Positions 1 through 64,000 of a stretch of 64,000 bases of DNA are shown here, one piece after another. The stretch is from Octopus sinensis (lineage: Eukaryota), in contig NW_021833461.1 in the NCBI RefSeq assembly GCF_006345805.1, forward strand, positions 9,540 through 73,539, given 5' to 3'. Under the pieces are notes generated by a model. That model did not search any database and was not told the origin of the DNA. It worked only from the letters and a program-made list of their open reading frames with translations. Positions within the stretch are counted from its first letter, which is position 1. The number at the start of each line of letters is the position of its first letter. Made by a program: the position numbers and the translations under genes.

Positions 1-8
1 GAAATTAA

Positions 9-231
9 TTGTTATCGCCATATTAATATGGCAGTCTTATAGATATAAAACTAAAAGCTGTCGCGGATTAGCTCCATGAGGCCATCGCCTTAAGATAGCT
101 TGTTCGAAGGTTATAATGGACACAGTTAGTGTGTCAAATAGCTATCTTAAGGCGATGGCCTCATGGAGCTAATCAGCGACAGCTTTTAGTCTTATATCTA
201 TAAGACTGCCATATTAATATGGCGATAACAA
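9..231. mobile_element. Foldback fragment of non-coding HHR element family A (window edge)
   Basis: Inverted arms ~9-99 and ~139-231. Sequence matches 12573-13237 and 21226-21621 (ctaagc-rich core ttaaggcgatggcctcatggagctaat). Right arm runs into (TA)n. Confidence 0.8.
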
Positions 232-234
232 TAT

Positions 235-580
235 ATATATATACACACACACATACACATACATACACAAACATACACACATACACACACATACATATAC
301 ATACATACATACACACACACATACACACATACACGAATACACACATACATACACACACACACATACACACATACATAGATACATACACACATACACACAC
401 ATACATATACATACATACACACACATACATATACATACATATACATACATACACATACATACATATACACACATACGTACACACACGCACATACACACAT
501 ACACGCATGCACACATACATACATATATACACATACATACACACACACATACATACGCACATACATATACACACACACAC

Positions 581-611
<31 letters not shown>

Positions 612-2812
612 CACACACACATACATACACACACACATACGCACATACATACACACATACATACATAGACACATATATACACACACACACATACATATAC
701 ATACATACAGACACACACATGCACACATACTCGCATGCACACATACATACATACACATACATACACACACACATACATACTATACACACATGCACATACA
801 CACATACATACATACACACACGCGTACATATACATACATACATACACATACACATTCACACACACACTTACACACATACACCCGTACATACATACACACA
901 CACTTACATACACACACATACATACATACTTACACACATACACACATACATACATACACACACGCATACATATACATACACACACCTATACACACATACA
1001 TACATATATACACACATACATAGATACATACATACATACATACACAAACATACATATACATACATACATACATACACACACACATACACACACACATACA
1101 CACACACGCACGCACACATACATACATACACACATACATACACACACACGTACATACATACGCACATACATACGCACATACATACACACACATATACACA
1201 TACCCACACATACATACACACACATATATATACATACATACATATATACACACATACATACATAGATACATACATACATAAACATACATATACATACGTA
1301 CATACATACACACACACACACACATACACACACATACATACATACATACATACACACACATACACACATACACATACATACATACATACATACATACGCA
1401 CATACATACACACACATATACACACATACACACACATACATACACACACATATATATACATACATACATACACACACACATACACATATACATACATACA
1501 TACACACACACATACATACACTACATACATAGATACATACATACACACACATACATATACATACATATGTACACACACGCACATACACACATACACGCAT
1601 GCATAAATACATACATACACAGATACGTACATACATACAAACATACACACACACATACACACATACATACACATATATACGTACGTACATACATACATAC
1701 ACACATACATACACACACATACATACATACATACACGCATACATACACACACACATACACACATACATACATACACACACGCATACATATACATACATAC
1801 ACATACACACACATACATACATACACACATACATACACACACACATATAAACATAAACACACATATAAGCCTCTACATTGTACACACACGCACACATATA
1901 TACATACATTCACTCGCACGCATGTACACACACACGCACACACACACATTTACATATATATACTATACACTCACACACACATACACACGTACAAACACAC
2001 ACAAACTCACATACACACCGACAGATATACATACACAATATACACCTATCCGCGCACGCACACATGCACACAAACACATACAAACGCTCACATACACACA
2101 AACACATACAAACGCACACATACACGCACACACATACACATACATACATACACACTCATACAAATGAACCCACACATACATCCCTACACACACACGCACG
2201 TACAAGCACACACGCACACATACACTAGGTTAAGCAGTTACTCGCCACACACCCACACTCTACGCATACACACACGAACACACACATGCACATACACACA
2301 CTACAAACAACACCCATACATGATACATATACCCCTTTGTTTTTTTGACCTGGCTTTGCACTGGCTGGATACAAACAAGCCAGCTTGTCATAAAGGAGTG
2401 CCTTATGACTGCTTACTTGCCATTGCTTATTATTCACCACACATACACACACACACACACACACACGCACGCACAAACACACTTGACATCCTTGCACACA
2501 CACACACGCATCCACACACATTCCCCTTTTTTTGAAACTCTCTTGCTTTTAAAAATCATGATTCGTCTACCTCTCAACTTCTGTTCTTTCAACATGTGAT
2601 CTCTTGAGCACCACCAGCAAAAATATATTTTCCTCTGTCTTCCCTTCTTGGGATCTTTCCTTCTCCTTGTTTCCGACGAAGAGCTCCGCTCGAAACGTTA
2701 AACCCTCCTTCCCTTCTTTCCTGAGCGTCAATAATACTTTAATTGTTCCACGGCCTCGTGTTGCTGTTTTTTCTCTTTTTTTCTGTGTTTTCTTGTTTGG
2801 ATTAACTTTATA
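235..2812 (+). mobile_element. 3' part/pLTR of Neptune-type Penelope-like element: long CA/CATA-rich field ending in an HHR-bearing terminus
   Basis: 2620-2810 aligns with the reverse complement of 16058-16240 and with 50660-50845. 1855-2030 aligns with the reverse complement of 16800-16990. Confidence 0.75.
2669..2703 (+). ncRNA. Minimal type I hammerhead ribozyme (U4C core variant)
   Basis: GTTT-CCGACGA-A-GAGC tcc GCTC-GAAA-CG-TT-AAAC; palindromic AACGTT helix III. Confidence 0.7.
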
Positions 2813-2944
2813 TATATAAATATATATATATATTCCAGAAAGAGGTCAATCTTAGAGGGCAAATCAGGACACCCTAGAAATCCCAAGACTAAACCAAATT
2901 ATACATGTAGATGCGAGCCAATGTATCTGGTATAGTCCCGAAAT

Positions 2945-3006
2945 TCTCTCTCTCTCTCTGTATATATATATATATATTTCTCTCTCTCTCTTTCTCTCTC
3001 TCTCTC

Positions 3007-3048
<42 letters not shown>
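2945..3048. repeat. (CT)n/(TA)n microsatellite
   Basis: Direct reading. Confidence 0.95.
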
Positions 3049-3050
<2 letters not shown>

Positions 3051-4894
3051 GTTTTACAAAATGATTACATTAAATAATTCAGTTCTGTATACACTGCCTT
3101 GAAAATAAAATAAAACGGTGTGTTATGGCCGGACCACCATGGATGCTAGGCTTGCTAAACAGCAACAGAGGCAGCTACAAGAAAAAACAACAGTTACAAC
3201 AGCAACAATTGTCACTAAAGAACTTTTTGCATGATCGTCGGAAATGCTGGAAATTGCAACCAAATTTCCGTTTAATTACGCTGTACTGTCTCAAAGAAGG
3301 AAGAGTACACTGGATAATACTACCTTCAGTGTACCGACTGAGAAAGTACAGACGAGACAGTCCTTACTTGATAACCTTTGATGACCGGAATCAATAAGAC
3401 AGATATTACATGCACGAATAACTTGTTAGAAATAGTTGTCAAGTTACGCTCAAATCAGACTGTCATTATCTTTACACGTGATGATATTTAAGGAGGTATT
3501 TAAGTGTAGGATTAAATGATGCTTGAATAATAAACTAGATGGCCATGGCTGGAATCTTTATGGTTATAGGCTGGCATATCAGTTAGGGCGGACGCGGTAT
3601 TAAGCAACAAAGCAAAAAGAAAAAAACAGCCTTGAATCATAGGTTTAAGGTTAATCTGTAGTTTGCGTAGTTTGCGTAGTTTAGTTTCGTTACTATGGCA
3701 ACAGTCCGGATACTTATTGATCAGACCACACACAACGTACCACCTGGTCTATGATTTGAAACCACGATTTTTAGTGCAATAGCCAAACCACTAGACCATC
3801 CACCGTCACTCACTGCAACACATAAAATAGATAGCCGCCATGACAGGAAGAAATATTTGCAAATTTCTCGATGAAACATCATGATTCTGTGCCGTATCTT
3901 TATGACACCATTTTATTCTTTTCCTCTCTTATCTTCAAAATCGTGAAACAGATAAAGAAAGAAGCGTCTATCATTAGTGAACAATCAGTAAGCGAATTAG
4001 TAACGCAATTTAAGAATTTTTAACTCATGACGTGTTTGACTGTCTTCGTCAAGTTTCTAGTTTGTGTTACAGCTAAAATTCACGTAAAAGAATTCCACAT
4101 TCGTCACTTTTGGTGTTATTTAATCACAGGTCAGCTCTGCTTAATTAGATCCGTGATCAAAAATGTTCCAGCTTTGCTCATCTCACTCTCTTTTTTACTT
4201 TTGAAGGCATAGAATATCTAGGACAATAATAGTGAACTTATATAACATACGTGTTAACAGTGACACAGCGCAGATTTTTAGATGACGCATAACTCGAAAA
4301 GAAAAAAAACCTTCCTGCAATTTTGTGTTATAAAAAGCTTACCTAAAACGCATTTGTATATGTAAATGACATCGACAAGTCTAAATTCATGTGTCCCACG
4401 TAAATGACACAATCAAATAACATGACAGTTAGAGACTCTTCAATTTTCCACACCTTAGAGGCTCGCCTTTACACATTTTGGATTACATTATCAAACACTC
4501 CCATTTTAAGATAGTGGGATTAGAATTTACAGAAATTTGTTTCCTAGACCTGTCTCTCTTTGCCTCAAGTATAACAGCGATTGTAAATTATACAGTATTA
4601 TATAAGTCATAAACTGTAGACCACCTAACTTCGCAACAATGAGTTACAACCACGGTTAGAATAGCTTATCACACACTAAAATTAAACAAAACTTATACAA
4701 TGATTTTCAGTTCATTTTTAACCAATCGCCATCAAATCATTTATCACATTGACTACCTCCGTTTCATAAAAATACTAAATTCAAGCTCGTCTGGTCCTCT
4801 CCATTTCATTTAATAATAAGAGAATGAGGAATTGGTTTGATGAAGAACTTTAAGACTAACTGCAAAATCAATCTAGTTATTTCATTTTTCTTTC

Positions 4895-5558
4895 TTTTTT
4901 CTATTTTACTTGTTTCAGTCATTCGACTGCGGCCCTGCTGGAGCAACGCCTTTTAATCGAACAAATCGACCTCAGGACTTATTCTTTGTAAGCTTAGTAC
5001 TTATTCTATCGGACACTTTCCCCCGAACCGCTATGTTACGAGGACGTAAACACATCAACATCAGTTGCTAAGGGATGTTGGAGCGACAAACACAGACACA
5101 CAAATACATACATACATATATATGCGAAGGCGCGTGGCTTAGTGTTTAGGGCATTCGGCTCACGGTTGTGAGCTCAATTCCCGGCGACGCGTTGTGTCCT
5201 TGAGCTGGACACTTTATTTCATGAGTCCATTCAGCTAGCAAAAATGAGTAGTACCTGCATTTCAAAGGGCCAGCCTTGTCACACCATGTGTCACACTCAA
5301 TCTCCTTGAGAACTACGTTAAGGGTACACGTGTCTGTGGAGTGCTCAGCCACTTTCACGTTAATTTCACGAGCAAGGTGTTCCGTTGATCGTATCAGCTG
5401 GGGCCCTTTCAGTTTTCCTCTACCAAATGTACTGACAAGGGTTTGGATGGCCCGATGCTATAGTAGAAGACACTTGCCCAAGATATCACGGAGTGGGACT
5501 GAACCCGGAAACTATGTGGTTGGGAAGCAAACTTCTTACCACATAGTCACGCCTGCAC
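4895..5558 (-). mobile_element. tRNA-derived SINE (same family as 28882-29292), interrupted by a second SINE
   Basis: Head at ~5460-5558 and tail (ttacttgtttcagtcattcgactgcggcc) at ~4905-4950 match the reverse complement of 28882-29292. Confidence 0.8.
5128..5405 (+). mobile_element. Nested tRNA-derived SINE
   Basis: A-box-like ggcgcgtggcttagtg and B-box-like gagctcaattccc; body homologous to the reverse complement of 47815-48105. Confidence 0.75.
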
Positions 5559-5930
5559 CTATTTACTTACGTAAGTGAGGTGGTTTGAAAAAATACTGCA
5601 AAACCGGTATTTGTTCCGGTTCTGTATGTTCTGAATTCAATTCCTACCGAGATCAACATCGTCAATGATTATTTCAAAATCGATAAAATAAATCATCAGC
5701 CACGTATACCTGGGTCGATATAATCCTTTATGACTGTTCACTTTCCCAAAGCTTGAGATGCTATGCCTGTGTAAGAAGTAGCGGATTTATGTGGGTTTAG
5801 ACATAACGAAAAATGACGAGATGGTCAGCAGTGTAGTTCTTTTATCATAGGTCTCCTTGATCAGGGCTGACCTGTAATTAAGGATCAACAATGAACAGGT
5901 TGAATAAATCAATTGTAAATACACTATAGT

Positions 5931-6182
5931 GGAGGCACATGACCTAGTGGTTAGAGTAGCGGACTCGCAATCTCTCGATTGCGAGTTCGAATCTTGGGCG
6001 ATGTGTGTACTTATGAGCGAAAAGGTAATGGTGAACTTCTGACACTTTCGCCACAACTTTCTCTCATTCTTTCCGCCTGCTCACCTGCAACAGACCAGCG
6101 TCCCGTCCAGATGGGGAAACTATATGCCAATGAAACTGGGAAAACCAGGCATGGCTCGAAAAGGAACAAACAACAACGAACA
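5931..6182 (+). mobile_element. tRNA-derived SINE with V-domain-like core
   Basis: tRNA-like head (gacctagtggttagag...gagttcgaatc), core gaccagcgtcccgtccagatgggg, (aac)n tail; homologous to 44585-44868 (-). Confidence 0.7.
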
Positions 6183-6427
6183 ACAAATACACTACACCTC
6201 AAAAAGATGAGACGATCATTGCTTGGAATGTTTCGTCGATCATGACTGAACAACTGTACAACAAAAACAAAGGAGATGGGTATTTAAAGGAACACCGGAA
6301 GAGCTACTGCCCAGATGTTCTCTACGAGAACTCCCAACCACTGGACCGTGGAATGGTTGAAATGCTGGCAGCCAAACCGAAGAGATCCTATATGATTTAA
6401 TTATTGAAAACACACATACGCACAGGC

Positions 6428-6492
<65 letters not shown>

Positions 6493-6658
6493 TGGCGTGC
6501 GGTGACTTCCGGGGCTGGACATGCAATGAATTTCTTTGCCCCCCCCCCCCCGGGCAATTTTCAGGAAAAAATTATAGAATTCCTACGATTTACATATGGG
6601 AGATTCTGAATATGCAATCAACCCCGTATGACCTAGAATAAAAAAAAAACGTCGCCCT

Positions 6659-6909
6659 GGTACTATTTAAGAAGAGTGGTCCCGTTGCGCGCGCTCGCGC
6701 ATCCGCACTGGCTAGTCGTGACTAGTCAATCCTACGACTATCTAGCAAATAAATAAATTTTTTAAACAAAATATATAAAACACAAAAACACAAAGTAAAT
6801 AATGTTTTAAACAAAGTAAATAAAACACAAAGTAAGGATCGACTAGTCACGACTAGCTGGCGTGGATGCTCGGGTGCGCGCACCGGGACCACTCTTCTTA
6901 AATAGTACC
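6659..6909. mobile_element. MITE nested in the hAT element
   Basis: ~70-bp imperfect TIRs beginning GGTACTATTTAAGAAGAGTGGTCCCG; no clear TSD. Confidence 0.75.
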
Positions 6910-7127
6910 CATGATTTTTAAATTGTTTGCAATACTCATCAAATTTGTTGAAATTCGAAAGTTCCATGAATTTAAACTCTTCTAAGGATGAATATCGTGC
7001 TTTTATTTGGTCAACTATTGTACTGATAATTTTGTCATAAAGCATTTTATAATGTCGTTGGGGCTCAATAGATATATTCTTAGATCTCTGAATTCCGATT
7101 CCTGCATCGACTCCATATTTTTCCCCC

Positions 7128-7437
7128 CGGGTTCAGTTCCACTGCGTGGCACCTTGGGCAAGGGTCTTCTACTATAGTCTCAGGCCGACCAAAGCCTTGT
7201 GAGTGGATTTGGTAGACGGAAACTGAAAGAAGCCCGTGGTATATATGCGTATGTGTGTTTGTGCGTCTGTGTTTGTCCCCCTAGCATTGCTTGGCAACCG
7301 ATGCTGGTGTGTTTATGTCCCCGTTACTTAGCGGTTCGGCAAAATAGACCGATAGAATAAGTCCCGGGGTCGAGTTGCTCGATTAAAGGCGGTGCTCGAG
7401 CATGGCCGTAGTCAAATGACTGAAACAAGTAAAAGAG
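7128..7437 (+). mobile_element. 5'-truncated SINE (family of 28882-29292) nested in the hAT element
   Basis: Colinear with 28936-29275; tail gactgaaacaagtaaaagag. Confidence 0.85.
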
Positions 7438-8545
7438 ATTGAAAAATTATCAAGTTTGTTTTCGAGTACACTTCTAGTTTTATCTATTTGATCTTTACAA
7501 TACACTATGTCATGACTTTTACTCTGGAGGATGTTAAATATGAAAAAAGAAAAAATCTCACTGAATACTTCTAACAAAAATAAGAAATCAGGAGCTTTTA
7601 AAGTTTGTAAGAATCCAATTGCTGAATTTATGATGGTATCATCCCATGCTTCAGGATTTTCAATGATGTGCTCAAAAAGGCTGATTATGAAATGATAATT
7701 TTCCTTTGTGGTAATAATAAGCCGTGAGGTTGTTGCCTTCGGAAATCTTTTTTTTAACAATGTTATCTAATGCATTAGCCCTTTTCGGTGTTGGTCTCCC
7801 ACCGATATAATTAATTATTTTCCATCGAATTCTCCTTTCGAAAAACTATTTCTCAAAATATCGTTTATTACACACATTTCACTCATTTCGTAAAAGGCTG
7901 TTCTTATATACGAACACACGTGGAAGCGCCGGCGTAAATTGTAAGTCAATTTCAACAAAACAGAAAGATACAGAAAGTGGGTATCATGCGGTCAGCTCAT
8001 AGCATGACATGCCACTGAGAGAAAGGGGAAGGGGGTACAAAATATTATGAACGACCTTTCCTCCTAGCATCTGTTTTATCAATTCACTAAGAGAGAGAGA
8101 GGAAGGAGGGACAAACTAAGAGACAGAGAGGGAGGTCATGCGGGTCTTCCCACAGCATAGCCACTAAGAGAAAGAGGAAGGGGGTAAAAATATTTCAAAT
8201 GCCCTATCCCCTTAGCATGTCTTTTAAACAAGTCGCTAAAAGTGAGAGAGAGAGGAAGGAAGGACAAACTGAGACAGAGAGGGAGTGTCTAACATGCTGG
8301 TCTTGTCAATGCATGACTTCTAAAAGCAGAAGTAGAGTCACTGAGAGAGAAGAAGGGGAGAAAAATACAACTGGACGGATTTTCTTTGAAACAAAGTAAC
8401 TATTTTATCTAATTTTCCGATCATATGGATAAAAAAAATCACAGGGCATGCAACGCATACCTTGCATACCTGAGAGTGCACGCCCCTGAGATATATATAT
8501 ATATATATATAACTGAATAACAGTAGAGTTACAGGTGTCAATCCA

Positions 8546-8603
8546 TTACGACCGTTTCTAACGGCTCCTTTATTTGATTAATAAAAGCATTACATCATTG
8601 TAA
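8546..8603 (-). ncRNA. Degenerate hammerhead-like motif in a (TA)n-adjacent element (~8510-8960)
   Basis: Minus strand: TTAC-AATGATG-[TAATG..CGTTA stem]-GAAA-CGG-TC-GTAA; the 5' core deviates from CUGANGA. Confidence 0.4.
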
Positions 8604-9951
8604 AGAAACCGTTTTCCTCAGATGAATTCATGAACTTCAAAACATAGATCAAATACATACACATATTCATTTATTCATTTATAAAATATATGAAAGGACA
8701 TTCAAAATGATTTAACATAGTTTAAAATCCACGGAGCCAAAACATTTACAGTGATTCAGCTATTATTTCAGTTGACAGAATGGATTTACCAGAAAAGTGT
8801 ATAACAGAAATTTAGAGGTAAGTAGAGTTTTTAGAAAGGGGAAGGAATAATTGACCCCAGTGACCCACTTGTCTTTACTTCTAACAAGAGAGGGGTGTGC
8901 GGCTCCATTAGGTTTATTTATTAAGGAGTTGCTTGATGTGTACTGGCCAGTGGTAAGAAACTTATTTGTGGTCACGCCAACCTACTAAATTATCAAGGTA
9001 GTTTGTGATGGAACCAATATACAAGGTTTATCTCCACAAATCGACAAGGCGGAGAGCAGTAACAAAGAAGTGAGGGATACGGGGGGAGGATAGGAGAAAG
9101 AAAGAAAGAAAGAAAGAAAGGAAGGAAGGAAGCTGACCAACTGTTACTAATTACTATAATACAAGAGGAAGACTGAAGGATAATGGAATAAGGGTTATGG
9201 GGGCAAAGATCTAAACTATGACTAGGAATCGAACCTACTGCAATAATCAACACGTGCTTCCTCGCACACTTTTCAAAGACTGTTACTATGGCAACAGGCA
9301 AACGTGTTCTCATGTTCCGCTCGTTACTATCGAAACAGACATGAATGTTTCTGTGGCTTACGATTGGCTAAAATTACCAAAATTTTCAAACTTTAATTGC
9401 TAACAACTTTTTATTGATTGATTTATAACGAAATTACTTTCACGTCATTAATTAGTCTATAAAAGTGTATCATTACACTGAATATGAAATCAGCCAAACA
9501 GAAAAGAACCATTATATATCATGCATTTTATTGTGTTTTGTTATACGTGTAATCTCCCGGTCTACGGGAAAAGTTATTTTCGAGATTGTTTTTCTATACG
9601 GTGCATTAGACTGGTGTATATACCAGTTTCTGTTAAGTTCAATTTCCAGCAAAGGACTGCTTTATTTTACATCTTGTTGAGGCTTACAAACACAATATTA
9701 TTCAAGTGCGTTTCGCTGGTGGAGTCATTAGAGGCTTGACTAAGATTTCTTGTGGCGCCTTCAGCTCTTTACATTCTGTGTTCAAATTCTGCCATGGCCT
9801 GCTTGAGTGGTAGACTTAATCCATGATCTGATGTAGAAACTGTCCAACATTGGAGTCCGTGGAAAGCTGCTGCAGTGGATAAAGTGTTTCCTAACAACAT
9901 TGTGCTTAAATAGAATTAGTCATTAAAGATATCATTTCATACAATACAATA

Positions 9952-10846
9952 GACCGAACATGCCTTCTGTCGGATCTGTTTGCTGTTGTCCAGCAGACGG
10001 AAAAAGAACAATACGCTTCTAAATAAAGATAAGTTTAATTTGATCCACTTTGGAAAAGCGGATACTCTGAAACTATTATATGACCTTCCCTCGGGCGACT
10101 CTCTAGTGTTATCCAACAGCATCAAAGACCCTGAAGTAATTGTTGATAACAATCTAAGCTGGAGTTCCCACGTAAACAGCAAGGTTAACTTGCTCCTGGA
10201 TTCTGAGAACTTTCCGGTCTAGAGATGCCCACACCATCATCCTTCTCAACTCTACTTTTGCCCGACCCCACCTTGAATATTGTTTCCTACTGTGGTCTCC
10301 CCTGCACGAAGCAACTCATTTTGAAAGTAGAATCAATCCAGAGGTCAATAACAAGAAAGATAGACGGCATGACAGGCATTAACTATTGGGGTCGACTAAA
10401 AAAAACTCAATCTCTATTCTCGCCAACGCCGCCGGGAGCGTTGTATGATGTGGAAAATATTTCATCAATATTGCACAAATGTTGTTAGCATCAATTTTAA
10501 AATCCACCCAAGACTTGGCCCCCGTGCTATCCGCCCACTACAAAATTTGAACTCAGGACACAAAACAACATTACACCACAACTACTTTACCTTAACTGGT
10601 CCAGCTCTCCTTAATACCATTCCTAAATACGTCAAAACGGAAACGGATCACACGAATTTCAAAAGTTCACTGTAAAAATACCGGACCAACCTCCTACACC
10701 CGGATATGTCTCCAACAATAATAACTCTTTGCTAGAGTGGGCCATGGTGCCCCATATGTGACTAAAAATCTTCACCAGGTGATGATGTTAAGTTAGACAT
10801 TGATTGAGCCTATACTGGTCGAAACCTATCAAAGTTATCAAAGTTA
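9952..10846 (+). mobile_element. 3' fragment of CR1/L2-group LINE (pseudogenic ORF2 C-terminus)
   Basis: NKDKFNLIHFG, VIVDNNLSWSSHV, ESIQRSITRKI..NYWGRLK; ends in (atcaaagtt)2. Confidence 0.85.
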
Positions 10847-11180
10847 TGCGTATGTCTAGACATGCAACTATATGCATGAGAATAGATAAATAAAACAAAA
10901 CATACAAATCTTCGCATGAAGACACCAGATCCTGCATACATAGACAAATACATGCAAAGATACTCTGTTGATGTGGAAATTCCAATAAAGAAGCCTTGGA
11001 TCTAGGGTAGAAACCGGTTCTTTCTCTATTGGCAAGAAATATTGAAATAAACTGAATAATGGCATGCATGCAGACATACATACATACATACATACATACA
11101 TACATACATACATACATACATACATACATACATACATACATACATACATACATACATACACGCATGCATACATACATACT
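10847..11180 (+). mobile_element. (CATA)n-associated repeat with degenerate HHR-like 3' half (family W)
   Basis: AGCC(T) tggatct AGGGT-A-GAAA-CCGG-TT at 10992-11019; homologous to 33425-33750 (-); ends in (CATA)n. Confidence 0.5.
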
Positions 11181-11406
11181 TACTTACGGTGGGGTACCTT
11201 CAAACTCGAGCAGTTTTTCTCTCAAGATTTCTCAGTCCGAAGTTATGGTTAGTGGACGCCTTCTCAGGGTACTGTACAACGCGATCGAACTAAGAACATT
11301 GTGTTTTGGAAGCAAACTTAACTCCGCAGACACGCCTGCACTTAAATAGAATTAGTCATTAAAAATATCATGTCATACAATACAATAGACATTTCAAGTA
11401 TGTGTA

Positions 11407-11447
<41 letters not shown>

Positions 11448-11638
11448 GTGCTCTTTTATTAGTGCAGAGAATGAGGTATTGTTGGTCTGTTTCGCTAAAC
11501 CCCATTCATCTATTGTTTTTAAAAGTATCTGATCTTAAAATAGATTGTCAACTGGCGTGGCATAAACTCGTCCACAGGCATACACAGGCACACACGCACA
11601 CACACCACGCATACGCGTAGATACACACGCATGCTTAT

Positions 11639-11678
<40 letters not shown>

Positions 11679-11681
11679 CAC

Positions 11682-11712
<31 letters not shown>

Positions 11713-11739
11713 CATATATATATATATACATATATATAC

Positions 11740-11772
<33 letters not shown>

Positions 11773-11789
11773 CATATATATATATATTA

Positions 11790-11827
<38 letters not shown>

Positions 11828-12211
11828 CTAGCAGTATCGCCCGGCGTTGCTCAGGTTTGTAAGGGAAATAACTATAAAGCATTTTTAGAGAGTTATAGCC
11901 AAAAAATAGCAAAAAAATGGAAAAAAATGATGGTAAATTTTTTTTGAGATATAAAAAAGGTGGAGTTGCGTCCCCTAGACAGTTTGTGGTTCGTGTTTCT
12001 GATTCTCGACCCCATGTCGAATTTATCGTTCTTTTTCAGAACTGGAGGAACTTTTCAAAATTTTCACTGCGTTAGTTTTGAATTATGACATTGGGCTATG
12101 TGTGTGTCAAGTTTCATCAGAATCGGTTGAAAGCCGTGGTCAGGGTGAGGGTACAAGCAAACAGACACACAGAAACACGCACAGACAAACTGCCGTTTAT
12201 ATATAGAGAGA
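11828..12211 (-). mobile_element. Non-autonomous Helitron
   Basis: Minus strand starts A|TC(TCTCTATATAT) and ends with hairpin cctgagcaacgccggg, 8 nt, CTAG|T. Confidence 0.8.
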
Positions 12212-12308
12212 TATAGATATATACATATATATATGTATATATATATATACACACACACATATATATGTAAAAAGTAAAAAATATATACAAACTGGGACAA
12301 GAACGTGA

Positions 12309-12347
<39 letters not shown>

Positions 12348-12542
12348 TTATATATATATATATATATTATATATATATATATTTATATTTATATATATAT
12401 ATATATATATTTATAAATATATATATATTTATATATATATATATATAATTTATATATATATATAATATATATAATATATATATATATATACACACATATA
12501 TATATTTATATATATATATATATATACACACATATATATATT

Positions 12543-12572
<30 letters not shown>

Positions 12573-12573
<1 letters not shown>

Positions 12574-13235
12574 ATAGAAATATTAAAATTACTAAGTCTC
12601 TCTAAAAGAGAACAACGGCAGCGTTCCCGGAAAATATTAGTTATCGCCATACTAATATGGCATTCTTATAAAAATAAGAAAAAATAAGAAAAAAGCTGAC
12701 CGCTTATTAGCTCCATGAGGCCATCGCCTTAAGTTAGCTATTTGATACACATCTGTATCCATATAACCTTTGAACAAGGGAGGTCAGTCGCTCCACACTA
12801 CTTCTTATTTTCTTATTTTTTCTTATTTTTATAAGAATGCCATATTAGTATGGCGATAACTAATATTTTCCGGGAACGCTGCCGTTGTTCTCTTTTAGAG
12901 AGACTTAGTAATTTTAATATTTCTATTATTGAAAACAAGTGGATGTATTCCACCGAAGCTAGGTAAATAAAACCTTTGAACAGAGATTGTCGGAAGCGAC
13001 ACCTACTGGTTTGGCTACGCTGCATTGAAAAGGGGCAATACCCCGAAACGCGTCTGTAGCTGCCGGCCAAGTAGTGTGGAGCGACTGACCTCCCTTGTTC
13101 AAAGGTTATATGGATACAGATGTGTATCAAATAGCTAACTTAAGGCGATGGCCTCATGGAGCTAATAAGCGGTCAGCTTTTTTCTTATTTTTTCTTATTT
13201 TTATAAGAATGCCATATTAGTATGGCGATAACTAA

Positions 13236-13237
<2 letters not shown>
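12573..13237. mobile_element. Family A HHR element, head-to-head inverted insertion in (TA)n
   Basis: Left arm 12573-12803 is the reverse complement of the family A unit; right arm 12804-13237 carries the HHR. Confidence 0.85.
13019..13060 (+). ncRNA. Type I hammerhead, U3-A8 compensatory core
   Basis: GCTGCA-TTGAAAA-GGGG caata CCCC-GAAA-CGCG-TC-TGTAGC. Confidence 0.85.
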
Positions 13238-13303
<66 letters not shown>

Positions 13304-16037
13304 TTGTGTGTTCATAGAGGTGGCTCCATTAACCACTACTGCCTGGCTCCTATCTTTCAGGAAGTTATACAACCACACTCCAAGTTTTCCAGCTATGCCG
13401 AGGTCACGTAGTTTGTGGCATATCATACCATGATCCACCTTGTCAAAAGCTTTTGCAAAATCAAGGTAGATTACGTCCACATTTGATTTGTTGAGTAACT
13501 ACCTCAACACCCAGTCATAATGCTGTAAGAGCTGGGTCAGCCAGCTCCTACCTGGTCGAAAACCATGCTGGGTATTACTCAGCAAGTTATTTTCCTCAAG
13601 GAATGCGATTAGTTTCTTTCTAACTATCCGTTCCATGACTTTGCTGATGTGTGAAGTCAGAGAGATAGGCCTATAGTTTTTGGCATCTGCTCTACTTCCC
13701 CCTTTTTGTATTGGGCATATTATTCGCAAGAAAGCTCTGGAAGAGAATCTTGAGGGGTTTTGCCAGGGCATGCTTACACACTTTGAGGAGGATGGCTGGG
13801 AAACCGTCTGGACCAGCAGCTGAGTTTGTGTCCACTTCATCTATGGCTAGTAGGACATCTTTTTCGCTGATGTCAATACATTTTATTGTAACCGCCTCGC
13901 TGGTTATAGGTGAGGCGGCAAAGAAGTCCACTAGTTCGTTCACTTGTCTGTGTTCCAACGGGGTAGTAAAGACACTTTTGAACTGGTCATTTAGCATCTC
14001 ACTGATCATAGTTGGACTGTCTGTGAGGGAGCCTTTTGGAGGAGGGGTCCTATCTTGTAGTGCACTGAGACTGTTTCTTTCGCGTAATGAAAGAAGGCCT
14101 TTGGGTTTGATTTAATGTTTTTTATAACCCAGGCTTCTTTGTCTGCTTTCTCCTTCACATAGGATTGTTGCAGCCTTTTTTCGATCTCCATCAGTGTTGT
14201 TTTTAGGCGGGACGTTTCGCTACTTTTGGGATGTTGGTTGAGACGATTTGCAACCTTCGTCCGTCGTCTCATGAGGATCTTCCTGTCTCTTGGAATCTTG
14301 CTCCTATTTGTTTTGGCCTTGTGCTCTGGGACATATTTCTGGCATACGGCTTGCACAGAAGACATGAAACATTCTAGTTTCATGTCAATGTCTGGTGTGG
14401 AGAGACATTCCGGCCAGTCCTCTCTGAGGATCTCTTTTTGGATCGACTTCCAATCTGCTTTGTGGAAGTTCAGATTGGAGAGATTTCGGGTGCTTCCTTT
14501 AGGCTGTATGTCTCTGGTTACTTTCGGCCCAAACATAGACAGCTCTATTATGTTATGATCCGAAACTGATGTCGGTGTCACTTTTACATCATGAATGATG
14601 TCCATATTGTTCGTGAAGCAGAGATCCAGAATGTTATTCGCCTTAGTTGGCTTGAGTACAACTTGCTCCATGAATAAGGCATTGGTGAGGTTGAGCAGGG
14701 ACTCCACCTGTACTTGCTTGCAATGATTCATTCCTGAGAGTATGTGACCTTCGGGCCATTTGACGTTGGGGAAGTTGAAATCACCCATACGAAATATGGT
14801 CACGTGGTGTTCCAGATTCATGAGGATTTCTTTAATTCTTGTGAGGCAATCTTCAAACTTGCCTATGTGATTTGGGGGCAATATGTATTGCATATGACTA
14901 TATTATGTTGTCTTATGTATACAATTAAGGTGTCACATACCGAATTTGAGTATGTCATCAAGACCTGGGGTGTGAGGTCATCTCGGATGTATACAGCAAC
15001 TCCACCATGGCTCCTTTCCCTTCTGTCTGTTCGCAGTATGGCATAGTTTGGTATGTGTACTTCTGTGTCCTCTATATCAAGGTTGAGGTGAGTTTCCACA
15101 AGTGCTATGCATAGGGCTTGATTGCATGCAGTAAGATCTCTCAGGAAAGAAATTTTGTTTCTATTTTGATGCAACATGCCTCCAATATTTAGTAAAAGTA
15201 TTGGGGTGACGGCTGTGCAGGCGTTAGGGGAGGCCATGCTGTGTCTGTTGACTGCGGTGGTCTTGCATAGTGGTGGACAGGGTTCCTTCTCTGAGCTTGG
15301 TGTAGCAAGGTTAGCTGCCGGACAATTCTTTCCGCCATGCATAAAAAAGACTCTTGCTTAGCTGCTGCGTTGCGCAGAACATCTGAGGAGCGCACTTCGT
15401 TTTTGAAAGTTTTCCTGGGAGACATTTCTTGTGTTCCCTCGGTAAAGTTTTTCTCTTTGAGTCCCCTGAAGTTCTGGCGGGGTGTCGGGTGGGCGAACCG
15501 GCAGTTTTTGCCGTCCTCACCATGCCAACATTTGCCTCGCAGGTAGAACTTACAGGTTCTTCGGTGCCTTCCAGATTTCTTTTTCCTGAAGTGTACTGGG
15601 TGGCATTGGATCCTCCATGGGGTTCTCTGCTGTTTGTGTGGTGGGTTGGGGTTTCAGCTTTGGTTGTTTTGCCTTTTCCCTCCTTATTTTTGTTTTCGGT
15701 CCTTCCTTTTTTCTTCTGTTTTTCTAATTTTTCTAATTTTTCATTTCTTCGTAGGACCACTAGTACATAGGGGGCTTCCGGTTTCTGCTCCCTTGGCTCC
15801 CCTATCCTTCACTACTTGGTGGTTCACCGGGGTAGATGATCCATTTTCCTGAGGAACCCCTGGATCACAGAGACTTCCGGCTTCCTTCTCTTTTTCGTCC
15901 TCTTCATCCTCATCAGCCTTGCCACAATAATTTTCAATTATGTTGTCCAGTGTTTTGATGTGTGGTCTTATAATCATGTAAAACCGGATAAACTCATTTT
16001 TCTTCCGCTCTATCTGGTCAATGGTTCTATGAAAACC
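13304..16037 (-). mobile_element. CR1/L2-group LINE, frameshifted: ORF1 remnant, APE endonuclease and partial RT; truncated at both ends by (TA)n
   Basis: APE: LLLNIGG, IALVETHL, GGVAVY, MGDFNFP, NILDLCF, SDHNII. RT: AAGPDGFP, NYRPISLTS, QHGFRPGRS, YLDFAKAFDKVDH. Confidence 0.92.
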
Positions 16038-16155
16038 ATATATATATATATATATATAAGGTTAATCCAAACAAGAAAACAAAAAAGACAACAACGCAAA
16101 GAGGTGGAACAATTAAAGTATTATTAGGCGCTCAGGAAAAAATGGAAGAAGGAGG

Positions 16156-16190
16156 GTATGACGTTTCGAGCGGGGCTCTTCGTCGGAAAC
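16156..16190 (-). ncRNA. Minimal type I hammerhead (Neptune pLTR)
   Basis: Minus strand: GTTT-CCGACGA-A-GAGC ccc GCTC-GAAA-CG-TC-ATAC; weak helix I. Confidence 0.65.
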
Positions 16191-17855
16191 ATAAGAGAAA
16201 GAAAGATCCCGAGGTGGGAGGACAGAGGGAAAAAAACGCGAGTGGTCTTCACGAGGTAAACATACTGAAAGGCAGGAAGTCGTAGACGAGAGGGGACAGG
16301 TTTTCAAAGACAGGAGAGCGGAAAAAGAAGGAAGGTAAAAACACAATGAGTGAGAAGAAGAGGGTGTGTATGTATATATATGTAAGGCGACGGCTAGTGG
16401 CGAGCAGCGGTCGTAACGGTGTGCGAGATGACAAGTGTGTGTTTATTAGTGCGTGCGTCTGTGTGTAAGTGTGTGTGCGTTGGGCGAAGGCTAGTGGACG
16501 TAGCAGTCACAGGTCAGTAGTAAAAGGAGGAAGAAGGGGAATGTGTGTGTGCGTATGTACGTGCCGTGTGTGTGTTTTGTTGTAGTATGTGTGTGTACGT
16601 GTGCGATTTGTTGTGTGTATGGCGAGTAACTTTGCTTAACAGAGTGTATATGTAGATGTGTGTGTGCTTATATGTGCGTATATGTATACTTGTGTGCATG
16701 TATGTATGTGTGCGTGCGCGTGTGTGCGCGTGTTTAGGTGTGCGTATGTATGTGTGTGTCTGTGTTTATATGTGTGTACGTATGTGTATGTGTGCGTGCG
16801 CGTGGAGGTATATGTTGGGTGTGTGTATGTGCCGGTGTGCATGTGAATTTGTGTGTGTTTGTACGTGTGTAAGTGTGTGTGCGTGTATTGTATATATATA
16901 TGTAAATGTGTGTGTGTGAGTGCGTGGGAGTGAATGTATGTATGTGTGTGCGTGTGTGTACAAAAAGTAGGGGTATTATATGTGTGTGTATATATATGCA
17001 TGCAAGGAAACAATTTGCAACTGACGGAATGATGGAAAAATGCTCCCGCGGTGACAGGCGTAAGAGAAACCCAAGAACACGCTGGCCCCAGATACGAACC
17101 CGAGATTTAGCCAGAACCCACAGGCGTGGTGCAAGCATGTATGTATGCGTGCGCGTGCGCGCACATGCAAGTCTGTGCGCGTGCATGCGAGTGTGTGTGT
17201 AAGTATGTGTGTGTGTGGATGTGTGAGTGTGTATGTGTGTATGTCTGTGTGTATGTCTGTGTGTATGTGTATCCGATTGAATGTAAGTATGTGTGTGTAT
17301 ATGTGTGTGTGTATAGGTGCATGTCTGTATGTATGTGTGTGTATGCGTGTGAGTGTGTATGTATGTATGTGTGTATGTGTGGAAGTGTGTGTATGTGCAT
17401 GTGTGTGCGCGTGCATGCGAGTGTGTGTGTAAGTGTGTGTGTGTATGTATGCGTGAGTGTGTATGTGTGTATGTCTGTGTGTATATGTGTCCGTATGAGT
17501 GTATGTAAGTATGTGTGTGTGTATGTGTGTATGTGTATGAGTGTATGTATGTATGTGTGTGTGTATGTGTGTATGTGTGGAAGTATGTGTGTGTATGTAT
17601 GTATGTATATGTGTGTGTATGTATGTATGTGTACGTGCGTGTGTGTGTGTATGCATGTATGCGTACATGCGTGTAGGTGTATGCGAGTGCATGCATGCAT
17701 GTATGTGCGTATGTATGTTTATGTGCATGTGTGTAGGTATATATGTATGTGCGTATATGTGTGTGTGTGTATGCATGCGTGTGTATGTAGGTGTGTAGGC
17801 GTGTGTGTATAGGTGTATGTGTGTATGTATGTATGGGTGTGTGTCTGTGTATGTT

Positions 17856-17886
<31 letters not shown>

Positions 17887-19524
17887 ATGAGTGAAGGTAT
17901 GAATGTATGTGTGTGTGTGTACATATGTAATGTATGTATGTATGCGTGTGTGTGCGTATGTATGCGTGTGTGTGTGTATGTGTGCGTGTGCGTGTATATG
18001 TTGGTGTGTGCGTATGTGAGTGTGAGTGTATGGGTGTATGTCATGCATGTGTGTGCGCGTGCAGGCGAGTGTGTGTGTAAGTATGTGTGTGTGTAGGTAT
18101 GTGTGAGTGTGTATGTGTGTATGTCTGTGTGTATGCGTGTGCGTATGAGAGTATGTAATTATGTGTGTGTGTATATGTGTATGTGTATGGGTGTATGTAT
18201 GTATGTATGTGTGTGTGAATGTGTGTAAGTATATGTGTGTGTGCGTATATGTGTGTGTATGTGTGTGTATGTATGTGTGTATGTATGTGTGTAGGCGTGT
18301 GTGTATAGGTGTATGTGTGTATGTATGTATGGGTGTGTGTCTGTGTATGTTTGTGTGTGTGTGTATGTATGTATGTATGAGTGAAGGTATGAATGTATGT
18401 AAGTGTGTGTGTGTATGAATGTATGTAAGTGTGTGTGTGTACGTATGTAATGTATGCATGTATGCGTGTGTGTGTGTGTATGTATGCGTGTGCGTGTAGG
18501 TGCGTATGTATGTATGTGGGAGTGTAGGTGTGTGTGTGTGTGTGTATGTGTGCGTGTGCGTGTATATGTGTGTGTATGTGTGTGAGTGTGAGTGTATGTG
18601 TGTATGTCTGTGTGTATGTATGTCTTAAGTATGTATGTGTGTGTATGTATGTATGTGTGTGTATGTGTATGTGTGTGGGTATGTGTGTGTATGTGTGTGT
18701 ATGTATGTGTGTAAGTGTGTGTAAGTGTATGTATGTAGGTATGTAGGTGTGCGCACAGGCATACATGCATGTGTGTGTATGTATGTATACATACGCACGC
18801 ACGCACACGAAGCACGCTCACACACACAACACACAAACAATACAACGCACGCATATGGAGCCGACCCCACCCGAGGCCCGTGCCAAGGCGCGCGCGCGCA
18901 GACCCCCGAACACCCACACCACGAGAACCGAAGATCCATCAACCCAAGAACCCGAAAGAAGGGGGGTGCGCCAGGATGCAATTATATGTATGTGTGTGTG
19001 CATTCGTGTAAACGTGTGCGTGTGTAGGTATGTATGTATGTATGTGTGTGTGCATACGTGTATGTGTGCATGTGTGTGTGTGTGTATGTAAGTATGTGTG
19101 TAAAGTATGTATGTACAATGTGTGTGTGTGTGTATGTGTGTATGTATGTGCGTATGTATGTGTGTATGTATGTATGTATGTATGTATTTATGTATGTGTG
19201 TATGTGTGTGTGTAAGTGTGTATGTGTGTGTGTATGTGTGTATGTATGTATGTATGTGTGTATGTATGTGCATGTTTGTTTGTTTGTTTGTGTGTGTATG
19301 TATGTATATATGTATGTGTGATTAAATGTGTGAATGTATGTACGTAGATGTGTATACGTATGTGTGTGTGTGTGTGTGAACGGGCGTGTGTGTGTGCGCG
19401 TGGGTATGTAAGGTGTGGAAGAATGTGTGCGTACAAGTGAGTGAGTAGGTTGTGTGTGGGTGGTGTGTTGGAGGTAGGTGTGTAGGAGGTAGGTATGTGG
19501 GGGTATTTTTTCGAAAAAAAAAAC

Positions 19525-21190
19525 CTAAGAGGAGGGGGCTGTGTTGAGTTCGTGTGGGGTAGTGGTTTGTAGGGTGAAGATTTAGCGTTGCTCCAAGTGG
19601 AGCCTAGATAGTGGACGACCATTGTGTGGGGGGAGACCAAACACTGAGATGTCATCTGGGGAATGGCTGGCCGAGCGGAAGTGGCGTGCGACGGGAGAAA
19701 AAGAGTGTAGGCGAACGTCCCTCAGATGTTCTGCGAATAGGTCAGACAACCGGCGTCCCGTCTGTCCTACATACCGCATCCCGCATAGGTTGCATTTAAT
19801 GCAGTATATGAGGCCAGACGAGGTGCACGTAAAAGAGTGTCTAATACGTACAGTTCGCCGGTTGGAGCCGGTGACAGCAGTGGTGTTGGTGATGAAGGGG
19901 CAGGTGTTGCAACGGGATCTAGAGCACGGGAAAGATCCGTGTGGGGCTGAGGGGGAAGGAGAGAGGGTGCTGTGGACCAGGAGGTCGCGTAGATTCTGGG
20001 CTCGTTTGAAGGAGGACAGGGGTGGGTTGGGGAAAATGGGGCGGGTTGTGGGATCGAGCTGGAGGCGACGGAAAAGGAGGGGGAAGGGTGTGCGGTTGGG
20101 GGGGTGAGAGGAAGGTGGTGCGGTCGATGCGACGGGCGCGGGCGAAGGCATTTGAGATGAGTATAGGTGGGTAACCTCGGAGTCTTAACAGGCGGGCCAG
20201 GTATTGAGATTGGGTCTCGAAAACCTGGTCGCGGCTGCACAAGCGTCGGTGGCGGAGGAACTGGGAGTAGGGGATGGCTCGTTTGGTGTGGAAGGGGTGG
20301 GAGGAGGAGAAGTTGGGATAGAGGTGGGAATCCGTGGGTTTAAAGAAGGCGGTGGTGGTGAGAGAGTGGGAGGGGTGGTCGATTCGGAGAGAGATGTCAA
20401 GGAAGTTGACAGAGGTGTTGGAGATGGTTGAGGTGAATTGTAGGGAGGGGTGAAAGTTGGAAAGGAAAGAGATGAATTGGCAGAGAATTTCACGGGAAAG
20501 GGAGGTGGCACCTATGCAGTCGTCTATATAGCGACCGTACAGTTCAGGGGTCGGCCTGGAGAATTGGGAGAATACTTGGGCCTCAATGTAGCCAAGAAAG
20601 AGATTAGCGAAATTGGGGCCCATTCTAGTTCCCATCGCGACCCCGGACATCTGTTGGTACGTTTCCCCGGCGAACGTGAAACAGTTGAGGGTTAGAACGA
20701 GCTCTGCCAGGCGGAGAAGTGTGGGGGTGCTGGGGGTGGGGTCGGGACGACGGTCGAGGAAGTGTTGGAGGGCTAGGAGACCGTCATTGTGGGGAATCAC
20801 TGGGTACAGGGATTTTACATCTAAAGTGAAGAGGAGGTGTGAGGGGCTGGAAGGGAAGGAAAAGGAATTGAAGAGACGGAGGGCGTGGTTGGTGTCGTGT
20901 ATGTGGGATGGGAGGGCTGCGACTAAGGGGGACAGGATGCGGTCGAAGTATAGGGAAATGTGTTCAGTGGGGCAATTACAGGCAGAGACTATGGGACGGC
21001 CAGGATTATTGGGTTTATGGATCTTGGGAAGGAAATAGATGGTGGAGGTGCGGGGTGTGCGGACGATGAGGTTGGTGGCGGTGGGGGGGAGAGCAGTAGA
21101 GGAGATGAGGTCGTGGATGGTGGAGGACACTCGCTGTTGGTAGGAGGAGGTGGGATCGGAGGGAAGGAGGCGATAGAAGAGGGGATTTTG
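19525..21190 (-). pseudogene. Penelope-like RT + GIY-YIG endonuclease (Neptune-type), frameshifted
   Basis: FLPKIHK..PGRPIVS, TLDVKSLY, GVAMGTRMGPNFANLF, YGRYIDD; Cys linker PCSRSRCNTC; IYCIKCNLCGMRYVGQTGRRLS..EH. Confidence 0.93.
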
Positions 21191-21225
21191 AAATACATAT
21201 ATATATATATATATTTATATATACA

Positions 21226-21616
21226 TAGAGAGACTTAGTAATTTTAATATTTCTATTATTGAAAACAAGTGGATGTATTCCACCGAAGCTAGGTAAATAA
21301 AACCTTCGAACAGAGATTGTCAGAAGCGACACCTACTGGTCTGGCTACGCTGCATTGAAAAGGGGCAATACCCCGAAACGCGTCTGTAGCTGCCGGTCAA
21401 GTAGTGTGGAGCGACTGACCTCCCTTGTTCGAAGGTTATATGGATACAGTTTGTGTATCAAATAGCTAACTTAAGGCGATGGCCTCATGGAGCTAATAAG
21501 CGGACAGCTTTATTCTTATTTTTATAAGAATGCCATATTAGTATGGCGATAACTATTATTTTCCGGGAACGCTGCCGTTGTTCTCTTTTAGAGAGACTTA
21601 GTAATTTTAATATTTC

Positions 21617-21621
<5 letters not shown>
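21226..21621 (+). mobile_element. Family A HHR element: one ~363-bp unit plus ~33-bp terminal redundancy
   Basis: agagagacttagtaattttaatatttctattat at both ends; (TA)n flanks. Confidence 0.88.
21349..21390 (+). ncRNA. Type I hammerhead (family A)
   Basis: Identical to 13019-13060. Confidence 0.85.
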
Positions 21622-21659
<38 letters not shown>

Positions 21660-21749
21660 TATATTTATATATACATATATATATATTTATATATATATAT
21701 ATTTATATATATAATATATACATATATATATATATTATACATATATATA

Positions 21750-21796
<47 letters not shown>

Positions 21797-21847
21797 ATTA
21801 TACATATATATATATTTATATATATATATTATATATATATATATATA

Positions 21848-22449
21848 TAAGAAATATTGAGTTTCTAAATCTCTCGTAGAGAGGTGTACGGTGGTGGAGC
21901 GATATAATGGTTGTATACTGTCAATCTAACAACAACGTGACAGTAGGGGGTACACCACCGTTATATAGCCCTAGGAGGCATCGAACGCCTCCTGACAGCT
22001 TCGACACATTTTATCCTGTGTCCTTATATACACATACGAAGGGGAGACAAACACCCCCAACTGCCGGAACTGCATCTAGGGACACCGTGTTTAAGGATCA
22101 TTGTCCTTCATCGGCCTAGAATAGCAGACACCGGTCAGCCGGCGATATCTGTCTCGACTTCGTATCTGTATATATCTATAGTCAGTGAAGTCTATTCACT
22201 GATTATCAAAATAAGAAATATTGAGTTTCTAAATCTCTCGTAGAGAGGTGTACGGTGGTGGAGCGATATAATGGTTGTATACTGTCAATCTAACAAGAAC
22301 GTGACAGTAGGGAGTACACCACCGTTATATAGCCCTAGGAGGCCTCGAACGCCTCCTGACAGCTTCGACACATTTTATCCTGTGTCCTTATATACACATA
22401 CGAAGGGGAGACAACACCCCCAACTGCCGGAACTGCATCTAGGAACTGC

Positions 22450-22450
<1 letters not shown>
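21848..22450 (-). mobile_element. Family B HHR element: 1.6 tandem units of 364 bp in (TA)n
   Basis: aagaaatattgag starts at 21849 and 22213. Confidence 0.88.
22075..22120 (-). ncRNA. Type I hammerhead (family B; U4C and G12U changes)
   Basis: Minus strand: TCTAGG-CCGATGA-AGGA caatga TCCT-TAAA-CAC g GTG-TC-CCTAGA. Confidence 0.75.
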
Positions 22451-22516
<66 letters not shown>

Positions 22517-22537
22517 ATATATATATATGTATTATAA

Positions 22538-23150
22538 ATAGATGTGTGTATTTTTACCTTGTTAACAATTAGCACGGAAAAATAAATAAATAAATAGTTA
22601 CCAGGGCAGCAAAAATCTCACAAGTAAAGGTGTTGTAACTCCTTGTTTATAAAGGTAGAAACTTTGTGTTTACGTTGAATATTTTGAATAATATGAATAA
22701 AAAATGGAGTTAACGCAGGTGTAAACAAGTATTTTTACTTTCGACACATGTTTCGAAAATTCCACTGGTACTATTCAAAAGAATAAATGGTATAAACAAT
22801 GCAATCTACTCATCGGGAAAGTGAAAAAAACCAAACTCGTCAACACGACATTTTAGCAAAAAATGATGGATTTGTATAGCGATAGACAGAACGCTATTAA
22901 TATTGTTTAAAAAAACGTTATATGATATAACGTCATAAGTAGCTAACAGAAAGAGTAGGGATATTAATAGTGAATGTTAAATATAAAGGAAATTAAAGTT
23001 TAAATTATATATAATGATAGAGGCTACTTATATGCACTAAATGTATGTTTTTGCCAATGCTTACATCTGTATGCTCGCTCAATAACCGTGTTTACTAGAG
23101 TATTTTTAGAAAAAATAATGAAAAATAGCTCAGAGTTGCAGAGAAGACAG
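22538..23150 (-). mobile_element. Family C AT-rich HHR element / solo pLTR in (TA)n
   Basis: Non-repetitive block between TA tracts containing an HHR. Confidence 0.65.
22737..22822 (-). ncRNA. Type I hammerhead with long helix II region (family C)
   Basis: Minus strand: ACTTTC-CCGATGA-G..(~55 nt)..C-GAAA-CATGTG-TC-GAAAGT. Confidence 0.75.
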
Positions 23151-23182
23151 ATATATATATATGTATATATATATATGTATAT

Positions 23183-23230
<48 letters not shown>

Positions 23231-23250
23231 GTATATATAATATGTATATG

Positions 23251-23298
<48 letters not shown>

Positions 23299-23370
23299 GT
23301 ATATGTATTATAATATATATATATGTATATATATTGTATTATATATATATATGTATCTATATATGTGTTG

Positions 23371-23403
<33 letters not shown>

Positions 23404-23404
23404 G

Positions 23405-23442
<38 letters not shown>

Positions 23443-23443
23443 G

Positions 23444-23476
<33 letters not shown>

Positions 23477-23634
23477 GTATATATATATGTATGTTATATT
23501 ATATGTATATATATATTGTTATATTTCGGAATGGTCATTTTGCCAGTTTAGCCAATAAAAGCACACGCACTATATATTTGGTGTTACTTTGCTTCAGTGT
23601 TATTTATTTTTTACATTAATCTTAATCTTATTTC

Positions 23635-23679
23635 GGCCAGAGTTCTTTCGTCACACTCCTATGACCGCATCAGTGGTCC
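23635..23679 (-). ncRNA. Hammerhead variant in the inverted pLTR
   Basis: Reverse complement of 27533-27577 (one substitution). Confidence 0.65.
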
Positions 23680-24281
23680 TTTGTTTTCTTCTCACTTATT
23701 TGTGTCTCTCCTTACTAACCGTCAGCCATTTTGTATTTCTATTGTATGTCTTCATTTGCGCATGCTTATATCTCTATGTGCGTTTATGTTTATTTAGTGT
23801 GTGTATGTGGGGGATACCTATAATATTTGTATCTTCTGTTTATATATGTTCATGTAATTTGTATTTTGCAGTTTGTTTTTTGTTTTTTGTTTTTGTTTTT
23901 GTTTTTGTTTATTCTTATTTTGTTCATGTGTTTACATCCACCCATTATTATCATTACATATGCTTGTATGTATGTATGTATGTATGTATAACAACAATAC
24001 TAGTAATAATAATAATAAATTGAATCGAAAATATATATATATATATATTATATATATATATACACATATATATATACATATACACACACATATATATATA
24101 TAGTTATTTATTCATTTATCTGTGTATTTATTGTTTTCAGGATCCTCTATCGTCATATGTTGTGGTGTGTGTTAGTGCTCCATTCTAGTTTTCTCTATAT
24201 GTATATGTATATATATATGTACATATATATGTATATATATGTATATATATATATGTATATATATATATGTATATATATATG

Positions 24282-24313
<32 letters not shown>

Positions 24314-24386
24314 AAATAAATAAATAAATGACTATATATATATATGTGTGTATATGTATATGTATATATATATATATATGTATATA

Positions 24387-24955
24387 TTGTCATCAAAAAA
24401 GGGGGTAGAATTAATTAATTGTTAATAAATTCGACCAAGCAGTATTCGGTATGTAAAGACCATTTACGGTAATTTGAAGTATTATTTATAAAAATATGGT
24501 AAAGTATAAAAATTCACTTTACCACACACCGAACTTTTCAGAAATAGCAGCCAAAGATTTGGCTATTTCTTCAACTGCAAATAAAAGTCTCCAGACAATG
24601 CATACTCAAAATAACTCACATAGGTATAAGGGAAAAACAATGAAAGATCACATCCATATACGATACCCGAGGACAGTCTGTTTCTGGATTTGTGGGTAAA
24701 ACGCCACTTTTCCTTCATCAGCTCAGAGATTTCTTCTGATTTAGATTTGAAAATACTAAGAATCAAACATACCCGTCCGATATCTGTAACAACGGACAAA
24801 CCATGCCAGACACCCAGTACTAGCGAATCCAAGGCATTGTCTGGAGACTTTTATTTGCAGTTGAAGAAATAGCCAAATCTTTGGCTGCTATTTCTGAAAA
24901 GTTCGGTGTGTGGTAAAGTGAATTTTTTTACTTTACCATATTTTTATAAATTAAT
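24387..24955. mobile_element. Family E HHR element with inverted arm, nested in the (TA)n of the PLE pLTR
   Basis: 24834-24950 is the reverse complement of ~24486-24601; host pLTR sequence resumes on both sides. Confidence 0.85.
24667..24726 (-). ncRNA. Type I hammerhead, canonical core (family E)
   Basis: Minus strand: CTGAG-CTGATGA-A-GGA aaa GTGG..CCAC aaa TCC-A-GAAA-CAG a CTG-TC-CTCGG. Confidence 0.85.
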
Positions 24956-25068
24956 ATATATGTATATATATATTTTTTTTTTCGATTCAATTTATTATTA
25001 TTATTACTAGTATTGTTGTTATACGTACATACATACATACATACAAGCATATGTAATGATAATAATGG

Positions 25069-27039
25069 GATGATGTGGACAATTGTTCTGGGACCCCAGA
25101 AACGTACAGGAAATAATTTCCAAGCCTGGAACAATGATATCCCGGCACTGTATGGACTTCGCAAGGACCATAAAATAATTACTGACCCTATAGCAGGACC
25201 ACCAACAAGACCAGTCTGTGGAGCGAATATCGCTAGCAATTACAGCATCTCCTACTTCCTCTCAATGATCATACGCCCTATAATCCGAATGTCACCTGAT
25301 GTTTGTGACAGCACAGAAGATCTCCTCAGCAGGATCGATGACTGTAACAGAACTTGTGACCTGACAGGATGTATGGTGGATAGCATGGATGTGGTATCCC
25401 TATACCCATCGATCGACGTAGATTTTGCGGTGGAGAAGTGCGTGGAGATGATCAATGAGAGCCAGGTGGAGTTCTGTAATGTCAACACAGAAGAACTGGG
25501 CCTCCTACTTAGACTGACATGTAATACTGAATACTTAGATAAACATAATCTTAGTAGTTTCTGCCCCAGTAGATGTTTAAGAGTAGGTAGACCGCCCAAA
25601 TTACTTCTATGACTAGGAAGACACATATAGAAAGATGGCGCGGATGGACCAGAGCCATACGGAGCCCTGCAAATGTCCATCAGATAAAGAAAATGATCGC
25701 ACATGCACTAGGAGCTAGTATAAGAATTACCCTAAAAGGCCACACGTTTAAGTTTAATAATAAAATATATGCCCAGGACGAGGGGGCAGCCATCGGCGTT
25801 AGTATCGCTGGTGATGTGGCCAACCTTTTCATGGTATGGTGGGACAGAAGGCTTAAAGAACGCCTAACACAGAACTCCATACTCGTAAACATGTACTCCC
25901 GTTATGTTGATGATATCAACATAGTGGTAAAGGCACCCCCACAAGAGAGCAATGTTGATATAGTAATAGAAACTAATACTATGGAGAGCATCCAGCAAAT
26001 AGCTAACTCCATCCACCAGAGTATTAAGGTCACAATAGACTACCCCACTAAACACCCCAACCATAGACTACCAGTACTAGACACCGAACTCTGGCTAGAA
26101 ATTGTGAATAATAAAACCCAAATCCTTTATTCATACTATGCCAAACCTATGGCCTCAAAATACTTGATCCACCGGAACTCAGCCATTGCGGACAATGCCA
26201 AATTCAATATTTTGATGGCAGACCTCGTCAGAATAATGAGAAATGTGCCATGCATGTGCGAGCCCACAGAGTTAAAGAGACACATACAATATTTCATTCA
26301 CCGCATGCAGTTCTCAGGTTACAGCCATAAAGAAAGGATCAGAGTATACAAAGGAGCCATTAAGAAATTTGATAATATATTATGTAATGATAGGAATGGT
26401 ATTTGCCCACTCTATAGGAACAAGTCATGGAACACTATAGAAAGGACAAAAAATAAAATAGGGAAGGTCAACTCTTGGTATGATAGCCATAAATACCAGA
26501 GTGTCATGTTCGTTGACACCACTCCTGGAGGTGAACTGGCGTATCGCTTTAGAAGGACCCTAGACAAACTTAAGCTAAGAATTAAGGTTGTTGAAAAGCC
26601 AGGCAACCCTATCAAATCTATAATTGGTAGAACCTATCCTTTTAGTAGAAGCCCCTGTACAGATAGGTACTGTACTGTATGTAGATTTAGCCCACAAACA
26701 AACTGTAAAGCCAGAAATATGGTCTATAGTATAAGATGTATAGAGGGACGATGCAGTAACAAGACAACGACATACGTAGGGGAAACGGCAAGAAGCATAG
26801 GAGAGCGGGTAAATGAGCATTGGAGACAACTCAAAGAAGGTAAAAGCTCATCGATTCTGTACCAACACGCCGAACAAAAACATGGGGGATCAATCAATAA
26901 CATAGAAATTAAAATATTATCCACACATAGATCAGATGCAACAATTAGACAAATTACAGAAGCTACACACATAATAGAAAATAAACCTAGCCTGAATAGA
27001 AAACTAGAATGGAGCACTAACACACACCACAACATATGA
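25069..27039 (+). pseudogene. Penelope-like RT + C-terminal GIY-YIG endonuclease, 5'-truncated, one frameshift near 25600
   Basis: LYGLRKDHK, PPTRPVCGA, SMDVVSLYPSI, GAAIGVSIAGDVANLFM, YSRYVDD, CTDRYCTVC..C, VYSIRC..YVGETARSIGERVNEH, EA..I..NKPSLN. Confidence 0.93.
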
Positions 27040-27532
27040 CGATAGAGGATCGTGAAAACATAATAAATACACAGATAAATAAATAAATAACTATATATAT
27101 ATATATGTGTGTGTATATGTATATGTATATATATATTTTTTTTTCGATTCAATTTATTATTATTATTACTAGTATTGTTGTTATACATACATACATACAT
27201 ACATACATACATACATACATACATACATACATACATACAAGCATATGTAATGATAATAATGGGTGGATGTAAACATATGAACAAAATAAGAATAAAAACA
27301 AAAAACAAAATACAAAATACAAAATACAAATTATATGAACATATAAAATTACAAATTACATGAACATATATAAACAGAAGATACAAATATTACAGGCATC
27401 CCCACATACACACACTAAATAAACATAAACACACATAGAGATATAAGCATGCGCAAATGAAGACATACAATAGAAATACAAAATGGCTGACGGTTAGTAA
27501 GGAGAGACACAAATAAGTGAGAAGAAAACAAA

Positions 27533-27577
27533 GGACCACTGATGCGGTCACAGGAGTGTGACGAAAGAACTCTGGCC
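27533..27577 (+). ncRNA. Minimal hammerhead variant in the 3' pLTR (CUGAUGC core)
   Basis: GGACCA-CTGATGC-G-GTCAC aggagt GTGAC-GAAA-G aa C-TC-TGGCC; same strand as the ORF. Confidence 0.7.
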
Positions 27578-27755
27578 GAAATAAGATTAAGATTAATGTA
27601 AAAAATAAATAACACTGAAGCAAAGTAACACCAATATATAGTGCGTGTGCTTTTTATTTATTGCTAAACTGGCAAAATGACCATTCCGAAATATACAATA
27701 TCTGTTTCAACACACGACTTCACATAAAAAATCTTGCACAACAAATATTTAAACG

Positions 27756-27792
<37 letters not shown>

Positions 27793-27810
27793 GTGTGTGT
27801 AGTATATATA

Positions 27811-27863
<53 letters not shown>

Positions 27864-27909
27864 GTGTGTGTGTCTATACATAGTATACATACATATGTGT
27901 GTACCTGGA

Positions 27910-27950
<41 letters not shown>

Positions 27951-28493
27951 ATCTGTATACATGTGTGTGTCTGTATACATAGATATATATCCATACACTT
28001 GTATGTGTCTGTATACACACATATATATGTATATCTTTATATATATACATATATAGGTGTGTGTAGATTGCATATATATATAGAGAGAGAGAGAGGGGAG
28101 AGAAAGAGAGAGAGAGACATACATAATATGGTTCTTTGTTAAACAAGCAATCATCAGGAACACAATACGTTCATACGCACAGTCGTGGCTGTACGGCTAC
28201 AAAGCTTGATTAGCAATCCCGTAGTTACGAGTTCAATTCCCACTTGGGCAAGTGTCTTCTACTATATCCCCGGACAGCACTGTGTCTTATAAGTGAATTG
28301 GTAGTGGAAACTGTGTCAAAGCCTGTCGTGTGCGTGTGTTTGTAAGTAGATACTGTGAAGATGTGGCTTAGTGGTTAGGATAATCGGTTCATGACTATAA
28401 GGTCCGGTGCTCGATTCGTGGCAGCACACACGCGAACACTCACATACACACACACACGCGAACACTCACATACACACACACACGCACACGCAC

Positions 28494-28544
<51 letters not shown>

Positions 28545-28664
28545 CATATATTCTTTTATTGCTTTATTTGTTTCTGTCATTTGACTGCGGTCATGCTGAA
28601 ACAAATAAAAGAACAAAAGAATATATAGCTATATATATATATATATTATATATATATATATATA

Positions 28665-28836
28665 AAAGTTGAGTTGTGGGGTATCGCACGAGTGGGATTA
28701 TATAAGAAAAAAGGTTTGAAAATGCAATTTAAACGATGTTTATTTACTTAAATGTAACTTTTGACAATCTTTTACCAAAGAGTGAAACCGGTTAAGTAAA
28801 TAAACATCGTTTAAATTGCATTTTCAAACCTTTTTT

Positions 28837-28840
<4 letters not shown>
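28665..28840. mobile_element. Family K foldback fragment with the 3' half of an HHR
   Basis: ~52-bp inverted arms (28699-28751 / 28792-28843); spacer ends GAAA-CCGG-TT-AAGTAA. Confidence 0.65.
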
Positions 28841-28881
<41 letters not shown>

Positions 28882-28884
<3 letters not shown>

Positions 28885-29039
28885 CGCAGGAGTGGCTGTG
28901 TGGTAAGTAGCTTGCTAACCAACCACATGGTTGCGGGTTCAGTCCCACTGCGTGGCATCTTGGGCAAGTGTCTTCTGCTATAGCATGTGAGTGGATTTGG
29001 TAGACGGAAACTGAAAGAAGCCTGTCGTATATATGTATG

Positions 29040-29074
<35 letters not shown>

Positions 29075-29292
29075 TTGTGTGTCTGTGTTTGTCCCCCTAG
29101 CATTGCTTGACAACCGATGCTGGTGTGTCTACGTCCCCGCCACTTAGCGGTTCGGCAAAAGAGACCGATAGAATAAGTACTGGGCTTACAAAGAATAAGT
29201 TCCGGGGTCGATTTGATCGACTAAAGGCGGTGCTCCAGCATGGCCGCCGTCAAATGACTGAAACAAGTAAAAGAGTAAAAGAGTAAAAGAGT
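28882..29292 (+). mobile_element. Near full-length tRNA-derived SINE with LINE-like tail
   Basis: A box tggctgtgtgg, B box gggttcagtccc, internal (GT)n, tail ggcggtgctccagcatggcc..gactgaaac, then (agtaaaag)n. Confidence 0.88.
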
Positions 29293-29390
29293 ATATATAT
29301 ATATATACATATATTCTTTTATTGCTTTATTTGTTTCTGTGATTTGACTGCGGCCATGGTGAAACAAATAAAAGAACAAAAGAATATATA

Positions 29391-29427
<37 letters not shown>

Positions 29428-29430
<3 letters not shown>

Positions 29431-29650
29431 AAGAACATCTGAAAAATGAAATACCTAGAAATGGATAATGTGGTACCGGTTTCAGATTCTTCAAAATACG
29501 TCTGCCAACATATATTTGACTTATCCTCATCAGCCACATATACCTCGACAATATTTCAAATGTTGCCACATCTATGCCAGTACACTCGTCTGAACGCCAA
29601 AACGTTGACAGAACGAGAACAGTGAAGAAGTTTCAATGAAAATAGTATCG
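29428..29650 (-). mobile_element. Family M HHR element fragment, 3' end in (TA)n
   Basis: Contains a canonical HHR; abuts the 5' end of a truncated LINE. Confidence 0.7.
29468..29539 (-). ncRNA. Type I hammerhead, canonical core (family M)
   Basis: Minus strand: ATGTGG-CTGATGA-GGAT..ATCT-GAAA-CCGG-TA-CCACAT. Confidence 0.9.
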
Positions 29651-30385
29651 ACATGAGTGATGATACCTCTTTCCAAGTGCACATTACCAGGATGGTGACA
29701 AAGTTCAGACGACTGGGTGGGTGGATCCTAAGAACATTCAGAACCAGAGATAAGGAAACCATGATGGTCCTCTGGCGGACATTCGTCCTCAGTCGCCTGG
29801 ATTACTGCTCACAGCTATGGTCACCCACCAGTGTAAAATTAACAGCGGACCTTGAAGCAATCCAGAGAAGATTCACAGAGAGAATCGTCTCTTTGCAACA
29901 GCTCAGCTACTGGGAAAGATTGAAACAGCTAAGACTCTACTCCCTGGATAGAAGACGGGAGAGGTAATATATGTCTGGAAGATCCTGGAAGGAATTGTAC
30001 CAAATTTTGGCATTGTAAGCTACACCAATGCTAGAACGGGACGACACTGCATAGTGCCAAAGATCCCAGCAATGCCGTCACGCTTCAGGACCAGCTTCTG
30101 CAACAGCCTGGGCTTCAAGAGCCCACAGCTTTTTAATATTCTTCCAAAGAGTCTGGGGAACTTGCACAAAGTAGATGTAGCGGTTTTTAAATCAAAGCTG
30201 GACATCTTCCTGTCGAGAGTCCCAGATGAACCTACCTCACGGCAAGAGGTGCGAATGAGAGTAGCTATATCAAACTCCATTCTTCACCAAGTGCCACATA
30301 TTAGACGAGGTTCTTCGCAATAACAGTGTAGCACAAAACGGCGGTGCATCAGCATGACCGCAGCTCTGAGCTGAAACTAGAAAAA
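29651..30385 (+). mobile_element. 3' fragment of CR1/L2-group LINE
   Basis: GWILRTF, SRLDYCSQLWSP, LEAIQRRFT, YWERLKQLRLYSLDRRRER; colinear with 63278-64000. Confidence 0.9.
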
Positions 30386-30427
30386 AATATATATATATAC
30401 ACACATACATACGTATATATATATACA

Positions 30428-30514
<87 letters not shown>

Positions 30515-30516
<2 letters not shown>

Positions 30517-31200
30517 CCAATTAAGTACTGAACACGAAAAAGTGGACAGTCAACATGCTAGATATAGACGTCAAATCGCCATTCTCCACAAAAGATTATG
30601 TTCTCAGATCAAACTCAACACCAACCCAAGCAATAAACAAGTGAAAATATACGAAAAACAATACTCATCCATGTACTGAATCAGTTTCTACTATTATTAT
30701 CCGTAAGGATACCCGTAGTCTTCGTCAGCATGGCCGATATGAATGCAATCTGCTGAACTAGATGCAAAAACGATACCGGAGTTTCATCATGTGCGTAGAG
30801 TTCAACCAATTACATTCGAATGTGTATTTCAAATGCCTTCCACCTTGGCGCGTTGAGACCCGAAGAAAATAGCCTGCAGCTAATAATTAGCAGCAGTCAA
30901 TTTATCGGTTAGAGAACATATTTATTTTTTATAAAATTAATAAGGGTAGAAATCAATATTTATCAATTAAAACCAGTGGTCTAGCATATTAAAAAAATCC
31001 GAAGATTAAATATTTATATATACCAATTAAGGACTGAACACGAAAAAGTGGACAGTCAACATGCTGTCTATATCTAGCATGTTGACTGTCCACTTTTTCG
31101 TGTTCAGTCCTTAATTGGTATATATAAATATTTAATCTTCGGATTTTTTTAATATGCTAGACCACTGGTTTTAATTGATAAATATTGATTTCTACCCTTA

Positions 31201-31210
<10 letters not shown>
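30515..31210. mobile_element. Family H HHR element: ~505-bp unit, terminal redundancy and inverted arm
   Basis: ataccaattaag at ~30515 and ~31020; 31066-31207 is an inverted copy spanning the unit junction. Confidence 0.87.
30669..30733 (-). ncRNA. Type I hammerhead, canonical core (family H)
   Basis: Minus strand: CCATG-CTGACGA-AG-ACTA..TATCC ttac GGATA..TAGT-A-GAAA-CTGA t TCAG-TA-CATGG. Confidence 0.87.
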
Positions 31211-31249
<39 letters not shown>

Positions 31250-31362
31250 GTACATATATATATATACATATATTTATATGTATATGCATATGTTCATATA
31301 TATATATGCATATGTACATATATAAATATGCATATGCACACACACACACATACACATATATG

Positions 31363-31656
31363 CTGAGACCCCCTTCGGTCATGAGTGACCATGGGATTGT
31401 ACCTAGAAAGTTACTCTCCCAGGCACAGGTCCGGCCAAGGTTGTTTATGGAAAACCAGCAGTCACCCATACATACCGGCCTCCCCTCTCCTTGCCACCAG
31501 TGTTAGCCAATGGAAAGGCAAAGGTCGATACATCTTGGCACCCGTGACGTTCGCAACTCAGTGTCTTGCTCAAGAACACAACACGCAGCCCGGTCCGGGA
31601 TTCGAACTCACAACCTCACGATCGTAAGCTCGCCGCTCTAACCACTGAGCCATGCG

Positions 31657-31660
<4 letters not shown>
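31363..31660 (-). mobile_element. tRNA-derived SINE
   Basis: Minus-strand head gaggcgcatggctcagtggttagagc...gagttcgaatccc. Confidence 0.8.
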
Positions 31661-31719
<59 letters not shown>

Positions 31720-32417
31720 ACGTAACGCGTAAATATGTACCGTGCTTTCGCTGTTTTAGCTGTGTATGTAATCGCAAACAGCCTCTCAATTCTGCTGTTC
31801 TTTGACATAACGTCACATCCAAGTTGTGATACCTGGCGGGGGCGGGTAGCTGCAGCGGCATTAGGTTGGAACTTACTTTCAGCTGAGCTTGTTAAAAGGC
31901 TCAACACGCCGCCCGTTTCAGGAATTTGATACACGACGTTATGAACGCGAGTTGAACCCCCAGTCATTCAAAACCAACCATTCTGATGCTTAGAATCGAT
32001 TATCTAATTGATCTTTGATTAAGAGTGTAGAGTCTGAACTGAGGAACTGAAGGTTAAGTTATTGATATTTCTAGTAAGTCAGTTGACCGATTAGAGGTCA
32101 TTTGAGTAAATGTGAGCAGTGTGAGTTATTTCGTGAGTGCAGTGTTAGTCAGTCTCCAATTCAAATAAAAGAAAGAGAACGCAATTTTTCGAATAAAAAG
32201 AAAAGGAAAGGTTTGCGACGTCTCCGCGTGGTTGCTTCCTATTCTAGAAATAGTTCTCACATCTCATCCCAAATCAACCATTCTACTGTCTTAAAGATAT
32301 CGAAAACAGTAGCACACACTAAATAATGTACTCCTACGTTTAACGTCTGGAAACGGAAAAGTATAAGGATGGTCGTGGTTATATGAAAGTTGCTCAACTA
32401 GAGCTGAATTGAGATTG

Positions 32418-32493
32418 AAGAAGAAGAAGAAGAAGAAGAAGAAGAAGAAGAAGAAGAAGAAGAAGAAGAAGAAGAAGAAGAAGAAGAAGAAGA
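32418..32493. repeat. (GAA)n microsatellite
   Basis: Direct reading. Confidence 0.97.
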
Positions 32494-32731
32494 ACAAATG
32501 ATACTAAATATTTTGCAGCAGACATCTGTCTATGAGGGCTGGCTGTTTCCCATTTGCGTTGAATACCGCCCGTTAACTGAAACCTCCCTGATCAGTCTTT
32601 TGTTGCAAGGGAGCTTTTTTTCCCCCCTTTGTTCTTCTTTTCTTTTTTGCACAGTTGTCATGCATTTAATTGTACACTTCATAACGAAAACCTTTTCACA
32701 AAGTCACCCTAGTGAAGCAAACTAGTAATAA

Positions 32732-33146
32732 TCCTTTCTACTAAAGGAACGAGGCCTGAAATATGGTGGGTGCGAGGGCGAGGGGACTAATCGATTACAT
32801 CGATCCCAGTGTTTCGCAGGTAATTAATTTATTGACCTGGAAAGGATGAAAGGCAAAATCGACCTCGGCAAAAATTGAACTCAGAACGTAGCGACGGGCG
32901 AAATACCTATTTCTATTTCTTTATTACCCACAAGGGGCTAAACACAGAGAGGACAAACAAGGACAGACAGACGGATTAAGTCGATTATATCGACCCCAGT
33001 GCGTAACTGGTACTTAATTTATCGACCCCGAAAGGATGAAAGGCAAAGTCGACCTCGACGGAATTTGAACTCAGAATGTAACGACAGATGAAATACGGCT
33101 GCGCATTTTGCCCGGCGTGCTAACGATTCTGCCAGCTCGCCGCCTT
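32732..33146 (-). mobile_element. Dimeric SINE (ggcggcgagctggcagaa family)
   Basis: Reverse complement of 39989-40420, with two gagttcaaattccgccgaggtcgac units. Confidence 0.85.
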
Positions 33147-33424
33147 AAGCACACCAGCAATAATGGTGATCATCATCATCATAATCAATGATCCCGATAG
33201 TGGTCGTCGTCGTCGTCGTGGTGCGGTTTTTTTTTTGTTTTGTTTTTTTCGTTGGGCACATGCGAGAAGATGCTGAAAAGCTCCTGGCTTTGAGTAAAAG
33301 AAACTACAGGAGAATCAGTTAATTACGATTTCAGAAATCACCACTACCGGGATCTTGATTATGAACATCATCATCATCATCATCATCATCATTATTACTG
33401 GTGTGCTTAAGGCGGCGAGACGGC

Positions 33425-33750
33425 TGAATCCAAGGCTCCATCATAGGAATTTAAACACCAACGCCAGGGTATTTTTGTATGTATGTATGTATGTATGTAT
33501 GTATGTATTCATGTATGCAGGTATGTATGTATGTATGTATGTAGTATGCATGCATGTATGTATGTATGCATGCATGTATGTATATGTGCAGACTTGTATG
33601 TTTTGTTTTATGTATGTATGTATCCTAATGCATAGAGTTGCATATCTAGACATGCTCATATATGCTTAAATGATAAACCTCTGGAAATTTTACAGATTTT
33701 TACATTTCCAGTAATGGATTGGATCTGTAGTCTTCGAGTTAGCTTTCTCC
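33425..33750 (-). mobile_element. Family W (CATA)n-associated repeat
   Basis: Homologous to 10847-11000. Confidence 0.55.
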
Positions 33751-34008
33751 ATATATGTGTGTATGTATGTATGTATGTATGTATGTATGTATGTATGTAT
33801 GTATGTATGTATGTATGTATGTATGTATGTGTGGAACAAATTATGCTTATGTGGATAAATATGCATATATGTGTGTTTATACGTATATATGTGTGTATAT
33901 ATGCACATAAATGTGTATCCTATAAAGATATATAGACGGACACATCCATTTGCACACATATACACGCACACACGCATGCATACAAACGCGTGCATACACA
34001 CGCACACA

Positions 34009-34040
<32 letters not shown>

Positions 34041-34337
34041 GTCATCTAACTTGTATCGACTGGCAGCAATCCGTAACTGGATTGGTTGACCCTAGACTGA
34101 CCGTTGGCTGAAGAGGCTCTTCTGCCCAGACTGTATCATGTAGTTTCGCCGTCGAAATGAAGATCAATGCGCCCAGGTTCACATCCGCCATGCTGCTCTC
34201 CAATACTTCACCATGGCCCTGACTCGGGGATTCTTAGTAATTGAAGTTACCTTCTCTATATACCCACTGTTGGGTGGCCGTTGACTCTTACTAGTTCCTC
34301 CACCCTTTCACAGGTTTTGTTTTCCATGCACACACAC

Positions 34338-34406
<69 letters not shown>

Positions 34407-35057
34407 CACACATACATACATGCTGGCAGAAAGGCCACCCTGCGGGCAGTTTTCTGCTAACCACTTGATAATATTTTCACATTTGATTTCCAATTCTAAT
34501 AATTTTTATGACATTTTACGTCTAATCATTTCTTTGTATAATAGTGCTCACTTGCTTGGTAAATATTGCTTTCCTTATTTTATCATAGTCATAATCTCTC
34601 TTTTTCAAAACAAACACCAAGGTATTCCAACTACGGAGGGGAAAGCAAGTTTTGCCTTGTCAAGTTTTACCATCCCCTTGAAACAACATAGAGATTTCAA
34701 TTCAACAGCCCATCTGTAAGCTTTGCAGTATGAACAAACATTGTCAAGGAAACTCCATGCATTATGTGGTTGTACAATAGGCAGAACGGCCTGTTCTTGG
34801 AAATTATCGAAACTGGCTTTCATTGCTAATCCATTAATAGAATTCTTCCTAGTTTGAAAATTTTTCATTTGTACACCTGCTGTAAATATTCGGTTTCGTC
34901 TCTCAGCACTGGCGTTTCTCTTTGTATCACACTGAAGTTTGGAAGGCTTCCCATTTCATACTGATTATCAATAGGCAGTTGAACAGTCACAGATGGTAGA
35001 AGCTGACACAGTGTCTTACTTTGAAGTAGAATATTCTCCTCTCGAGATACCCTAACC

Positions 35058-38021
35058 CAGTGGTTTCCAACCAGGGTTCCGCCAGTACAGTCCAGGGGTT
35101 CCGCAAGAAGTTACATAAATGCTAAACTCGACAGTAAATTTTAATTCTCCTGTGCAGATATGTGTGTACATGTTAGGCCTACGTGTATATCTACGAGTTG
35201 CACGCCAGCGTAGATGACCCTGATCCTTGGTGTGTATGTGTAGGCCTACGACGTGTACAACTACGAGTTACTCGCCAGCGTAGATGACCCTGATCCTTGG
35301 TGTGTACATGTACGTGCACATCTACGAATTGCATGCCAGCTTAGATGATGGTTTAGTTTTCTTTTGTAAAATACGAGTGACTATATTTGGAAGAAACATT
35401 TTAACTGCGTAAGCCATTTATTTAGGTGTTGTTGTTAATACGCCTTTTAAAATATCTTTAGCTTTTTAAAAGGTGTTTTTGTAAAATATTTTTCTTGTAT
35501 GACTTCTATTAATATATGGTCAAATGTTAAGATTAAAAAATCCGGAAGAGAGTTGAATTACATATGTAGAAAAAAAATAAGAAATAGGGAAACTGATACT
35601 AAATTATAAGATATGTAAATATGCATAAATATTAATTCCTTACAAATTTCTAAATTAGAACAATGAACAAATAAATGACATTTTAAATTCAAATCCGAAA
35701 ATATATTTTAATTATTATATGCATATTGTTTAAATATAATGAAATACCTAGTACTAAAAAAAAACATTAATAAAAAAGCTAAATTTTACATCATTTAACT
35801 CGCTACACTTTAAAGATCATTTCGTCCTGCCACTATTAGGTTTGCTTTCATATATATATACAATTCTGCTTACAGCCTTACAAGTATGGATAGATTTCTG
35901 AAAAAAACGTAAGTTAGATACAGATGAAGAGACGCAGGGTCTGAGGCAGTCTGTTGAAGCTGCAGCCACTGCCAGTGATGCTGCCTCGTCGAAATTACCA
36001 AGAAATGATGGAATTAACCTGCAACTAAAAGTTCGTCAATATTGTGAAAACTACATAGCTCTGGGAATGGAAACCCAGACTGCTCTTCACCTTTGTGTAC
36101 TGTTTCTGGGGAGAAGCTGGCTAATAGTACTATAGCACCAGCCAAGCTGAAACGACACTTAACAACTAAACATCCAGAGTTGTCAGGCAAAAAAGAACAA
36201 TATTTTAAAAGAGAATTGGCATTTAATAAAAGGCAAGTTTGCCAAAAAGTTCAAGTTGAGTGACAAAGGACAAGAAGCAAGTTATGCTGTGGCGGAGATA
36301 GTTGCAAGAAAAATGAAATCTCATACCATCGCTGAAACTGTAATTTTACCTGCATGCCAGGAAATAGTGAGGATAATGTTTGGAGAGGATGCTGTATCAG
36401 ATCTAAATAAAATTCCATTTTCTGACAACATAATAAGTAGGCGCATTCAAGACATGTCAGGAGACATTGAGTGCAATATTAAGTCAAAAATACTGAAACA
36501 TAAGTTGTTTGCACTTCAAGTTGATGAGAGTACAGACATCACTGGTAAATCACAGCTCCTTGTATTTGTTCGTTTTATTAATGATGAAACTATTGTAGAA
36601 GACGTCCTGTATTGCAAAGAGTTGCCAGAAACAAGAAAAGGACAAGATGTATTTGATGTTTTAAATTCATATTTAGAGTATTGTGGATTGAACTGGAAAA
36701 ACTGTGTTGGTATTTGTACAGATGGTGCCCCTGCAATGACAGGATGTCTTAAAGGCTTTGTCCCAACCGCACAAAAACAAAATTCAAATGTTTCATTCAT
36801 AGAGAAGCACTAGTTGCTAAAACTTTTGGACCTGAACAAAAATCTGTATTGGGTATGGTAGTGAAAATAAATAATTACTTCAAAATGAGGCCACTTAAAT
36901 GTCGACAGTTTGCGAAACTTTGTGTGGGTATGGAAGCAGACCATTTCACCTTAATCCAGCACACAGAAATACGATGGTTGTCAAGGGGAAAAGTATTGTC
37001 TCGTTTTTACGAATTAAGAGAAGACCTTTTGACCTTTTGTTTGCAAGAAAACCTGAAAGACTTTGAAAAATGTTTGAGTGATGACCATCGGTGTTCCAAG
37101 TTAGCATATTTTGCCGATATATTTCATGAGCTAAGCCTCTTGAACAATGGCATGCAGGGCATGAACGAAAATATATTGTCTTCTACTGACAAAATAAATG
37201 CTTTTCAGAAGAAATTGACAATATGGAAGAAACACATAGCTGCAGGAAATTTGGAAATGTTTCCAAGTGTTTTTAAAAGGAATTGTCAAGAAACTTCGTT
37301 ACTAATTTTGAACCATTTGCACACTTTGTTAACAAATCTTGACAAATATTTTCCATCGATATCTGTTGACCAGTATGACTGGATTAGAAACTCATTTGTG
37401 GAATTTGAGCCATTTGAAGAACAGTTCACATTATCAGAAGAAGAAGAACTTGCTAGTGTTTTAAATGACAGAACATTAAAGTTGAAGCATTCTGAGCTTC
37501 ACCTGAATGCATTTTGGTTGCTGGTTGAAAAGGAATATCCTGCAAACGCCCAGAAAGCGCTGCGACTTCTTGTGCAGTTTTCAACCACCTACTTCTGTGA
37601 ATTTGGATTTTCAACTCTGACAGCCATCAAGCACAAGAAGCGAGCACAATTGCTGTCTGTGGAAGATGAACTTCGTGTGTGTCTATCGACCCAATCTTAG
37701 GGAGTTGTGCAAGAAACACCAGGCTCAAGTTTCTCATTGAGTTTTTGATGAGAATAAATGTAATCTATTCAAACTAAAGTTTTTTTAATACATGATTTAA
37801 TAATAACTGTAGATGCAAGAATAAAATTGCATATGTACGTGACAATTTTTTACAGTTTGTGATTTTATTGTAAATAAATCTGAACATGAGTATTTTCATT
37901 TCATTAATTAAATGCTGTTTTTTTTTTTGCGTAAGACAATTAAATTATTGCACAGGGGCTCCTCGAGCCAGTGGAATGTTTCCTTGGGGTTCCGCTCCAG
38001 CAAAAAGGTTGAAAAGTACTG
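35058..38021 (+). mobile_element. Full-length but inactive hAT transposon, Buster/Charlie type
   Basis: TIRs CAGTGGTTTCCAACC / GGTTGAAAAGTACTG; 8-bp TSD ccctaacc / cactaacc with central TA; ~62-bp subterminal repeats at 35160-35350. Confidence 0.93.
35886..37740 (+). pseudogene. hAT transposase with BED finger remnant, frameshifted
   Basis: [49 protein letters not shown]. Confidence 0.92.
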
Positions 38022-39988
38022 CACTAACCAGTCGGTCATGTGTAGCAGAAACAGAATCAACTCTACGTCAAAGTGCGTATTCAGGCATCTGTTTCAGTCG
38101 CTTTTCACTGGTTTTTATTTGATTTACTTTCCCGTCTTTTTCTCTGCTGTCGTGCCTTTGCTGCTAAATATTCTTTTTCAGTCGCATATTTTCTGGACGC
38201 CCCATGTTAAATAGAAAAATTCTCTAATGTGATATTTGTTTAATAACGAAACAAAACTTGGAGTGTGTGTGTGTGTGTTCATTTTACAGAGACAGTACGA
38301 GACAGTGTGAGTTTGTGTTTACATTAGAGAGACAGTGTGTGTGTAAGAGAGAGAGAGAGAACATTACAAACAATGAATGAAATAAAGATGAAATGAAAAA
38401 AATCTTATACTGAATATTTAAATTTGTGAACTTGAAATATTCAATAATAAAAGGTAGTTCAAAAAGTAAATTTTCCTGAAAACTTCATTTCACAAAAAAA
38501 TCTCACTTGCTTAGTAAATATTTCTTTCGCTAATTTATCGTAGTTGTAATATATCTCTAATTTAAACAAACTTCAAGGTAACCCAGCTACATTTAGCGTG
38601 CTTGAAATAGCATGTGTGTACGTGACTATAATTTTCCCTCGCATGGATGAGCGGTGTTGTTGTCTTCAATGAGGTTATCAGGTCAGACATTTGTTTTCCA
38701 TCGCACTACTCGCGTATTAGTACACGCTCAACCACTGCGAAAAATAGAGAGATTGTAGCAAAATCCTTACGAACTTTGCGGCTTATGGAATGAATAATAG
38801 GCATGAAAAATACTAATAACAATAAGCAACTTTGCATAAATGGGGTTGAATAAAGAGGAAATTATTAAAGGCACAAAGTTCGAAAGGTTTTAGTCACTGC
38901 TTCACATCTCTACCATACTTGAATGAATATAGACTCTTACTGTACTTAATCCTTGGAGAAATTTTATTGAATTTAAACCTGAGAACGCTCGTTTGACATT
39001 TCTGAGTTGTTCGTTACCAAGAAAATCTACATGGACATTTTTTTTTCGGTAGAAATGCCAGAAGCGATCAAAATATGCCACAAACATGGTTAATTAGAAA
39101 TTTTCGTTGAAAAATAGGGCTTTGTGTAAAGAAATGGTATCACAAACTTCAAAGACATTGTTTAATCATGGAATACTAAAGACGTTCACATTGGCAGTTT
39201 AGTTGTGGTACAAAGGCCATTATTGACGGAAAATGTGTCAATAATTGTTACAAAAAAGCATGGATTTTGGTTATTTTCCTTGACAGAGTTTTATCCATCA
39301 GAAATGCACTCATAATACACCTTGTAACTTGCTGAATTTTTTGACACCGAAAACACTAAAATTGGCAACGTAGATTAGAAGGAAGTCCAAATATTGCCCG
39401 AAAATGACCTCAAAGTTGGGCAACCCAACATCGTTTTCGAGATTATTTTTGTAGTAAAAAAAGAGTTGTGCAAAAGACATACTTCATTTGGAATCCGAAA
39501 GATTACTGAATCTTTTGATACCTCATACATCAAAATCGGCAACTCAGTTTTCAGATCCATAAAACATACACACACACAACTCTCTTATATATATATACAG
39601 ATTAAAATCTACTCCGCAGTGACTCCAAGAATATTTAAATTTGTGAAAAACCTGTAGTTCAAATATTCAATAAACTTCAGAGATTGAAATTACGAGAAAT
39701 TTCTTGGAACATGAATTTATTAAAAAAAATTCCCAGACGGCCAAGCCTTTAATAATTGCTTTCTTTTAATAACTGTTACATACCAAGTTAATAAGCAGCT
39801 TTCTCCATGATTATATATATATATATGATTGTATACTTGTTAGTATATTGTGTCTTGCACCATGTGTTTCGCGTTAAGTCGTGCATTACAGATAGGATCT
39901 TATTGATAGGATCTTATTGAGCTTGATTTTATTGTCAATAAATAATGTCGGATGGTCAACAAATAATGTTGCAATATTTTCCCATCTT

Positions 39989-40660
39989 AGGCAGCGAGCT
40001 GGTAGAAACTTTAGCACGCCGGGCGAAATGTTTAGCGGAATTTCGTCTGCCGCTACGTTCTGAGTTCAAATTCCGCCGAGGTCGACTTTGCCTTTCATCC
40101 TTTCGGGGTCGATAAATTAAGTACCAGTTACGCACTGGAGTCCATGTAATCGACTTAATACCTTTGTCTGTCCTTGTTTGTCCCCTCTGAGTTTGGCCCC
40201 TTGTAGGCAATAAAGAAATAAGAAACATTAGCACGCCCTGCGAAATGCTTAGCATATTTCGCCTGTCTTGACGTTCTTAGTTCAAATTCCGCTGAGGTCG
40301 ACTTTACCTTTCATCCTTTCGGAGTCGAAAAATTAAGTACCAGTTGCGTACTGGAGTCGATCTAATTGACTGACTCCCTTCCCCAAAATTTCCGGCCTTT
40401 TGTCTAGAGTAGAAAAGAATGTAGTAGAAGGCGGCGAGCTGGTAGAATCATTAGCAAGAGCCGGACAAAATGCTTAGCGGCAGCATTTTGTCTGTGTTTA
40501 CATTCTGAGTTCAAATTCTGCCGACCTCGACTTTCGTCCTTTCGAAGCCGAGAAAATAATTACTAGTAGAGGACTGGAGTCGATGTAATTCGCTTAAACG
40601 CCCCCACCACCACCAGAATTGCTAGCCTTGTGTCAATATTTGAGACCAATATGCTACAGT
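39989..40660 (+). mobile_element. SINE cluster (ggcggcgagctgg family, three B-box units)
   Basis: Heads at 39989 and 40431; repeated gagttcaaattc..gtcgacttt. Confidence 0.85.
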
Positions 40661-40949
40661 AGCACTTCTTGCAGGAAATGGAAAATGAATGAAATTGTAG
40701 AGACTAAACAATAATCCCCCACAAAAATGGAGAAATTCAGAGACTATTTTCATTAATTTTTTGTTTGTTTTTTTTTTTTGCTCTTACGTGCAAAAAACAC
40801 CAGTTCTGTCTGTTTAATTTATAAGGAACATTTAACGGATACAGTGCTTGCTAATTTAAACAGGACACCATACTGAAAATACATTTTATGTAGAGTTTGT
40901 TTTTATTTTTGCATTACTCCTAAATTTTCCGAGAGTGCAAAAGGCATTT

Positions 40950-41300
40950 TATGGTCAGGTTGATCTTGAGCGCTACAGGTAGCATGTAACCCAGTACAAC
41001 CTGTCGCATGGTCGGGTCATCGGTGAGTAAATTGGCAACCCAATCAAGCTTGCTTGGTGAGGAGGGTGATTGTTGGACACCCTACGGAACGAAAAATAAG
41101 ACCCATCAAAAGGGTGGAAGAACTACTGTGTAGTCAACGGCCAATTCAACAAGTACCTTGTCGCGGTGAAGTGCCTGTGTGCTCCATTGACCCGGAGAGC
41201 TTTGCTGGTGGGAAAGAAATCTTCAGGCAAGTCTTACCAGGCCAGACAGGTCGAAAGGTAGGAGTGTGACAAAACCGTAACGACAATATATCGAAGCATC
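40950..41300 (+). mobile_element. Probable RTE-clade 5' UTR remnant
   Basis: ccttgtcgcggtgaag..tgacccggagagctttgctggtggg resembles recalled RTE 5' ends; 41100-41150 is homologous to 34265-34320 (-). Confidence 0.4.
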
Positions 41301-41599
41301 AGCAGCAGGGCGTGGATTTAGTTATCGGCAGAACCTAACAGATCATATTCCTGGCTTTGAACTAGCAGGATGTCATGCAGAGGATCTTGAATACAAGACA
41401 ATGGATGAGATCCTAATATTCCTAGTTAGATGGAAACTACGGGACCACATTCAGAAGCGCCCTGTGACTCCTATAGTATGCGCAACCGAAACCCCTAAAC
41501 AAGGGTGTCCTGTGGGACAACCTAGATAAGATGAGATGTAAAGGTATTTTCTTTTTTTAATATAGCTGATTCAATAATCTATCATATGAGAACTCTTAT

Positions 41600-42260
41600 T
41601 CAACTATAAATGTTATGCTTGATAAACAACTTGTGTTACTTGCGACAGACAGAATCACAGAAATTATTCAGTCAAAGATTGTGCAGATGAAACAAAATAT
41701 AATTCCAGTGTCAAATGTTTCGATTCGTAAACGAATTGCAGAAATTTGCAATAGCCAATATGTGCACCTTCTTGAAAGAAATATAAGTTTTAAATCTGCG
41801 ATTCGAACACGGTTCAACAATTGCTGTTGGTTAGATGTTAGTTTGAAAGCAGTATGCACGAAGATTTACTGTTTTATCGATAATCAGATAACCGTACAAC
41901 TAAAGACGTTTTCTTCAAAGTGGACCTTCTTTAGAGGAATAGAACAACTGTGTTGGTGTTTGTGCAGCAAAGACGGGGCAAAATGTAAGGGTTTCAAACT
42001 GAAGTTAAATCTGAAAGCATTGTATTATGCAACACTATTCATTCATTGCGTGATTCATCAAACGTCTTTAGTAGTTAGGTAATTTTCTTGAGAGTAAAGT
42101 GTGGTAATATAAGATGCGATTAAAATTATGAACTTCATTAAAAGTCACACATCGACTGTCAACTCAAGATATCCAACTTAAGTAAACTTTTATCGTATGC
42201 AGAAGTGCGTTGGCTGTCGAAGGGAAGAACCTTGACACGAACTATAAATTTAAAAAAACG
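41600..42260 (+). pseudogene. Highly degraded hAT transposase fragment
   Basis: IHCVIHQ (CxxH region) and AEVRWLSKG; no TIRs found. Confidence 0.7.
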
Positions 42261-43344
42261 CGGTAATCTAGATTTATTTTAATCAGAAGAGAGATGATAT
42301 TGTAGAAGTCTTTATAAATTATGCAATATGCCAGACATTTGAAGTTAAGCTTTCATAAACGAGTATGATCTGGCAGCTGGCACCATGCTTTCTATAATTC
42401 TTATAGCTGCTAATATAGCCATGAGCAAGGATGGAACACCCTCTCTTGGCTCAGTAGAACATTGGGGTTTGTGGCTGCTGGAAGGAGAGAGGAGAGCAGC
42501 GACAACCGGTACTCATGTCCGTTGAGTTGACAGAATCTATGTGAAACGAAGTAGCTTGAACAACGACACAACGTGCCACCAGGTCCGAGAATCGAACCTA
42601 CTATTTTACGATCGTAAGGCCAACATCCTAACCACTAGTCCACGCACCTTGCGGAACTCATTAATTATAAGGATTCTCTGAAAGAAGAGAACACAAATAT
42701 TCACGAGTTAGTAAATATCCAGATCAATGCTGCATCCCTCTGCATTCTAAGTTCACATCCCATGTAGGCTGATGTGACCTTTTATCCTTCTGGTTACGAT
42801 AAAATAACTCATCAGTGTAATAGTGAGATGCATTTAATCCAACACACACACAATCACACACACAAACACACACACACACACACACACACAGATTGTAGGC
42901 ATAAATGTGTGTGTCCTTGTATCCAAATTAAAAAAGGCGTCGATAAAATGGAAAGTGAGTCGGTTATTGGGTGTTTCTTTAATCGCATATAGCCCTGCCC
43001 ACGGACTTTGAGTATAAATTAGAAATTTTTACTATTATTCTCATCATAATCACCGTCGTTGGGTGTGTCCTGCCGCAATGGTTCTGTGAAAGTTTTCTTT
43101 GTGTAAGCGAATTTATTAATTGTAAGCTTCCCAAACAACTCGTAAAAGAAAGAAAACTACTGCGGTTTCATCGAAAAGGTGTTTAACGAGCATGAAACAA
43201 GTCACTCTACCCGACACACGTCCTTCATAAAATAGTTTTTTTTTCTTTCTGGCGTTAGATTTCGTTAAAATTTCTTGTTTATGCTGTTGTTGTTGCTAAT
43301 GCTGTTTAGTTTTGGGTCACTCCTGAACAAACAGACGCATGAAA

Positions 43345-44514
43345 GCAGTTTCGCACCTCTCCTTGAAAAATGCATTTTCTTGAAAAAATTATTTCGGATT
43401 CCTACGTTTAAGATCTCGGAGATTACGAATATGCGAAAATTGTAATTTGTTTGTTTAACGTAGTTTGATTTTTCGAATTTTAACCAATCCTATGCTCTCT
43501 TTTGAGCTAAAATCATTTGTTGTCTAAAACTGAGACAACATCCTGTAACTAACCCTAAACCTCAACCCTAACCCTAAATTTTGTTTTTTCTTAATTGTTA
43601 AATTAATTTAATTGTTACGCGTGTAAAAAAAACTAAAGCAATGGAATTAAATTAATTTAACAATTAAGAAAAAAAATTAGGGTTAGGGTTAGGGGGAGGT
43701 TTAGGGTTAGTTACAAGATGTCTCGGTTTTAGACGCAGCAAATGATTTTAGTTGAATGGAGGTAATCGATTGGTTAAAATTGCCGAAATGCTCGGATTTT
43801 CAGACGAAATATCTTACAAACTATAGAATTTTCTCAATAAAACCAAGAGAAAATGATGTTTTATAAACACATTCTACCAGTATACGAAGTTTAAAAGTGT
43901 TTAGTTAACTAGAAATTGTGTTGCCATCTGCCGTTCAAAAGGAAAAGATCCGATTTCGAATATGCAAGAAACCAGGTTTTCAAAATTTTAAATTCAATAA
44001 GCATATAGATAGGTGTATGAAGAGATAGTTAGATATGAATGTCTTCCTGGGGCTAAAAACAACAGTAACGCCGTCTTCTATACGACCGCCACATTTAATT
44101 GACAAATATATTTTTTTGAATATACGGACAAGGATAAATAGATAGACAAATAAATAAATGGATGAAAAAGTTCAAAATTTAAAATTGAGGGAAGGGGTGA
44201 CATTTGAGCTCCTTATTAAACTTTATAACATTAATTATTAAACATTAATGTTTGTTTCTCATAAAATGGTGTCTAATTCTTATTTACACAAGTAAAACGC
44301 AAATTCTCTTCAGTTTAATGTTTTTGTCTGGATTTAATTTCGATTTGCATATGCTCGTCAATTCGCTACGATCTTTTTCAAGTTAACAAAATCAAAAATT
44401 TTTAATGGGGAGGGGGGCTAAATTACATATTCGTAATCTCCGACATCTAAAACGTAGGAATCCGAAAAAAATTTTTCAAAAAACTGCATTTTTCAAGGAG
44501 AGGTGCGAAACTGC
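43345..44514. mobile_element. Non-autonomous TIR element
   Basis: ~90-bp TIRs GCAGTTTCGCACCTCTCCTTGAAAAATGCA...; TSD unclear. Confidence 0.8.
43476..43782. repeat. Internal long inverted repeat with (CCCTAA)/(TTAGGG) units
   Basis: Arms ~43476-43615 and ~43645-43782. Confidence 0.8.
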
Positions 44515-44584
44515 ATTAGCTCCGAAAGGCGTTATCTGCCATGACCATCCCGTCTTTCATTCAGAGATATTGTATCTAGGAATT

Positions 44585-44868
44585 GTTTGTTCCTTCTCAA
44601 GCAATGCCTGGCTCATAATGGGCCGGTTTCCCGGTTTCATTGGCGTATAGGTTCCCCACCTAGATGAGACGCCGGTCCATCAAAGGTGAGCTGCTAGATG
44701 CAGGAAGAAAGACTGAGAGAAAGTTGGGGCGAACGAGTCAGCAGAAGTGTGCCATTACCTTCTGCTGGAGCAGTGTGGAGCTTAGGTATTTCTTTCATAA
44801 ACACACACATCACCCAGTCTGAAATTCGAACCCGCAATCCCTCTAACCACTAGGCCATGTGCTTCCAC
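44585..44868 (-). mobile_element. tRNA-derived SINE (family of 5931-6182)
   Basis: Head atggcctagtggttagag..gggttcgaattt; shared body. Confidence 0.75.
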
Positions 44869-46749
44869 GTATATAGGAATACATTATACGATTTGTCCTG
44901 CTATTTACAAAAGAACAAGGGAGGCTTATGAAATATGTTGCTGTTGTTTCTAGAGGTTCCAGCGACCATGTAGAAACACGTTTATTGTCAAACTTTGTAT
45001 TCTTTGATAAATGGTCACGAGCGTAGAGAACAACGAGAAATAAAACAGTGACGTACATAGTCATTCATAATATATTCTGGCAGATTCGAACGTGAATCAC
45101 TGCTGTATACCGTCGTCGGAGAACAACTTCTCCTTTCAGATGATGTGTACTCATTACACACTCAATTGATTCAGGTAGGCGGACTAAAAGACACTACAGG
45201 GTTTCGAGATAGTTGTGTCTTCTCAGTCAAAGCTATTCTTAGATCAATGAATATAAACAAGAATCGTGAATCTTGTTTATAGAATTCAGTAAATTAATTA
45301 TTTACTGATGTCTGCTGATGTCTACAAAGCCGTGAATAGATAGTCAATACACGATAAACAGCGAAAATCGAAACAATTATGTACCTGTCCATTGGTAATA
45401 CGTTCCGTAAAATTCGAACCTGAATATGCTAATCGCTGCTGTATTCTTTGTTTAATATATTTGAAATTAAGACCAACATTTTGCCTACAAAATACCTCGT
45501 GTTGGTCGTATTCATTCAAAACTAAATTAACATCGAGGCCACGTGTACCTGGGCTCTCAACCGGCCAGAAATAACAGCAAGTTTCTAATTATCAATCACT
45601 GCTGACTTAAAAAAACAACAACGACACATTATTAAGGAATGTGATCATAAATAAGCCGAAAGTGAGGTGACTTTATAACTAAAATATTTTTGATAATAGG
45701 TTCGTTGAAAAGATGCCTCTCGTCTAAACAAGAGCAATAATAGCGCATGAACAAAGGCAAGAATTAAAGGTTCCACCCAACACAATCGTGATTTACTGAA
45801 AAATAAGAGATTAATAGAAAATGCGACAATCCTAAGAAAAGCGAATACCGAGAAATATTGTTGCGGACGTGAGAAAATGCTTTGTATCGTTTTACAAGAA
45901 AAAAGCTCGTAACAGTTATTAATTATTGTTATTTTTAATGTACAAACATGAGGGGGTTTATTTAACGCTGATTTAGAGTGTAATTATATATATTTTAGAG
46001 TTTGGATTATACTCTGTAATTACTCAGTGTTTCGCGGATATTGCACGTTATAATAATAATTTGTTATAATTTCTGAAGAATATGTAAAATACATACAGCG
46101 TAGCTCAAAAGTAGGTTTACAGTTATTCAACTATTTCTTTCATATATTAACTGTTTACGTTATTTACATTTGACGAATATTTGTCCTCATCTTGTTTGTT
46201 GTTACAACTTTTGGGCAATAAAGAAATATATATATATATATATACACGTGTGTGTGTGTGTGTAGATTGATAGGTAGACAGAGAGGGATGGATATAGATA
46301 GATATGCGTATAGCTCTCTATAATAATTGAATGGACACCTGTTACATCCGTCTGCGTTCTATTTTTCAATCCCACGAATGTAGACCGTGCTTCACAGTAT
46401 TGCCGATTCTATAAAATAAAGTACAAATTGAATATCGGCAGTCGATTTGATCGGAAATACTTCCTTATCTAGTCGAACCTGTGTGACCTTGTGCTGACGT
46501 CAGACATTTCATATTGTTTTTCACCATCCACACCGTTGTTAGTGTTTCTAATGACAATTCTTTATAAGTGAACTCGTTGATTATACGCCAATTGTCCAAA
46601 ACAAGTTCTTTTGAGAAGTGACGCCACGCTGCGGGTTCCGCTCGAGAGGGTGTCGTTCAATAACCACCTGTCGCAGATGCACACCTACCGCAAAATATTG
46701 ATCCTTAAATATTATTAATAGTGGTTACAAATTATTAATGGTTACAAAT

Positions 46750-47100
46750 TTTACCACAAAGGCAGCCATTTATGGGAGTGGATAAGTCAATTAGATCAAC
46801 CCCAATGATCGACCCTGAAAAGATGAAAAGCAAAGTCGACCTCGGCGGAATTTGAACTCAGAACGTAACGACAGGCGAAATACTTCCAAGCATTTTCCCC
46901 GGCGCTTTAACGATTCTGCCAGTTCGCCACCTTGGTATAATAAATAATAATGCAGCGAAAGGCAGCGAGCAGGCAGAATCGTTAACGCGCCAGCTAAAAT
47001 GTTTAGCGGCATTTCGTTCGTCTTTACGTTCTGAGTTCAAATTCCGCTGAGGTCGACTTTGCCTTTCATTCTTTTGGAGTCGGGATCGATGTAATAGACT
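46750..47100. mobile_element. Two divergent SINE copies (ggcggcgagctgg family)
   Basis: Minus copy ends at ~46932; plus copy starts at ~46961. Confidence 0.8.
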
Positions 47101-47149
47101 AGCCTCCTTCACCACCAAAAGATTTCAATAATAGTAAGAATTATTACTT

Positions 47150-47397
47150 TATTTATATTATTTACATTTGATGGATATTTGTCCTCATCTTGTTTGTTAA
47201 CACAACGTTTCGGCTGATATAACCTCCATCCTTCATCGGGTGTCTTGGAAAAATTTTGAACCTGGGATCTCATTCCTAATGTATTTTTCGATGTTGTTAC
47301 TATTATTATTATTATTCAGATCACTGCCTGGAATCGAACTCGGAATCTTGGGGTTAGTAGCCCGCGCTCTTAATTATTACGCCATATGCGCATGGGC
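47150..47397 (-). mobile_element. tRNA-headed SINE-like element containing a hammerhead (family N)
   Basis: Minus strand: A-box-like tggcgtaataa, anticodon-like arm ggg-ctACTaa-ccc, B box gagttcgattcc, (aat)n, then the HHR. A 3' fragment of the same family lies at 46155-46205. Confidence 0.75.
47199..47244 (-). ncRNA. Minimal type I hammerhead (family N)
   Basis: Minus strand: GACAC-CCGATGA-A-GGATG..CAGCC-GAAA-CG-TT-GTGTT. Confidence 0.8.
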
Positions 47398-47747
47398 ATT
47401 ATTATTGTTATTCATACGCATTGGTCCAGTTTTGGCTTTGATCGAGCAGAGTTTGTAAAGAAATGTTCTGTCACTTTATTACTTTCTAATTTCAAATCCC
47501 AATAAGGTCAACTTTACCTTTCATCCCTCCAGGATTGATAAAATAAAATACCAATCAAGTACTAAATAATGTTATTATCAACTGCCCCACTCCCCTCAAA
47601 ATTGTTGACTCTGTGCCTAAATTTGAAATCAATATAGCATTACGCAATTTAGCATCCGTTACTTATTTAATACGATAAATGTATGTGTGTACATACATAC
47701 ATACACGCAAACACACAGGTGTGTGTATATATATAAATATATATATA

Positions 47748-47798
<51 letters not shown>

Positions 47799-47814
47799 TT
47801 GTATGTAAATGTAT

Positions 47815-48105
47815 AAAAGGTGGCATTCCGTCGGTGACAACGACGAGTGTTCCAATTGATTCCACCAACAGAACAGCCTGCTCGTGAAATTAATGAGCAA
47901 GTGGCTGGGTATTCCACAGACACGAGTACCCTTAACGCAGTTCTCATGTAGATCCAGTGTGACACAGAATGTGATAAAGGTGGCTCCTTGAAATACAGGT
48001 GCTACATATTTTAGGCAGCTGAGTGGGCTAGACCGCAGCCGGGATCGAACTCACAGCCTTCAGATCTTGAACCGATTACTCTAATGACTAAGCCACGTGT
48101 CTTCA
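47815..48105 (-). mobile_element. tRNA-derived SINE (family of 5128-5405)
   Basis: Head cgtggcttagtc..gagttcgatccc; shared body. Confidence 0.75.
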
Positions 48106-48379
48106 CTATGTGAATAGTTGTGTGTGTGCGCTGCGTTAGAAATAACAATCATATATATATATATACACACAACACAACCAGACACACACGCACGCATGCA
48201 CACTCATACACACATACGCACACGTATACTTCTGTACATACATTCGTAACCTGAACATGGTAAAAATCGATTCCAGTACCAATGGATTTTCATTCGGATG
48301 TCTATAAAATTACAATCAATCATATTTTGGGAGTTGATTGAATTCCGTCCGGCCCCAAATGCGTATACTTGAGTCTTAG

Positions 48380-48655
48380 AATTCTTCCTCATCGTCGTCG
48401 TCCTCTTCTTCTTCGTTGTCGTCGTCGTCATCGTTATCTTCATCATCGTTGTCGTCATCTACGCTGTTGTCATCATCGTTATCATCATCACCATCGTCAT
48501 CACAATCGTGGTCTTTATCATTGTCATCACCACCATTCTCATCTCCATCATCATCCTTCTCCTCCTTATCATCATCATCATCACCATCATCATCGTCCTC
48601 AACTTCCTCCTCCTCATCATCATCATCACCATTATCATCACCATTGTTATTATCA
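48380..48655. repeat. Degenerate (CAT/CGT/CCT)n trinucleotide tract
   Basis: Direct reading. Confidence 0.9.
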
Positions 48656-49018
48656 GTTGTGCCTCACCAGGATGGTTTCAAACGTGTATGTTTCCTGACA
48701 TGAAATAAATCAATCAACCGCATGCCATTTGTCCAAACGGCCTTGTAGCGACAAAAGAAACTCGCTATTGTGATTCTCCTGAGAGGCGGTCAGCGGACAG
48801 GAAGCGGCCCACTGGCCCAGACGCCCGTCTGCAGCAAAATAATACTGTTTAACACGAGTATTGTTTAGAACTTGTCAGACTGGATTGAAGTCGTTGTTGC
48901 TGTGTATTTAGTCGGAGCCCAGCCTTGAGCACGAAGGCGTATGTGGGAAGGCGTTCTAAGAATGACCATCCCGTTTTCTGTTCAGCGGTGAGCTGGCACA
49001 ATCGTTATATATATCGTT

Positions 49019-49049
<31 letters not shown>

Positions 49050-49057
<8 letters not shown>

Positions 49058-50843
49058 CACACACACATACCCACATACTCCTATACGCACATACATACAC
49101 ACAGACATACACACATACACACTCACACAAACATACACACACACATACTTACACACACACTCACCTGCACGCGCACACACATGCATGACAAACACCCATA
49201 CACTCACACTCACATACGCACACACCAACATGAACACGCACACGCACACACACACCTACACTCCCACACACATACACACGCACCTACATACACACACGCA
49301 CGCATACACACGCATACACACATACATTACACACGTACACACACACCTACATACACATGCATACACACACACACACAAACATGCACGGACACACCCAGAC
49401 ATACACACATACACCTATATACACACGCCCACACACCTACATACACACACATATACACACGCCCACACACCTACATACACACACATACATACACACACAT
49501 ACACGGACACACCCATACATACTTACATACATACACCTATACACACACGCCCACACACCTACATACACACACATGCACACACACACACACATACGCACAT
49601 GCATGCATGCATGCATGCACACGCGCACACCTACACGCATACACACACACACACGCACGTACACATACATACATACACACACGCATACATACACCCATAC
49701 ACATACATGCATCCTACACACACATACATACACACTCACACATACATACACACACAACACCACTCACCACACACTGTATGTACGCGCACACACATGCACA
49801 TACACACACTTCCCCACACCCACCACGTACATACATACACACTCACACACATACACACAACACACGGACATACATCTATGCACACACATACATACACAAA
49901 TACTCACATACATTCATCGGACACACTGCCACCGGACCGGATACACACAGACACACTCACACATCCACACACATACATACTTACGCACATACTCGCAGGC
50001 TCGCGCACGCACGCGCTTGCGCCGGTTCGCGTACGCATACGCTCCGCAGGCACCTCGCTCTTGGAACCGACAAGACCTCCCGCCCGTTCCTGGGACCGTC
50101 GCGTGTCGTTGGGTTTTCCCACGCCCGCCTCCGCGGGACCACTCTTCCATCTTCCCCTCAGCTGGAGTCCTTTTTCCTTAACCCCCCCCTTTTTCGTTAC
50201 ACACACGCGCACACATATACACACATTGCTTAAATATATACATTACTCTTACACACATTCAATCTACTCGCCATTTATACCACCACGACACTGGACACCA
50301 CACACACTACTACTCAACAAACGCTGGCACGCTACATACGCCCCCACCCCTTCCCCTCCCTCCCTTCCTCCTTCCTTCTTTCTTACTACTGACTTTGTCT
50401 GCTAAGCTGACCACTATCTCGCCCTACCTCACACGCCTACACACAGACGCACACACTAACACACACATATATATTTTTTGTTTTTTCATCTCGCCTCCAC
50501 ACACACATACACACACGCACACGCACACACTCACACATACACACACATCTGTTGCGTTACCAACCTTGTCTCCACTCTTTTGCCTTTAAAAACCCACTTT
50601 GCTCTGTTTTCGTAAACATCCGCCTTTCACCATGTGCAACTCGTAAACACCAGTCGTCTTTTTTCTCTTTCCCTGTTGCCCGCTCTGGGATCTTTCTTTC
50701 CTCTCTCTTCCTCTTTATGTTTCCGACGAAGAGCTCCGCTCGAAACGTCATACCTCCCTGCTTCCTTTTCCTGAGCGCCTATTAATAATAATACTGTAAT
50801 TGTTCCATTGTTGTTGTCTTTTTGTTTCCCGTTTGGATTAAAA

Positions 50844-50846
<3 letters not shown>
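49050..50846 (+). mobile_element. 3' part/pLTR of Neptune-type PLE (CA-rich field plus HHR terminus)
   Basis: Aligns in order with the reverse complement of 18130-17990, 17130-17005, 16530-16440 and 16340-16058. Confidence 0.8.
50719..50753 (+). ncRNA. Minimal type I hammerhead (Neptune pLTR)
   Basis: GTTT-CCGACGA-A-GAGC tcc GCTC-GAAA-CG-TC-ATAC. Confidence 0.65.
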
Positions 50847-50925
<79 letters not shown>

Positions 50926-50966
50926 ATATATATATATATATTATATATATATAATATATATATATA

Positions 50967-51007
<41 letters not shown>

Positions 51008-51026
51008 ATATAATATATTATTATAT

Positions 51027-51074
<48 letters not shown>

Positions 51075-51100
51075 ATATATATATATATATATATAGCGCC

Positions 51101-51132
<32 letters not shown>

Positions 51133-51242
51133 TATGTGTGTGTGGTAAAAAAAAGGGAGGATGAGAATATCGGTTATTCACCACGTGGTGAGTTGTAATG
51201 CCGAAAAAATACATATATAAAACAAAAGAAGGAAAATGCACA

Positions 51243-51294
<52 letters not shown>

Positions 51295-51440
51295 ATATTT
51301 CGGAATGGTCATTGCCAGTTTAGCCAATAAAAACACACGCACTATATATTTGGTGTTATTTTGCTTCAGTGATATTTATTTTTTACATTAATCTTAATCT
51401 TATTTCGGCCAAAGTTCTTTCGTCACACTCCTGTGACCGC

Positions 51441-53239
51441 AATTACAGAATCTCCTACTTCCTCTCAATGATCATACGCCCTATAATCAGGATGTCACCT
51501 GATGTGTGTGACAGCACAGAAGATCTCCTAAGCAGGATCAGTGACTGTAACAAAACTTGTGACTTGACAGGATGTATAGTAGGTAGCATGGATGTGGTAT
51601 CCCTATACCCATCGATTGACGTAGATTTTGCAGTGGAGAAGTGCGTGGAGATGATCAACGAGAGCCAGGTGGAGTTCTGTAATGTCGACACAGAAGAACT
51701 GGGCCTCCTACTTAGACTGACATATAATAGTGAATACTTAGATAAACATAATCTTAGTAGTTTCTGCCCCAGTAGATGTTAAGAGGTAGACGCCTACAAT
51801 TACTTCTATGGCTAGGAAGACACATATAGAAAGATGGCGCGGATGGACCAGAGCCATACGGAGCCCCGCAAATGTCCATCAGGTAAAGAAAATGATCGCA
51901 CATGCACTAGGAGCTAGTATAAGAGTTACCCTAAAAGGCCACACATTTAAATTAATAATAAAATATATGCCCAGGACGAGGGGGCAGCCATCGGTGTTAG
52001 TATCGCTGGTGATGTGGCCAACCTCTTCATGGTATGGTGGGACAGAAGGCTTAAAGAATGCCTACTGCAGAAATCCATACTCGTAACATGTACTCTCGCT
52101 ATGTTGATGATATCAATATAGTAGTAAAGGCACCCCCACAAGAGAGTACTGTTGATATAGTAATAGAAACTAATACTATGGAGAGCATCCAGCAAATAGC
52201 TAACTCCATCCACCAGAGTATTAAGGTCACAATAGACTACCCCACTAACACCCCAACCATAGACTACCAGTACTAGACACTGAACTCTGGCTAGAAATTG
52301 TGAAAAAAATAAAACCCAAATCCTTCATTCATACTATGCAAAACCTATGGCCTCAAAATACCTGATCCACCGGAACTCAGCCATTGCGGACAATGCCAAA
52401 TTCAATATTTTGATGGCAGACCTCGTCAGAATAATGAGAAATGTGTCACGCATGTGCGAGCCTACAGAATTAAAGAGACACATACAGTATTTCATTCACC
52501 GCATGCAGTTCTCAGGTTACAGCCATAAAGAAAGGATCAGAGTATACAAAGGAGCCATGAAGAAATTTGATAATATATTATGTAATGATAGGAATGGGAT
52601 TTGCCCACTCTATAGGAACAAGTCATGGAACACTATAGAAAGGACAAAAAAGAAAATAGGGAAGGCCAACTCTTGGTATGATAGCCATAAATACCAGAGT
52701 GTCATGTTCGTTGACACCACCCCTGGAGGTGAACTAGCGTACCGCTTTAGAAGGACCCTAGATAAACTTAAACTAAGAATTATGGTTGTTGAAAAGCCAG
52801 GCAACCCTATCAGATCTATAATTGGTAGAAGCTATCCTTTTAGTAGAACTCTCTGTACGGATAACTATTGCACTGTATGTATAGATTTAGCCCACAAACG
52901 AACTGTAAAGCCAGAAATGTGGTCTATAGTATAAGATGTATAGAGGGACGATGCAGTAACAAGACAGTAACATACGTAGGGGAAACTGCAAGAAGCATTG
53001 GTGAGCGGGTGAATGAACATTGGAGACAACTCAAGGAAGGTAAAAGCGCATCGATTCTGTACCAACACGCCGAACAAGAACACGGGGGATCAATCAATAA
53101 CATAGAGATTAAGATATTGTCCACACATAGAACAGATGCAACAATTAGACAAATTACAGAAGCTACACATATAATAGAAAATAAACCTAGCCTGAATAGA
53201 AAACTAGAATGGAGCAATAGCGCACACCACAACATATGA
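51441..53239 (+). pseudogene. Penelope-like RT + GIY-YIG, multiple frameshifts
   Basis: GSMDVVSLYPSI, YSRYVDD, YVGETARSIGERVNEH. Confidence 0.92.
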
Positions 53240-53749
53240 CAATGGTGGATCCTGCAAACATAATAAATACACAGGTAATGAAAGAAATAAAAATGAATAT
53301 CTATATATATGTATATGTGTATATATGTGTATATGTATATGTGTATATATGTGTGTATATATGTATATATATATATGTGTATATGTATGTATATATATAT
53401 GTATATTCTTTTTATTTATTATTTATTTTTTTTTTTCGATTAGATTTATTATTATTATTACTAATATTGTTGTTATACATACATACAAGCATATGTAATG
53501 ATAATAATGGGTGGATGTAAACACATGAACAAAATTAGAACAAAAGCAACAACAACAAAAACAAAATACAAATTACAAGAATGTATATAACCAGAAGATA
53601 CAAAATATTACAGGCATCCCCCCCACACACACACTAAATAAACATAGACGCACATAGAGATATAAGCATGCGCAAATGAAGACATACAATAGAAATACAA
53701 AATGGCTGACGGATAGTAAGGAGAGACAAGTAAGTGAGAAGAAAACAAA

Positions 53750-53793
53750 GGACCACTGATGCGGTCACAGGAGTGTGACGAAAGAACTTTGCC
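53750..53793 (+). ncRNA. Hammerhead variant in the 3' pLTR
   Basis: Same as 27533-27577 with an altered 3' helix I strand. Confidence 0.55.
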
Positions 53794-53968
53794 GAAATAA
53801 GATTAAGATTAATGTAAAAAATAAATATCACTGAAGCAAAAAACACCAAATATATAGTGCGTGTGTTTTTATTGGCTAAACTGGCAATATGACCATTCCG
53901 AAATATAACAATATCTGTTTCAACACACGACTTCACATAAAAAATCTTGCACAACAAATATTTAAACG

Positions 53969-54011
<43 letters not shown>

Positions 54012-54016
<5 letters not shown>

Positions 54017-54259
54017 ATACAATATGTTACATTACTCGGTAGTCAAGATAAAACTCTGAGTTTCAGATGCCGAAGTGGAAATCCACAACACCATCTCTTC
54101 GCATAACCGAAGAGATGGTGTTGTGGATTTCCACTTCGGCATCTGAAACTCAGAGTTTTATCTTGACTACCGAGTAATGTAACATATTGTATAGATAAAT
54201 TTCCTCTATTTACATAATATTGAGGTCTCTTTCTTTCTTTTGTTATCTTACCGTTTTAT

Positions 54260-54262
<3 letters not shown>
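54012..54262. mobile_element. Family J foldback: perfect ~90-bp inverted arms, 6-nt spacer, ~65-bp unpaired tail, in (TA)n
   Basis: 54012-54101 / 54108-54197; no HHR in the retained part. Confidence 0.75.
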
Positions 54263-54335
<73 letters not shown>

Positions 54336-54339
<4 letters not shown>

Positions 54340-55220
54340 CTTGACCGACCAGTCCGTCGAGCGTCCATTTGACACCGCTGGTCACAGTACGCTGTCCACT
54401 CCTCTCTGTATCGCGCCTTTCTCATCCAATTGATCCCAATCGTCCTCCTGAAATCGTAACTCCACCGTCGTGGAGGCCTTCCGGATGGTCGTTTCCGCTC
54501 GCGCGGGTACCACTCAACAAATGCGCGGATCCACCGATTATCGGTGAGCCGGGAGACGTGTCCAGCCCATCTAAATTTCCTGCGTGTATACTCTGCGATG
54601 ACATCCCTCACGCCGGACTTCTTTCTGATGATCTCGCTGTCATCACCCGTACGAGTGCCGGTCAAGAAGAGAGTGAAGCAAGGAGATACGATCTCCCCAA
54701 AACTTATCACCGCATGTCTCGAGCAGATCATCAGAGGTATCGACTGGCAAGGCGGTGTCAACATCAATGGCGAGCTCCTCACCCATCCTCCGTTTCGCTG
54801 ACGAAATCGTACTTATCGCTGAAACCACGGATCAGCATCTGACCATGCTGACGGAGATCGACATCAAAAGCTCTGCAGTACCAACAGGTTGAATGGTGAT
54901 CGGCAGAGATGAAATAGAGGAGGTAAAGGAATATGTCTACCTGGGACAGGAAGTGAATATGTGCCGAGATATCGAAAAGGAGATCTCACGGAGAGTAAGG
55001 GATGGATGGAAGGCGTTTAATGGCATAAGGGATGCGCTCAAGGGAAGGTTGGACAGGACCACCCGCGCCAACCTCATCAACAGTACAGTTCTACCTGCAA
55101 TGTTATATGATAGTGAAACATGGGCTACCAAAAAGCGAGAAGAGCAGAGACTGGTTACGGCCCAAAGAGCCATGGAAAGGTCAATGCTGGTATTTCGTTG
55201 AGAGAGCACATCAGTAGCGA
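54336..55220. mobile_element. RTE-clade LINE with 5' inversion
   Basis: Minus 54336-54638 is the C-terminus (RWAGHVSR..RKRPSGRPPRRW). Plus 54640-55220 is upstream RT (VKQGDTISPKL, YVYLGQ, LPAMLYDSETW). Confidence 0.88.
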
Positions 55221-55453
55221 TATATATATATATATATATATATATAGGGGAGGAAAAAATAATAAGGCAGAATGCTAAATTGAAAGTAAAATTTAATAAA
55301 AATGGGTGTATAAAAAATTAAAAAAGAAAAAATAAATCAAACGGCTTTCATAGCAAGGCAAAGTTTCAAGATTTAGAAGGGGAAAAAATTTTTTTTTTAA
55401 TTGAGGAAGGGAAAAAAAGAAATTTACAATGTTGTTTTCAAAAAATAATATAT

Positions 55454-55494
55454 ACTAGCATTATGACCCGGCGTTGCCGGGTCATAATGCTAGT
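55454..55494 (-). mobile_element. Helitron-like 3' terminus forming a perfect 19-bp hairpin
   Basis: actagcattatgacccggc gtt gccgggtcataatgctagt; resembles 11827-11855. Confidence 0.55.
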
Positions 55495-55967
55495 GCATGT
55501 ATATATGTGTATATATATGTATACATATTACATGTACATCTATATATATACAACCACACATAAAATACAAAGTTATATCTTGATATCGCTAGTGATAACA
55601 ATACTCAAAATATATAACAGACTGCAATTATAGGCCATCTCTTGCAATTTCGATCAATTATATCTTGTCCTCCCTCTTGTTTAGAAGTGTGGCTACAATC
55701 CAGCCTACCTCTACATCTGGGGTAACATTTTAAAATTTTTATCCGGGACGTCCTACGTCCCAGATATAAAGGTAAAAATAAAATACTTCCACCTTGAAAT
55801 GTTCGAGTCGAGTACTCCCTTGCACGCTCCGTTGACTCGAGCCTTGCTTCTATTGTGGCGAATTTACCGCTTCTGGTTAGACACTTGATATCTTTCATAG
55901 TCGCACCCAGACACTTTTCAATGGTGCTTTCCTCCAGGTGTTCAAATTTTTTTTTTTTCTTTACATT

Positions 55968-56108
55968 GTCTCATAAGAATCCTCCTTTCTCTAGAGATCC
56001 TGTTTTTGTTCTTGTGTGTGCTGGCCCTGCACTGGGACATATTTGTCACATATGGCTTGTATTATGGACATGAAGTGTTTGTGTTTCGTGTCTATGTCCG
56101 GTGTGGAC
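55968..56108 (-). mobile_element. Short internal CR1/L2-group LINE fragment
   Basis: Homologous to 14268-14402. Confidence 0.7.
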
Positions 56109-57103
<995 letters not shown>

Positions 57104-57286
57104 TAAAAGGGCTTAGTAAAATAAATTACTTTGCCGCATACTGAACTCATTAGAAATAGCAGCTAAAAAAACTTTTTTAAAACTATTCTAATACTTAAAG
57201 AAAACCTCTCTCATATAGTGTTTGCTCAATTCAACTCACGAAAGTATGGGGGTAGAGACATTAAAAAATCAAATGCAAAGGTTATT

Positions 57287-57339
57287 TGAGAACGTACGTT
57301 TCAAGATTAGTCAAACTCGACATTTCTATCATCAGCTCA
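57287..57339 (-). ncRNA. Type I hammerhead (family F, copy 1)
   Basis: Reverse complement of 59037-59089. Confidence 0.8.
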
Positions 57340-57844
57340 GAACTCCCTGGTTTGGATTTGAAAACACTGAAAGTGGGAGCATACCCTTTCGGCTTCTTAT
57401 CGCTTCTGAAGATCTGCTCGAAACTAACAGTGCCAACAAACTCAAAAATGCAAGCGAAGAATTTCTGCTCTCCCCTTTCCACCAGCGTGGGTTAAAATCA
57501 GCAAACACTATGCTTTTTTCGATAAAATTCGAGGCATTATATAGAGAGAGATGAATTATAATTTCAACAATTGAGGGTAAAATTAATTAATTAATCAATT
57601 TCACCAAGTATTCAGTATGCAAAGGGACCATTTAAGGCGAATTCAAATTATTACATTATATAAAAGGGCTTAGTAAAATAAATTACTTTGCCGCATACTG
57701 AACTCATTAGAAATAGCAGCTAAAAAAACTTTTTTAAAACTATTTCTAATACTTAAAGAAAGCCTCTCTCATATAGTGTTTGCGCAATTCAACTCACGAA
57801 AGTATGGGGGTAGAGACATTAAAAAATCAAATGCAAATGTTATT

Positions 57845-57897
57845 TGAGAACGTACGTTTCAAGATTAGTCAAACTCGACATTTCTATCATCAGCTCA
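57845..57897 (-). ncRNA. Type I hammerhead (family F, copy 2)
   Basis: Reverse complement of 59037-59089. Confidence 0.8.
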
Positions 57898-58402
57898 GAA
57901 CTCCCTGGTTTGGATTTGAAAACACTGAAAGTGGGAGCATACCCTTTCGGCTTCTTATCGCTTCTGAAGATCTGCTCGAAACTAACAGTGCCAACAAACT
58001 CAAAAATGCAAGCGAAGAATTTCTGCTCTCCCCTTTCCACCAGCGTGGGTTAAAATCAGCAAACACTATGCTTTTTTCGGTAAAATCCGAGGCATTATAT
58101 AGAGAGAGATGAGTTATAATTTCAACAATTGAGTGTAAAATTAATTAATTAATCAATTTCACCAAGTATTCAGTATGCAAAGGGACCATTTAAGGCGAAT
58201 TCAAATTATTACATTATATAAAAGGGCTTAGTAAAATAAATTACTTTGCCGCATACTGAACTCATTAGAAATAGCAGCTAAAAAAACTTTTTTAAAACTA
58301 TTTCTAATACTTAAAGAAAACCTCTCTCATATAGTGTTTGCGCAATTCAACTCACGAAAGTATGGGGGTAGAGACATTAAAAAATCAAATGCAAAGGTTA
58401 TT

Positions 58403-58455
58403 TGAGAACGTACGTTTCAAGATTAGTCAAACTCGACATTTCTATCATCAGCTCA
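58403..58455 (-). ncRNA. Type I hammerhead (family F, copy 3)
   Basis: Reverse complement of 59037-59089. Confidence 0.8.
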
Positions 58456-59036
58456 GAACTCCCTGGTTTGGATTTGAAAACACTGAAAGTGGGAGCATAC
58501 CCTTTCGGCTTCTTATCGCTTCTGAAGATCTGCTCGAACCTTTGCATTTGATTTTTTAATGTCTCTACACCCATACTTTCGTGAGTTGAATTGAGCAAAC
58601 ACTATATGAGAGAGGTTTTCTTTAAGTATTAGAAATAGTTTTAAAAAAGTTTTTTTAGCTGCTATTTCTAATGAGTTCAGTATGCGGCAAAGTAATTTAT
58701 TTTACTGAGCCCTTTTATATAATGTAATAATTTGAATTCGCCTTAAATGGTCCCTTTGCATACTGAATACTTGGTGAAATTGATTAATTAATTAATTTTA
58801 CCCTCAATGTTGAAATTATAATTCATCTCTCTCTATATAATGCCTCGGTTTTACCGAAAAAAGCATAGTGTTTGCTGATTTTAACCCACGCTGGTGGAAA
58901 GGGGAGAGCAGAAATTCTTCGCTTGCATTTTTGAGTTTGTTGGCACTGTTAGTTTCGAGCAGATCTTCAGAAGCGATAAGAAGCCGAAAGGGTATGCTCC
59001 CACTTTCAGTGTTTTCAAATCCAAACCAGGGAGTTC

Positions 59037-59089
59037 TGAGCTGATGATAGAAATGTCGAGTTTGACTAATCTTGAAACGTACGTTCTCA
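59037..59089 (+). ncRNA. Type I hammerhead (family F, copy 4)
   Basis: TGAG-CTGATGA-T-AGA aat GTC..GAC taa TCT-T-GAAA-CGTACG-TT-CTCA; palindromic ACGTACGT helix III. Confidence 0.82.
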
Positions 59090-59596
59090 AATAAGCTTTG
59101 CATTTGATTTTTTAATGTCTCTACCCCCATACTTTCGTGAGTTGAATTGAGCAAACACTATATGAGAGAGGTTTTCTTTAAGTATTATAAATAGTTTTAA
59201 AAAAGTTTTTTTAGCTGCTATTTCTAATGAGTTCAGTATGCGGCAAAGTAATTTATTTTACTGAGCCCTTTTATATAATGTAATAATTTGAATTCGCCTT
59301 AAATGGTCCCTTTGCATACTGAATACTTGGTGAAATTGATTAATTAATTAATTTTACCCTCAATTGTTGAAATTATAATTCATCTCTCTCTATATAATGC
59401 CTCGGATTTTACCGAAAAAAGCATAGTGTTTGCTGATTTTAACCCACGCTGGTGGAAAGGGGAGAGCAGAAATTCTTCGCTTGCATTTTTGAGTTTGTTG
59501 GCACTGTTAGTTTCGAGCAGATCTTCAGAAGCGATAAGAAGCCGAAAGGGTATGCTCCCAATTTCAGTGTTTTCAAATCCCAAAACCAGGGAGTTC

Positions 59597-59649
59597 TGAG
59601 CTGATGATAGAAATGTCGAGTTTGACTAATCTGAAAACGTACGTTCTCA
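59597..59649 (+). ncRNA. Type I hammerhead (family F, copy 5)
   Basis: As copy 4, with TCT-GAAAA variant. Confidence 0.75.
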
Positions 59650-60004
59650 AATAAACTTTGCATTTGATTTTTTAATGTCTCTACCCCCATACTTTCGTGA
59701 GTTGAATTGAGCAAAACTATATGAGAGAGGTTTTCTTTAAGTATTAGAAATAGTTTTAAAAAGTTTTTTTAGCTGCTATTTCTAATGAGTTCAGTATGCG
59801 GCAAAGTAATTATTTTACTAAGCCCTTTTATATAATGTAATAATTTGAATTCGCCTTAAATGGTCCCTTTGCATACTGAATACTTGGTGAAATTGATTAA
59901 TTAATTAATTTTACCCTCAATTGTTGAAAATATATATATATATATAAATATATAAATATATATATATATATATGTATACTATATATATATATATATATAT
60001 TAAA

Positions 60005-60035
<31 letters not shown>

Positions 60036-60089
60036 GGTATTATATATATATATATATATAATATATAAATATATATGATATATATATGT

Positions 60090-60120
<31 letters not shown>

Positions 60121-60285
60121 GTATATATATATAAATAAATATATATATATATATATGTATATATATGTATATATATATATATATATATAAATATATATAT
60201 ATATTATATATATATGTTATATATATATGTATAATATATATAAATATATATATATATATATAAATAATATATTATAATATATATA

Positions 60286-60568
60286 GCAACGAATTGCTTA
60301 CCAAATACCGAATTTAGAAATAGCAGTCAAAGTATTTCTTACTAAAAAGGGAGATGTCAGTAAAAAACAGCAATTGCTGTTTTTACTGAGATCTCCCTTT
60401 TTAGTAGAAGAAATAGCTATAACTCTTTGACTGCTATTTCTAAATTCGGTATGTGGTAAGGCAATTCGTTGCTAAACCCTTTATTGCTTATTATTACTTA
60501 AATTTTTCCTTAAATACTTGGTGTAATTGATAATTATTCCAAATTAATTAATTTCACCCTTCATTATT

Positions 60569-60572
<4 letters not shown>
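60286..60572. mobile_element. Family L foldback fragment related to families E/F
   Basis: Imperfect arms centred on cagcaattgctg (~60368-60379), plus a ~100-bp tail ending aattaattaatttcaccc; shares gctatttct..ttcggtatgtggtaa with E. Confidence 0.75.
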
Positions 60573-60605
<33 letters not shown>

Positions 60606-60672
60606 ATATATATATATTATTATATATATAGATTATATATATATATATATATATATAGATATAGATATCGAT

Positions 60673-60703
<31 letters not shown>

Positions 60704-60820
60704 TATATATTATATTAAAATATATATATATATATATATATATAATAATATATAATATATAGATATTTATATAAATATAAATATATATATATAATATATA
60801 TTTATATAAATATATATATA

Positions 60821-60887
<67 letters not shown>

Positions 60888-60906
60888 ATATTTATATAAA
60901 TATATA

Positions 60907-63900
60907 AACCCAAGCCGCAGGTGGGACTACCCACTATATATACCAGACCACCACAGCAAACAGACACAGGATGGACACCGCCGGCAACAACGTACACCTC
61001 ACCTCGATACTCCTACTGAACATCAGAGGACTGCAAACACGCAGTAACAGGACAAAGATCCCGTCCTGAGAGACTTTGTTGCATGCAATCAGCCTTATGC
61101 ATAGCACTTACAGAAAAGCACCTCTAACCGGACAGAGCAGATGCGGAGTTACACATACCGCAGTATGCTGTACTACGGACCGACAGGAAAGAAAGGAGTC
61201 ATGGAGGTGTTGCTATGTACATCCGTGAGGACCTCACACCCAGGTCCTCTTGTTATACTCAAACTCGATGTGTGACACACTAATTATACATATTAGGCAA
61301 CTTGAGTAGTTGTGTGTGTGCTACATATCGCCCTCCAGATGCCCAAGCCATGTGGGCAAGTTTGAAGACTGCCTTATAAAAATAGAAGAAATTCTAACCA
61401 CATTAGAACAACACATAGGTGTGCTTCTATGGGAGACTTCAATCTGCCCAATGTCAGATGGCCCGAGGGCCTTTCTCTCCCAGGAATGACAAGATGTGAA
61501 CGAGGACAGGCGAGGTCCCTCCTGAACCTCATCAAACCCTGTACATGGAGCAGGTAATACTCCAACAACCAGGGCAGGTAACACACTGGATCTCTGCTTC
61601 ACAAATGACATGGATCTCATCCATAATGTGAAAGTGACACCGACACTACTCTCGGATCACAACATGATAGAGCTGACCATGTACGGGCCAAAAGAGAGCA
61701 CGGACATGCAGCCTACAAGAAACCCTCAAAATCTTTCCAGCTTGAACTACCATAAGGCAACTGGAAACAAATTGAGAAAGAGATCCTCAAACAAAACTGG
61801 CCTAAATGTCTCTCCTCGCCAGACATCGACGTGAAACTTCAACAATTCATGTCTGTAATGCAAGCCATATGCTACAAATGTGTCCCAGAGAGAAAGGCCA
61901 CTGTACACAAGAACAAAATCCCCAGAGAGAGGAAAATTTAATGAGACGGCGTACGAAATTTTCAAATCGCCTAAACAAACAGATTGAAAGCAGTGAAAAG
62001 TCCCGCCTAAAATAAAACTATGGGAAATCGAAAAATGTCTGCAACTCTCCCATGAAAAAGAAAGAGCAGACAAAGAAGCCTGGGCTATAGAAAACATAAA
62101 ATCAACCCCGGAGCTTTCTACAGGTATGCCAAAGAAACAGCTACAGTGCACTGTAGAATAGGGCCACTCTCGAAAGGATGGCACACTTACAGGAAACCAA
62201 TGAGGGTAAGTGAAATACTGAATGAGCAATTCAAGAGTGTTTTCACTCCACCCCTTGGGCATCTCCAAATCACCAATCCAATCCAACTGACTTTTTTACC
62301 ACTGCAGATATAAAATCAGAGGCGGCGACGATAGATTACATCGATATAAAGGAAGACGATGTAACCAAGGCTATAGATGAAATGAAAACAGACTCAGCTA
62401 CTGGCCCCGATGGATTCCCGGCAATCCTCCTAAAAGCATGTAAGAGAGTCCTAGCAAGACCACTGCAGTTCCTCTTTCAGAGCTTCCTTGCAGCTGGCAA
62501 ACTTCCAGGAAAACTGAAGGAAGGTAAAATATGCCCCATTCATAAAGGAGGTAGCAGAGCGGAAGCCAAGAACTATAGACCTATCTCTCTGACCTCACAC
62601 ATCAGCAAGGTCATGGAACGAATAGTCAGAAGGAAGCTGATCACCTTCCTTGAAGAGAATGACTTGCTGCCCGACACCCAACATGGTTTCCGACCAGGAA
62701 GAAGCTGCTTAACTCAGCTCCTACAACACTATGACTGGGTGCTGAAACGGCTGCTCAACCACTCAAATGTGGAAGTGATATATCTCGACTTTGCAAAGGC
62801 CTTTGATAAAGTCGATCATGGAATGATATGTCACAAACTGCGTGATAGTTGGAAAACTGGGAGAATGGCTTCATGACTTTCTGAAGGATAGAAGTCAGGT
62901 GGTAGTAGCCAATGGGGCCACCTCATTTAACACACAAATAGTGAGCGGTGTTCCGCAGGGCACTGTTCTGGGACCACTACTGTTCATAATGGCCCTCTCA
63001 GACATGCCCTCAGCCACGCAGAGAGCCACGATCACAAGTTATGCAGATGATACAAAAGTTTCACAGGCAATACAGAACCCTGAGGACACTAAACACCTGC
63101 AATGTGAGCTGGACGAATATACAAGTGGGCTGAAAGAATAGCATGCAGTTCAATGCTGGAAAGTTTCAAGCTTTATACTATCAGCATGCAAAACTGAATG
63201 CAATACCCAATGAATACACTGGACCCGGAGGGATTGCAATCCAAGAGGCACAATCAGTGCGTGACCTGGGTATTCACATGAGTGATGACGCGACCTTTCA
63301 TGTACATTTTGCTAAACTGACAATGAAATGTAGACGGCTGGCTGGCTGGATTCTTAGAACCTTAGAACAAGAGAACAAGAAACCATGATGGTCCTCTGGA
63401 AGACACTTGTCCTAAGCCACATTGACTATGCTCTCAGCTATGGTCACCATCCAGTGTCAAGTTGATCACAGAACTTGAGGCGCCCAACGAAGCTACACAA
63501 AGAAGATAGCTCTATGCAGAATGTAAGCTACTGGGAAAGACTCAAGAGATTAAAATTATATTCCCTGGAGCGTAGGCGGGAAAGATATGCCATAATATAC
63601 ATCTGGAAGATCCTGGAGGGAAGTGTCCTGAACTTTGGCATCGAGAGTTACGCAAACGCCAGAACTGGGCGCCACTGCGTGGTGCCTAGGACTCCAAACC
63701 TGCCATCAAGATGTAGGACAAGATTCTGTGATAGCCTGGGCTTCCGAGGCCCACAGCTCTTCAATATCCTCCCGAAGAACCTGAGAGACCGGCATGGGGT
63801 GGATACAGATGTCTTTAAAATGAAGCTGGATCTCTTCCTGTCAGGTGTCCCAGATGAACCAACTTCACGGCAGGAGGGGCAGATGAGGGCAGCTGCATCG

Positions 63901-64000
63901 AACTCTCTCATGCACCAAATAGCAGTTGCTAGAAAAGCCTCCATGAAGTGAAACCAAGTAGCAACACCAAATGGCGGTGCCCCAGCATGAAACTAGAATC
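60907..64000 (+). mobile_element. CR1/L2-group LINE, nearly complete but frameshifted ORF2 (APE+RT) and 3' end
   Basis: ILLLNIRG, GGVAMY, MGDFN, LSDHNMI, ATGPDGFP, DFAKAFDKVDH, SGVPQGTVLGPLLF, YADDTK, LYSLERRRERY; stop at 63951; tail ggcggtgccccagcatg. Confidence 0.94.

Follow-up and report, generated by a model that had tools for sequence, protein, structure and literature searches.

The window analysed here is a stretch of 64,000 nt of Octopus sinensis DNA (NW_021833461.1), and the range under study covers its positions 12573..31210. The range opens with a head-to-head insertion of family A (12571..13240), in which an inverted arm (12571-12803) runs to an end site termed L and a direct arm (12816-13240) to an end site termed S, with (TA)n on both sides. 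Its hammerhead (13019..13060, plus strand) has a U3-A8 core, a palindromic 6-nt helix III and a predicted cut after position 13054. A broken ORF-bearing Penelope-like element (PLE) lies on the minus strand (16035..21214), with a long TG-rich 3′ UTR; it is Neptune-like by its CxxxxCxxC linker, that is, by motif only, and carries a hammerhead variant with U4C near 16186-16156. The second family A insertion (21226..21622, plus strand) is 1.09 units long, with a unit of 363 bp; it runs to the L site and contains a hammerhead at 21349-21390. Family B follows on the minus strand (21847..22446) with 1.65 units of 364 bp and a hammerhead at 22120-22075, in which the U4C core of the family is joined by G12U; the latter is private to this copy and absent from the family majority.

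A second ORF-bearing PLE (23527..27760, plus strand) has reverse transcriptase (RT) and GIY-YIG frames at 24950-27039, an inverted 5′ terminal repeat and a variant hammerhead at about 27540-27575. Nested inside it is a head-to-head insertion of family C (24383..24956; 0.81 + 0.22 units of about 561 bp, L and S ends) with a canonical hammerhead on the minus strand (24727-24666). Family E is represented by a minus-strand fragment (29427..29647, unit 426 bp) with a canonical hammerhead at 29539-29468, and family M by a head-to-head insertion (30501..31225; 1.11 + 0.31 units of about 510 bp, S and L ends) with a minus-strand hammerhead at 30733-30669. Outside the range, an array of family J (57100..59934) consists of 558-bp units arranged head-to-head, with five hammerheads and about 67% likeness to C.

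Hammerheads, non-coding families and resident PLEs

A descriptor scan finds 9 type I hammerheads with perfect cores in the window, and none (maximum 0) in 25 block shuffles. A strict canonical descriptor returns one motif only, and the scan had to allow U3-A8, U4C and a bulged helix II; both family A cores in the range are perfect with U3-A8. No hammerhead family appears among the 150 best of 237 Rfam matches, and these 150 are microsatellite-driven miRNA noise only. The sequence-only reading of this DNA, which had ascribed a type I hammerhead to each family and to both protein-coding PLEs, is borne out, the PLE motifs being variants. Its statement that helix III is always tiny fails for M, where the helix is a 4-bp stem with a 3-nt loop. 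Folding of single hammerhead segments is weak (z of +0.4 to −2.5) and speaks neither for nor against activity as dimers. Work by Lunse and colleagues in 2017 is said to have dealt with dimer cleavage of PLE hammerhead variants. Among retrozyme dimers of Xenopus, only 1 of 9 is reported to be cleaved in vitro.

Two further hammerhead-bearing pieces had been counted as non-coding families, one of them (K) as partial. H (28664..28842, hammerhead 28761-28793 on the plus strand with U3-A8) is an inverted fragment of the 3′ end of a Neptune-like tandem element of 5.9 kb with RT and GIY-YIG frames. K (22535..23140, minus strand, hammerhead 22816-22743) is the truncated 3′ end of a Hydra-like element; it continues into RT and endonuclease frames, the last codons of which are present in the window copy. 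Both are 3′ ends of ORF-bearing PLEs and not non-coding families. Hence, five non-coding families occupy the range rather than six or seven. At least three resident PLE groups have long open frames; their clade names are taken from motifs, not from trees. Clustering is real, although in a window that was chosen post hoc: the 18.6 kb of the range contain 6 insertions of these families, and PLE-anchored loci from elsewhere, about 535 kb in all, gave 4 matches.

A, B, C, E and M in the range and J outside it are real non-coding families, each with roughly one thousand or more copies. Their units are placed head-to-tail at a tandem period that equals unit length (A 363, B 364, C 558-562, M 507-510, E 426-427, J 558-560 bp), and arrays reach about 10 units. 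Units have a GC content of 33-45%, no LTR and no protein coding (the longest ATG frame in circularised units is 38-102 aa), and are predicted to fold strongly when circularised (z of −4.8 to −7.0 versus mononucleotide shuffles). The hammerhead core is intact in 241 of 262 instances pooled over five families (A 71/77, B 19/22, C 94/99, M 41/48, E 16/16), a count in which overlapping loci may figure twice. The fold is kept while the sequence changes: the helix III palindrome is ACGCGU in A and ACUAGU in its sister A2, and related families differ in core (C3-G8 versus U3-A8). A2 had emerged from loose contig ends as a candidate autonomous partner of A, but is a non-coding sister family of greater age, with 162 exact motif matches and about 78% likeness to A. 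No RNA data set is listed as containing family A. Contigs of four runs, possibly DNA rather than RNA, cover all 30 bins of the A unit with an unchanged cut site; ends and circles are not resolvable in contigs. The tandem junction of the unit exists in DNA too.

This kind of element is already described, its link to PLEs included (PMC7229834; bioRxiv 10.64898/2026.07.22.740005). Animal non-LTR retrozymes (Cervera and de la Pena 2020, PMC7229834) are likewise short non-coding tandem units with GC below 50%, a type I hammerhead and predicted folded circles, and PLEs are their proposed mobilisers. The octopus elements differ in unit length (up to 562 bp versus 150-450), in their minimal or variant cores (U3-A8, U4C), and in fixed double ends, inverted arms and (TA)n targeting, features that the available parts of that account do not describe for its retrozymes; the words 'Octopus' and 'cephalopod' are absent from its text. 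Li, Clavereau and Pollet (bioRxiv 10.64898/2026.07.22.740005) reach the same conclusion on origin, with many families per genome and units of 51-972 bp. Their basis, as far as the preprint was available, is co-occurrence and pLTR homology, mostly in vertebrates and with no mollusc, whereas the octopus case is based on insertion anatomy, with no pLTR parent found. Our literature search found no account of hammerheads or retrozymes in octopus or in cephalopods at large. The word 'ribozyme' is absent from the O. vulgaris repeat paper, where 893 unclassified SINE families with recent activity are listed along with 58 unknown ones; the present units may already be in that repeat library.

Insertion ends and inverted arms

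In all six non-coding families, the insertions show ends and inversions of the PLE type. They stop at two fixed 3′ sites, S and L, which lie 55-97 nt apart, at S/L distances after the predicted cut of 175/238 (A), 179/234 (B), about 194/291 (C), about 163/252 (M) and 199/263 nt (E). The start sites end in short TA-like motifs that resemble the target. At 43 two-arm loci partial tandems are combined with an inverted 5′-truncated copy, and more such loci occur among the unranked A loci. Both ends are canonical at 31 of them, with 30 cases of S+L, one of L+L and none of S+S; at the remaining 12, one arm ends elsewhere. All nine readable two-arm insertions in an unranked sample (16 A loci from a positional list) are S+L. 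Arms span 0.1 to 10 units and cross the cut site without indels. The inversion junctions show an overlap of 1-7 nt in 21 of 38 cases, and microhomology is absent in 17.

TA-rich DNA abuts 24 of 24 readable ends in the unranked A loci and most ends in the ranked set. The notion that every family is bounded by (TA)n does not stand for E, which has (TA)n on one side only and joins a LINE fragment at 29647 on the other.

Partial tandems, inverted 5′ copies, an optional tail and a bias to (TA)n are known from Neptune, Nematis and Hydra PLEs and non-autonomous Chlamys elements, the latter also with head-to-tail multicopy insertions (Craig et al. 2021, PMC8557442). Non-autonomous Chlamys elements generally match an autonomous partner at the 3′ end and mostly do not have hammerheads, whereas the octopus families keep theirs and no likeness to a partner was found. 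In the Poseidon PLE of Anolis (Frangieh et al. 2024, PMC11167929), two RT start sites downstream of the hammerhead delimit the optional tail, targets are AT-rich, and both strands are cut and extended. The tail is 30-40 nt there versus 55-97 nt in octopus, and both strands use the same start sites in vitro, while the octopus arms use different ones.

A LINE resident in family A

A LINE of the L1 group, 5.35 kb long, occupies a single base position in family A and is accompanied by a 17-bp duplication, as seen at 33 of 33 readable 5′ ends, and 27 of 32 matches to its 3′ pattern lie at the A site. In the range, the 17-bp target (21325..21341, plus strand, about 45 nt before the hammerhead cut) is empty. 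Pfam domains are zf-CCHC (the ORF1 zinc knuckle) and, in ORF2, Exo_endo_phos (APE), RVT_1 and zf-RVT; the nearest solved structure is human L1 ORF2p. Target and duplication are fixed and the LINE insertions are independent. It is likely that the LINE uses family A as a sequence-specific target. An A+LINE unit of 5.7 kb is repeated in tandem, and arrays of it with an inverted arm exist. Probably, the composite is re-copied by the PLE machinery too.

Tx1-clade LINEs (Tx1 in Tx1D, Tx1-Mar in Mariner-N4; Kojima 2015, PMC4494074) are likewise APE-type LINEs at one site of another transposon, and tandem insertions around one duplication are known there for a SINE partner. The octopus target, unlike the targets in the available parts of that paper, is a hammerhead retrozyme unit, and the likeness to Tx1 is one of domains and targeting, not of an RT tree. 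No paper on a Tx1 LINE inserted in a hammerhead target was found in our literature search.

Copying scheme and its alternatives

With a probability of about 0.8, we regard A, B, C, E, M and J as non-LTR retrozymes, i.e. non-autonomous PLEs, copied as in the following scheme. Arrays would be transcribed, neighbouring hammerheads would pair via the palindromic helix III and cut, and some monomers would be ligated into circles. A PLE RT/GIY-YIG protein acting in trans would open both (TA)n strands and prime a cDNA from either DNA end, S being the start of one cDNA and L that of the other. Both would extend for a variable length along a multimer or round a circle and would then be joined, often at a microhomology of 1-7 nt. 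As each insertion leaves (TA)n on both flanks, later insertions could nest alongside and yield the chain seen here. The earlier proposal of retrozyme-like mini-PLE parasites aimed at TA microsatellites is upheld for all six families by unit period, lack of a long ORF and PLE-type ends and inversions. Mobilisation by the two PLEs of the window specifically is unsupported, because no sequence kinship with their ends was found. Several observations weigh against the scheme: the cleavage of only 1 of 9 Xenopus dimers, the dispensable hammerhead and common start sites of both strands in the PLE studied in vitro, the inversion junctions that lack microhomology, the heterogeneity of A and M arrays, and the many small indel errors of the assembly.

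A more specific version is tentative: arrays may record rolling-circle reverse transcription, in which a PLE dimer would prime both (TA)n ends on one hammerhead-made circle with one start site per arm, and the LINE would be a hyperparasite just upstream of the ribozyme, set free by the host hammerheads on its two sides and carried by the PLE machinery in units of 5.7 kb. In family C, units differ by 0.089% within arrays versus 0.55% between them. In 4 of the 5 two-arm arrays that have several units, all units on both arms bear the private substitutions of the array, as a single circular monomer template would lead one to expect. Such a circle cannot be the sole template, because arrays of A (1.26% within versus 1.80% between) and M (1.34% versus 1.52%) are heterogeneous and one array (L112) contains a partial 4-unit repeat. 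The same class of element and the same enzyme might, if doubtfully, always copy an uncut linear multimer, the hammerhead serving RNA turnover only or being a passenger, with no circle intermediates. The heterogeneous A and M arrays, with haplotypes common to both arms, fit such a template, as do the tandem A+LINE unit and the finding that the one PLE studied in vitro does not need its hammerhead for insertion (PMC11167929). However, C arrays of up to 10 units are near-uniform with array-private fixed variants, so that a one-unit bottleneck would be needed in about every generation, and the A+LINE repeat period equals the distance from hammerhead to hammerhead.

It seems unlikely that all LINE copies go back to a single ancient event in one A unit, after which the composite multiplied through PLE copying alone and the LINE had no target specificity. 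The tandem arrays with an inverted arm and the high full-length share (33 intact 5′ ends per about 36-40 3′ ends) would suit this view, but the LINE copies are spread over two A subfamilies (8 and 7 of the 15 flanks that can be read), both of which also occur empty, and LINE-duplication-LINE stacks are present at two loci.

Improbable, too, is that the units are detached pLTRs of autonomous PLEs, inserted truncated, with arrays formed later by unequal crossing-over or slippage, in line with the local DNA-level array growth suggested for vertebrates (bioRxiv 10.64898/2026.07.22.740005). The reading, which the sequence-only account had named as its own counter-case, holds for H and K as truncated ends and not for the other families; the partial duplication in L112 would fit it, and the U3-A8 core with a 6-nt palindrome of A is a layout common to resident Neptune-like elements. 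Against it, every array of a given family has the identical unit junction, a single insertion can have several units on each arm with private variants common to the two, and a PLE frame is reached from none of the 16 unranked A loci; the few PLE matches in ranked loci are the window's own neighbours and four uninspected loci (L118, L054, L055, L169). Against the main scheme, no ORF-bearing PLE has A, B, C, E, M or J as terminal repeat in about 130 PLE loci, a sample short of all PLE families, the flanks of Neptune-like, Hydra-like and third-group PLEs gave no partner, and tail similarity to 7 autonomous PLE ends reaches z ≤ 3.4. The A/B-like sequence that lies 2 kb behind a GIY-YIG frame at L133 inserted separately and is not a partner.

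That the LINE mobilises A, as its terminal repeat or SINE, is hardly credible even with every readable LINE 5′ end inside A, a question largely answered by the LINE's own 17-bp duplication within the unit and by about 36-40 LINE copies versus 1,215 exact empty sites, and the ends, inversions and (TA)n targets of A are PLE-type and common to families where no such LINE is seen.

Many hammerhead families by themselves are ordinary. The unusual diversity that had been supposed is not shown, with 57 families being reported in Xenopus and 16 hammerhead families in a coral. Beyond the closest published accounts, to the extent that these were available, go the one-site-per-arm rule of S and L, the private variants in C arrays and the LINE at a fixed site of A. 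The rule would account jointly for the PLE tail and the inverted structure. With a LINE that targets a ribozyme-bearing parasite, dependence extends over three levels, and the targets of known site-specific LINEs gain one more. Whether retrozyme circles template retrotransposition, and by which enzyme, is still a proposal in the published accounts at hand. Young, near-identical octopus families offer RNAs of 363-562 nt whose start sites are mapped and whose target is known, together with resident PLE frames that are about 800-900 aa long, and the question is therefore suited to the existing in vitro PLE assay.

Hammerheads and the families that carry them

Searching the window with a descriptor of type I hammerheads whose helix III is palindromic yields nine perfect cores, against zero in 25 block shuffles (11 against a shuffle mean of 0.04 with one deviation allowed); the hammerhead motifs described in the sequence-only reading are real. 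An Rfam scan of the window lists no hammerhead among the best 150 of its 237 matches. Family A has a U3-A8 core, a covariation known from Penelope-like elements (PLEs) of Schistosoma (PMC4209133), whereas B and K share a U4C core; the G12U of the window's B copy is private to it. The exact A core occurs 1,148 times in the genome, its reversed control never. First-look genome candidates, which are not copy numbers, amount to 1210 (A), 2368 (B), 1908 (C), 2409 (M), 1164 (E), 1040 (H) and 3585 (K). More U4C-core hammerheads lie at 54029-54180, inside a 150-bp inverted repeat, and at 47239-47204, and a family with an identical 9-nt helix III is present at the extracted genome loci L110, L185 and L199.

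At least six non-coding families had been proposed for positions 12573 to 31210. Five of them (A, B, C, E, M) hold; H and K continue into PLEs bearing RT and endonuclease. Upstream, H passes into a tandem element of 5.9 kb (L111) that has one frame for RT and one for GIY-YIG, and K leads into RT and endonuclease frames that are Hydra-like by motif. In A, B, C, M, E and J the longest ATG frame is at most 102 aa, with head-to-tail periods of 363, 364, ~561, ~510, 426 and 558 bp, respectively. There are at least two kin groups, namely A, B, A2 and a piece in L133, and C, J, L and perhaps M. In the former, some cores are C3-G8 and others U3-A8, with the palindrome of helix III altered on both sides, which argues that the dimer fold of the hammerhead may be under selection. 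A2 is an older sister of A (~78% alike), and older A/B sisters with changed cores and another helix III palindrome lie at L163-L182 and L133:5146-5520. Family J, kin of C, occupies 57100-59934 with five 558-bp units, head-to-head and 98-99% alike, one hammerhead carrying G12A. A short inverted element at 60278-60564, probably L, is kin to the tail of C and J; an intact hammerhead core was not found in this copy.

Contig C9932, from a genome of 2.72 Gb, contains the window, whose proteins resemble Octopus records (93% to an O. vulgaris protein); the genome (G000) also encodes, with 100% identity, a protein that bears the label O. sinensis. The range 12573 to 31210 is repeat after repeat with (TA)n in between; its 18.6 kb hold six insertions of non-coding families, compared with 4 matches in ~535 kb of other PLE-anchored loci. 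Since the target is shared and (TA)n remains on both flanks of each insertion, a nested chain would follow without any function of the cluster being implied. Neptune-like PLEs (window 16355-19410; L073-L080) have degenerate (TG/TA)n 3' UTRs of 1.5-3 kb common to their copies, and an APE-RT LINE with a CCCH zinc finger in its first frame is present in two copies 71% alike (13320-16027, 60939-63918). Broken transposase-like frames with a weak DUF4371 match lie at 36163-37700, and inverted-repeat elements at 43471-43788 (TTAGGG-like runs in both arms), 6659-6909 and 46818-47075.

Insertion ends and the relation to Penelope-like elements

Downstream of the predicted cut, insertions stop at two fixed 3' ends, short and long, at 175/238 nt in A, 179/234 in B, ~194/291 in C, ~163/252 in M and 199/263 in E, positions that are uncertain by as much as 15 nt where they merge with TA. 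Among 43 head-to-head loci, both ends are canonical in 31, while one arm ends elsewhere in 12; the 31 pair short with long in 30 cases, long with long in one and short with short in none, in a sample of top matches that favours the long end in one arm. A positional list of 16 A loci, mostly single-motif loci of contig C1, gives short with long in 9/9 readable two-arm insertions. TA-rich DNA stands at 24/24 readable ends of the same loci, bearing out the proposed (TA)n targeting. Junctions between arms (n = 38) overlap by 1-7 nt in 21 cases, are blunt in 6 and show a gap in 11.

PLEs are known to form partial tandems and inverted copies, to carry a tail and to favour (TA)n (PMC8557442); the tail corresponds to the stretch from one internal RT start site to a second (PMC11167929). 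The insertion anatomy of A, B, C, E and M is that of PLEs. The rule of one site per arm was not found described in the part of PMC11167929 consulted, which reports start sites without strand difference.

Many PLEs with long open frames exist in the genome. That the families are terminal repeats (pLTRs) of such elements holds for H and K, but none of ~130 long-frame PLE loci carries A, B, C, M, E or J units in this position. Compared with seven autonomous PLE ends, tails of non-coding families reach z 3.4 at most, whereas kin non-coding families reach z 7-22. The U3-A8 layout of A recurs in Neptune-like elements, which may be its partner; this is a lead only. A Hydra-like PLE group (L183-L222; window 22535-23140) comprises 14,841 first-look candidates. 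Its open frames reach 914 aa, its hammerheads have a long helix II, and its tails measure ~150 nt; the subgroup L211-L222 shows no hammerhead within 190 nt of the stop.

Non-LTR retrozymes, small non-coding hammerhead repeats, are a described class (PMC7229834), and one proposal regards them as non-autonomous PLEs (bioRxiv 10.64898/2026.07.22.740005). Judged by their DNA, A, B, C, E, M and J display every feature of this class, with cleavage and circles as predictions. The reading as retrozyme-like mini-PLEs is supported by tandem non-coding units, hammerheads and PLE-type insertions; class and proposed PLE link are already published. Many hammerhead families per se are ordinary. A literature search found no case of octopus or cephalopod retrozymes; supplements, an O. 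vulgaris library, Dfam and Repbase may carry the units under other names.

Templates of the arrays

Within arrays (111 pairs), full units of family C are 0.089% different, against 0.55% between arrays (1017 pairs), and 4/5 multi-unit two-arm arrays have a private substitution that recurs in all units of the two arms. Junctions at the cut site are clean. Uniformity within arrays together with array-private substitutions suggests, at slightly better than even odds, that C passed through a bottleneck of one unit and was then expanded at insertion, as from a predicted circle; as C is the youngest family, this comparison has limited power. Units of A differ by 1.26% within and 1.80% between arrays, a figure dominated by one array, and those of M by 1.34% and 1.52%. 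Their arrays are heterogeneous, with unit haplotypes common to both arms, and the ten-unit A array L112 (G000:C1:169358600-169363300) contains a partial repeat of a four-unit haplotype. This points to possible multimeric templates or later change at the DNA level, and speaks against a circle as the general template.

A LINE at one base of family A

Of the 16 positionally listed A loci, two contain one shared LINE of 5.35 kb, inserted at an identical base and accompanied by a 17-bp duplication. Its domains are a zinc knuckle, APE, RT and a zinc finger, and L1 ORF2p is its nearest solved structure. Genome-wide, an A site precedes all 33 exact LINE 5' ends; 27 of the 32 matches to the 3' pattern lie before an A site, and the other five look like chance (reversed control 20). 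About 36-40 copies compare with 1,215 exact empty A sites; full-length copies of this L1-group LINE lie at L237:945-6292 and at L253+L250, among other places. Seventeen LINE stretches comprise 13 with an A flank, two LINE-duplication-LINE stacks and two lacking a 5' end. The readable A flanks (these 13 and the first two loci) fall into two A subfamilies, eight and seven, both of which are also empty elsewhere; together with the stacks, this supports true site specificity of the LINE for family A. At C3:72.50-72.53 Mb, from match positions only, about five A+LINE units follow one another with a 5.72-kb period and one inverted copy, suggesting that the composite may also be copied by the PLE route. 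Some LINEs of the Tx1 clade are known to use other transposons as targets (PMC4494074; see also PMC4640811); a literature search for Tx1 with hammerheads found no paper.

What is specific and testable here beyond the known class is the pairing of ends, the putative bottleneck of family C, and family A as the target of a LINE.

What the first reader, a model, noticed from the sequence alone, without database searches (positions are those of the whole stretch)
24387..24955. Covarying 3' hairpin and ACCC end motif shared by divergent HHR families E, F, H, L (and K)
Seen on the HHR strand. F pairs TTCAGTATGC..CAAAG with CTTTGCATACTGAA. E pairs TTCGGTGTGT..TAAAG with CTTTACATACCGAA (compensatory changes). 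H has a different sequence in the same place, TCTAGCATGTTGA / TTAATATGCTAGA. All are followed by (C/T)TGG..AATT..AATT..ACCC, and the element ends ~10-15 nt later in (TA)n (24387, 59929, 31207, 60572; K at 28665). L retains only the 5' strand of the hairpin. Inference: this is a conserved cis-acting RNA signal for recognition and priming by the mobilising RT.
Basis: partly seen in the sequence, partly recalled or inferred. Interest (0 to 1): 0.75.

Follow-up and report, generated by a model that had tools for sequence, protein, structure and literature searches.

The report
Folded RNA ruler in octopus retrozymes
About thirty related families of small, protein-free jumping repeats in an octopus genome keep the same predicted RNA fold, and their copies end at two fixed points just behind two of its stems, so the fold likely tells a borrowed Penelope-type copying enzyme where to start.

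Summary
The hairpin is real but is only part of the feature. E, F, H and L are hammerhead retrozymes (510-600-nt tandem units). Their stem (P1) closes a three-way junction (P2, P3) and is followed by a second hairpin (P4), whose base is the 'TGG...ACCC' motif. In 27 subfamily representatives P1 is 95.5% paired. A tree-aware test gives 7 of 239 unpaired cells against 86 expected; no single pair is significant on its own. Intact L copies have the full stem. ACCC is not essential: families Z, Y5 and W have GAT/ATC instead. Copies have two 3' ends, not one, both in (TA)n: typically 9-15 nt behind P2 or behind P4. 70 of 84 head-to-head insertions carry one of each. This is the Penelope 'tail', here 91-105 nt instead of 30-40. 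K is different: it is the end of an autonomous Neptune-type element without the fold. No autonomous partner with the fold was found. This scan has reported octopus retrozymes with two fixed ends before, on other DNA. I found the shared covarying fold neither in the scan notes shown to me nor in print.

The parts
24387..24956 (.). Family E retrozyme insertion, head-to-head: long arm on - (24832 to 24387, long end) and short arm on + (24834 to 24956, short end); sits in the TA tract of an inverted terminal repeat of the Neptune-like element N1
24666..24728 (-). Type I hammerhead motif of E (stem I included; predicted cut after GUC)
24524..24533 (-). E, P1 5' strand
24498..24523 (-). E, P2 hairpin; the short end lies in the A/U-rich junction behind it
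24459..24470 (-). E, P3 hairpin
24445..24454 (-). E, P1 3' strand
24404..24436 (-).
57100..59929 (.). Family F array of 558-nt units, head-to-head: - arm 58541 to 57100 (short end), + arm 58537 to 59929 (long end); five hammerhead motifs
59790..59915 (+). F, last P1-P2-P3-P4 domain
30517..31207 (.). Family H insertion (510-nt unit), head-to-head: - arm with hammerhead at 30669-30733 and short end near 30517; + arm with P1 31073-31161, cUUCGg P3 31134-31145, P4 31167-31196 and long end at 31207
60285..60572 (.). Family L insertion (599-nt unit), head-to-head, truncated; P2 with UUCG loop 60455-60478, P4 60520-60558; this copy has lost about 22 nt including the P1 3' strand
28664..28840 (.). K: 3' end of an autonomous Neptune-type element (N2), head-to-head, tail about 41 nt; does not carry the domain
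25070..27757 (+). Neptune-like element N1 (RT, CxxC linker, GIY-YIG), (TA)n-targeted, tail about 57 nt; a candidate enzyme donor, but without the domain

Best explanation
E, F, H and L are protein-free hammerhead repeats whose copies end at two fixed points in (TA)n, one behind stem P2 and one behind stem P4 of a predicted 150-nt RNA fold that the families conserve, and this fold is likely the handle that a borrowed Neptune-type Penelope RT-endonuclease binds to start cDNA synthesis at those two internal sites. SHOWN HERE: tandem units with type I hammerhead motifs; pairing kept across about 30 subfamilies; two end classes, typically 9-15 nt behind a stem; one short plus one long end per head-to-head insertion; 116 of 227 complete arms run through at least one hammerhead cut site. 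INFERRED: (1) arrays are transcribed and give circles or uncut multimers; (2) an RT-endonuclease dimer binds the fold and nicks both strands of a TA tract; (3) one subunit primes in the junction behind P2 and the other behind P4, perhaps helped by a few TA-like bases at each site; (4) both cDNAs run towards the RNA 5' end, stop at variable points and are joined head-to-head.
For: PAIRING. Sequence-only alignment of 10 F-lineage families: RNAalifold predicts P1, P2, P3 and P4 unaided; 97.6% of cells are paired, 8 of 33 pairs change on both sides, and 0 of 500 shuffles reach this. For 27 representatives aligned to the model, P1 is 95.5% paired and 8 of 10 pairs change on both sides. Tree-aware test of P1: 52 substitution events, 7 of 239 cells unpaired against a null mean of 86 (p=0.0003); with MAFFT alone, 19 of 242 against 91 (p=0.0003); a slid control gave p=0.69. 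22 of 27 sequences fold with z below -2. STRAND. G-U 17 versus A-C 2 in P1, and 25 versus 0 in the F lineage; cUUCGg loops occur in H-lineage P3. ENDS. 233 of 246 ends fall in two classes, all flanked by TA; 70 of 84 inverted insertions are long+short. Long+long occurs in 3 of 73 cases against 38% expected under independence, p=8e-12. OUT OF SAMPLE. Family Z (GAT/ATC at the P4 base, no ACCC) has 12 short and 5 long ends among 18, and 3 of 3 inversions are long+short. Family W (2,254 pattern matches, control 0) shows the same layout by eye. PRECEDENT. In vitro, the Anolis Poseidon protein extends both nicked strands from two internal RNA sites that bound the tail (PMC11167929).
Against: No autonomous element with the fold was found. 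The ends of six Neptune-like families (N1, N2/K, N3, N5, N6, N7) were mapped: tails are 30-57 nt and the models gave no hit belonging to them. These families make short and long ends without the fold. An R-scape-like test found no single pair significant among all 10,878 pairs. Same-branch double changes in P1 are not significant on the MAFFT-only alignment (4 versus 1.7, p=0.08). P4 pairing is weak in the F lineage alone (p=0.19). Seven of the 27 representatives (Y1-Y5, X1b, Z) were found by the model itself, and nine H-lineage ones were reached through a pattern or loci anchored partly on the P1 3' strand. End windows for E, F, H and L were set after seeing the data. Distances scatter in E (7-29 nt, n=14). 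Loci were chosen with queries containing P4, so short+short insertions are under-sampled. No RNA data were obtained.
Confidence: 0.68

Rival explanations
1. The fold is conserved for the life of the RNA itself (stability of a circle, localisation, escape from silencing). The ends are set only by short TA-like patches that anneal to the nicked target, and their distance to the stems is inherited.
For: Both sites contain TA-like bases, up to 8 nt shared with the target in H. Autonomous Neptune families make two ends without this fold. Retrozyme circles are described as highly self-paired (PMC7229834).
Against: The units are A/T-rich throughout, yet only 13 of 246 ends fall elsewhere. The spacing behind the stems persists in Z and W, whose sequences differ. 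The Anolis enzyme starts at sites not homologous to the target.
Confidence: 0.2
2. The signal works as DNA: the endonuclease recognises or cuts hairpins in a DNA intermediate, and the two ends are resolution sites, not RT start sites.
For: Craig et al. ascribe the tail to endonuclease-mediated resolution (PMC8557442). The D. virilis tail was needed for endonuclease recognition, as cited in PMC11167929. Sense-strand single-stranded DNA would also tolerate G-T.
Against: The G-U over A-C bias puts the structure on the RNA-sense strand, not on first-strand cDNA. UUCG loops are an RNA feature (established knowledge). The tail ends matched RT start sites in vitro.
Confidence: 0.1

Closest known systems
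Metazoan non-LTR retrozymes (Cervera and de la Pena 2020, PMC7229834; Li, Clavereau and Pollet 2026, bioRxiv 10.64898/2026.07.22.740005)
   Same: Non-coding tandem units, each with a type I hammerhead; A/T-rich; proposed to be non-autonomous Penelope-like elements.
   Different: Units of 470-600 nt (170-400 nt in the 2020 paper, 51-972 in the preprint). In the text I read, neither paper describes insertion ends or a conserved non-ribozyme RNA domain. Supplements were not seen.
Penelope-like element tail and internal initiation (Poseidon of Anolis, Frangieh et al. 2024, PMC11167929; Craig et al. 2021, PMC8557442; Adineta Penelope, PMC3846280)
   Same: Two internal sites bounding a tail; tail usually on one end only; head-to-head inverted insertions; A/T-rich or (TA)n targets; hammerhead upstream.
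   Different: Tail of 91-105 nt instead of 30-40; no ORF; sites are A/U-rich single strands behind stems, not an AC-rich stem-loop; the fold is supported by comparison across families. Supplementary Fig. S1/S2 of PMC11167929 were not seen and may show a related fold.
Non-autonomous Chlamys elements such as MRC1 (PMC8557442, passage read)
   Same: Non-autonomous Penelope-like elements with head-to-tail copies.
   Different: They resemble their autonomous partners at the 3' end; here no such partner was found. Most Chlamys elements lack canonical hammerheads.
Telomerase RNA template boundary and LINE/SINE 3' stem-loops (recalled, no call)
   Same: An RNA helix at a set distance from where a related RT starts or stops.
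   Different: Analogy only. Here two stems would set two starts on opposite target strands.

Membership tests
Non-LTR retrozyme | Type I hammerhead motif in each unit | tested here: met
   E, F, H and L; Z; W. Long stem II and short palindromic stem III. The Rfam E-value scan listed no hammerhead among the 150 of 158 rows shown.
Non-LTR retrozyme | Tandem non-coding units, A/T-rich | tested here: met
   562, 558, 510 and 599 nt; no RT ORF upstream in 20 + 18 variant loci; domain GC about 0.22-0.35.
Non-LTR retrozyme | Self-cleavage and circular RNA in vivo | not testable with these tools
   Only assembled contigs were available. Arms crossing cut sites fit circles or uncut multimers equally.
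Penelope-like element (works like) | Tail present at one end; head-to-head inverted insertions | tested here: met
   70 of 84 inversions are long+short.
Penelope-like element (works like) | Microsatellite target, as in Neptune, Naiad and Hydra | tested here: met
   All 233 long or short ends are flanked by TA.
Penelope-like element (works like) | Tail of 30-40 nt | tested here: not met
   91-105 nt.
Autonomous Penelope-like element | RT + GIY-YIG ORF | tested here: not met
   Absent from E, F, H, L, Z and W; present upstream of K.
Non-autonomous derivative of a named autonomous family | 3' region shared with an autonomous partner | tested here: inconclusive
   None among N1-N7; N4 ends were not resolved; only the best-scoring loci of two protein searches were examined.

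The most novel reading that the evidence does not exclude
The domain is a two-stem ruler, a telomerase-RNA-like handle, that seats the two subunits of a Penelope RT dimer on one RNA so that each primes one strand of a cut TA tract. Octopus retrozymes evolved it themselves as a high-affinity RT aptamer; it was not copied from any autonomous terminal repeat.
Probability: 0.25. Interest if true: 0.82.

Novelty: new variant of a known kind. Interest (0 to 1): 0.6.

Why it matters
How Penelope RTs, the sister group of telomerase, choose their RNA and their two internal start sites is open, as is which enzyme moves animal retrozymes. A 150-nt non-coding domain with about 30 natural variants, mapped ends and built-in compensatory changes makes both questions directly testable in the existing in vitro assay. 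It could also define a minimal cis element for Penelope-based DNA writing.

Tried and rejected
(1) ACCC as a free end motif: rejected; it is paired and replaced by ATCC with a GAT partner in Z, Y5 and W, and absent in V1. (2) K as a member: rejected. (3) Helitron, MITE or satellite: rejected because of the hammerheads, the variable inversion junctions and the two-end rule. (4) Excess of 5' ends at the hammerhead cut (15 of 246): discarded as an artefact; most of these rows continue upstream, and the alignment stopped at the start of my reference. (5) Model R1 had P4 one column out of register, so the P4 row and the P4 pairs are void; this was fixed in R2. (6) The per-pair covariation test was negative. 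(7) The 'last matching base' rows are confounded by homopolymer length variants and were not used. (8) Partner search: protein searches, variant patterns and model scans of Penelope loci found none. A Penelope ORF beside a W copy was a separate N7 insertion. (9) Sequencing runs: no RNA holder is on record, and contigs cannot show ends or circles. (10) The Rfam rows shown are below their gathering scores and mostly fall on simple repeats.

Full report
SETTING. The window lies in a 2.72-Gb animal genome. Its Penelope-like protein N1 is 99% identical over the searched part to a hypothetical Octopus vulgaris protein, so the host is taken to be an octopus.

WHAT THE ELEMENTS ARE. E, F, H and L are tandem units of 562, 558, 510 and 599 nt. 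Each has one type I hammerhead motif with a long stem II and a short palindromic stem III. E, F and L are 67-74% alike over the region in question; H shares only short words with them. First-look candidates were 2,187 for E, 371 for F, 1,119 for H and 96 for L; these are not copy numbers. The P4 pattern has 6,981 genome matches against 0 for the reversed control. This is the layout of metazoan non-LTR retrozymes.

THE OBSERVATION. The quoted stem (P1) is present in E, F and H. On a sequence-only alignment it gives 12 predicted pairs, 6 with changes on both sides and none broken. The structure is larger than a hairpin. On 10 F-lineage families RNAalifold predicts P1 closing a junction with P2 and P3, followed by P4, whose base is GGT/ACC. 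A further hairpin upstream of P1 was seen by eye only. In the H lineage RNAalifold recovered P1 and P4 but not P2, whose register shifts between families; folding single sequences shows it.

MORE FAMILIES. Variant patterns and model scans gave G, F2-F4, X1-X3, X1b, H1b-H7, Y1-Y5, Z, V1, V2 and W, about 30 in all; 27 were aligned.

COVARIATION. P1 is 95.5% paired and 8 of 10 pairs change on both sides (alignment fitted to the model). My tree-aware null keeps the number of changes per column and scatters them over branches. P1: 52 events, 7 of 239 cells unpaired against 86 (p=0.0003), and 10 same-branch double changes against 1.5 (p=0.0003). With MAFFT alone: 19 of 242 against 91 (p=0.0003), and 4 against 1.7 (p=0.08). 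Within lineages on MAFFT alignments: P1 p=0.019 and 0.011, P2 p=0.0003, P3 p=0.012, P4 p=0.19; a slid control gave p=0.69. A per-pair test in the style of R-scape found nothing significant among 10,878 pairs. The helices are therefore supported as wholes, not pair by pair. G-U outnumbers A-C 17 to 2 in P1 and 25 to 0 in the F lineage (cells, not events), which places the fold on the hammerhead strand.

TWO ENDS. Of 246 outer 3' ends in E, F, H and L loci, 129 lie behind P4, 104 lie in the junction behind P2, and 13 lie elsewhere; all 233 classed ends meet TA repeats. Of 84 head-to-head insertions, 70 are long+short, 8 long+other, 3 long+long, 2 short+other and 1 short+short. Long+long would be 38% under independence (p=8e-12). 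Short+short is under-sampled because the queries contained P4. The pure TA run starts a modal 10 and 15 nt behind P2 and P4 in F, 9 and 12 in H, and 13 and 14-19 in L; E scatters. The tail between the sites is 91-105 nt. The end windows were set, so the real test is out of sample. Family Z (495 nt, P4 base GAT/ATC, no ACCC) has 12 short, 5 long and 1 other end among 18, and 3 of 3 inversions are long+short. Family W (2,254 matches, control 0) also has GAT/ATC and the same ends by eye. The ends follow the stems, not the word ACCC. 116 of 227 complete arms cross at least one hammerhead cut site and 47 cross two or more, so many templates were circles or uncut multimers.

K AND THE PARTNER. K continues upstream through a microsatellite-rich stretch into an RT, CxxC linker and GIY-YIG ORF; it is an autonomous Neptune-type end with a tail of about 41 nt. 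N1, N3, N5, N6 and N7 also insert in (TA)n with two ends and tails of 30-57 nt. The models find nothing belonging to these ends; the hits in those loci are separate retrozyme insertions. An ACCC word does occur in the tails of N2, N3, N5, N6 and N7, but not N1. It occurs in 119 of 1,600 40-nt tiles of the window. The partner enzyme remains unidentified; a Neptune-type one is inferred from the shared target and end pattern.

MECHANISM. The Anolis Poseidon protein nicks and extends both target strands, starts at two internal RNA sites that bound the genomic tail, and is predicted to be a dimer (PMC11167929). The ends here fit that scheme and add a candidate positioning device: each site lies in single-stranded A/U-rich RNA a short, similar distance behind a stem closed near CC. 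Binding, nicking, priming and joining are inferred; none was tested.

LITERATURE SEEN. PMC11167929: parts 1-2 of 4 (main text, start of methods), no supplements. PMC8557442: abstract, sections 6, 11 and 15, and passages. bioRxiv 10.64898/2026.07.22.740005: parts 1-3 of 5, abstract to discussion, supplements closed. PMC7229834, PMC13282606 and PMC3846280: passages only. Searches listed no paper on a conserved non-ribozyme RNA domain framing Penelope or retrozyme ends; other hits were seen as listings only, and subscription journals are largely missing. Earlier notes of this scan describe octopus retrozymes with two fixed ends on other DNA; the few lines shown do not mention this fold.

VERDICT. 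A real feature and a new variant of a known kind. The element class and the tail are known. The shared, selectively maintained fold that tracks both ends appears new and is testable. Interest 0.6.

Noticed in passing
window 12571-13240, 21226-21622, 1-265: Another repeat family in TA tracts with head-to-head copies and two ends about 65 nt apart; different sequence; my hammerhead scan listed nothing there.
   Followed up: no
window about 27558-27595 (+) and L206-L235: The hammerhead-like motif of N1 lacks the canonical A9 in all 27 rows shown; most read CUGAUGC.
   Followed up: partly
L327, L335-L358, 3' of the ORF: Neptune family N6 has a hammerhead-like motif whose core reads UUGAAAA (U3-A8 in place of C3-G8) in all 13 copies shown.
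   Followed up: partly
tails of N2/K, N3, N5, N6, N7 (L295, L305, L333, L339, L362): An ACCC word recurs in the tails of five of six autonomous Neptune-like families; N6 has TTTTCACCCTT near its end, as do retrozymes L and H3-H6.
   Followed up: partly
E, F, G and L units, about 80-110 nt behind P4 (F: window 58888-58905): A conserved G-rich word of the form CACG..GGTGG..GGG in otherwise diverged sequence; possibly a promoter element.
   Followed up: no
window 29473-29541 (-): A further type I hammerhead motif of another repeat family, also seen in L012 and L052.
   Followed up: no
window 43523-43733: Inverted repeat with TTAGGG-like arms; gives sub-threshold Rfam microRNA hits.
   Followed up: no
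window 13301-15269, 29707-30290, 60939-64000: Related LINE-like fragments, about 71% alike; CR1/L2-like by eye, not tested.
   Followed up: no
window 21847-22450: Two-copy repeat of about 364 nt between TA tracts.
   Followed up: no
window 24387-24956; L229:1-900: Retrozymes nest in or beside Penelope ends: E sits in the TA tract of an N1 terminal repeat, and Z abuts an N1 short end. Shared targeting builds these clusters.
   Followed up: partly

Follow-up and report, generated by a model that had tools for sequence, protein, structure and literature searches.

Paired early and full end points in PLE-type fold-back insertions at (TA)n tracts of octopus DNA

Introduction

PLE insertions target (TA)n and carry a tail of 30-40 bp, which is often found at one end only and can lie on either side (PMC8557442). 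In Pen2a_Av of Adineta, one inverted pLTR carries an optional 31-bp tail at its 3' end, and self-priming has been proposed for this element (PMC3846280). For PAc (Poseidon, Anolis), TPRT has been followed in vitro: both strands of the target are cut and extended, and the genomic tail is bounded by two internal RT starts (PMC11167929). The unsolved part of PLE transposition is how insertions acquire an inverted pLTR and a one-ended tail. In LINE-1 twin priming, a 5' inversion arises when internal priming on the same RNA takes place from the second target end; such L1 insertions have inverted and direct parts without overlap, and the position of the second site varies. Metazoan non-LTR retrozymes, finally, have been argued to be non-autonomous PLE derivatives (PMC7229834; bioRxiv 10.64898/2026.07.22.740005). 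The word 'inverted' is absent from the main text of PMC7229834 and occurs once, in the reference list, in that of the preprint, where 'tail' does not occur.

Here, we analyse fold-back insertions in a 64-kb stretch of octopus DNA (the window), with a focus on element H. Ten of its 16 PLE-type insertions are fold-backs, which makes the window a good test bed for the origin of the inverted pLTR and the one-ended tail.

Results

PLE-type insertions in the window

The window is animal DNA dense in microsatellites. By our own count, it holds 16 PLE-type insertions at (TA)n tracts, namely ten fold-backs (A1, A2, N1, E, K, H, N2, J, L and F) and six insertions with no inversion (A3, B, M at ~29431 and three of family P; Table 1). 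The family letters are those of the original prediction, and we infer their mapping to loci from tail length. Both parts of the PLE insertion structure, a partial tandem pLTR and an adjacent inverted 5'-truncated copy, are present: tandems occur in A2, A3, B, H and L, and inverted copies in the ten fold-backs. Eight fold-backs are unambiguous (A2, E, K, H, N2, J, L and F), and two are kept apart: N1 is probable only, as its arms lie apart, with the nested E and a TA-rich stretch of ~120 nt in between, and A1 is truncated in its longer arm at the edge of the window. The sample comprises some five independent lineages from a single window.

Table 1. Positions of PLE-type insertions and of the parts of element H (tail, length in nt missing at the other terminus)
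Feature	Position	Strand	Tail	Description
H long arm	30509..31065	-		506-nt unit repeated 1.09 times in tandem; hammerhead-bearing non-autonomous PLE derivative; terminates at early site
H inverted short arm	31066..31208	+		copies 3' region and reaches downstream (full) site; flank (TA)n 31209-31246
H tail	31127..31208	+	82	missing at other terminus; 90 nt counted from TA-run start
H hammerhead-like motif, type I	30669..30733	-		canonical core; predicted cleavage after 30674; own pattern scan
A1 fold-back	1..232			right arm early (232); left arm longer, exits window
A2 fold-back	12571..13240		61	left arm full (12571); right arm partial tandem, early (13240); hammerhead-like cleavage predicted after 13054
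A3	21226..21622	+		non-inverted partial tandem, family A; terminates at full site
B	21849..22446	-		non-inverted, distant A relative; end homologous to A full site; variant hammerhead-like motif at 22081
N1	23513..27755			5'-truncated RT + C-terminal GIY-YIG PLE (ORF 25591-27039, +); full end 27755; probable inverted pLTR, early end 23513
E fold-back	24388..24951		96	nested in N1 pLTR microsatellite; long arm full (-, 24388), short arm early (24951); hammerhead-like motif 24672
K fold-back	28666..28844		34	early 28844, full 28666; hammerhead-like motif in spacer, cleavage predicted after 28793
N2	51287..53968		54	second copy of the ORF family; 155-nt inverted arm ends early (51287); full 53968; junction microhomology 3 nt
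J fold-back	54012..54261		64	early 54012, full 54261; hammerhead-like cleavage predicted after 54157
L fold-back	57100..59929		95	two arms of ~2.5 tandem 557-nt units; left early, right full; canonical hammerhead-like cores
F fold-back	60284..60572		98	E and L relative; early 60284, full 60572; central perfect palindrome
Family P	16058-21214	-		second PLE family; RT, CX4CX2C linker, GIY-YIG
Family P	~243-2811; 49023-50847	+		as above
M	29431-29700	-		hammerhead-like motif, canonical core, predicted cut at 29474; end 44 nt downstream at TA tract; adjoins LINE fragment

Among the non-inverted copies, the three of family P have one end in common, and M could not be assigned to either end class. 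The family P pLTR holds a long CA/TG microsatellite and a minimal hammerhead-like motif ~100 nt before its end. The first 34 nt of A3 (21226-21259) repeat its own 3' end exactly, giving a tandem of ~1.09 units, and this overshoot equals that of the H long arm. The alignment of B with A scores 64, against a maximum of 34 in 300 shuffles.

Family N supplies RT and endonuclease sequence

For the RT-endonuclease ORF of N1, the best of 109 matches is a protein named Octopus vulgaris, with 93% identity. The ORF features YVDD at 105, followed by the linker (356), GIY-YIG together with two Cys (379) and His motifs (408 and 425); the order in family N is RT, CX4CX2C linker and C-terminal GIY-YIG with CCHH-type residues. 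An RVT_1 match was obtained at E=4e-4, under the curated cut-off, and a linker motif follows YxDD in 15 of 18 longer homologues. By this domain order, family N is a C-terminal EN+ PLE of the Neptune/Nematis-type layout. The label 'Naiad-like', under which it was first described, is refuted, as Naiad carries an N-terminal GIY-YIG ahead of the RT (PMC8557442). Hydra was also ruled out: it is described with no CCHH, a CxCX5C linker and DKT (PMC8557442), in contrast to the CCHH-type residues and CX4CX2C of family N, whose homologues carry DKS. In family N, an ATG-initiated frame of 27 codons extends across the early site and the tail (53889-53969 on the plus strand; also ~27677-27756). It had no significant match among 127 fetched proteins and is perhaps an ORF start, by analogy with Adineta Pen2a.

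One arm ends at the full site and the other ends early

In all eight unambiguous fold-backs, one arm reaches a downstream ('full') site and the other stops 34-98 nt earlier, and both N1 and the edge-cut A1 agree with this pattern. If arms picked the two sites independently, the probability of mixed pairing in eight out of eight would be at most 0.004. Which of the arms is long varies: the early arm is longer in H and A2, the full arm in E, N1 and N2. The early end point is the same nucleotide in N1 and N2, which bypass a longer, 7-nt TA run 58 nt upstream of it. End points fall at homologous positions in A1 and A2, although the two are just 80-84% identical, and are homologous in E, H and L, with the early site of F ~12-15 nt upstream of theirs. 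Family-specific end points recur 13-28 kb apart. The original prediction had claimed this asymmetry for every inverted insertion with two visible ends, and the eight clear fold-backs bear it out; the three end motifs that it described as recurrent are likewise present where it placed them. Its 'full 3' end', though, is not an RNA end: in A, H and L the tandem units continue beyond this site, which is an internal position.

The focal element H illustrates the arrangement. Its sense strand is the minus strand, because of the orientation of its hammerhead-like motif, and its long arm reads from 31065 to 30509, ending inside an 8-nt TA run (TA overlap 30509-30516). The inverted arm, which begins ~10 nt further 5', corresponds to the adjacent upstream unit, from which it differs by 0/135 substitutions and one indel, and not to the downstream unit (1/61). 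The tandem unit runs past the 'full' end, and both termini of H are therefore internal unit positions. Here the predicted asymmetry was correct, but the tail is shorter than the ~95-100 nt that had been estimated (Table 1).

A search for counter-examples among all local inverted repeats found no symmetric PLE fold-back. Two symmetric hairpins in TA tracts (28545-28625 and 29305-29390) are duplicates that stem from a SINE-like 3' end, not PLEs, and were left out of the count. The long inverted repeats at 6659, 33125, 43342, 43471 and 46818 have no TA flanks; MITE-like ones of this kind span 6659-6909, 43342-44517 and 46818-47075. Broken ORFs in 36163-37700 resemble what we take to be a hAT transposase, and a Pfam search of 36753-37697 gave no match. 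A 41-bp hairpin (55454-55494) resembles the TA-flanked element at 11829-12200, with the same start in both, and these may be of the rolling-circle type.

Early sites overlap the target TA

Perfect overlap with TA at the early sites amounts to 1 nt in A, 4 in N, 2 in E, 6 in K, 8 in H, 3 in J, 6 in L and 2 in F. The sum of 32 nt compares with 10.8 nt expected for random junctions (P ~3e-6), and P is 0.002-0.006 when the related E, F, H and L are collapsed to one lineage; for the null only, the family A continuation was joined ~2 nt off. TA microhomology, proposed as a check of the asymmetry, is hence above chance at the early sites. The claim of a 'TATA-like run' at the early end holds in part, as perfect overlap ranges from 1 to 8 nt and is 1-2 nt in three of the eight families (1 nt in A2, 2 nt in E and F). 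At the full sites, the overlap is 3 nt in A and 1 nt in L, and 4 nt in H and 3 nt in B as read off the sequence. The longest nearby TA run is used in H, K and L; it is left unused in N, A, E, F and J, so position matters besides pairing. Central junctions show 0-3 nt of microhomology or a palindrome. Around E, the segments 24372-24387 and 24953-24968 could form a 16-nt target-site duplication with a G marker, a weak case given their low complexity.

RNA folding around the two sites

E and L fold alike around both sites (z -3.5 and -5.1, respectively): an 11-bp stem with compensatory changes encloses the inner hairpin and the early site in a multiloop, and a terminal hairpin lies immediately before the full site. 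F and H fold no better than shuffles (z -1.2 and +0.7). RNAalifold of E, L, F and H retains the inner hairpin alone, with seven pairs, two of them with double changes, so that a structure common to the four families is not established. The suggestion that the early end of E, F and H lies in the loop of a conserved hairpin thus applies to two of the four families at best, namely E and L, where the site is in the multiloop.

Arms are closest within an insertion

The arms of A2 show 0/172 differences, compared with 5/223 and 9/301 to A3; those of N2 show 1/153, compared with 5/155 to 14/348 across insertions. Where other copies permit the comparison (A1, A2, N1 and N2), both arms carry the same variant, and no fold-back combines families, non-autonomous ones included. 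In L, unit variants do not match unit by unit between the arms and partly sort by arm; L also has scattered small indels, and the F arms differ by a 9-nt indel. Arm lengths are unrelated in N2 (155 versus ~2530 nt). As assembled, neither arm is contained in the other in five of the ten fold-backs (A1, A2, H, K and L), and the early arm lies wholly inside the full arm in five (E, F, J, N1 and N2). Central palindromes are near-perfect in F, J and H.

Hammerhead-like motifs in the non-autonomous families

A relaxed pattern scan returned 20 hammerhead-like sites, versus 0-5 across 20 shuffles, and seven canonical cores, versus 0-1. It was adopted, together with the shuffles, after an earlier scan with a high score cut-off had found two sites, none within a fold-back. 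According to the pattern scan, E, H and L have a canonical core, A, B, J and K variant cores, and the motifs face outward in seven of the ten fold-backs. Fold z-scores of seven motif regions range from -2.1 to +1.5. Rfam local scans detected none of three predicted hammerheads, the H motif included, and Rfam matches for the whole window comprised microsatellite and miRNA noise below threshold and nothing else among those listed (150 of 237). With their predicted hammerheads, the short families (A, B, E, H, J, K and L) resemble non-LTR retrozymes.

The arms of A2, H, L and E read through predicted hammerhead sites. As for arm starts near the hammerhead (28738-28793 in K, 54102-54157 in J, and 51441, equivalent to 53760, in N2), no more than 2 nt separate the start of the K full arm from the predicted cut, the inverted arm of N2 and both arms of J begin in the hammerhead core or stem I, and the A2 and L arms begin ~10-15 nt past the predicted cut. 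An RT stop at a cleaved RNA end or at the ribozyme fold may set the 5' ends of arms.

Discussion

How could one insertion come to hold two arms with different, fixed ends? We regard the asymmetry as the PLE tail and think it probable, with room for doubt, that a single RNA is primed by both cut ends, each at one of two fixed internal positions. The GIY-YIG endonuclease would cut both strands of the (TA)n target, as it does in vitro for PAc. Each freed 3' end would then prime RT inside an uncleaved multimeric or circular RNA, one at the downstream site and the other 34-98 nt upstream; internal starts are established for PAc, and fixed end points are seen here. RT starts at tail boundaries have been shown for PAc only, and by analogy the boundaries in the window would be initiation sites as well. 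The TA end of the target may pair with a UA-rich stretch and help fix the upstream start, for which the enriched overlap speaks. The ends would use different sites because the two primers share a single RNA, so that an insertion would have to contain one early and one full arm. Finally, the cDNA 3' ends would be joined via the 0-3 nt of microhomology or small palindromes seen at the junctions, and filled in. The strict pairing, together with arms that are closer within than between insertions, is supporting evidence for one RNA, and the read-through of predicted hammerhead sites in A2, H, L and E matches the use of uncleaved RNA by PAc. That two programmed priming sites serve the two ends of a cut TA tract fits the window and in essence repeats the PAc in vitro result; the proposal is supported but not new, and largely restates the published model.

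Some observations count against this two-site priming. PAc shows neither a strand difference in the start site nor homology to the cut DNA, the L variants' failure to match unit by unit gives no support to a single template, and five of the ten fold-backs, together with the central palindromes of F, J and H, would suit a different course: one TPRT event, after which the cDNA snaps back at a palindrome and is copied back, with endonuclease resolution or TA capture placing the second terminus at the other tail boundary. Both elements of this course have been put forward in the literature, namely self-priming at palindromes of the junction (PMC3846280) and EN-driven resolution to account for the tail (PMC8557442). 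Central palindromes or 5' ends that coincide are seen in F, J and H, and an early arm inside the full arm in five of ten, with near-identical arms, is what copying back would leave. We nevertheless regard snap-back as rather unlikely. In A1, A2, H, K and L as assembled, no arm lies within its partner, so both arms need an RNA template, and snap-back would here require spacer inversion or an antisense template; a spacer inversion between the arms might, on the other hand, undo this argument. Moreover, extension by PAc occurs on both strands, and the tail ends coincide with the two sites at which its RT starts (PMC11167929). The near-identity of the arms could also stem from gene conversion or a shared source locus.

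It is quite improbable, in our view, that two separate RNA-protein particles, one per target end, are involved, with a built-in bias such as an asymmetric dimer directing them to different starts. In its favour, a dimer is predicted for PAc (PMC11167929), arm lengths in N2 are unrelated, and some of the L variation sorts by arm. Against it, the two arms share a variant in each of A1, A2, N1 and N2, and families are never mixed in a fold-back, even non-autonomous ones that lack cis preference. A symmetric insertion in which microhomology between the flanking (TA)n and an internal TA run later led to the deletion of one end would account for the enriched overlap and for the use of the longest nearby run in H, K and L. 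Against such a loss, which we consider very unlikely, N1 and N2 use a 4-nt run rather than the 7-nt one, and A2, E and F overlap by just 1-2 nt; no symmetric PLE fold-back is left among the 8-10; the possible, weak duplication is kept beside the early arm of E; loss at the outer end would presumably not relieve the palindrome; and the tail is a general PLE feature that has been reproduced in vitro. That the fold-backs are artefacts of assembly or long reads is scarcely credible, even in a region rich in microsatellites and with the scattered small indels of L, as copies 13-28 kb apart share family-specific end points, substitutions and, in F, the 9-nt indel distinguish the arms, and the same structure has been published for other animals.

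Two-site priming on one RNA might be taken a step further, to an obligatory priming by two primers in which the (TA)n ends occupy one template at a distance of 34-98 nt, with TA-UA pairing seating the upstream end and a conserved RNA fold setting the spacing (the stem of E and L; the terminal hairpin of E, F, H and L). We put this forward tentatively and consider it somewhat less likely to be right than wrong. If true, it would explain the one-ended tail, the inverted pLTR and the near-identical arms in one step, and hammerhead retrozymes would use the full PLE machinery. A partial literature search, which covered work other than the older Drosophila Penelope studies, yielded no statement of obligatory one-of-each pairing, of a two-primer, single-RNA model or of octopus retrozyme fold-backs.

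The core feature is the published PLE tail signature rather than a new class, and the additions are modest: the strict one-of-each pairing, tails of up to ~100 nt, and TA microhomology that is absent from the in vitro study. The insertion anatomy nonetheless ties retrozyme-like repeats to PLE mobilisation and is useful for annotating repeat boundaries in cephalopod genomes.

Finally, we would like to compare the fold-backs with known systems. Unlike in LINE-1 twin priming, the arms overlap and both sites are fixed. As in the PLE insertions described in PMC3846280 and PMC8557442, an inverted 5'-truncated copy lies beside the main copy, the extension is one-ended and on either side, junctions show palindromes or microhomology, and (TA)n is targeted by families with a linker Zn finger. 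The extension is confined to one end in all eight clear cases; in contrast to the published tail of 30-40 bp, it measures 34-98 nt, with K (34) alone in that range and the other seven at 54-98 nt, and it occurs mostly in non-autonomous families, with one end of each kind in eight of eight. The predicted type I hammerheads in short, low-GC tandem units recall retrozymes (PMC7229834; bioRxiv 10.64898/2026.07.22.740005), yet the H and L units, at 506 and 557 nt, exceed the 150-450 bp quoted there. AT-rich targets are shared with PAc (PMC11167929), and two internal start sites downstream of the hammerhead that bound the tail, cutting and extension of both strands and the use of uncleaved RNA would be as well. 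PAc starts, as described there, lie in an AC-rich stem-loop and show neither target homology nor strand bias, whereas the early sites in the window overlap TA by 1-8 nt and are strictly paired with a full site.

Follow-up and report, generated by a model that had tools for sequence, protein, structure and literature searches.

Head-to-head arrays of a 558-bp retrozyme-like repeat in Octopus sinensis end at two fixed sites, one for each arm

We describe in the genome of Octopus sinensis a family of non-coding 558-bp repeats whose insertions commonly consist of two arms placed head to head, with the outer 3' ends of the arms falling at two fixed sites of the unit, one site for each arm. The family was studied from an array located in a stretch of 64,000 nucleotides of contig NW_021833461.1 (assembly GCF_006345805.1, positions 9,540 to 73,539), hereafter called the window. 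This locus is ordinary within its family, and it is the family-wide rule that constitutes the finding. We consider it fairly probable that the repeat is a non-autonomous retrozyme mobilised by a Penelope-like element (PLE), through double target-primed reverse transcription at two fixed sites of one probably circular 558-nt RNA.

Results

Structure of the array in the window

The contig that carries the window is small and unplaced. The array comprises a minus-strand and a plus-strand arm of a 558-bp repeat (2.58 and 2.50 units), with a period of 556–560 and 97.7–98.2% identity of the full units to the query unit, which agrees with the near-identical units, about 2.6 facing left and about 2.5 facing right, of the initial annotation. 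Unit numbering starts at the T that follows the first base of the 3' cleavage product. The features are the following.

56109..57101: left (TA)n target flank, about 1 kb
57102..58538, minus strand: left arm, 1437 nt (2.58 units), in RNA-sense orientation; 3' end at site B, unit ~191 (...CCCTTTTATATA/(TA)n); 5' end at unit ~426
58537..58538: head-to-head junction, AA, 2-nt microhomology, from direct sequence reading
58537..59929, plus strand: right arm, 1393 nt (2.50 units); 5' end at unit 7, 7 nt after the predicted cleavage; 3' end at site A, unit ~286-291 (...TTGAAA/(TA)n)
59225..59377 (approximate bounds), plus strand: one internal copy of a conserved predicted three-way junction and hairpin
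59835..59929, plus strand: tail of ~95 nt spanning from site B to site A, found at the right end but not at the left
59930..60285: right (TA)n target flank, about 0.36 kb

The 2-nt microhomology previously placed at the junction is thus the AA read there, and the overlap becomes 3 nt once a one-base slip is allowed. Both 3' ends run into (TA)n, as had been claimed, but they are not equivalent, one being at site B and the other at site A. The 3' cleavage product opens with CUCAAAU, and these 7 nt are indeed missing from the right arm. No RT ORF was found within the array, the antisense strand having only stop-to-stop frames of 109–113 aa, and an ORF combining RT and GIY-YIG domains, as expected for an autonomous EN+ PLE, is absent from it. 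The initial annotation had reported the same absence of a PLE ORF between the units and had proposed that copies always flanking an RT ORF would refute its reading; no PLE ORF is joined to any arm among the fetched loci. As in retrozymes, there is neither a protein nor an LTR structure, and the arms pass directly into (TA)n.

An assembly fold-back, with which the small unplaced contig would be compatible, has a next to negligible probability. The two arms are shifted in phase relative to each other, have distinct end sites and are not identical in sequence. More than 70 loci repeat this design, and five like strand-change joints are present in short-read contigs of four other runs (one contig each, with 21–27 nt on the short side). 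The window's own junction was not among the contig records listed (there are 14,755 further records), which is uninformative either way. The array in the window is real and not an artefact.

Predicted hammerhead ribozymes and RNA fold

Cores of the form CUGAUGA...GAAA, all of type I, are found at 57335, 57893 and 58451 on the minus strand and at 59041 and 59601 on the plus strand. Five hammerheads had been annotated; the five cores are there, but only four are intact. The fifth reads CUGAAAAC where the others have CUUGAAAC, a change possibly due to an assembly indel.

57283..57343, minus strand: predicted type I hammerhead 1, cleavage after 57291
57841..57901, minus strand: predicted type I hammerhead 2, cleavage after 57849
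58399..58459, minus strand: predicted type I hammerhead 3, cleavage after 58407
59033..59093, plus strand: predicted type I hammerhead 4, cleavage after 59085 (GUU/CUCAAAU), with palindromic helix III ACGUACGU
59593..59653, plus strand: predicted hammerhead 5, altered core, cleavage position 59645

Rfam gave no hammerhead match at the gathering score, and a further search gave one irrelevant match (E=4). The hammerhead call is therefore based on the motif, on constrained folding, which yielded helix I, helix II with U-U at its base, and helix III of 2 bp, and on the compensated helix I of related families. It is on this motif and fold, without an Rfam match, that the ribozyme corresponds to those of retrozymes. 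The predicted fold of the monomer is stable and self-paired, and exceeds that of shuffled sequences (z=-4.68, 0 of 100 shuffles); the isolated 86-nt ribozyme region folded without constraint was no better than shuffles (z=+0.96). The best reading of this unit with a predicted self-cutting ribozyme is a non-LTR retrozyme.

Family size and sampling of loci

One 30-mer of the unit has 2,001 exact matches in the genome and its reversed control has 0; a second one has 3,935 (reversed control 0), including a subfamily with units of 543–545 nt. As the first 100 matches of the former fall in 48 clusters, the family would count roughly a thousand loci or more. A search of the own genome gave 1,367 candidates, 40 of which were scored. 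All 29 bins of the unit were also covered in contigs of four sequencing runs under three organism codes. A bacterial promoter scan was set aside as irrelevant for an animal genome.

We mapped 100 loci: the 40 best-scoring ones, 40 taken sequentially on one contig by a tail motif, and 20 selected by an upstream motif. One of them (L046) was removed as a duplicate of L033. The count of 71 pairs given below leaves out four head-to-head loci in which an outer end could not be classified (L041, L051, L070 and L076), and L082, for which junction mapping failed, is absent from the junction counts. L036, L105 and L046 were excluded from the counts of substitutions and arm-fixed variants, L076 and L061 also from the register and haplotype tests, and L074 also from the haplotype test. 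Homopolymer columns were masked in variant comparisons.

The head-to-head form is the commonest, with 42 of the 60 position-sampled loci, the other 18 being single-armed. Tail-to-tail contacts were seen at two complex loci only, where inserts adjoin. The initial annotation had missed that this form is the family norm, as well as the existence of two distinct fixed start sites.

Two fixed 3' end sites, one per arm

The 3' ends of the arms fall at two fixed sites situated ~95 nt apart, site A at unit ~283-291 and site B at unit ~191-207. In the predicted structure of the three-way-junction region, site A lies just 3' of the last hairpin and site B within an unpaired AU-rich loop, and both are at short TATA matches to the target. 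As for PLEs, these internal ends coincide with neither the ribozyme cut nor a poly(A). Among the 71 classifiable head-to-head pairs, 70 combine A with B, one is A+A and none is B+B (P~6e-20 against an even expectation). The tail-motif set is blind to short B+B pairs; in the best-scoring set, able to detect all three pair classes, 30 of 30 are A+B, and in a further set of pairs 5 of 5. The window, with B on the left and A on the right, follows the rule. These 5'-truncated tandem or inverted insertions with a tail at one end (70/71 pairs) resemble those of PLEs, and the ORF-free retrozyme insertion with PLE-style inversion proposed for the window is thus supported family-wide, beyond the single locus.

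5' ends, junctions and target flanks

The 5' ends of the arms are variable and scattered across the unit, including those of A arms. Among the 73 junctions, 43 are free of inserted bases and show a mean overlap of 1.9 nt (range 1–4 nt), against 0.75 at random; the other 30 hold 1–62 extra bases, often derived from the unit. Arm lengths within pairs are loosely correlated (rho 0.42), partly as a result of sampling. A pile-up occurs at the cleavage site, with 16 of 146 5' ends between unit 555 and 20 for 6.3 expected (P~8e-4) and only 2 in the next 24 positions; the 7-nt offset of the right arm in the window belongs to it. In several loci both arms stop at this site. Together with the compensated helix I of related families, the pile-up may be an indirect sign of self-cleavage. 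Flanks of (TA)5+ are present on both sides at 84 of 99 loci, revealing a microsatellite target bias, and flanking duplications were detected at 5 of 99 loci versus 0 of 400 controls, the clearest being of 15, 38 and 42 bp.

In L1 twin priming, a second cDNA is started from the second DNA end, and joining by microhomology generates an inversion; the first cDNA stops next to the second priming site, that site is chosen opportunistically, and the RNA segments covered by the arms do not overlap. The arms described here overlap in sequence, their lengths vary independently, and the second site is fixed. L1-type twin priming was rejected, as the A-arm 5' ends are spread over the unit.

Self-priming, in which a single cDNA is copied back on itself, has been proposed for PLE inversions (in the available text of PMC3846280). 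It accounts for haplotypes shared by the two arms, and near-mirror junctions are seen at a few loci, one example being the palindrome at window 60287-60572. Paired arms also have 5' ends at most 15 nt apart in 10 of 68 pairs (P=0.012), but this coincidence is not significant once the pairs in which both arms stop at the cleavage site are removed (6/64 against 4.0, P=0.21). Moreover, the junctions are mostly out of phase, and the short-ended B arm exceeds the A arm in length in 28 of 68 pairs, which excludes a simple copy-back of the A arm. Arm lengths thus contradict self-priming as the general route, for which we find it very improbable; it may be a minority route.

The same variants in both arms

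Substitutions per site amount to 0.0067 within an arm, to 0.0080 when the two arms of one locus are compared and to 0.0195 when different loci are. In 135 cases a non-consensus base is fixed in the two arms alike, and in only 4 in a single one. In 43 of 50 loci the arms are identical at 42 polymorphic sites, as are only 10–14% of cross-locus pairs, and in the position-sampled set 20 of 20 loci are without discordance between arms. The pool is diverse, with 33 haplotypes among 43 loci. When unit variants of the window were compared between arms, as the initial annotation had suggested, 346G proved common to all four covering units. Both arms thus come from the same RNA source, in line with the earlier view that both DNA ends were primed on one template. 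That they also come from the same RNA molecule is an inference. In the window, 64C is confined to two neighbouring left-arm units, and 177G likewise in the right arm, a neighbour sharing that requires later conversion or assembly polishing.

Two RNA molecules of one locus could also be held together, for example by the palindromic helix III, and each be copied by one subunit. Helix III is self-complementary (ACGUACGU), dimers of related hammerheads cleave better according to the available text of PMC7229834, the loose correlation of arm lengths is easily accommodated, and strand displacement is not required. However, dimers formed after export would mix haplotypes. As such mixing is not seen, RNA pairing would have to be co-transcriptional, and on its own this scenario leaves the split of sites A and B between the two copies unexplained. 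We regard it as improbable.

Circular or linear template

Several observations favour a circle. One arm of a related family (F2, below) begins at site A and extends over 31 units (17.5 kb) with 0.06% substitutions per site, i.e. 8 substitutions over 30 full units. Another locus has zero substitutions in 9 full units spanning both arms, joints over 256 cleavage sites are mostly precise, and haplotypes are fixed over whole arrays.

Alternatively, a source array could give a linear multi-unit transcript, cleaved only in part, which would again be primed at two sites by a PLE and would serve as the template without any circle, a scenario that we hold to be unlikely, though deserving more weight than the other alternatives. 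At the L101 locus, when units are numbered from the primed end of each arm, four private substitutions occupy corresponding units, a pattern that a monomer circle is unable to generate; conversion or polishing could also produce it. In a first set, 11 of 17 rare alleles shared across arms were matched in rank for 5.2 expected, the sites being non-independent, but in a second set, of additional multi-unit loci, none of 3 was, and the L101 variant unit is not in any source array among 40 scored matches. The 5' ends piled at the cleavage site, where both arms halt in several loci, also speak for linear molecules, and 42 of 103 arms traverse no cleavage site, so that linear RNAs suffice for many insertions. 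For the 7-nt offset of the window, a linear cleaved end or stalling at the ribozyme is a fit no worse than a circle. From the available text of the papers, unprocessed RNA predominates as the substrate in vitro (PMC11167929), and the weak helix III of such hammerheads leads to poor monomer cleavage (PMC7229834). On the other hand, linear templates require 17.5-kb transcripts past about 31 uncut hammerheads, and 33 haplotypes fixed array-wide would imply repeated single-unit bottlenecks followed by re-multiplication. Judging from these sequences, a circular template is likely for long arrays, and both kinds of template are expected to be in use.

In the loci L5859 and L044, variants recur with a period of 3 or 4, which together with the variants shared by neighbours indicates DNA-level copying or multimeric templates in some arrays. 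Both patterns would also fit a history in which a solo PLE terminal repeat was amplified at the DNA level as a minisatellite and the inversion added afterwards; unequal crossover is discussed in the available text of bioRxiv 10.64898/2026.07.22.740005. Such a history gives neither fixed paired 3' ends nor variable truncated 5' ends, neither dispersal over many chromosomes nor flanking duplications, and is extremely improbable.

Related families and autonomous PLEs

Two related families are represented in the window.

24388..24956: copy of family F2, unit of ~560 nt
60287..60572: copy of family F3, unit of ~590 nt

F2, F3 and the query unit are mutually 56–64% identical. F2 and F3 retain the hammerhead core, the two end sites and the set of stems, and their helix I is altered yet paired; in the three-way junction and hairpin, 6 of 33 pairs are changed on both sides (four sequences only). 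In F3, 28 loci comprise 16 A+B pairs, one odd end, 11 single arms and no like-like pair. F2 has two clear A+B pairs and several odd ends.

Two young autonomous PLE families are also present in this genome, with an RT, a CxxxxCxxC linker and a GIY-YIG domain read by eye. By the criterion in the available text of PMC8557442, both would be of the Neptune/Nematis type; as Pfam gave a single weak RVT_1 match on four PLE frames of the window, these clade labels are based on the eye-read motifs. Both families insert in (TA)n, and in each of them 11 of 11 pairs combine a tailed with an untailed end. Their tails of 57 nt and 42 nt are shorter than the ~95-nt retrozyme tail. Neither blastn nor nhmmer found similarity between these families (50 and 30 loci) and the retrozyme units, the sole unit matches in their loci being retrozyme copies lying inside two of them. 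Neither family is therefore identified as the partner PLE.

Discussion

Proposed mechanism

The mobilisation of the family by a PLE could proceed as follows. Tandem units would be transcribed, the hammerhead would cleave at GUU/C to give monomers, and a host ligase would circularise them. A PLE reverse transcriptase-endonuclease acting in trans, probably as a dimer, would bind the conserved three-way junction and nick both strands of a (TA)n tract. At site A the pairing would be between one DNA 3' end and UUAUA, and at site B between the other end and UAUAUA. Both enzymes would then circuit the template, completing between 0.1 and about 30 turns; the one behind would displace the cDNA of the other, and synthesis would often halt at the ribozyme or at a nick there. 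Microhomology repair would unite the two cDNA 3' ends, and DNA-level conversion or expansion among neighbouring units may follow in some cases.

Comparison with known systems

Already in print are retrozymes, the proposal of their rolling-circle copying by PLEs, PLE inversions, the one-sided tail and two start sites in vitro; the comparisons below refer to the available text of the papers cited. Like metazoan non-LTR retrozymes (Cervera & de la Pena 2020, PMC7229834; Li et al., bioRxiv 10.64898/2026.07.22.740005), the family consists of non-coding units in tandem, each with a single type I hammerhead, and shows a low GC content, a highly self-paired monomer and co-occurrence with PLEs. Its hammerhead resembles axolotl HHR_Amex2, with a 2-bp helix III bearing a tetraloop and a U-U at the base of helix II (PMC7229834). 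The unit of 558 nt is longer than the ~170–400 nt of PMC7229834 and inside the 51–972 range of bioRxiv 10.64898/2026.07.22.740005. Rolling-circle reverse transcription by a PLE is the model already proposed for them, and retrozyme circles were found in three animals (PMC7229834). The words 'inverted', 'opposite' and 'orientation' do not occur in the available text of PMC7229834, and the methods, results and discussion of bioRxiv 10.64898/2026.07.22.740005 make no mention of arms placed head to head, of fixed sites of priming or of a tail. Retrozyme repeats are reported to be without a conserved motif that would indicate their partner (PMC7761336), whereas the present family has both a conserved structure and an end signature of the PLE type. 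A term search in the available text of a paper on cephalopod repeat annotation (PMC13282606) gave no mention of a ribozyme or retrozyme.

EN+ PLEs (PMC8557442, PMC3846280) share the head-to-head inverted 5'-truncated copy, the tail at one end, (TA)n targeting and microhomology joints. The present family differs from them by the absence of an ORF, a tail of ~95 nt rather than 30–40 nt and up to ~31 tandem turns; in addition, the one-tail rule is quantified here and a shared source variant demonstrated. Non-autonomous Chlamys PLEs such as MRC1 are likewise ORF-less with multicopy head-to-tail insertions, but most of them are without hammerheads and have a 3' end like that of autonomous partners (PMC8557442), a similarity not found here. 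Purified Poseidon PAc of Anolis nicks and extends both strands in vitro, starting at two internal sites that bound the tail; its target is AT-rich, it is predicted to be a dimer, and hammerhead cleavage is dispensable (Frangieh et al. 2024, PMC11167929). In that in vitro system, the choice of start site was independent of the strand, whereas in this genome each insertion has one of each, and here both sites have short UAUA matches to the target.

A literature search covering the main texts of mostly openly available papers returned no retrozyme with a PLE end signature, no strict pairing of one site per strand and no template variant common to both arms. Supplements of PMC7229834 (figure S9), bioRxiv 10.64898/2026.07.22.740005 and PMC11167929 may bear on novelty.

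Significance

How PLEs produce tandem and inverted insertions and how retrozymes are mobilised are stated as open questions in the available text of PMC8557442, PMC11167929 and bioRxiv 10.64898/2026.07.22.740005. The families described here add constraints at the population scale that the available text of the papers does not contain, namely two fixed start sites with one per strand, a single RNA source and a conserved RNA structure housing the sites, and they tie retrozymes to the PLE machinery by an insertion signature, beyond co-occurrence. They also provide a compact, defined template with which a PLE protein that has already been purified could be tested in vitro on circular and on linear RNA. 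More tentatively, and with somewhat less than even confidence, we suggest that PLE integration may always require two enzymes acting on one and the same RNA circle, in which a structured RNA signal would give each strand one start site and up to about 30 turns would be made, yielding pseudo-LTRs, inversions, the one-sided tail and retrozyme arrays. If this is true, these arrays would be its first genomic record, and the unit would represent a 558-nt programmable template for (TA)n-targeted insertion.

Main-family loci and hammerhead variants

At one locus of the protein-free 558-nt retrozyme, L101 (G000:C1:75141757-75145318), four private substitutions are common to both arms, in register from the primed ends. 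Whole insertions are bracketed by flanking duplications at L041 (~15 bp), L102 (~38 bp) and L115 (~42 bp), and the L041 insertion lies outside a long (TA)n tract. Loci L033 and L046, one on contig C6 and the other on C8, carry one insertion with an identical junction and similar flanks. This pair is the product of a later duplication, or of transport inside another element. Regarding the predicted hammerhead, a CCGAUGA core variant is present in units of the 543-nt subfamily at L117 and L128, and the cleavage triplet is GUA in ~10 of 256 joints.

Related retrozymes and other elements in the window

The window also contains the following elements:

13499-15357, 36163-37700, 54336-55200 and 61300-63950: decayed RT/endonuclease fragments and one transposase fragment, seen in ORF translations
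19582-21214 (-): third PLE-like remnant with RT and GIY-YIG, adjoining (TA)n
23516-27757 and 51290-53968: young autonomous Penelope-like element (PLE) with RT, CxxxxCxxC linker and GIY-YIG, present as two copies that both carry frameshifts
24388-24956: insertion of retrozyme family F2
60287-60572: insertion of retrozyme family F3

From motifs only, we take the RT/endonuclease pieces to be LINE-like, the transposase piece hAT-like and the PLE-like remnant Poseidon-like. The F2 copy, located in a (TA)n tract within a copy of the autonomous PLE, is head-to-head, with one arm ending at each of the two fixed 3' ends, sites A and B. The F2 unit measures ~560 nt, with 2,199 first-look candidates; one F2 arm (G000:C10411:14486-31971) starts at site A and comprises ~31 near-identical units over 17.5 kb. 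The F3 unit is ~590 nt long and its predicted hammerhead has an extended helix II. Its copy in the window is a near-perfect palindrome with a short tail deletion compared with other copies.

Autonomous PLE families

Both window copies of the autonomous PLE are head-to-head with a 57-nt tail at one end. In other copies ORFs reach 1119 aa, with an asparagine-rich N-terminus. The terminal repeat of this element contains a hammerhead-like motif, CUGAUGC...GAAA. A pattern search of a single locus of a second PLE family (L251-L280, e.g. G000:C1665:153782-161030) found no CUGANGA core. This family has a 42-nt tail and 13,666 candidates, more than 100 copies being fully identical across 90 aa, and was apparently active very recently.
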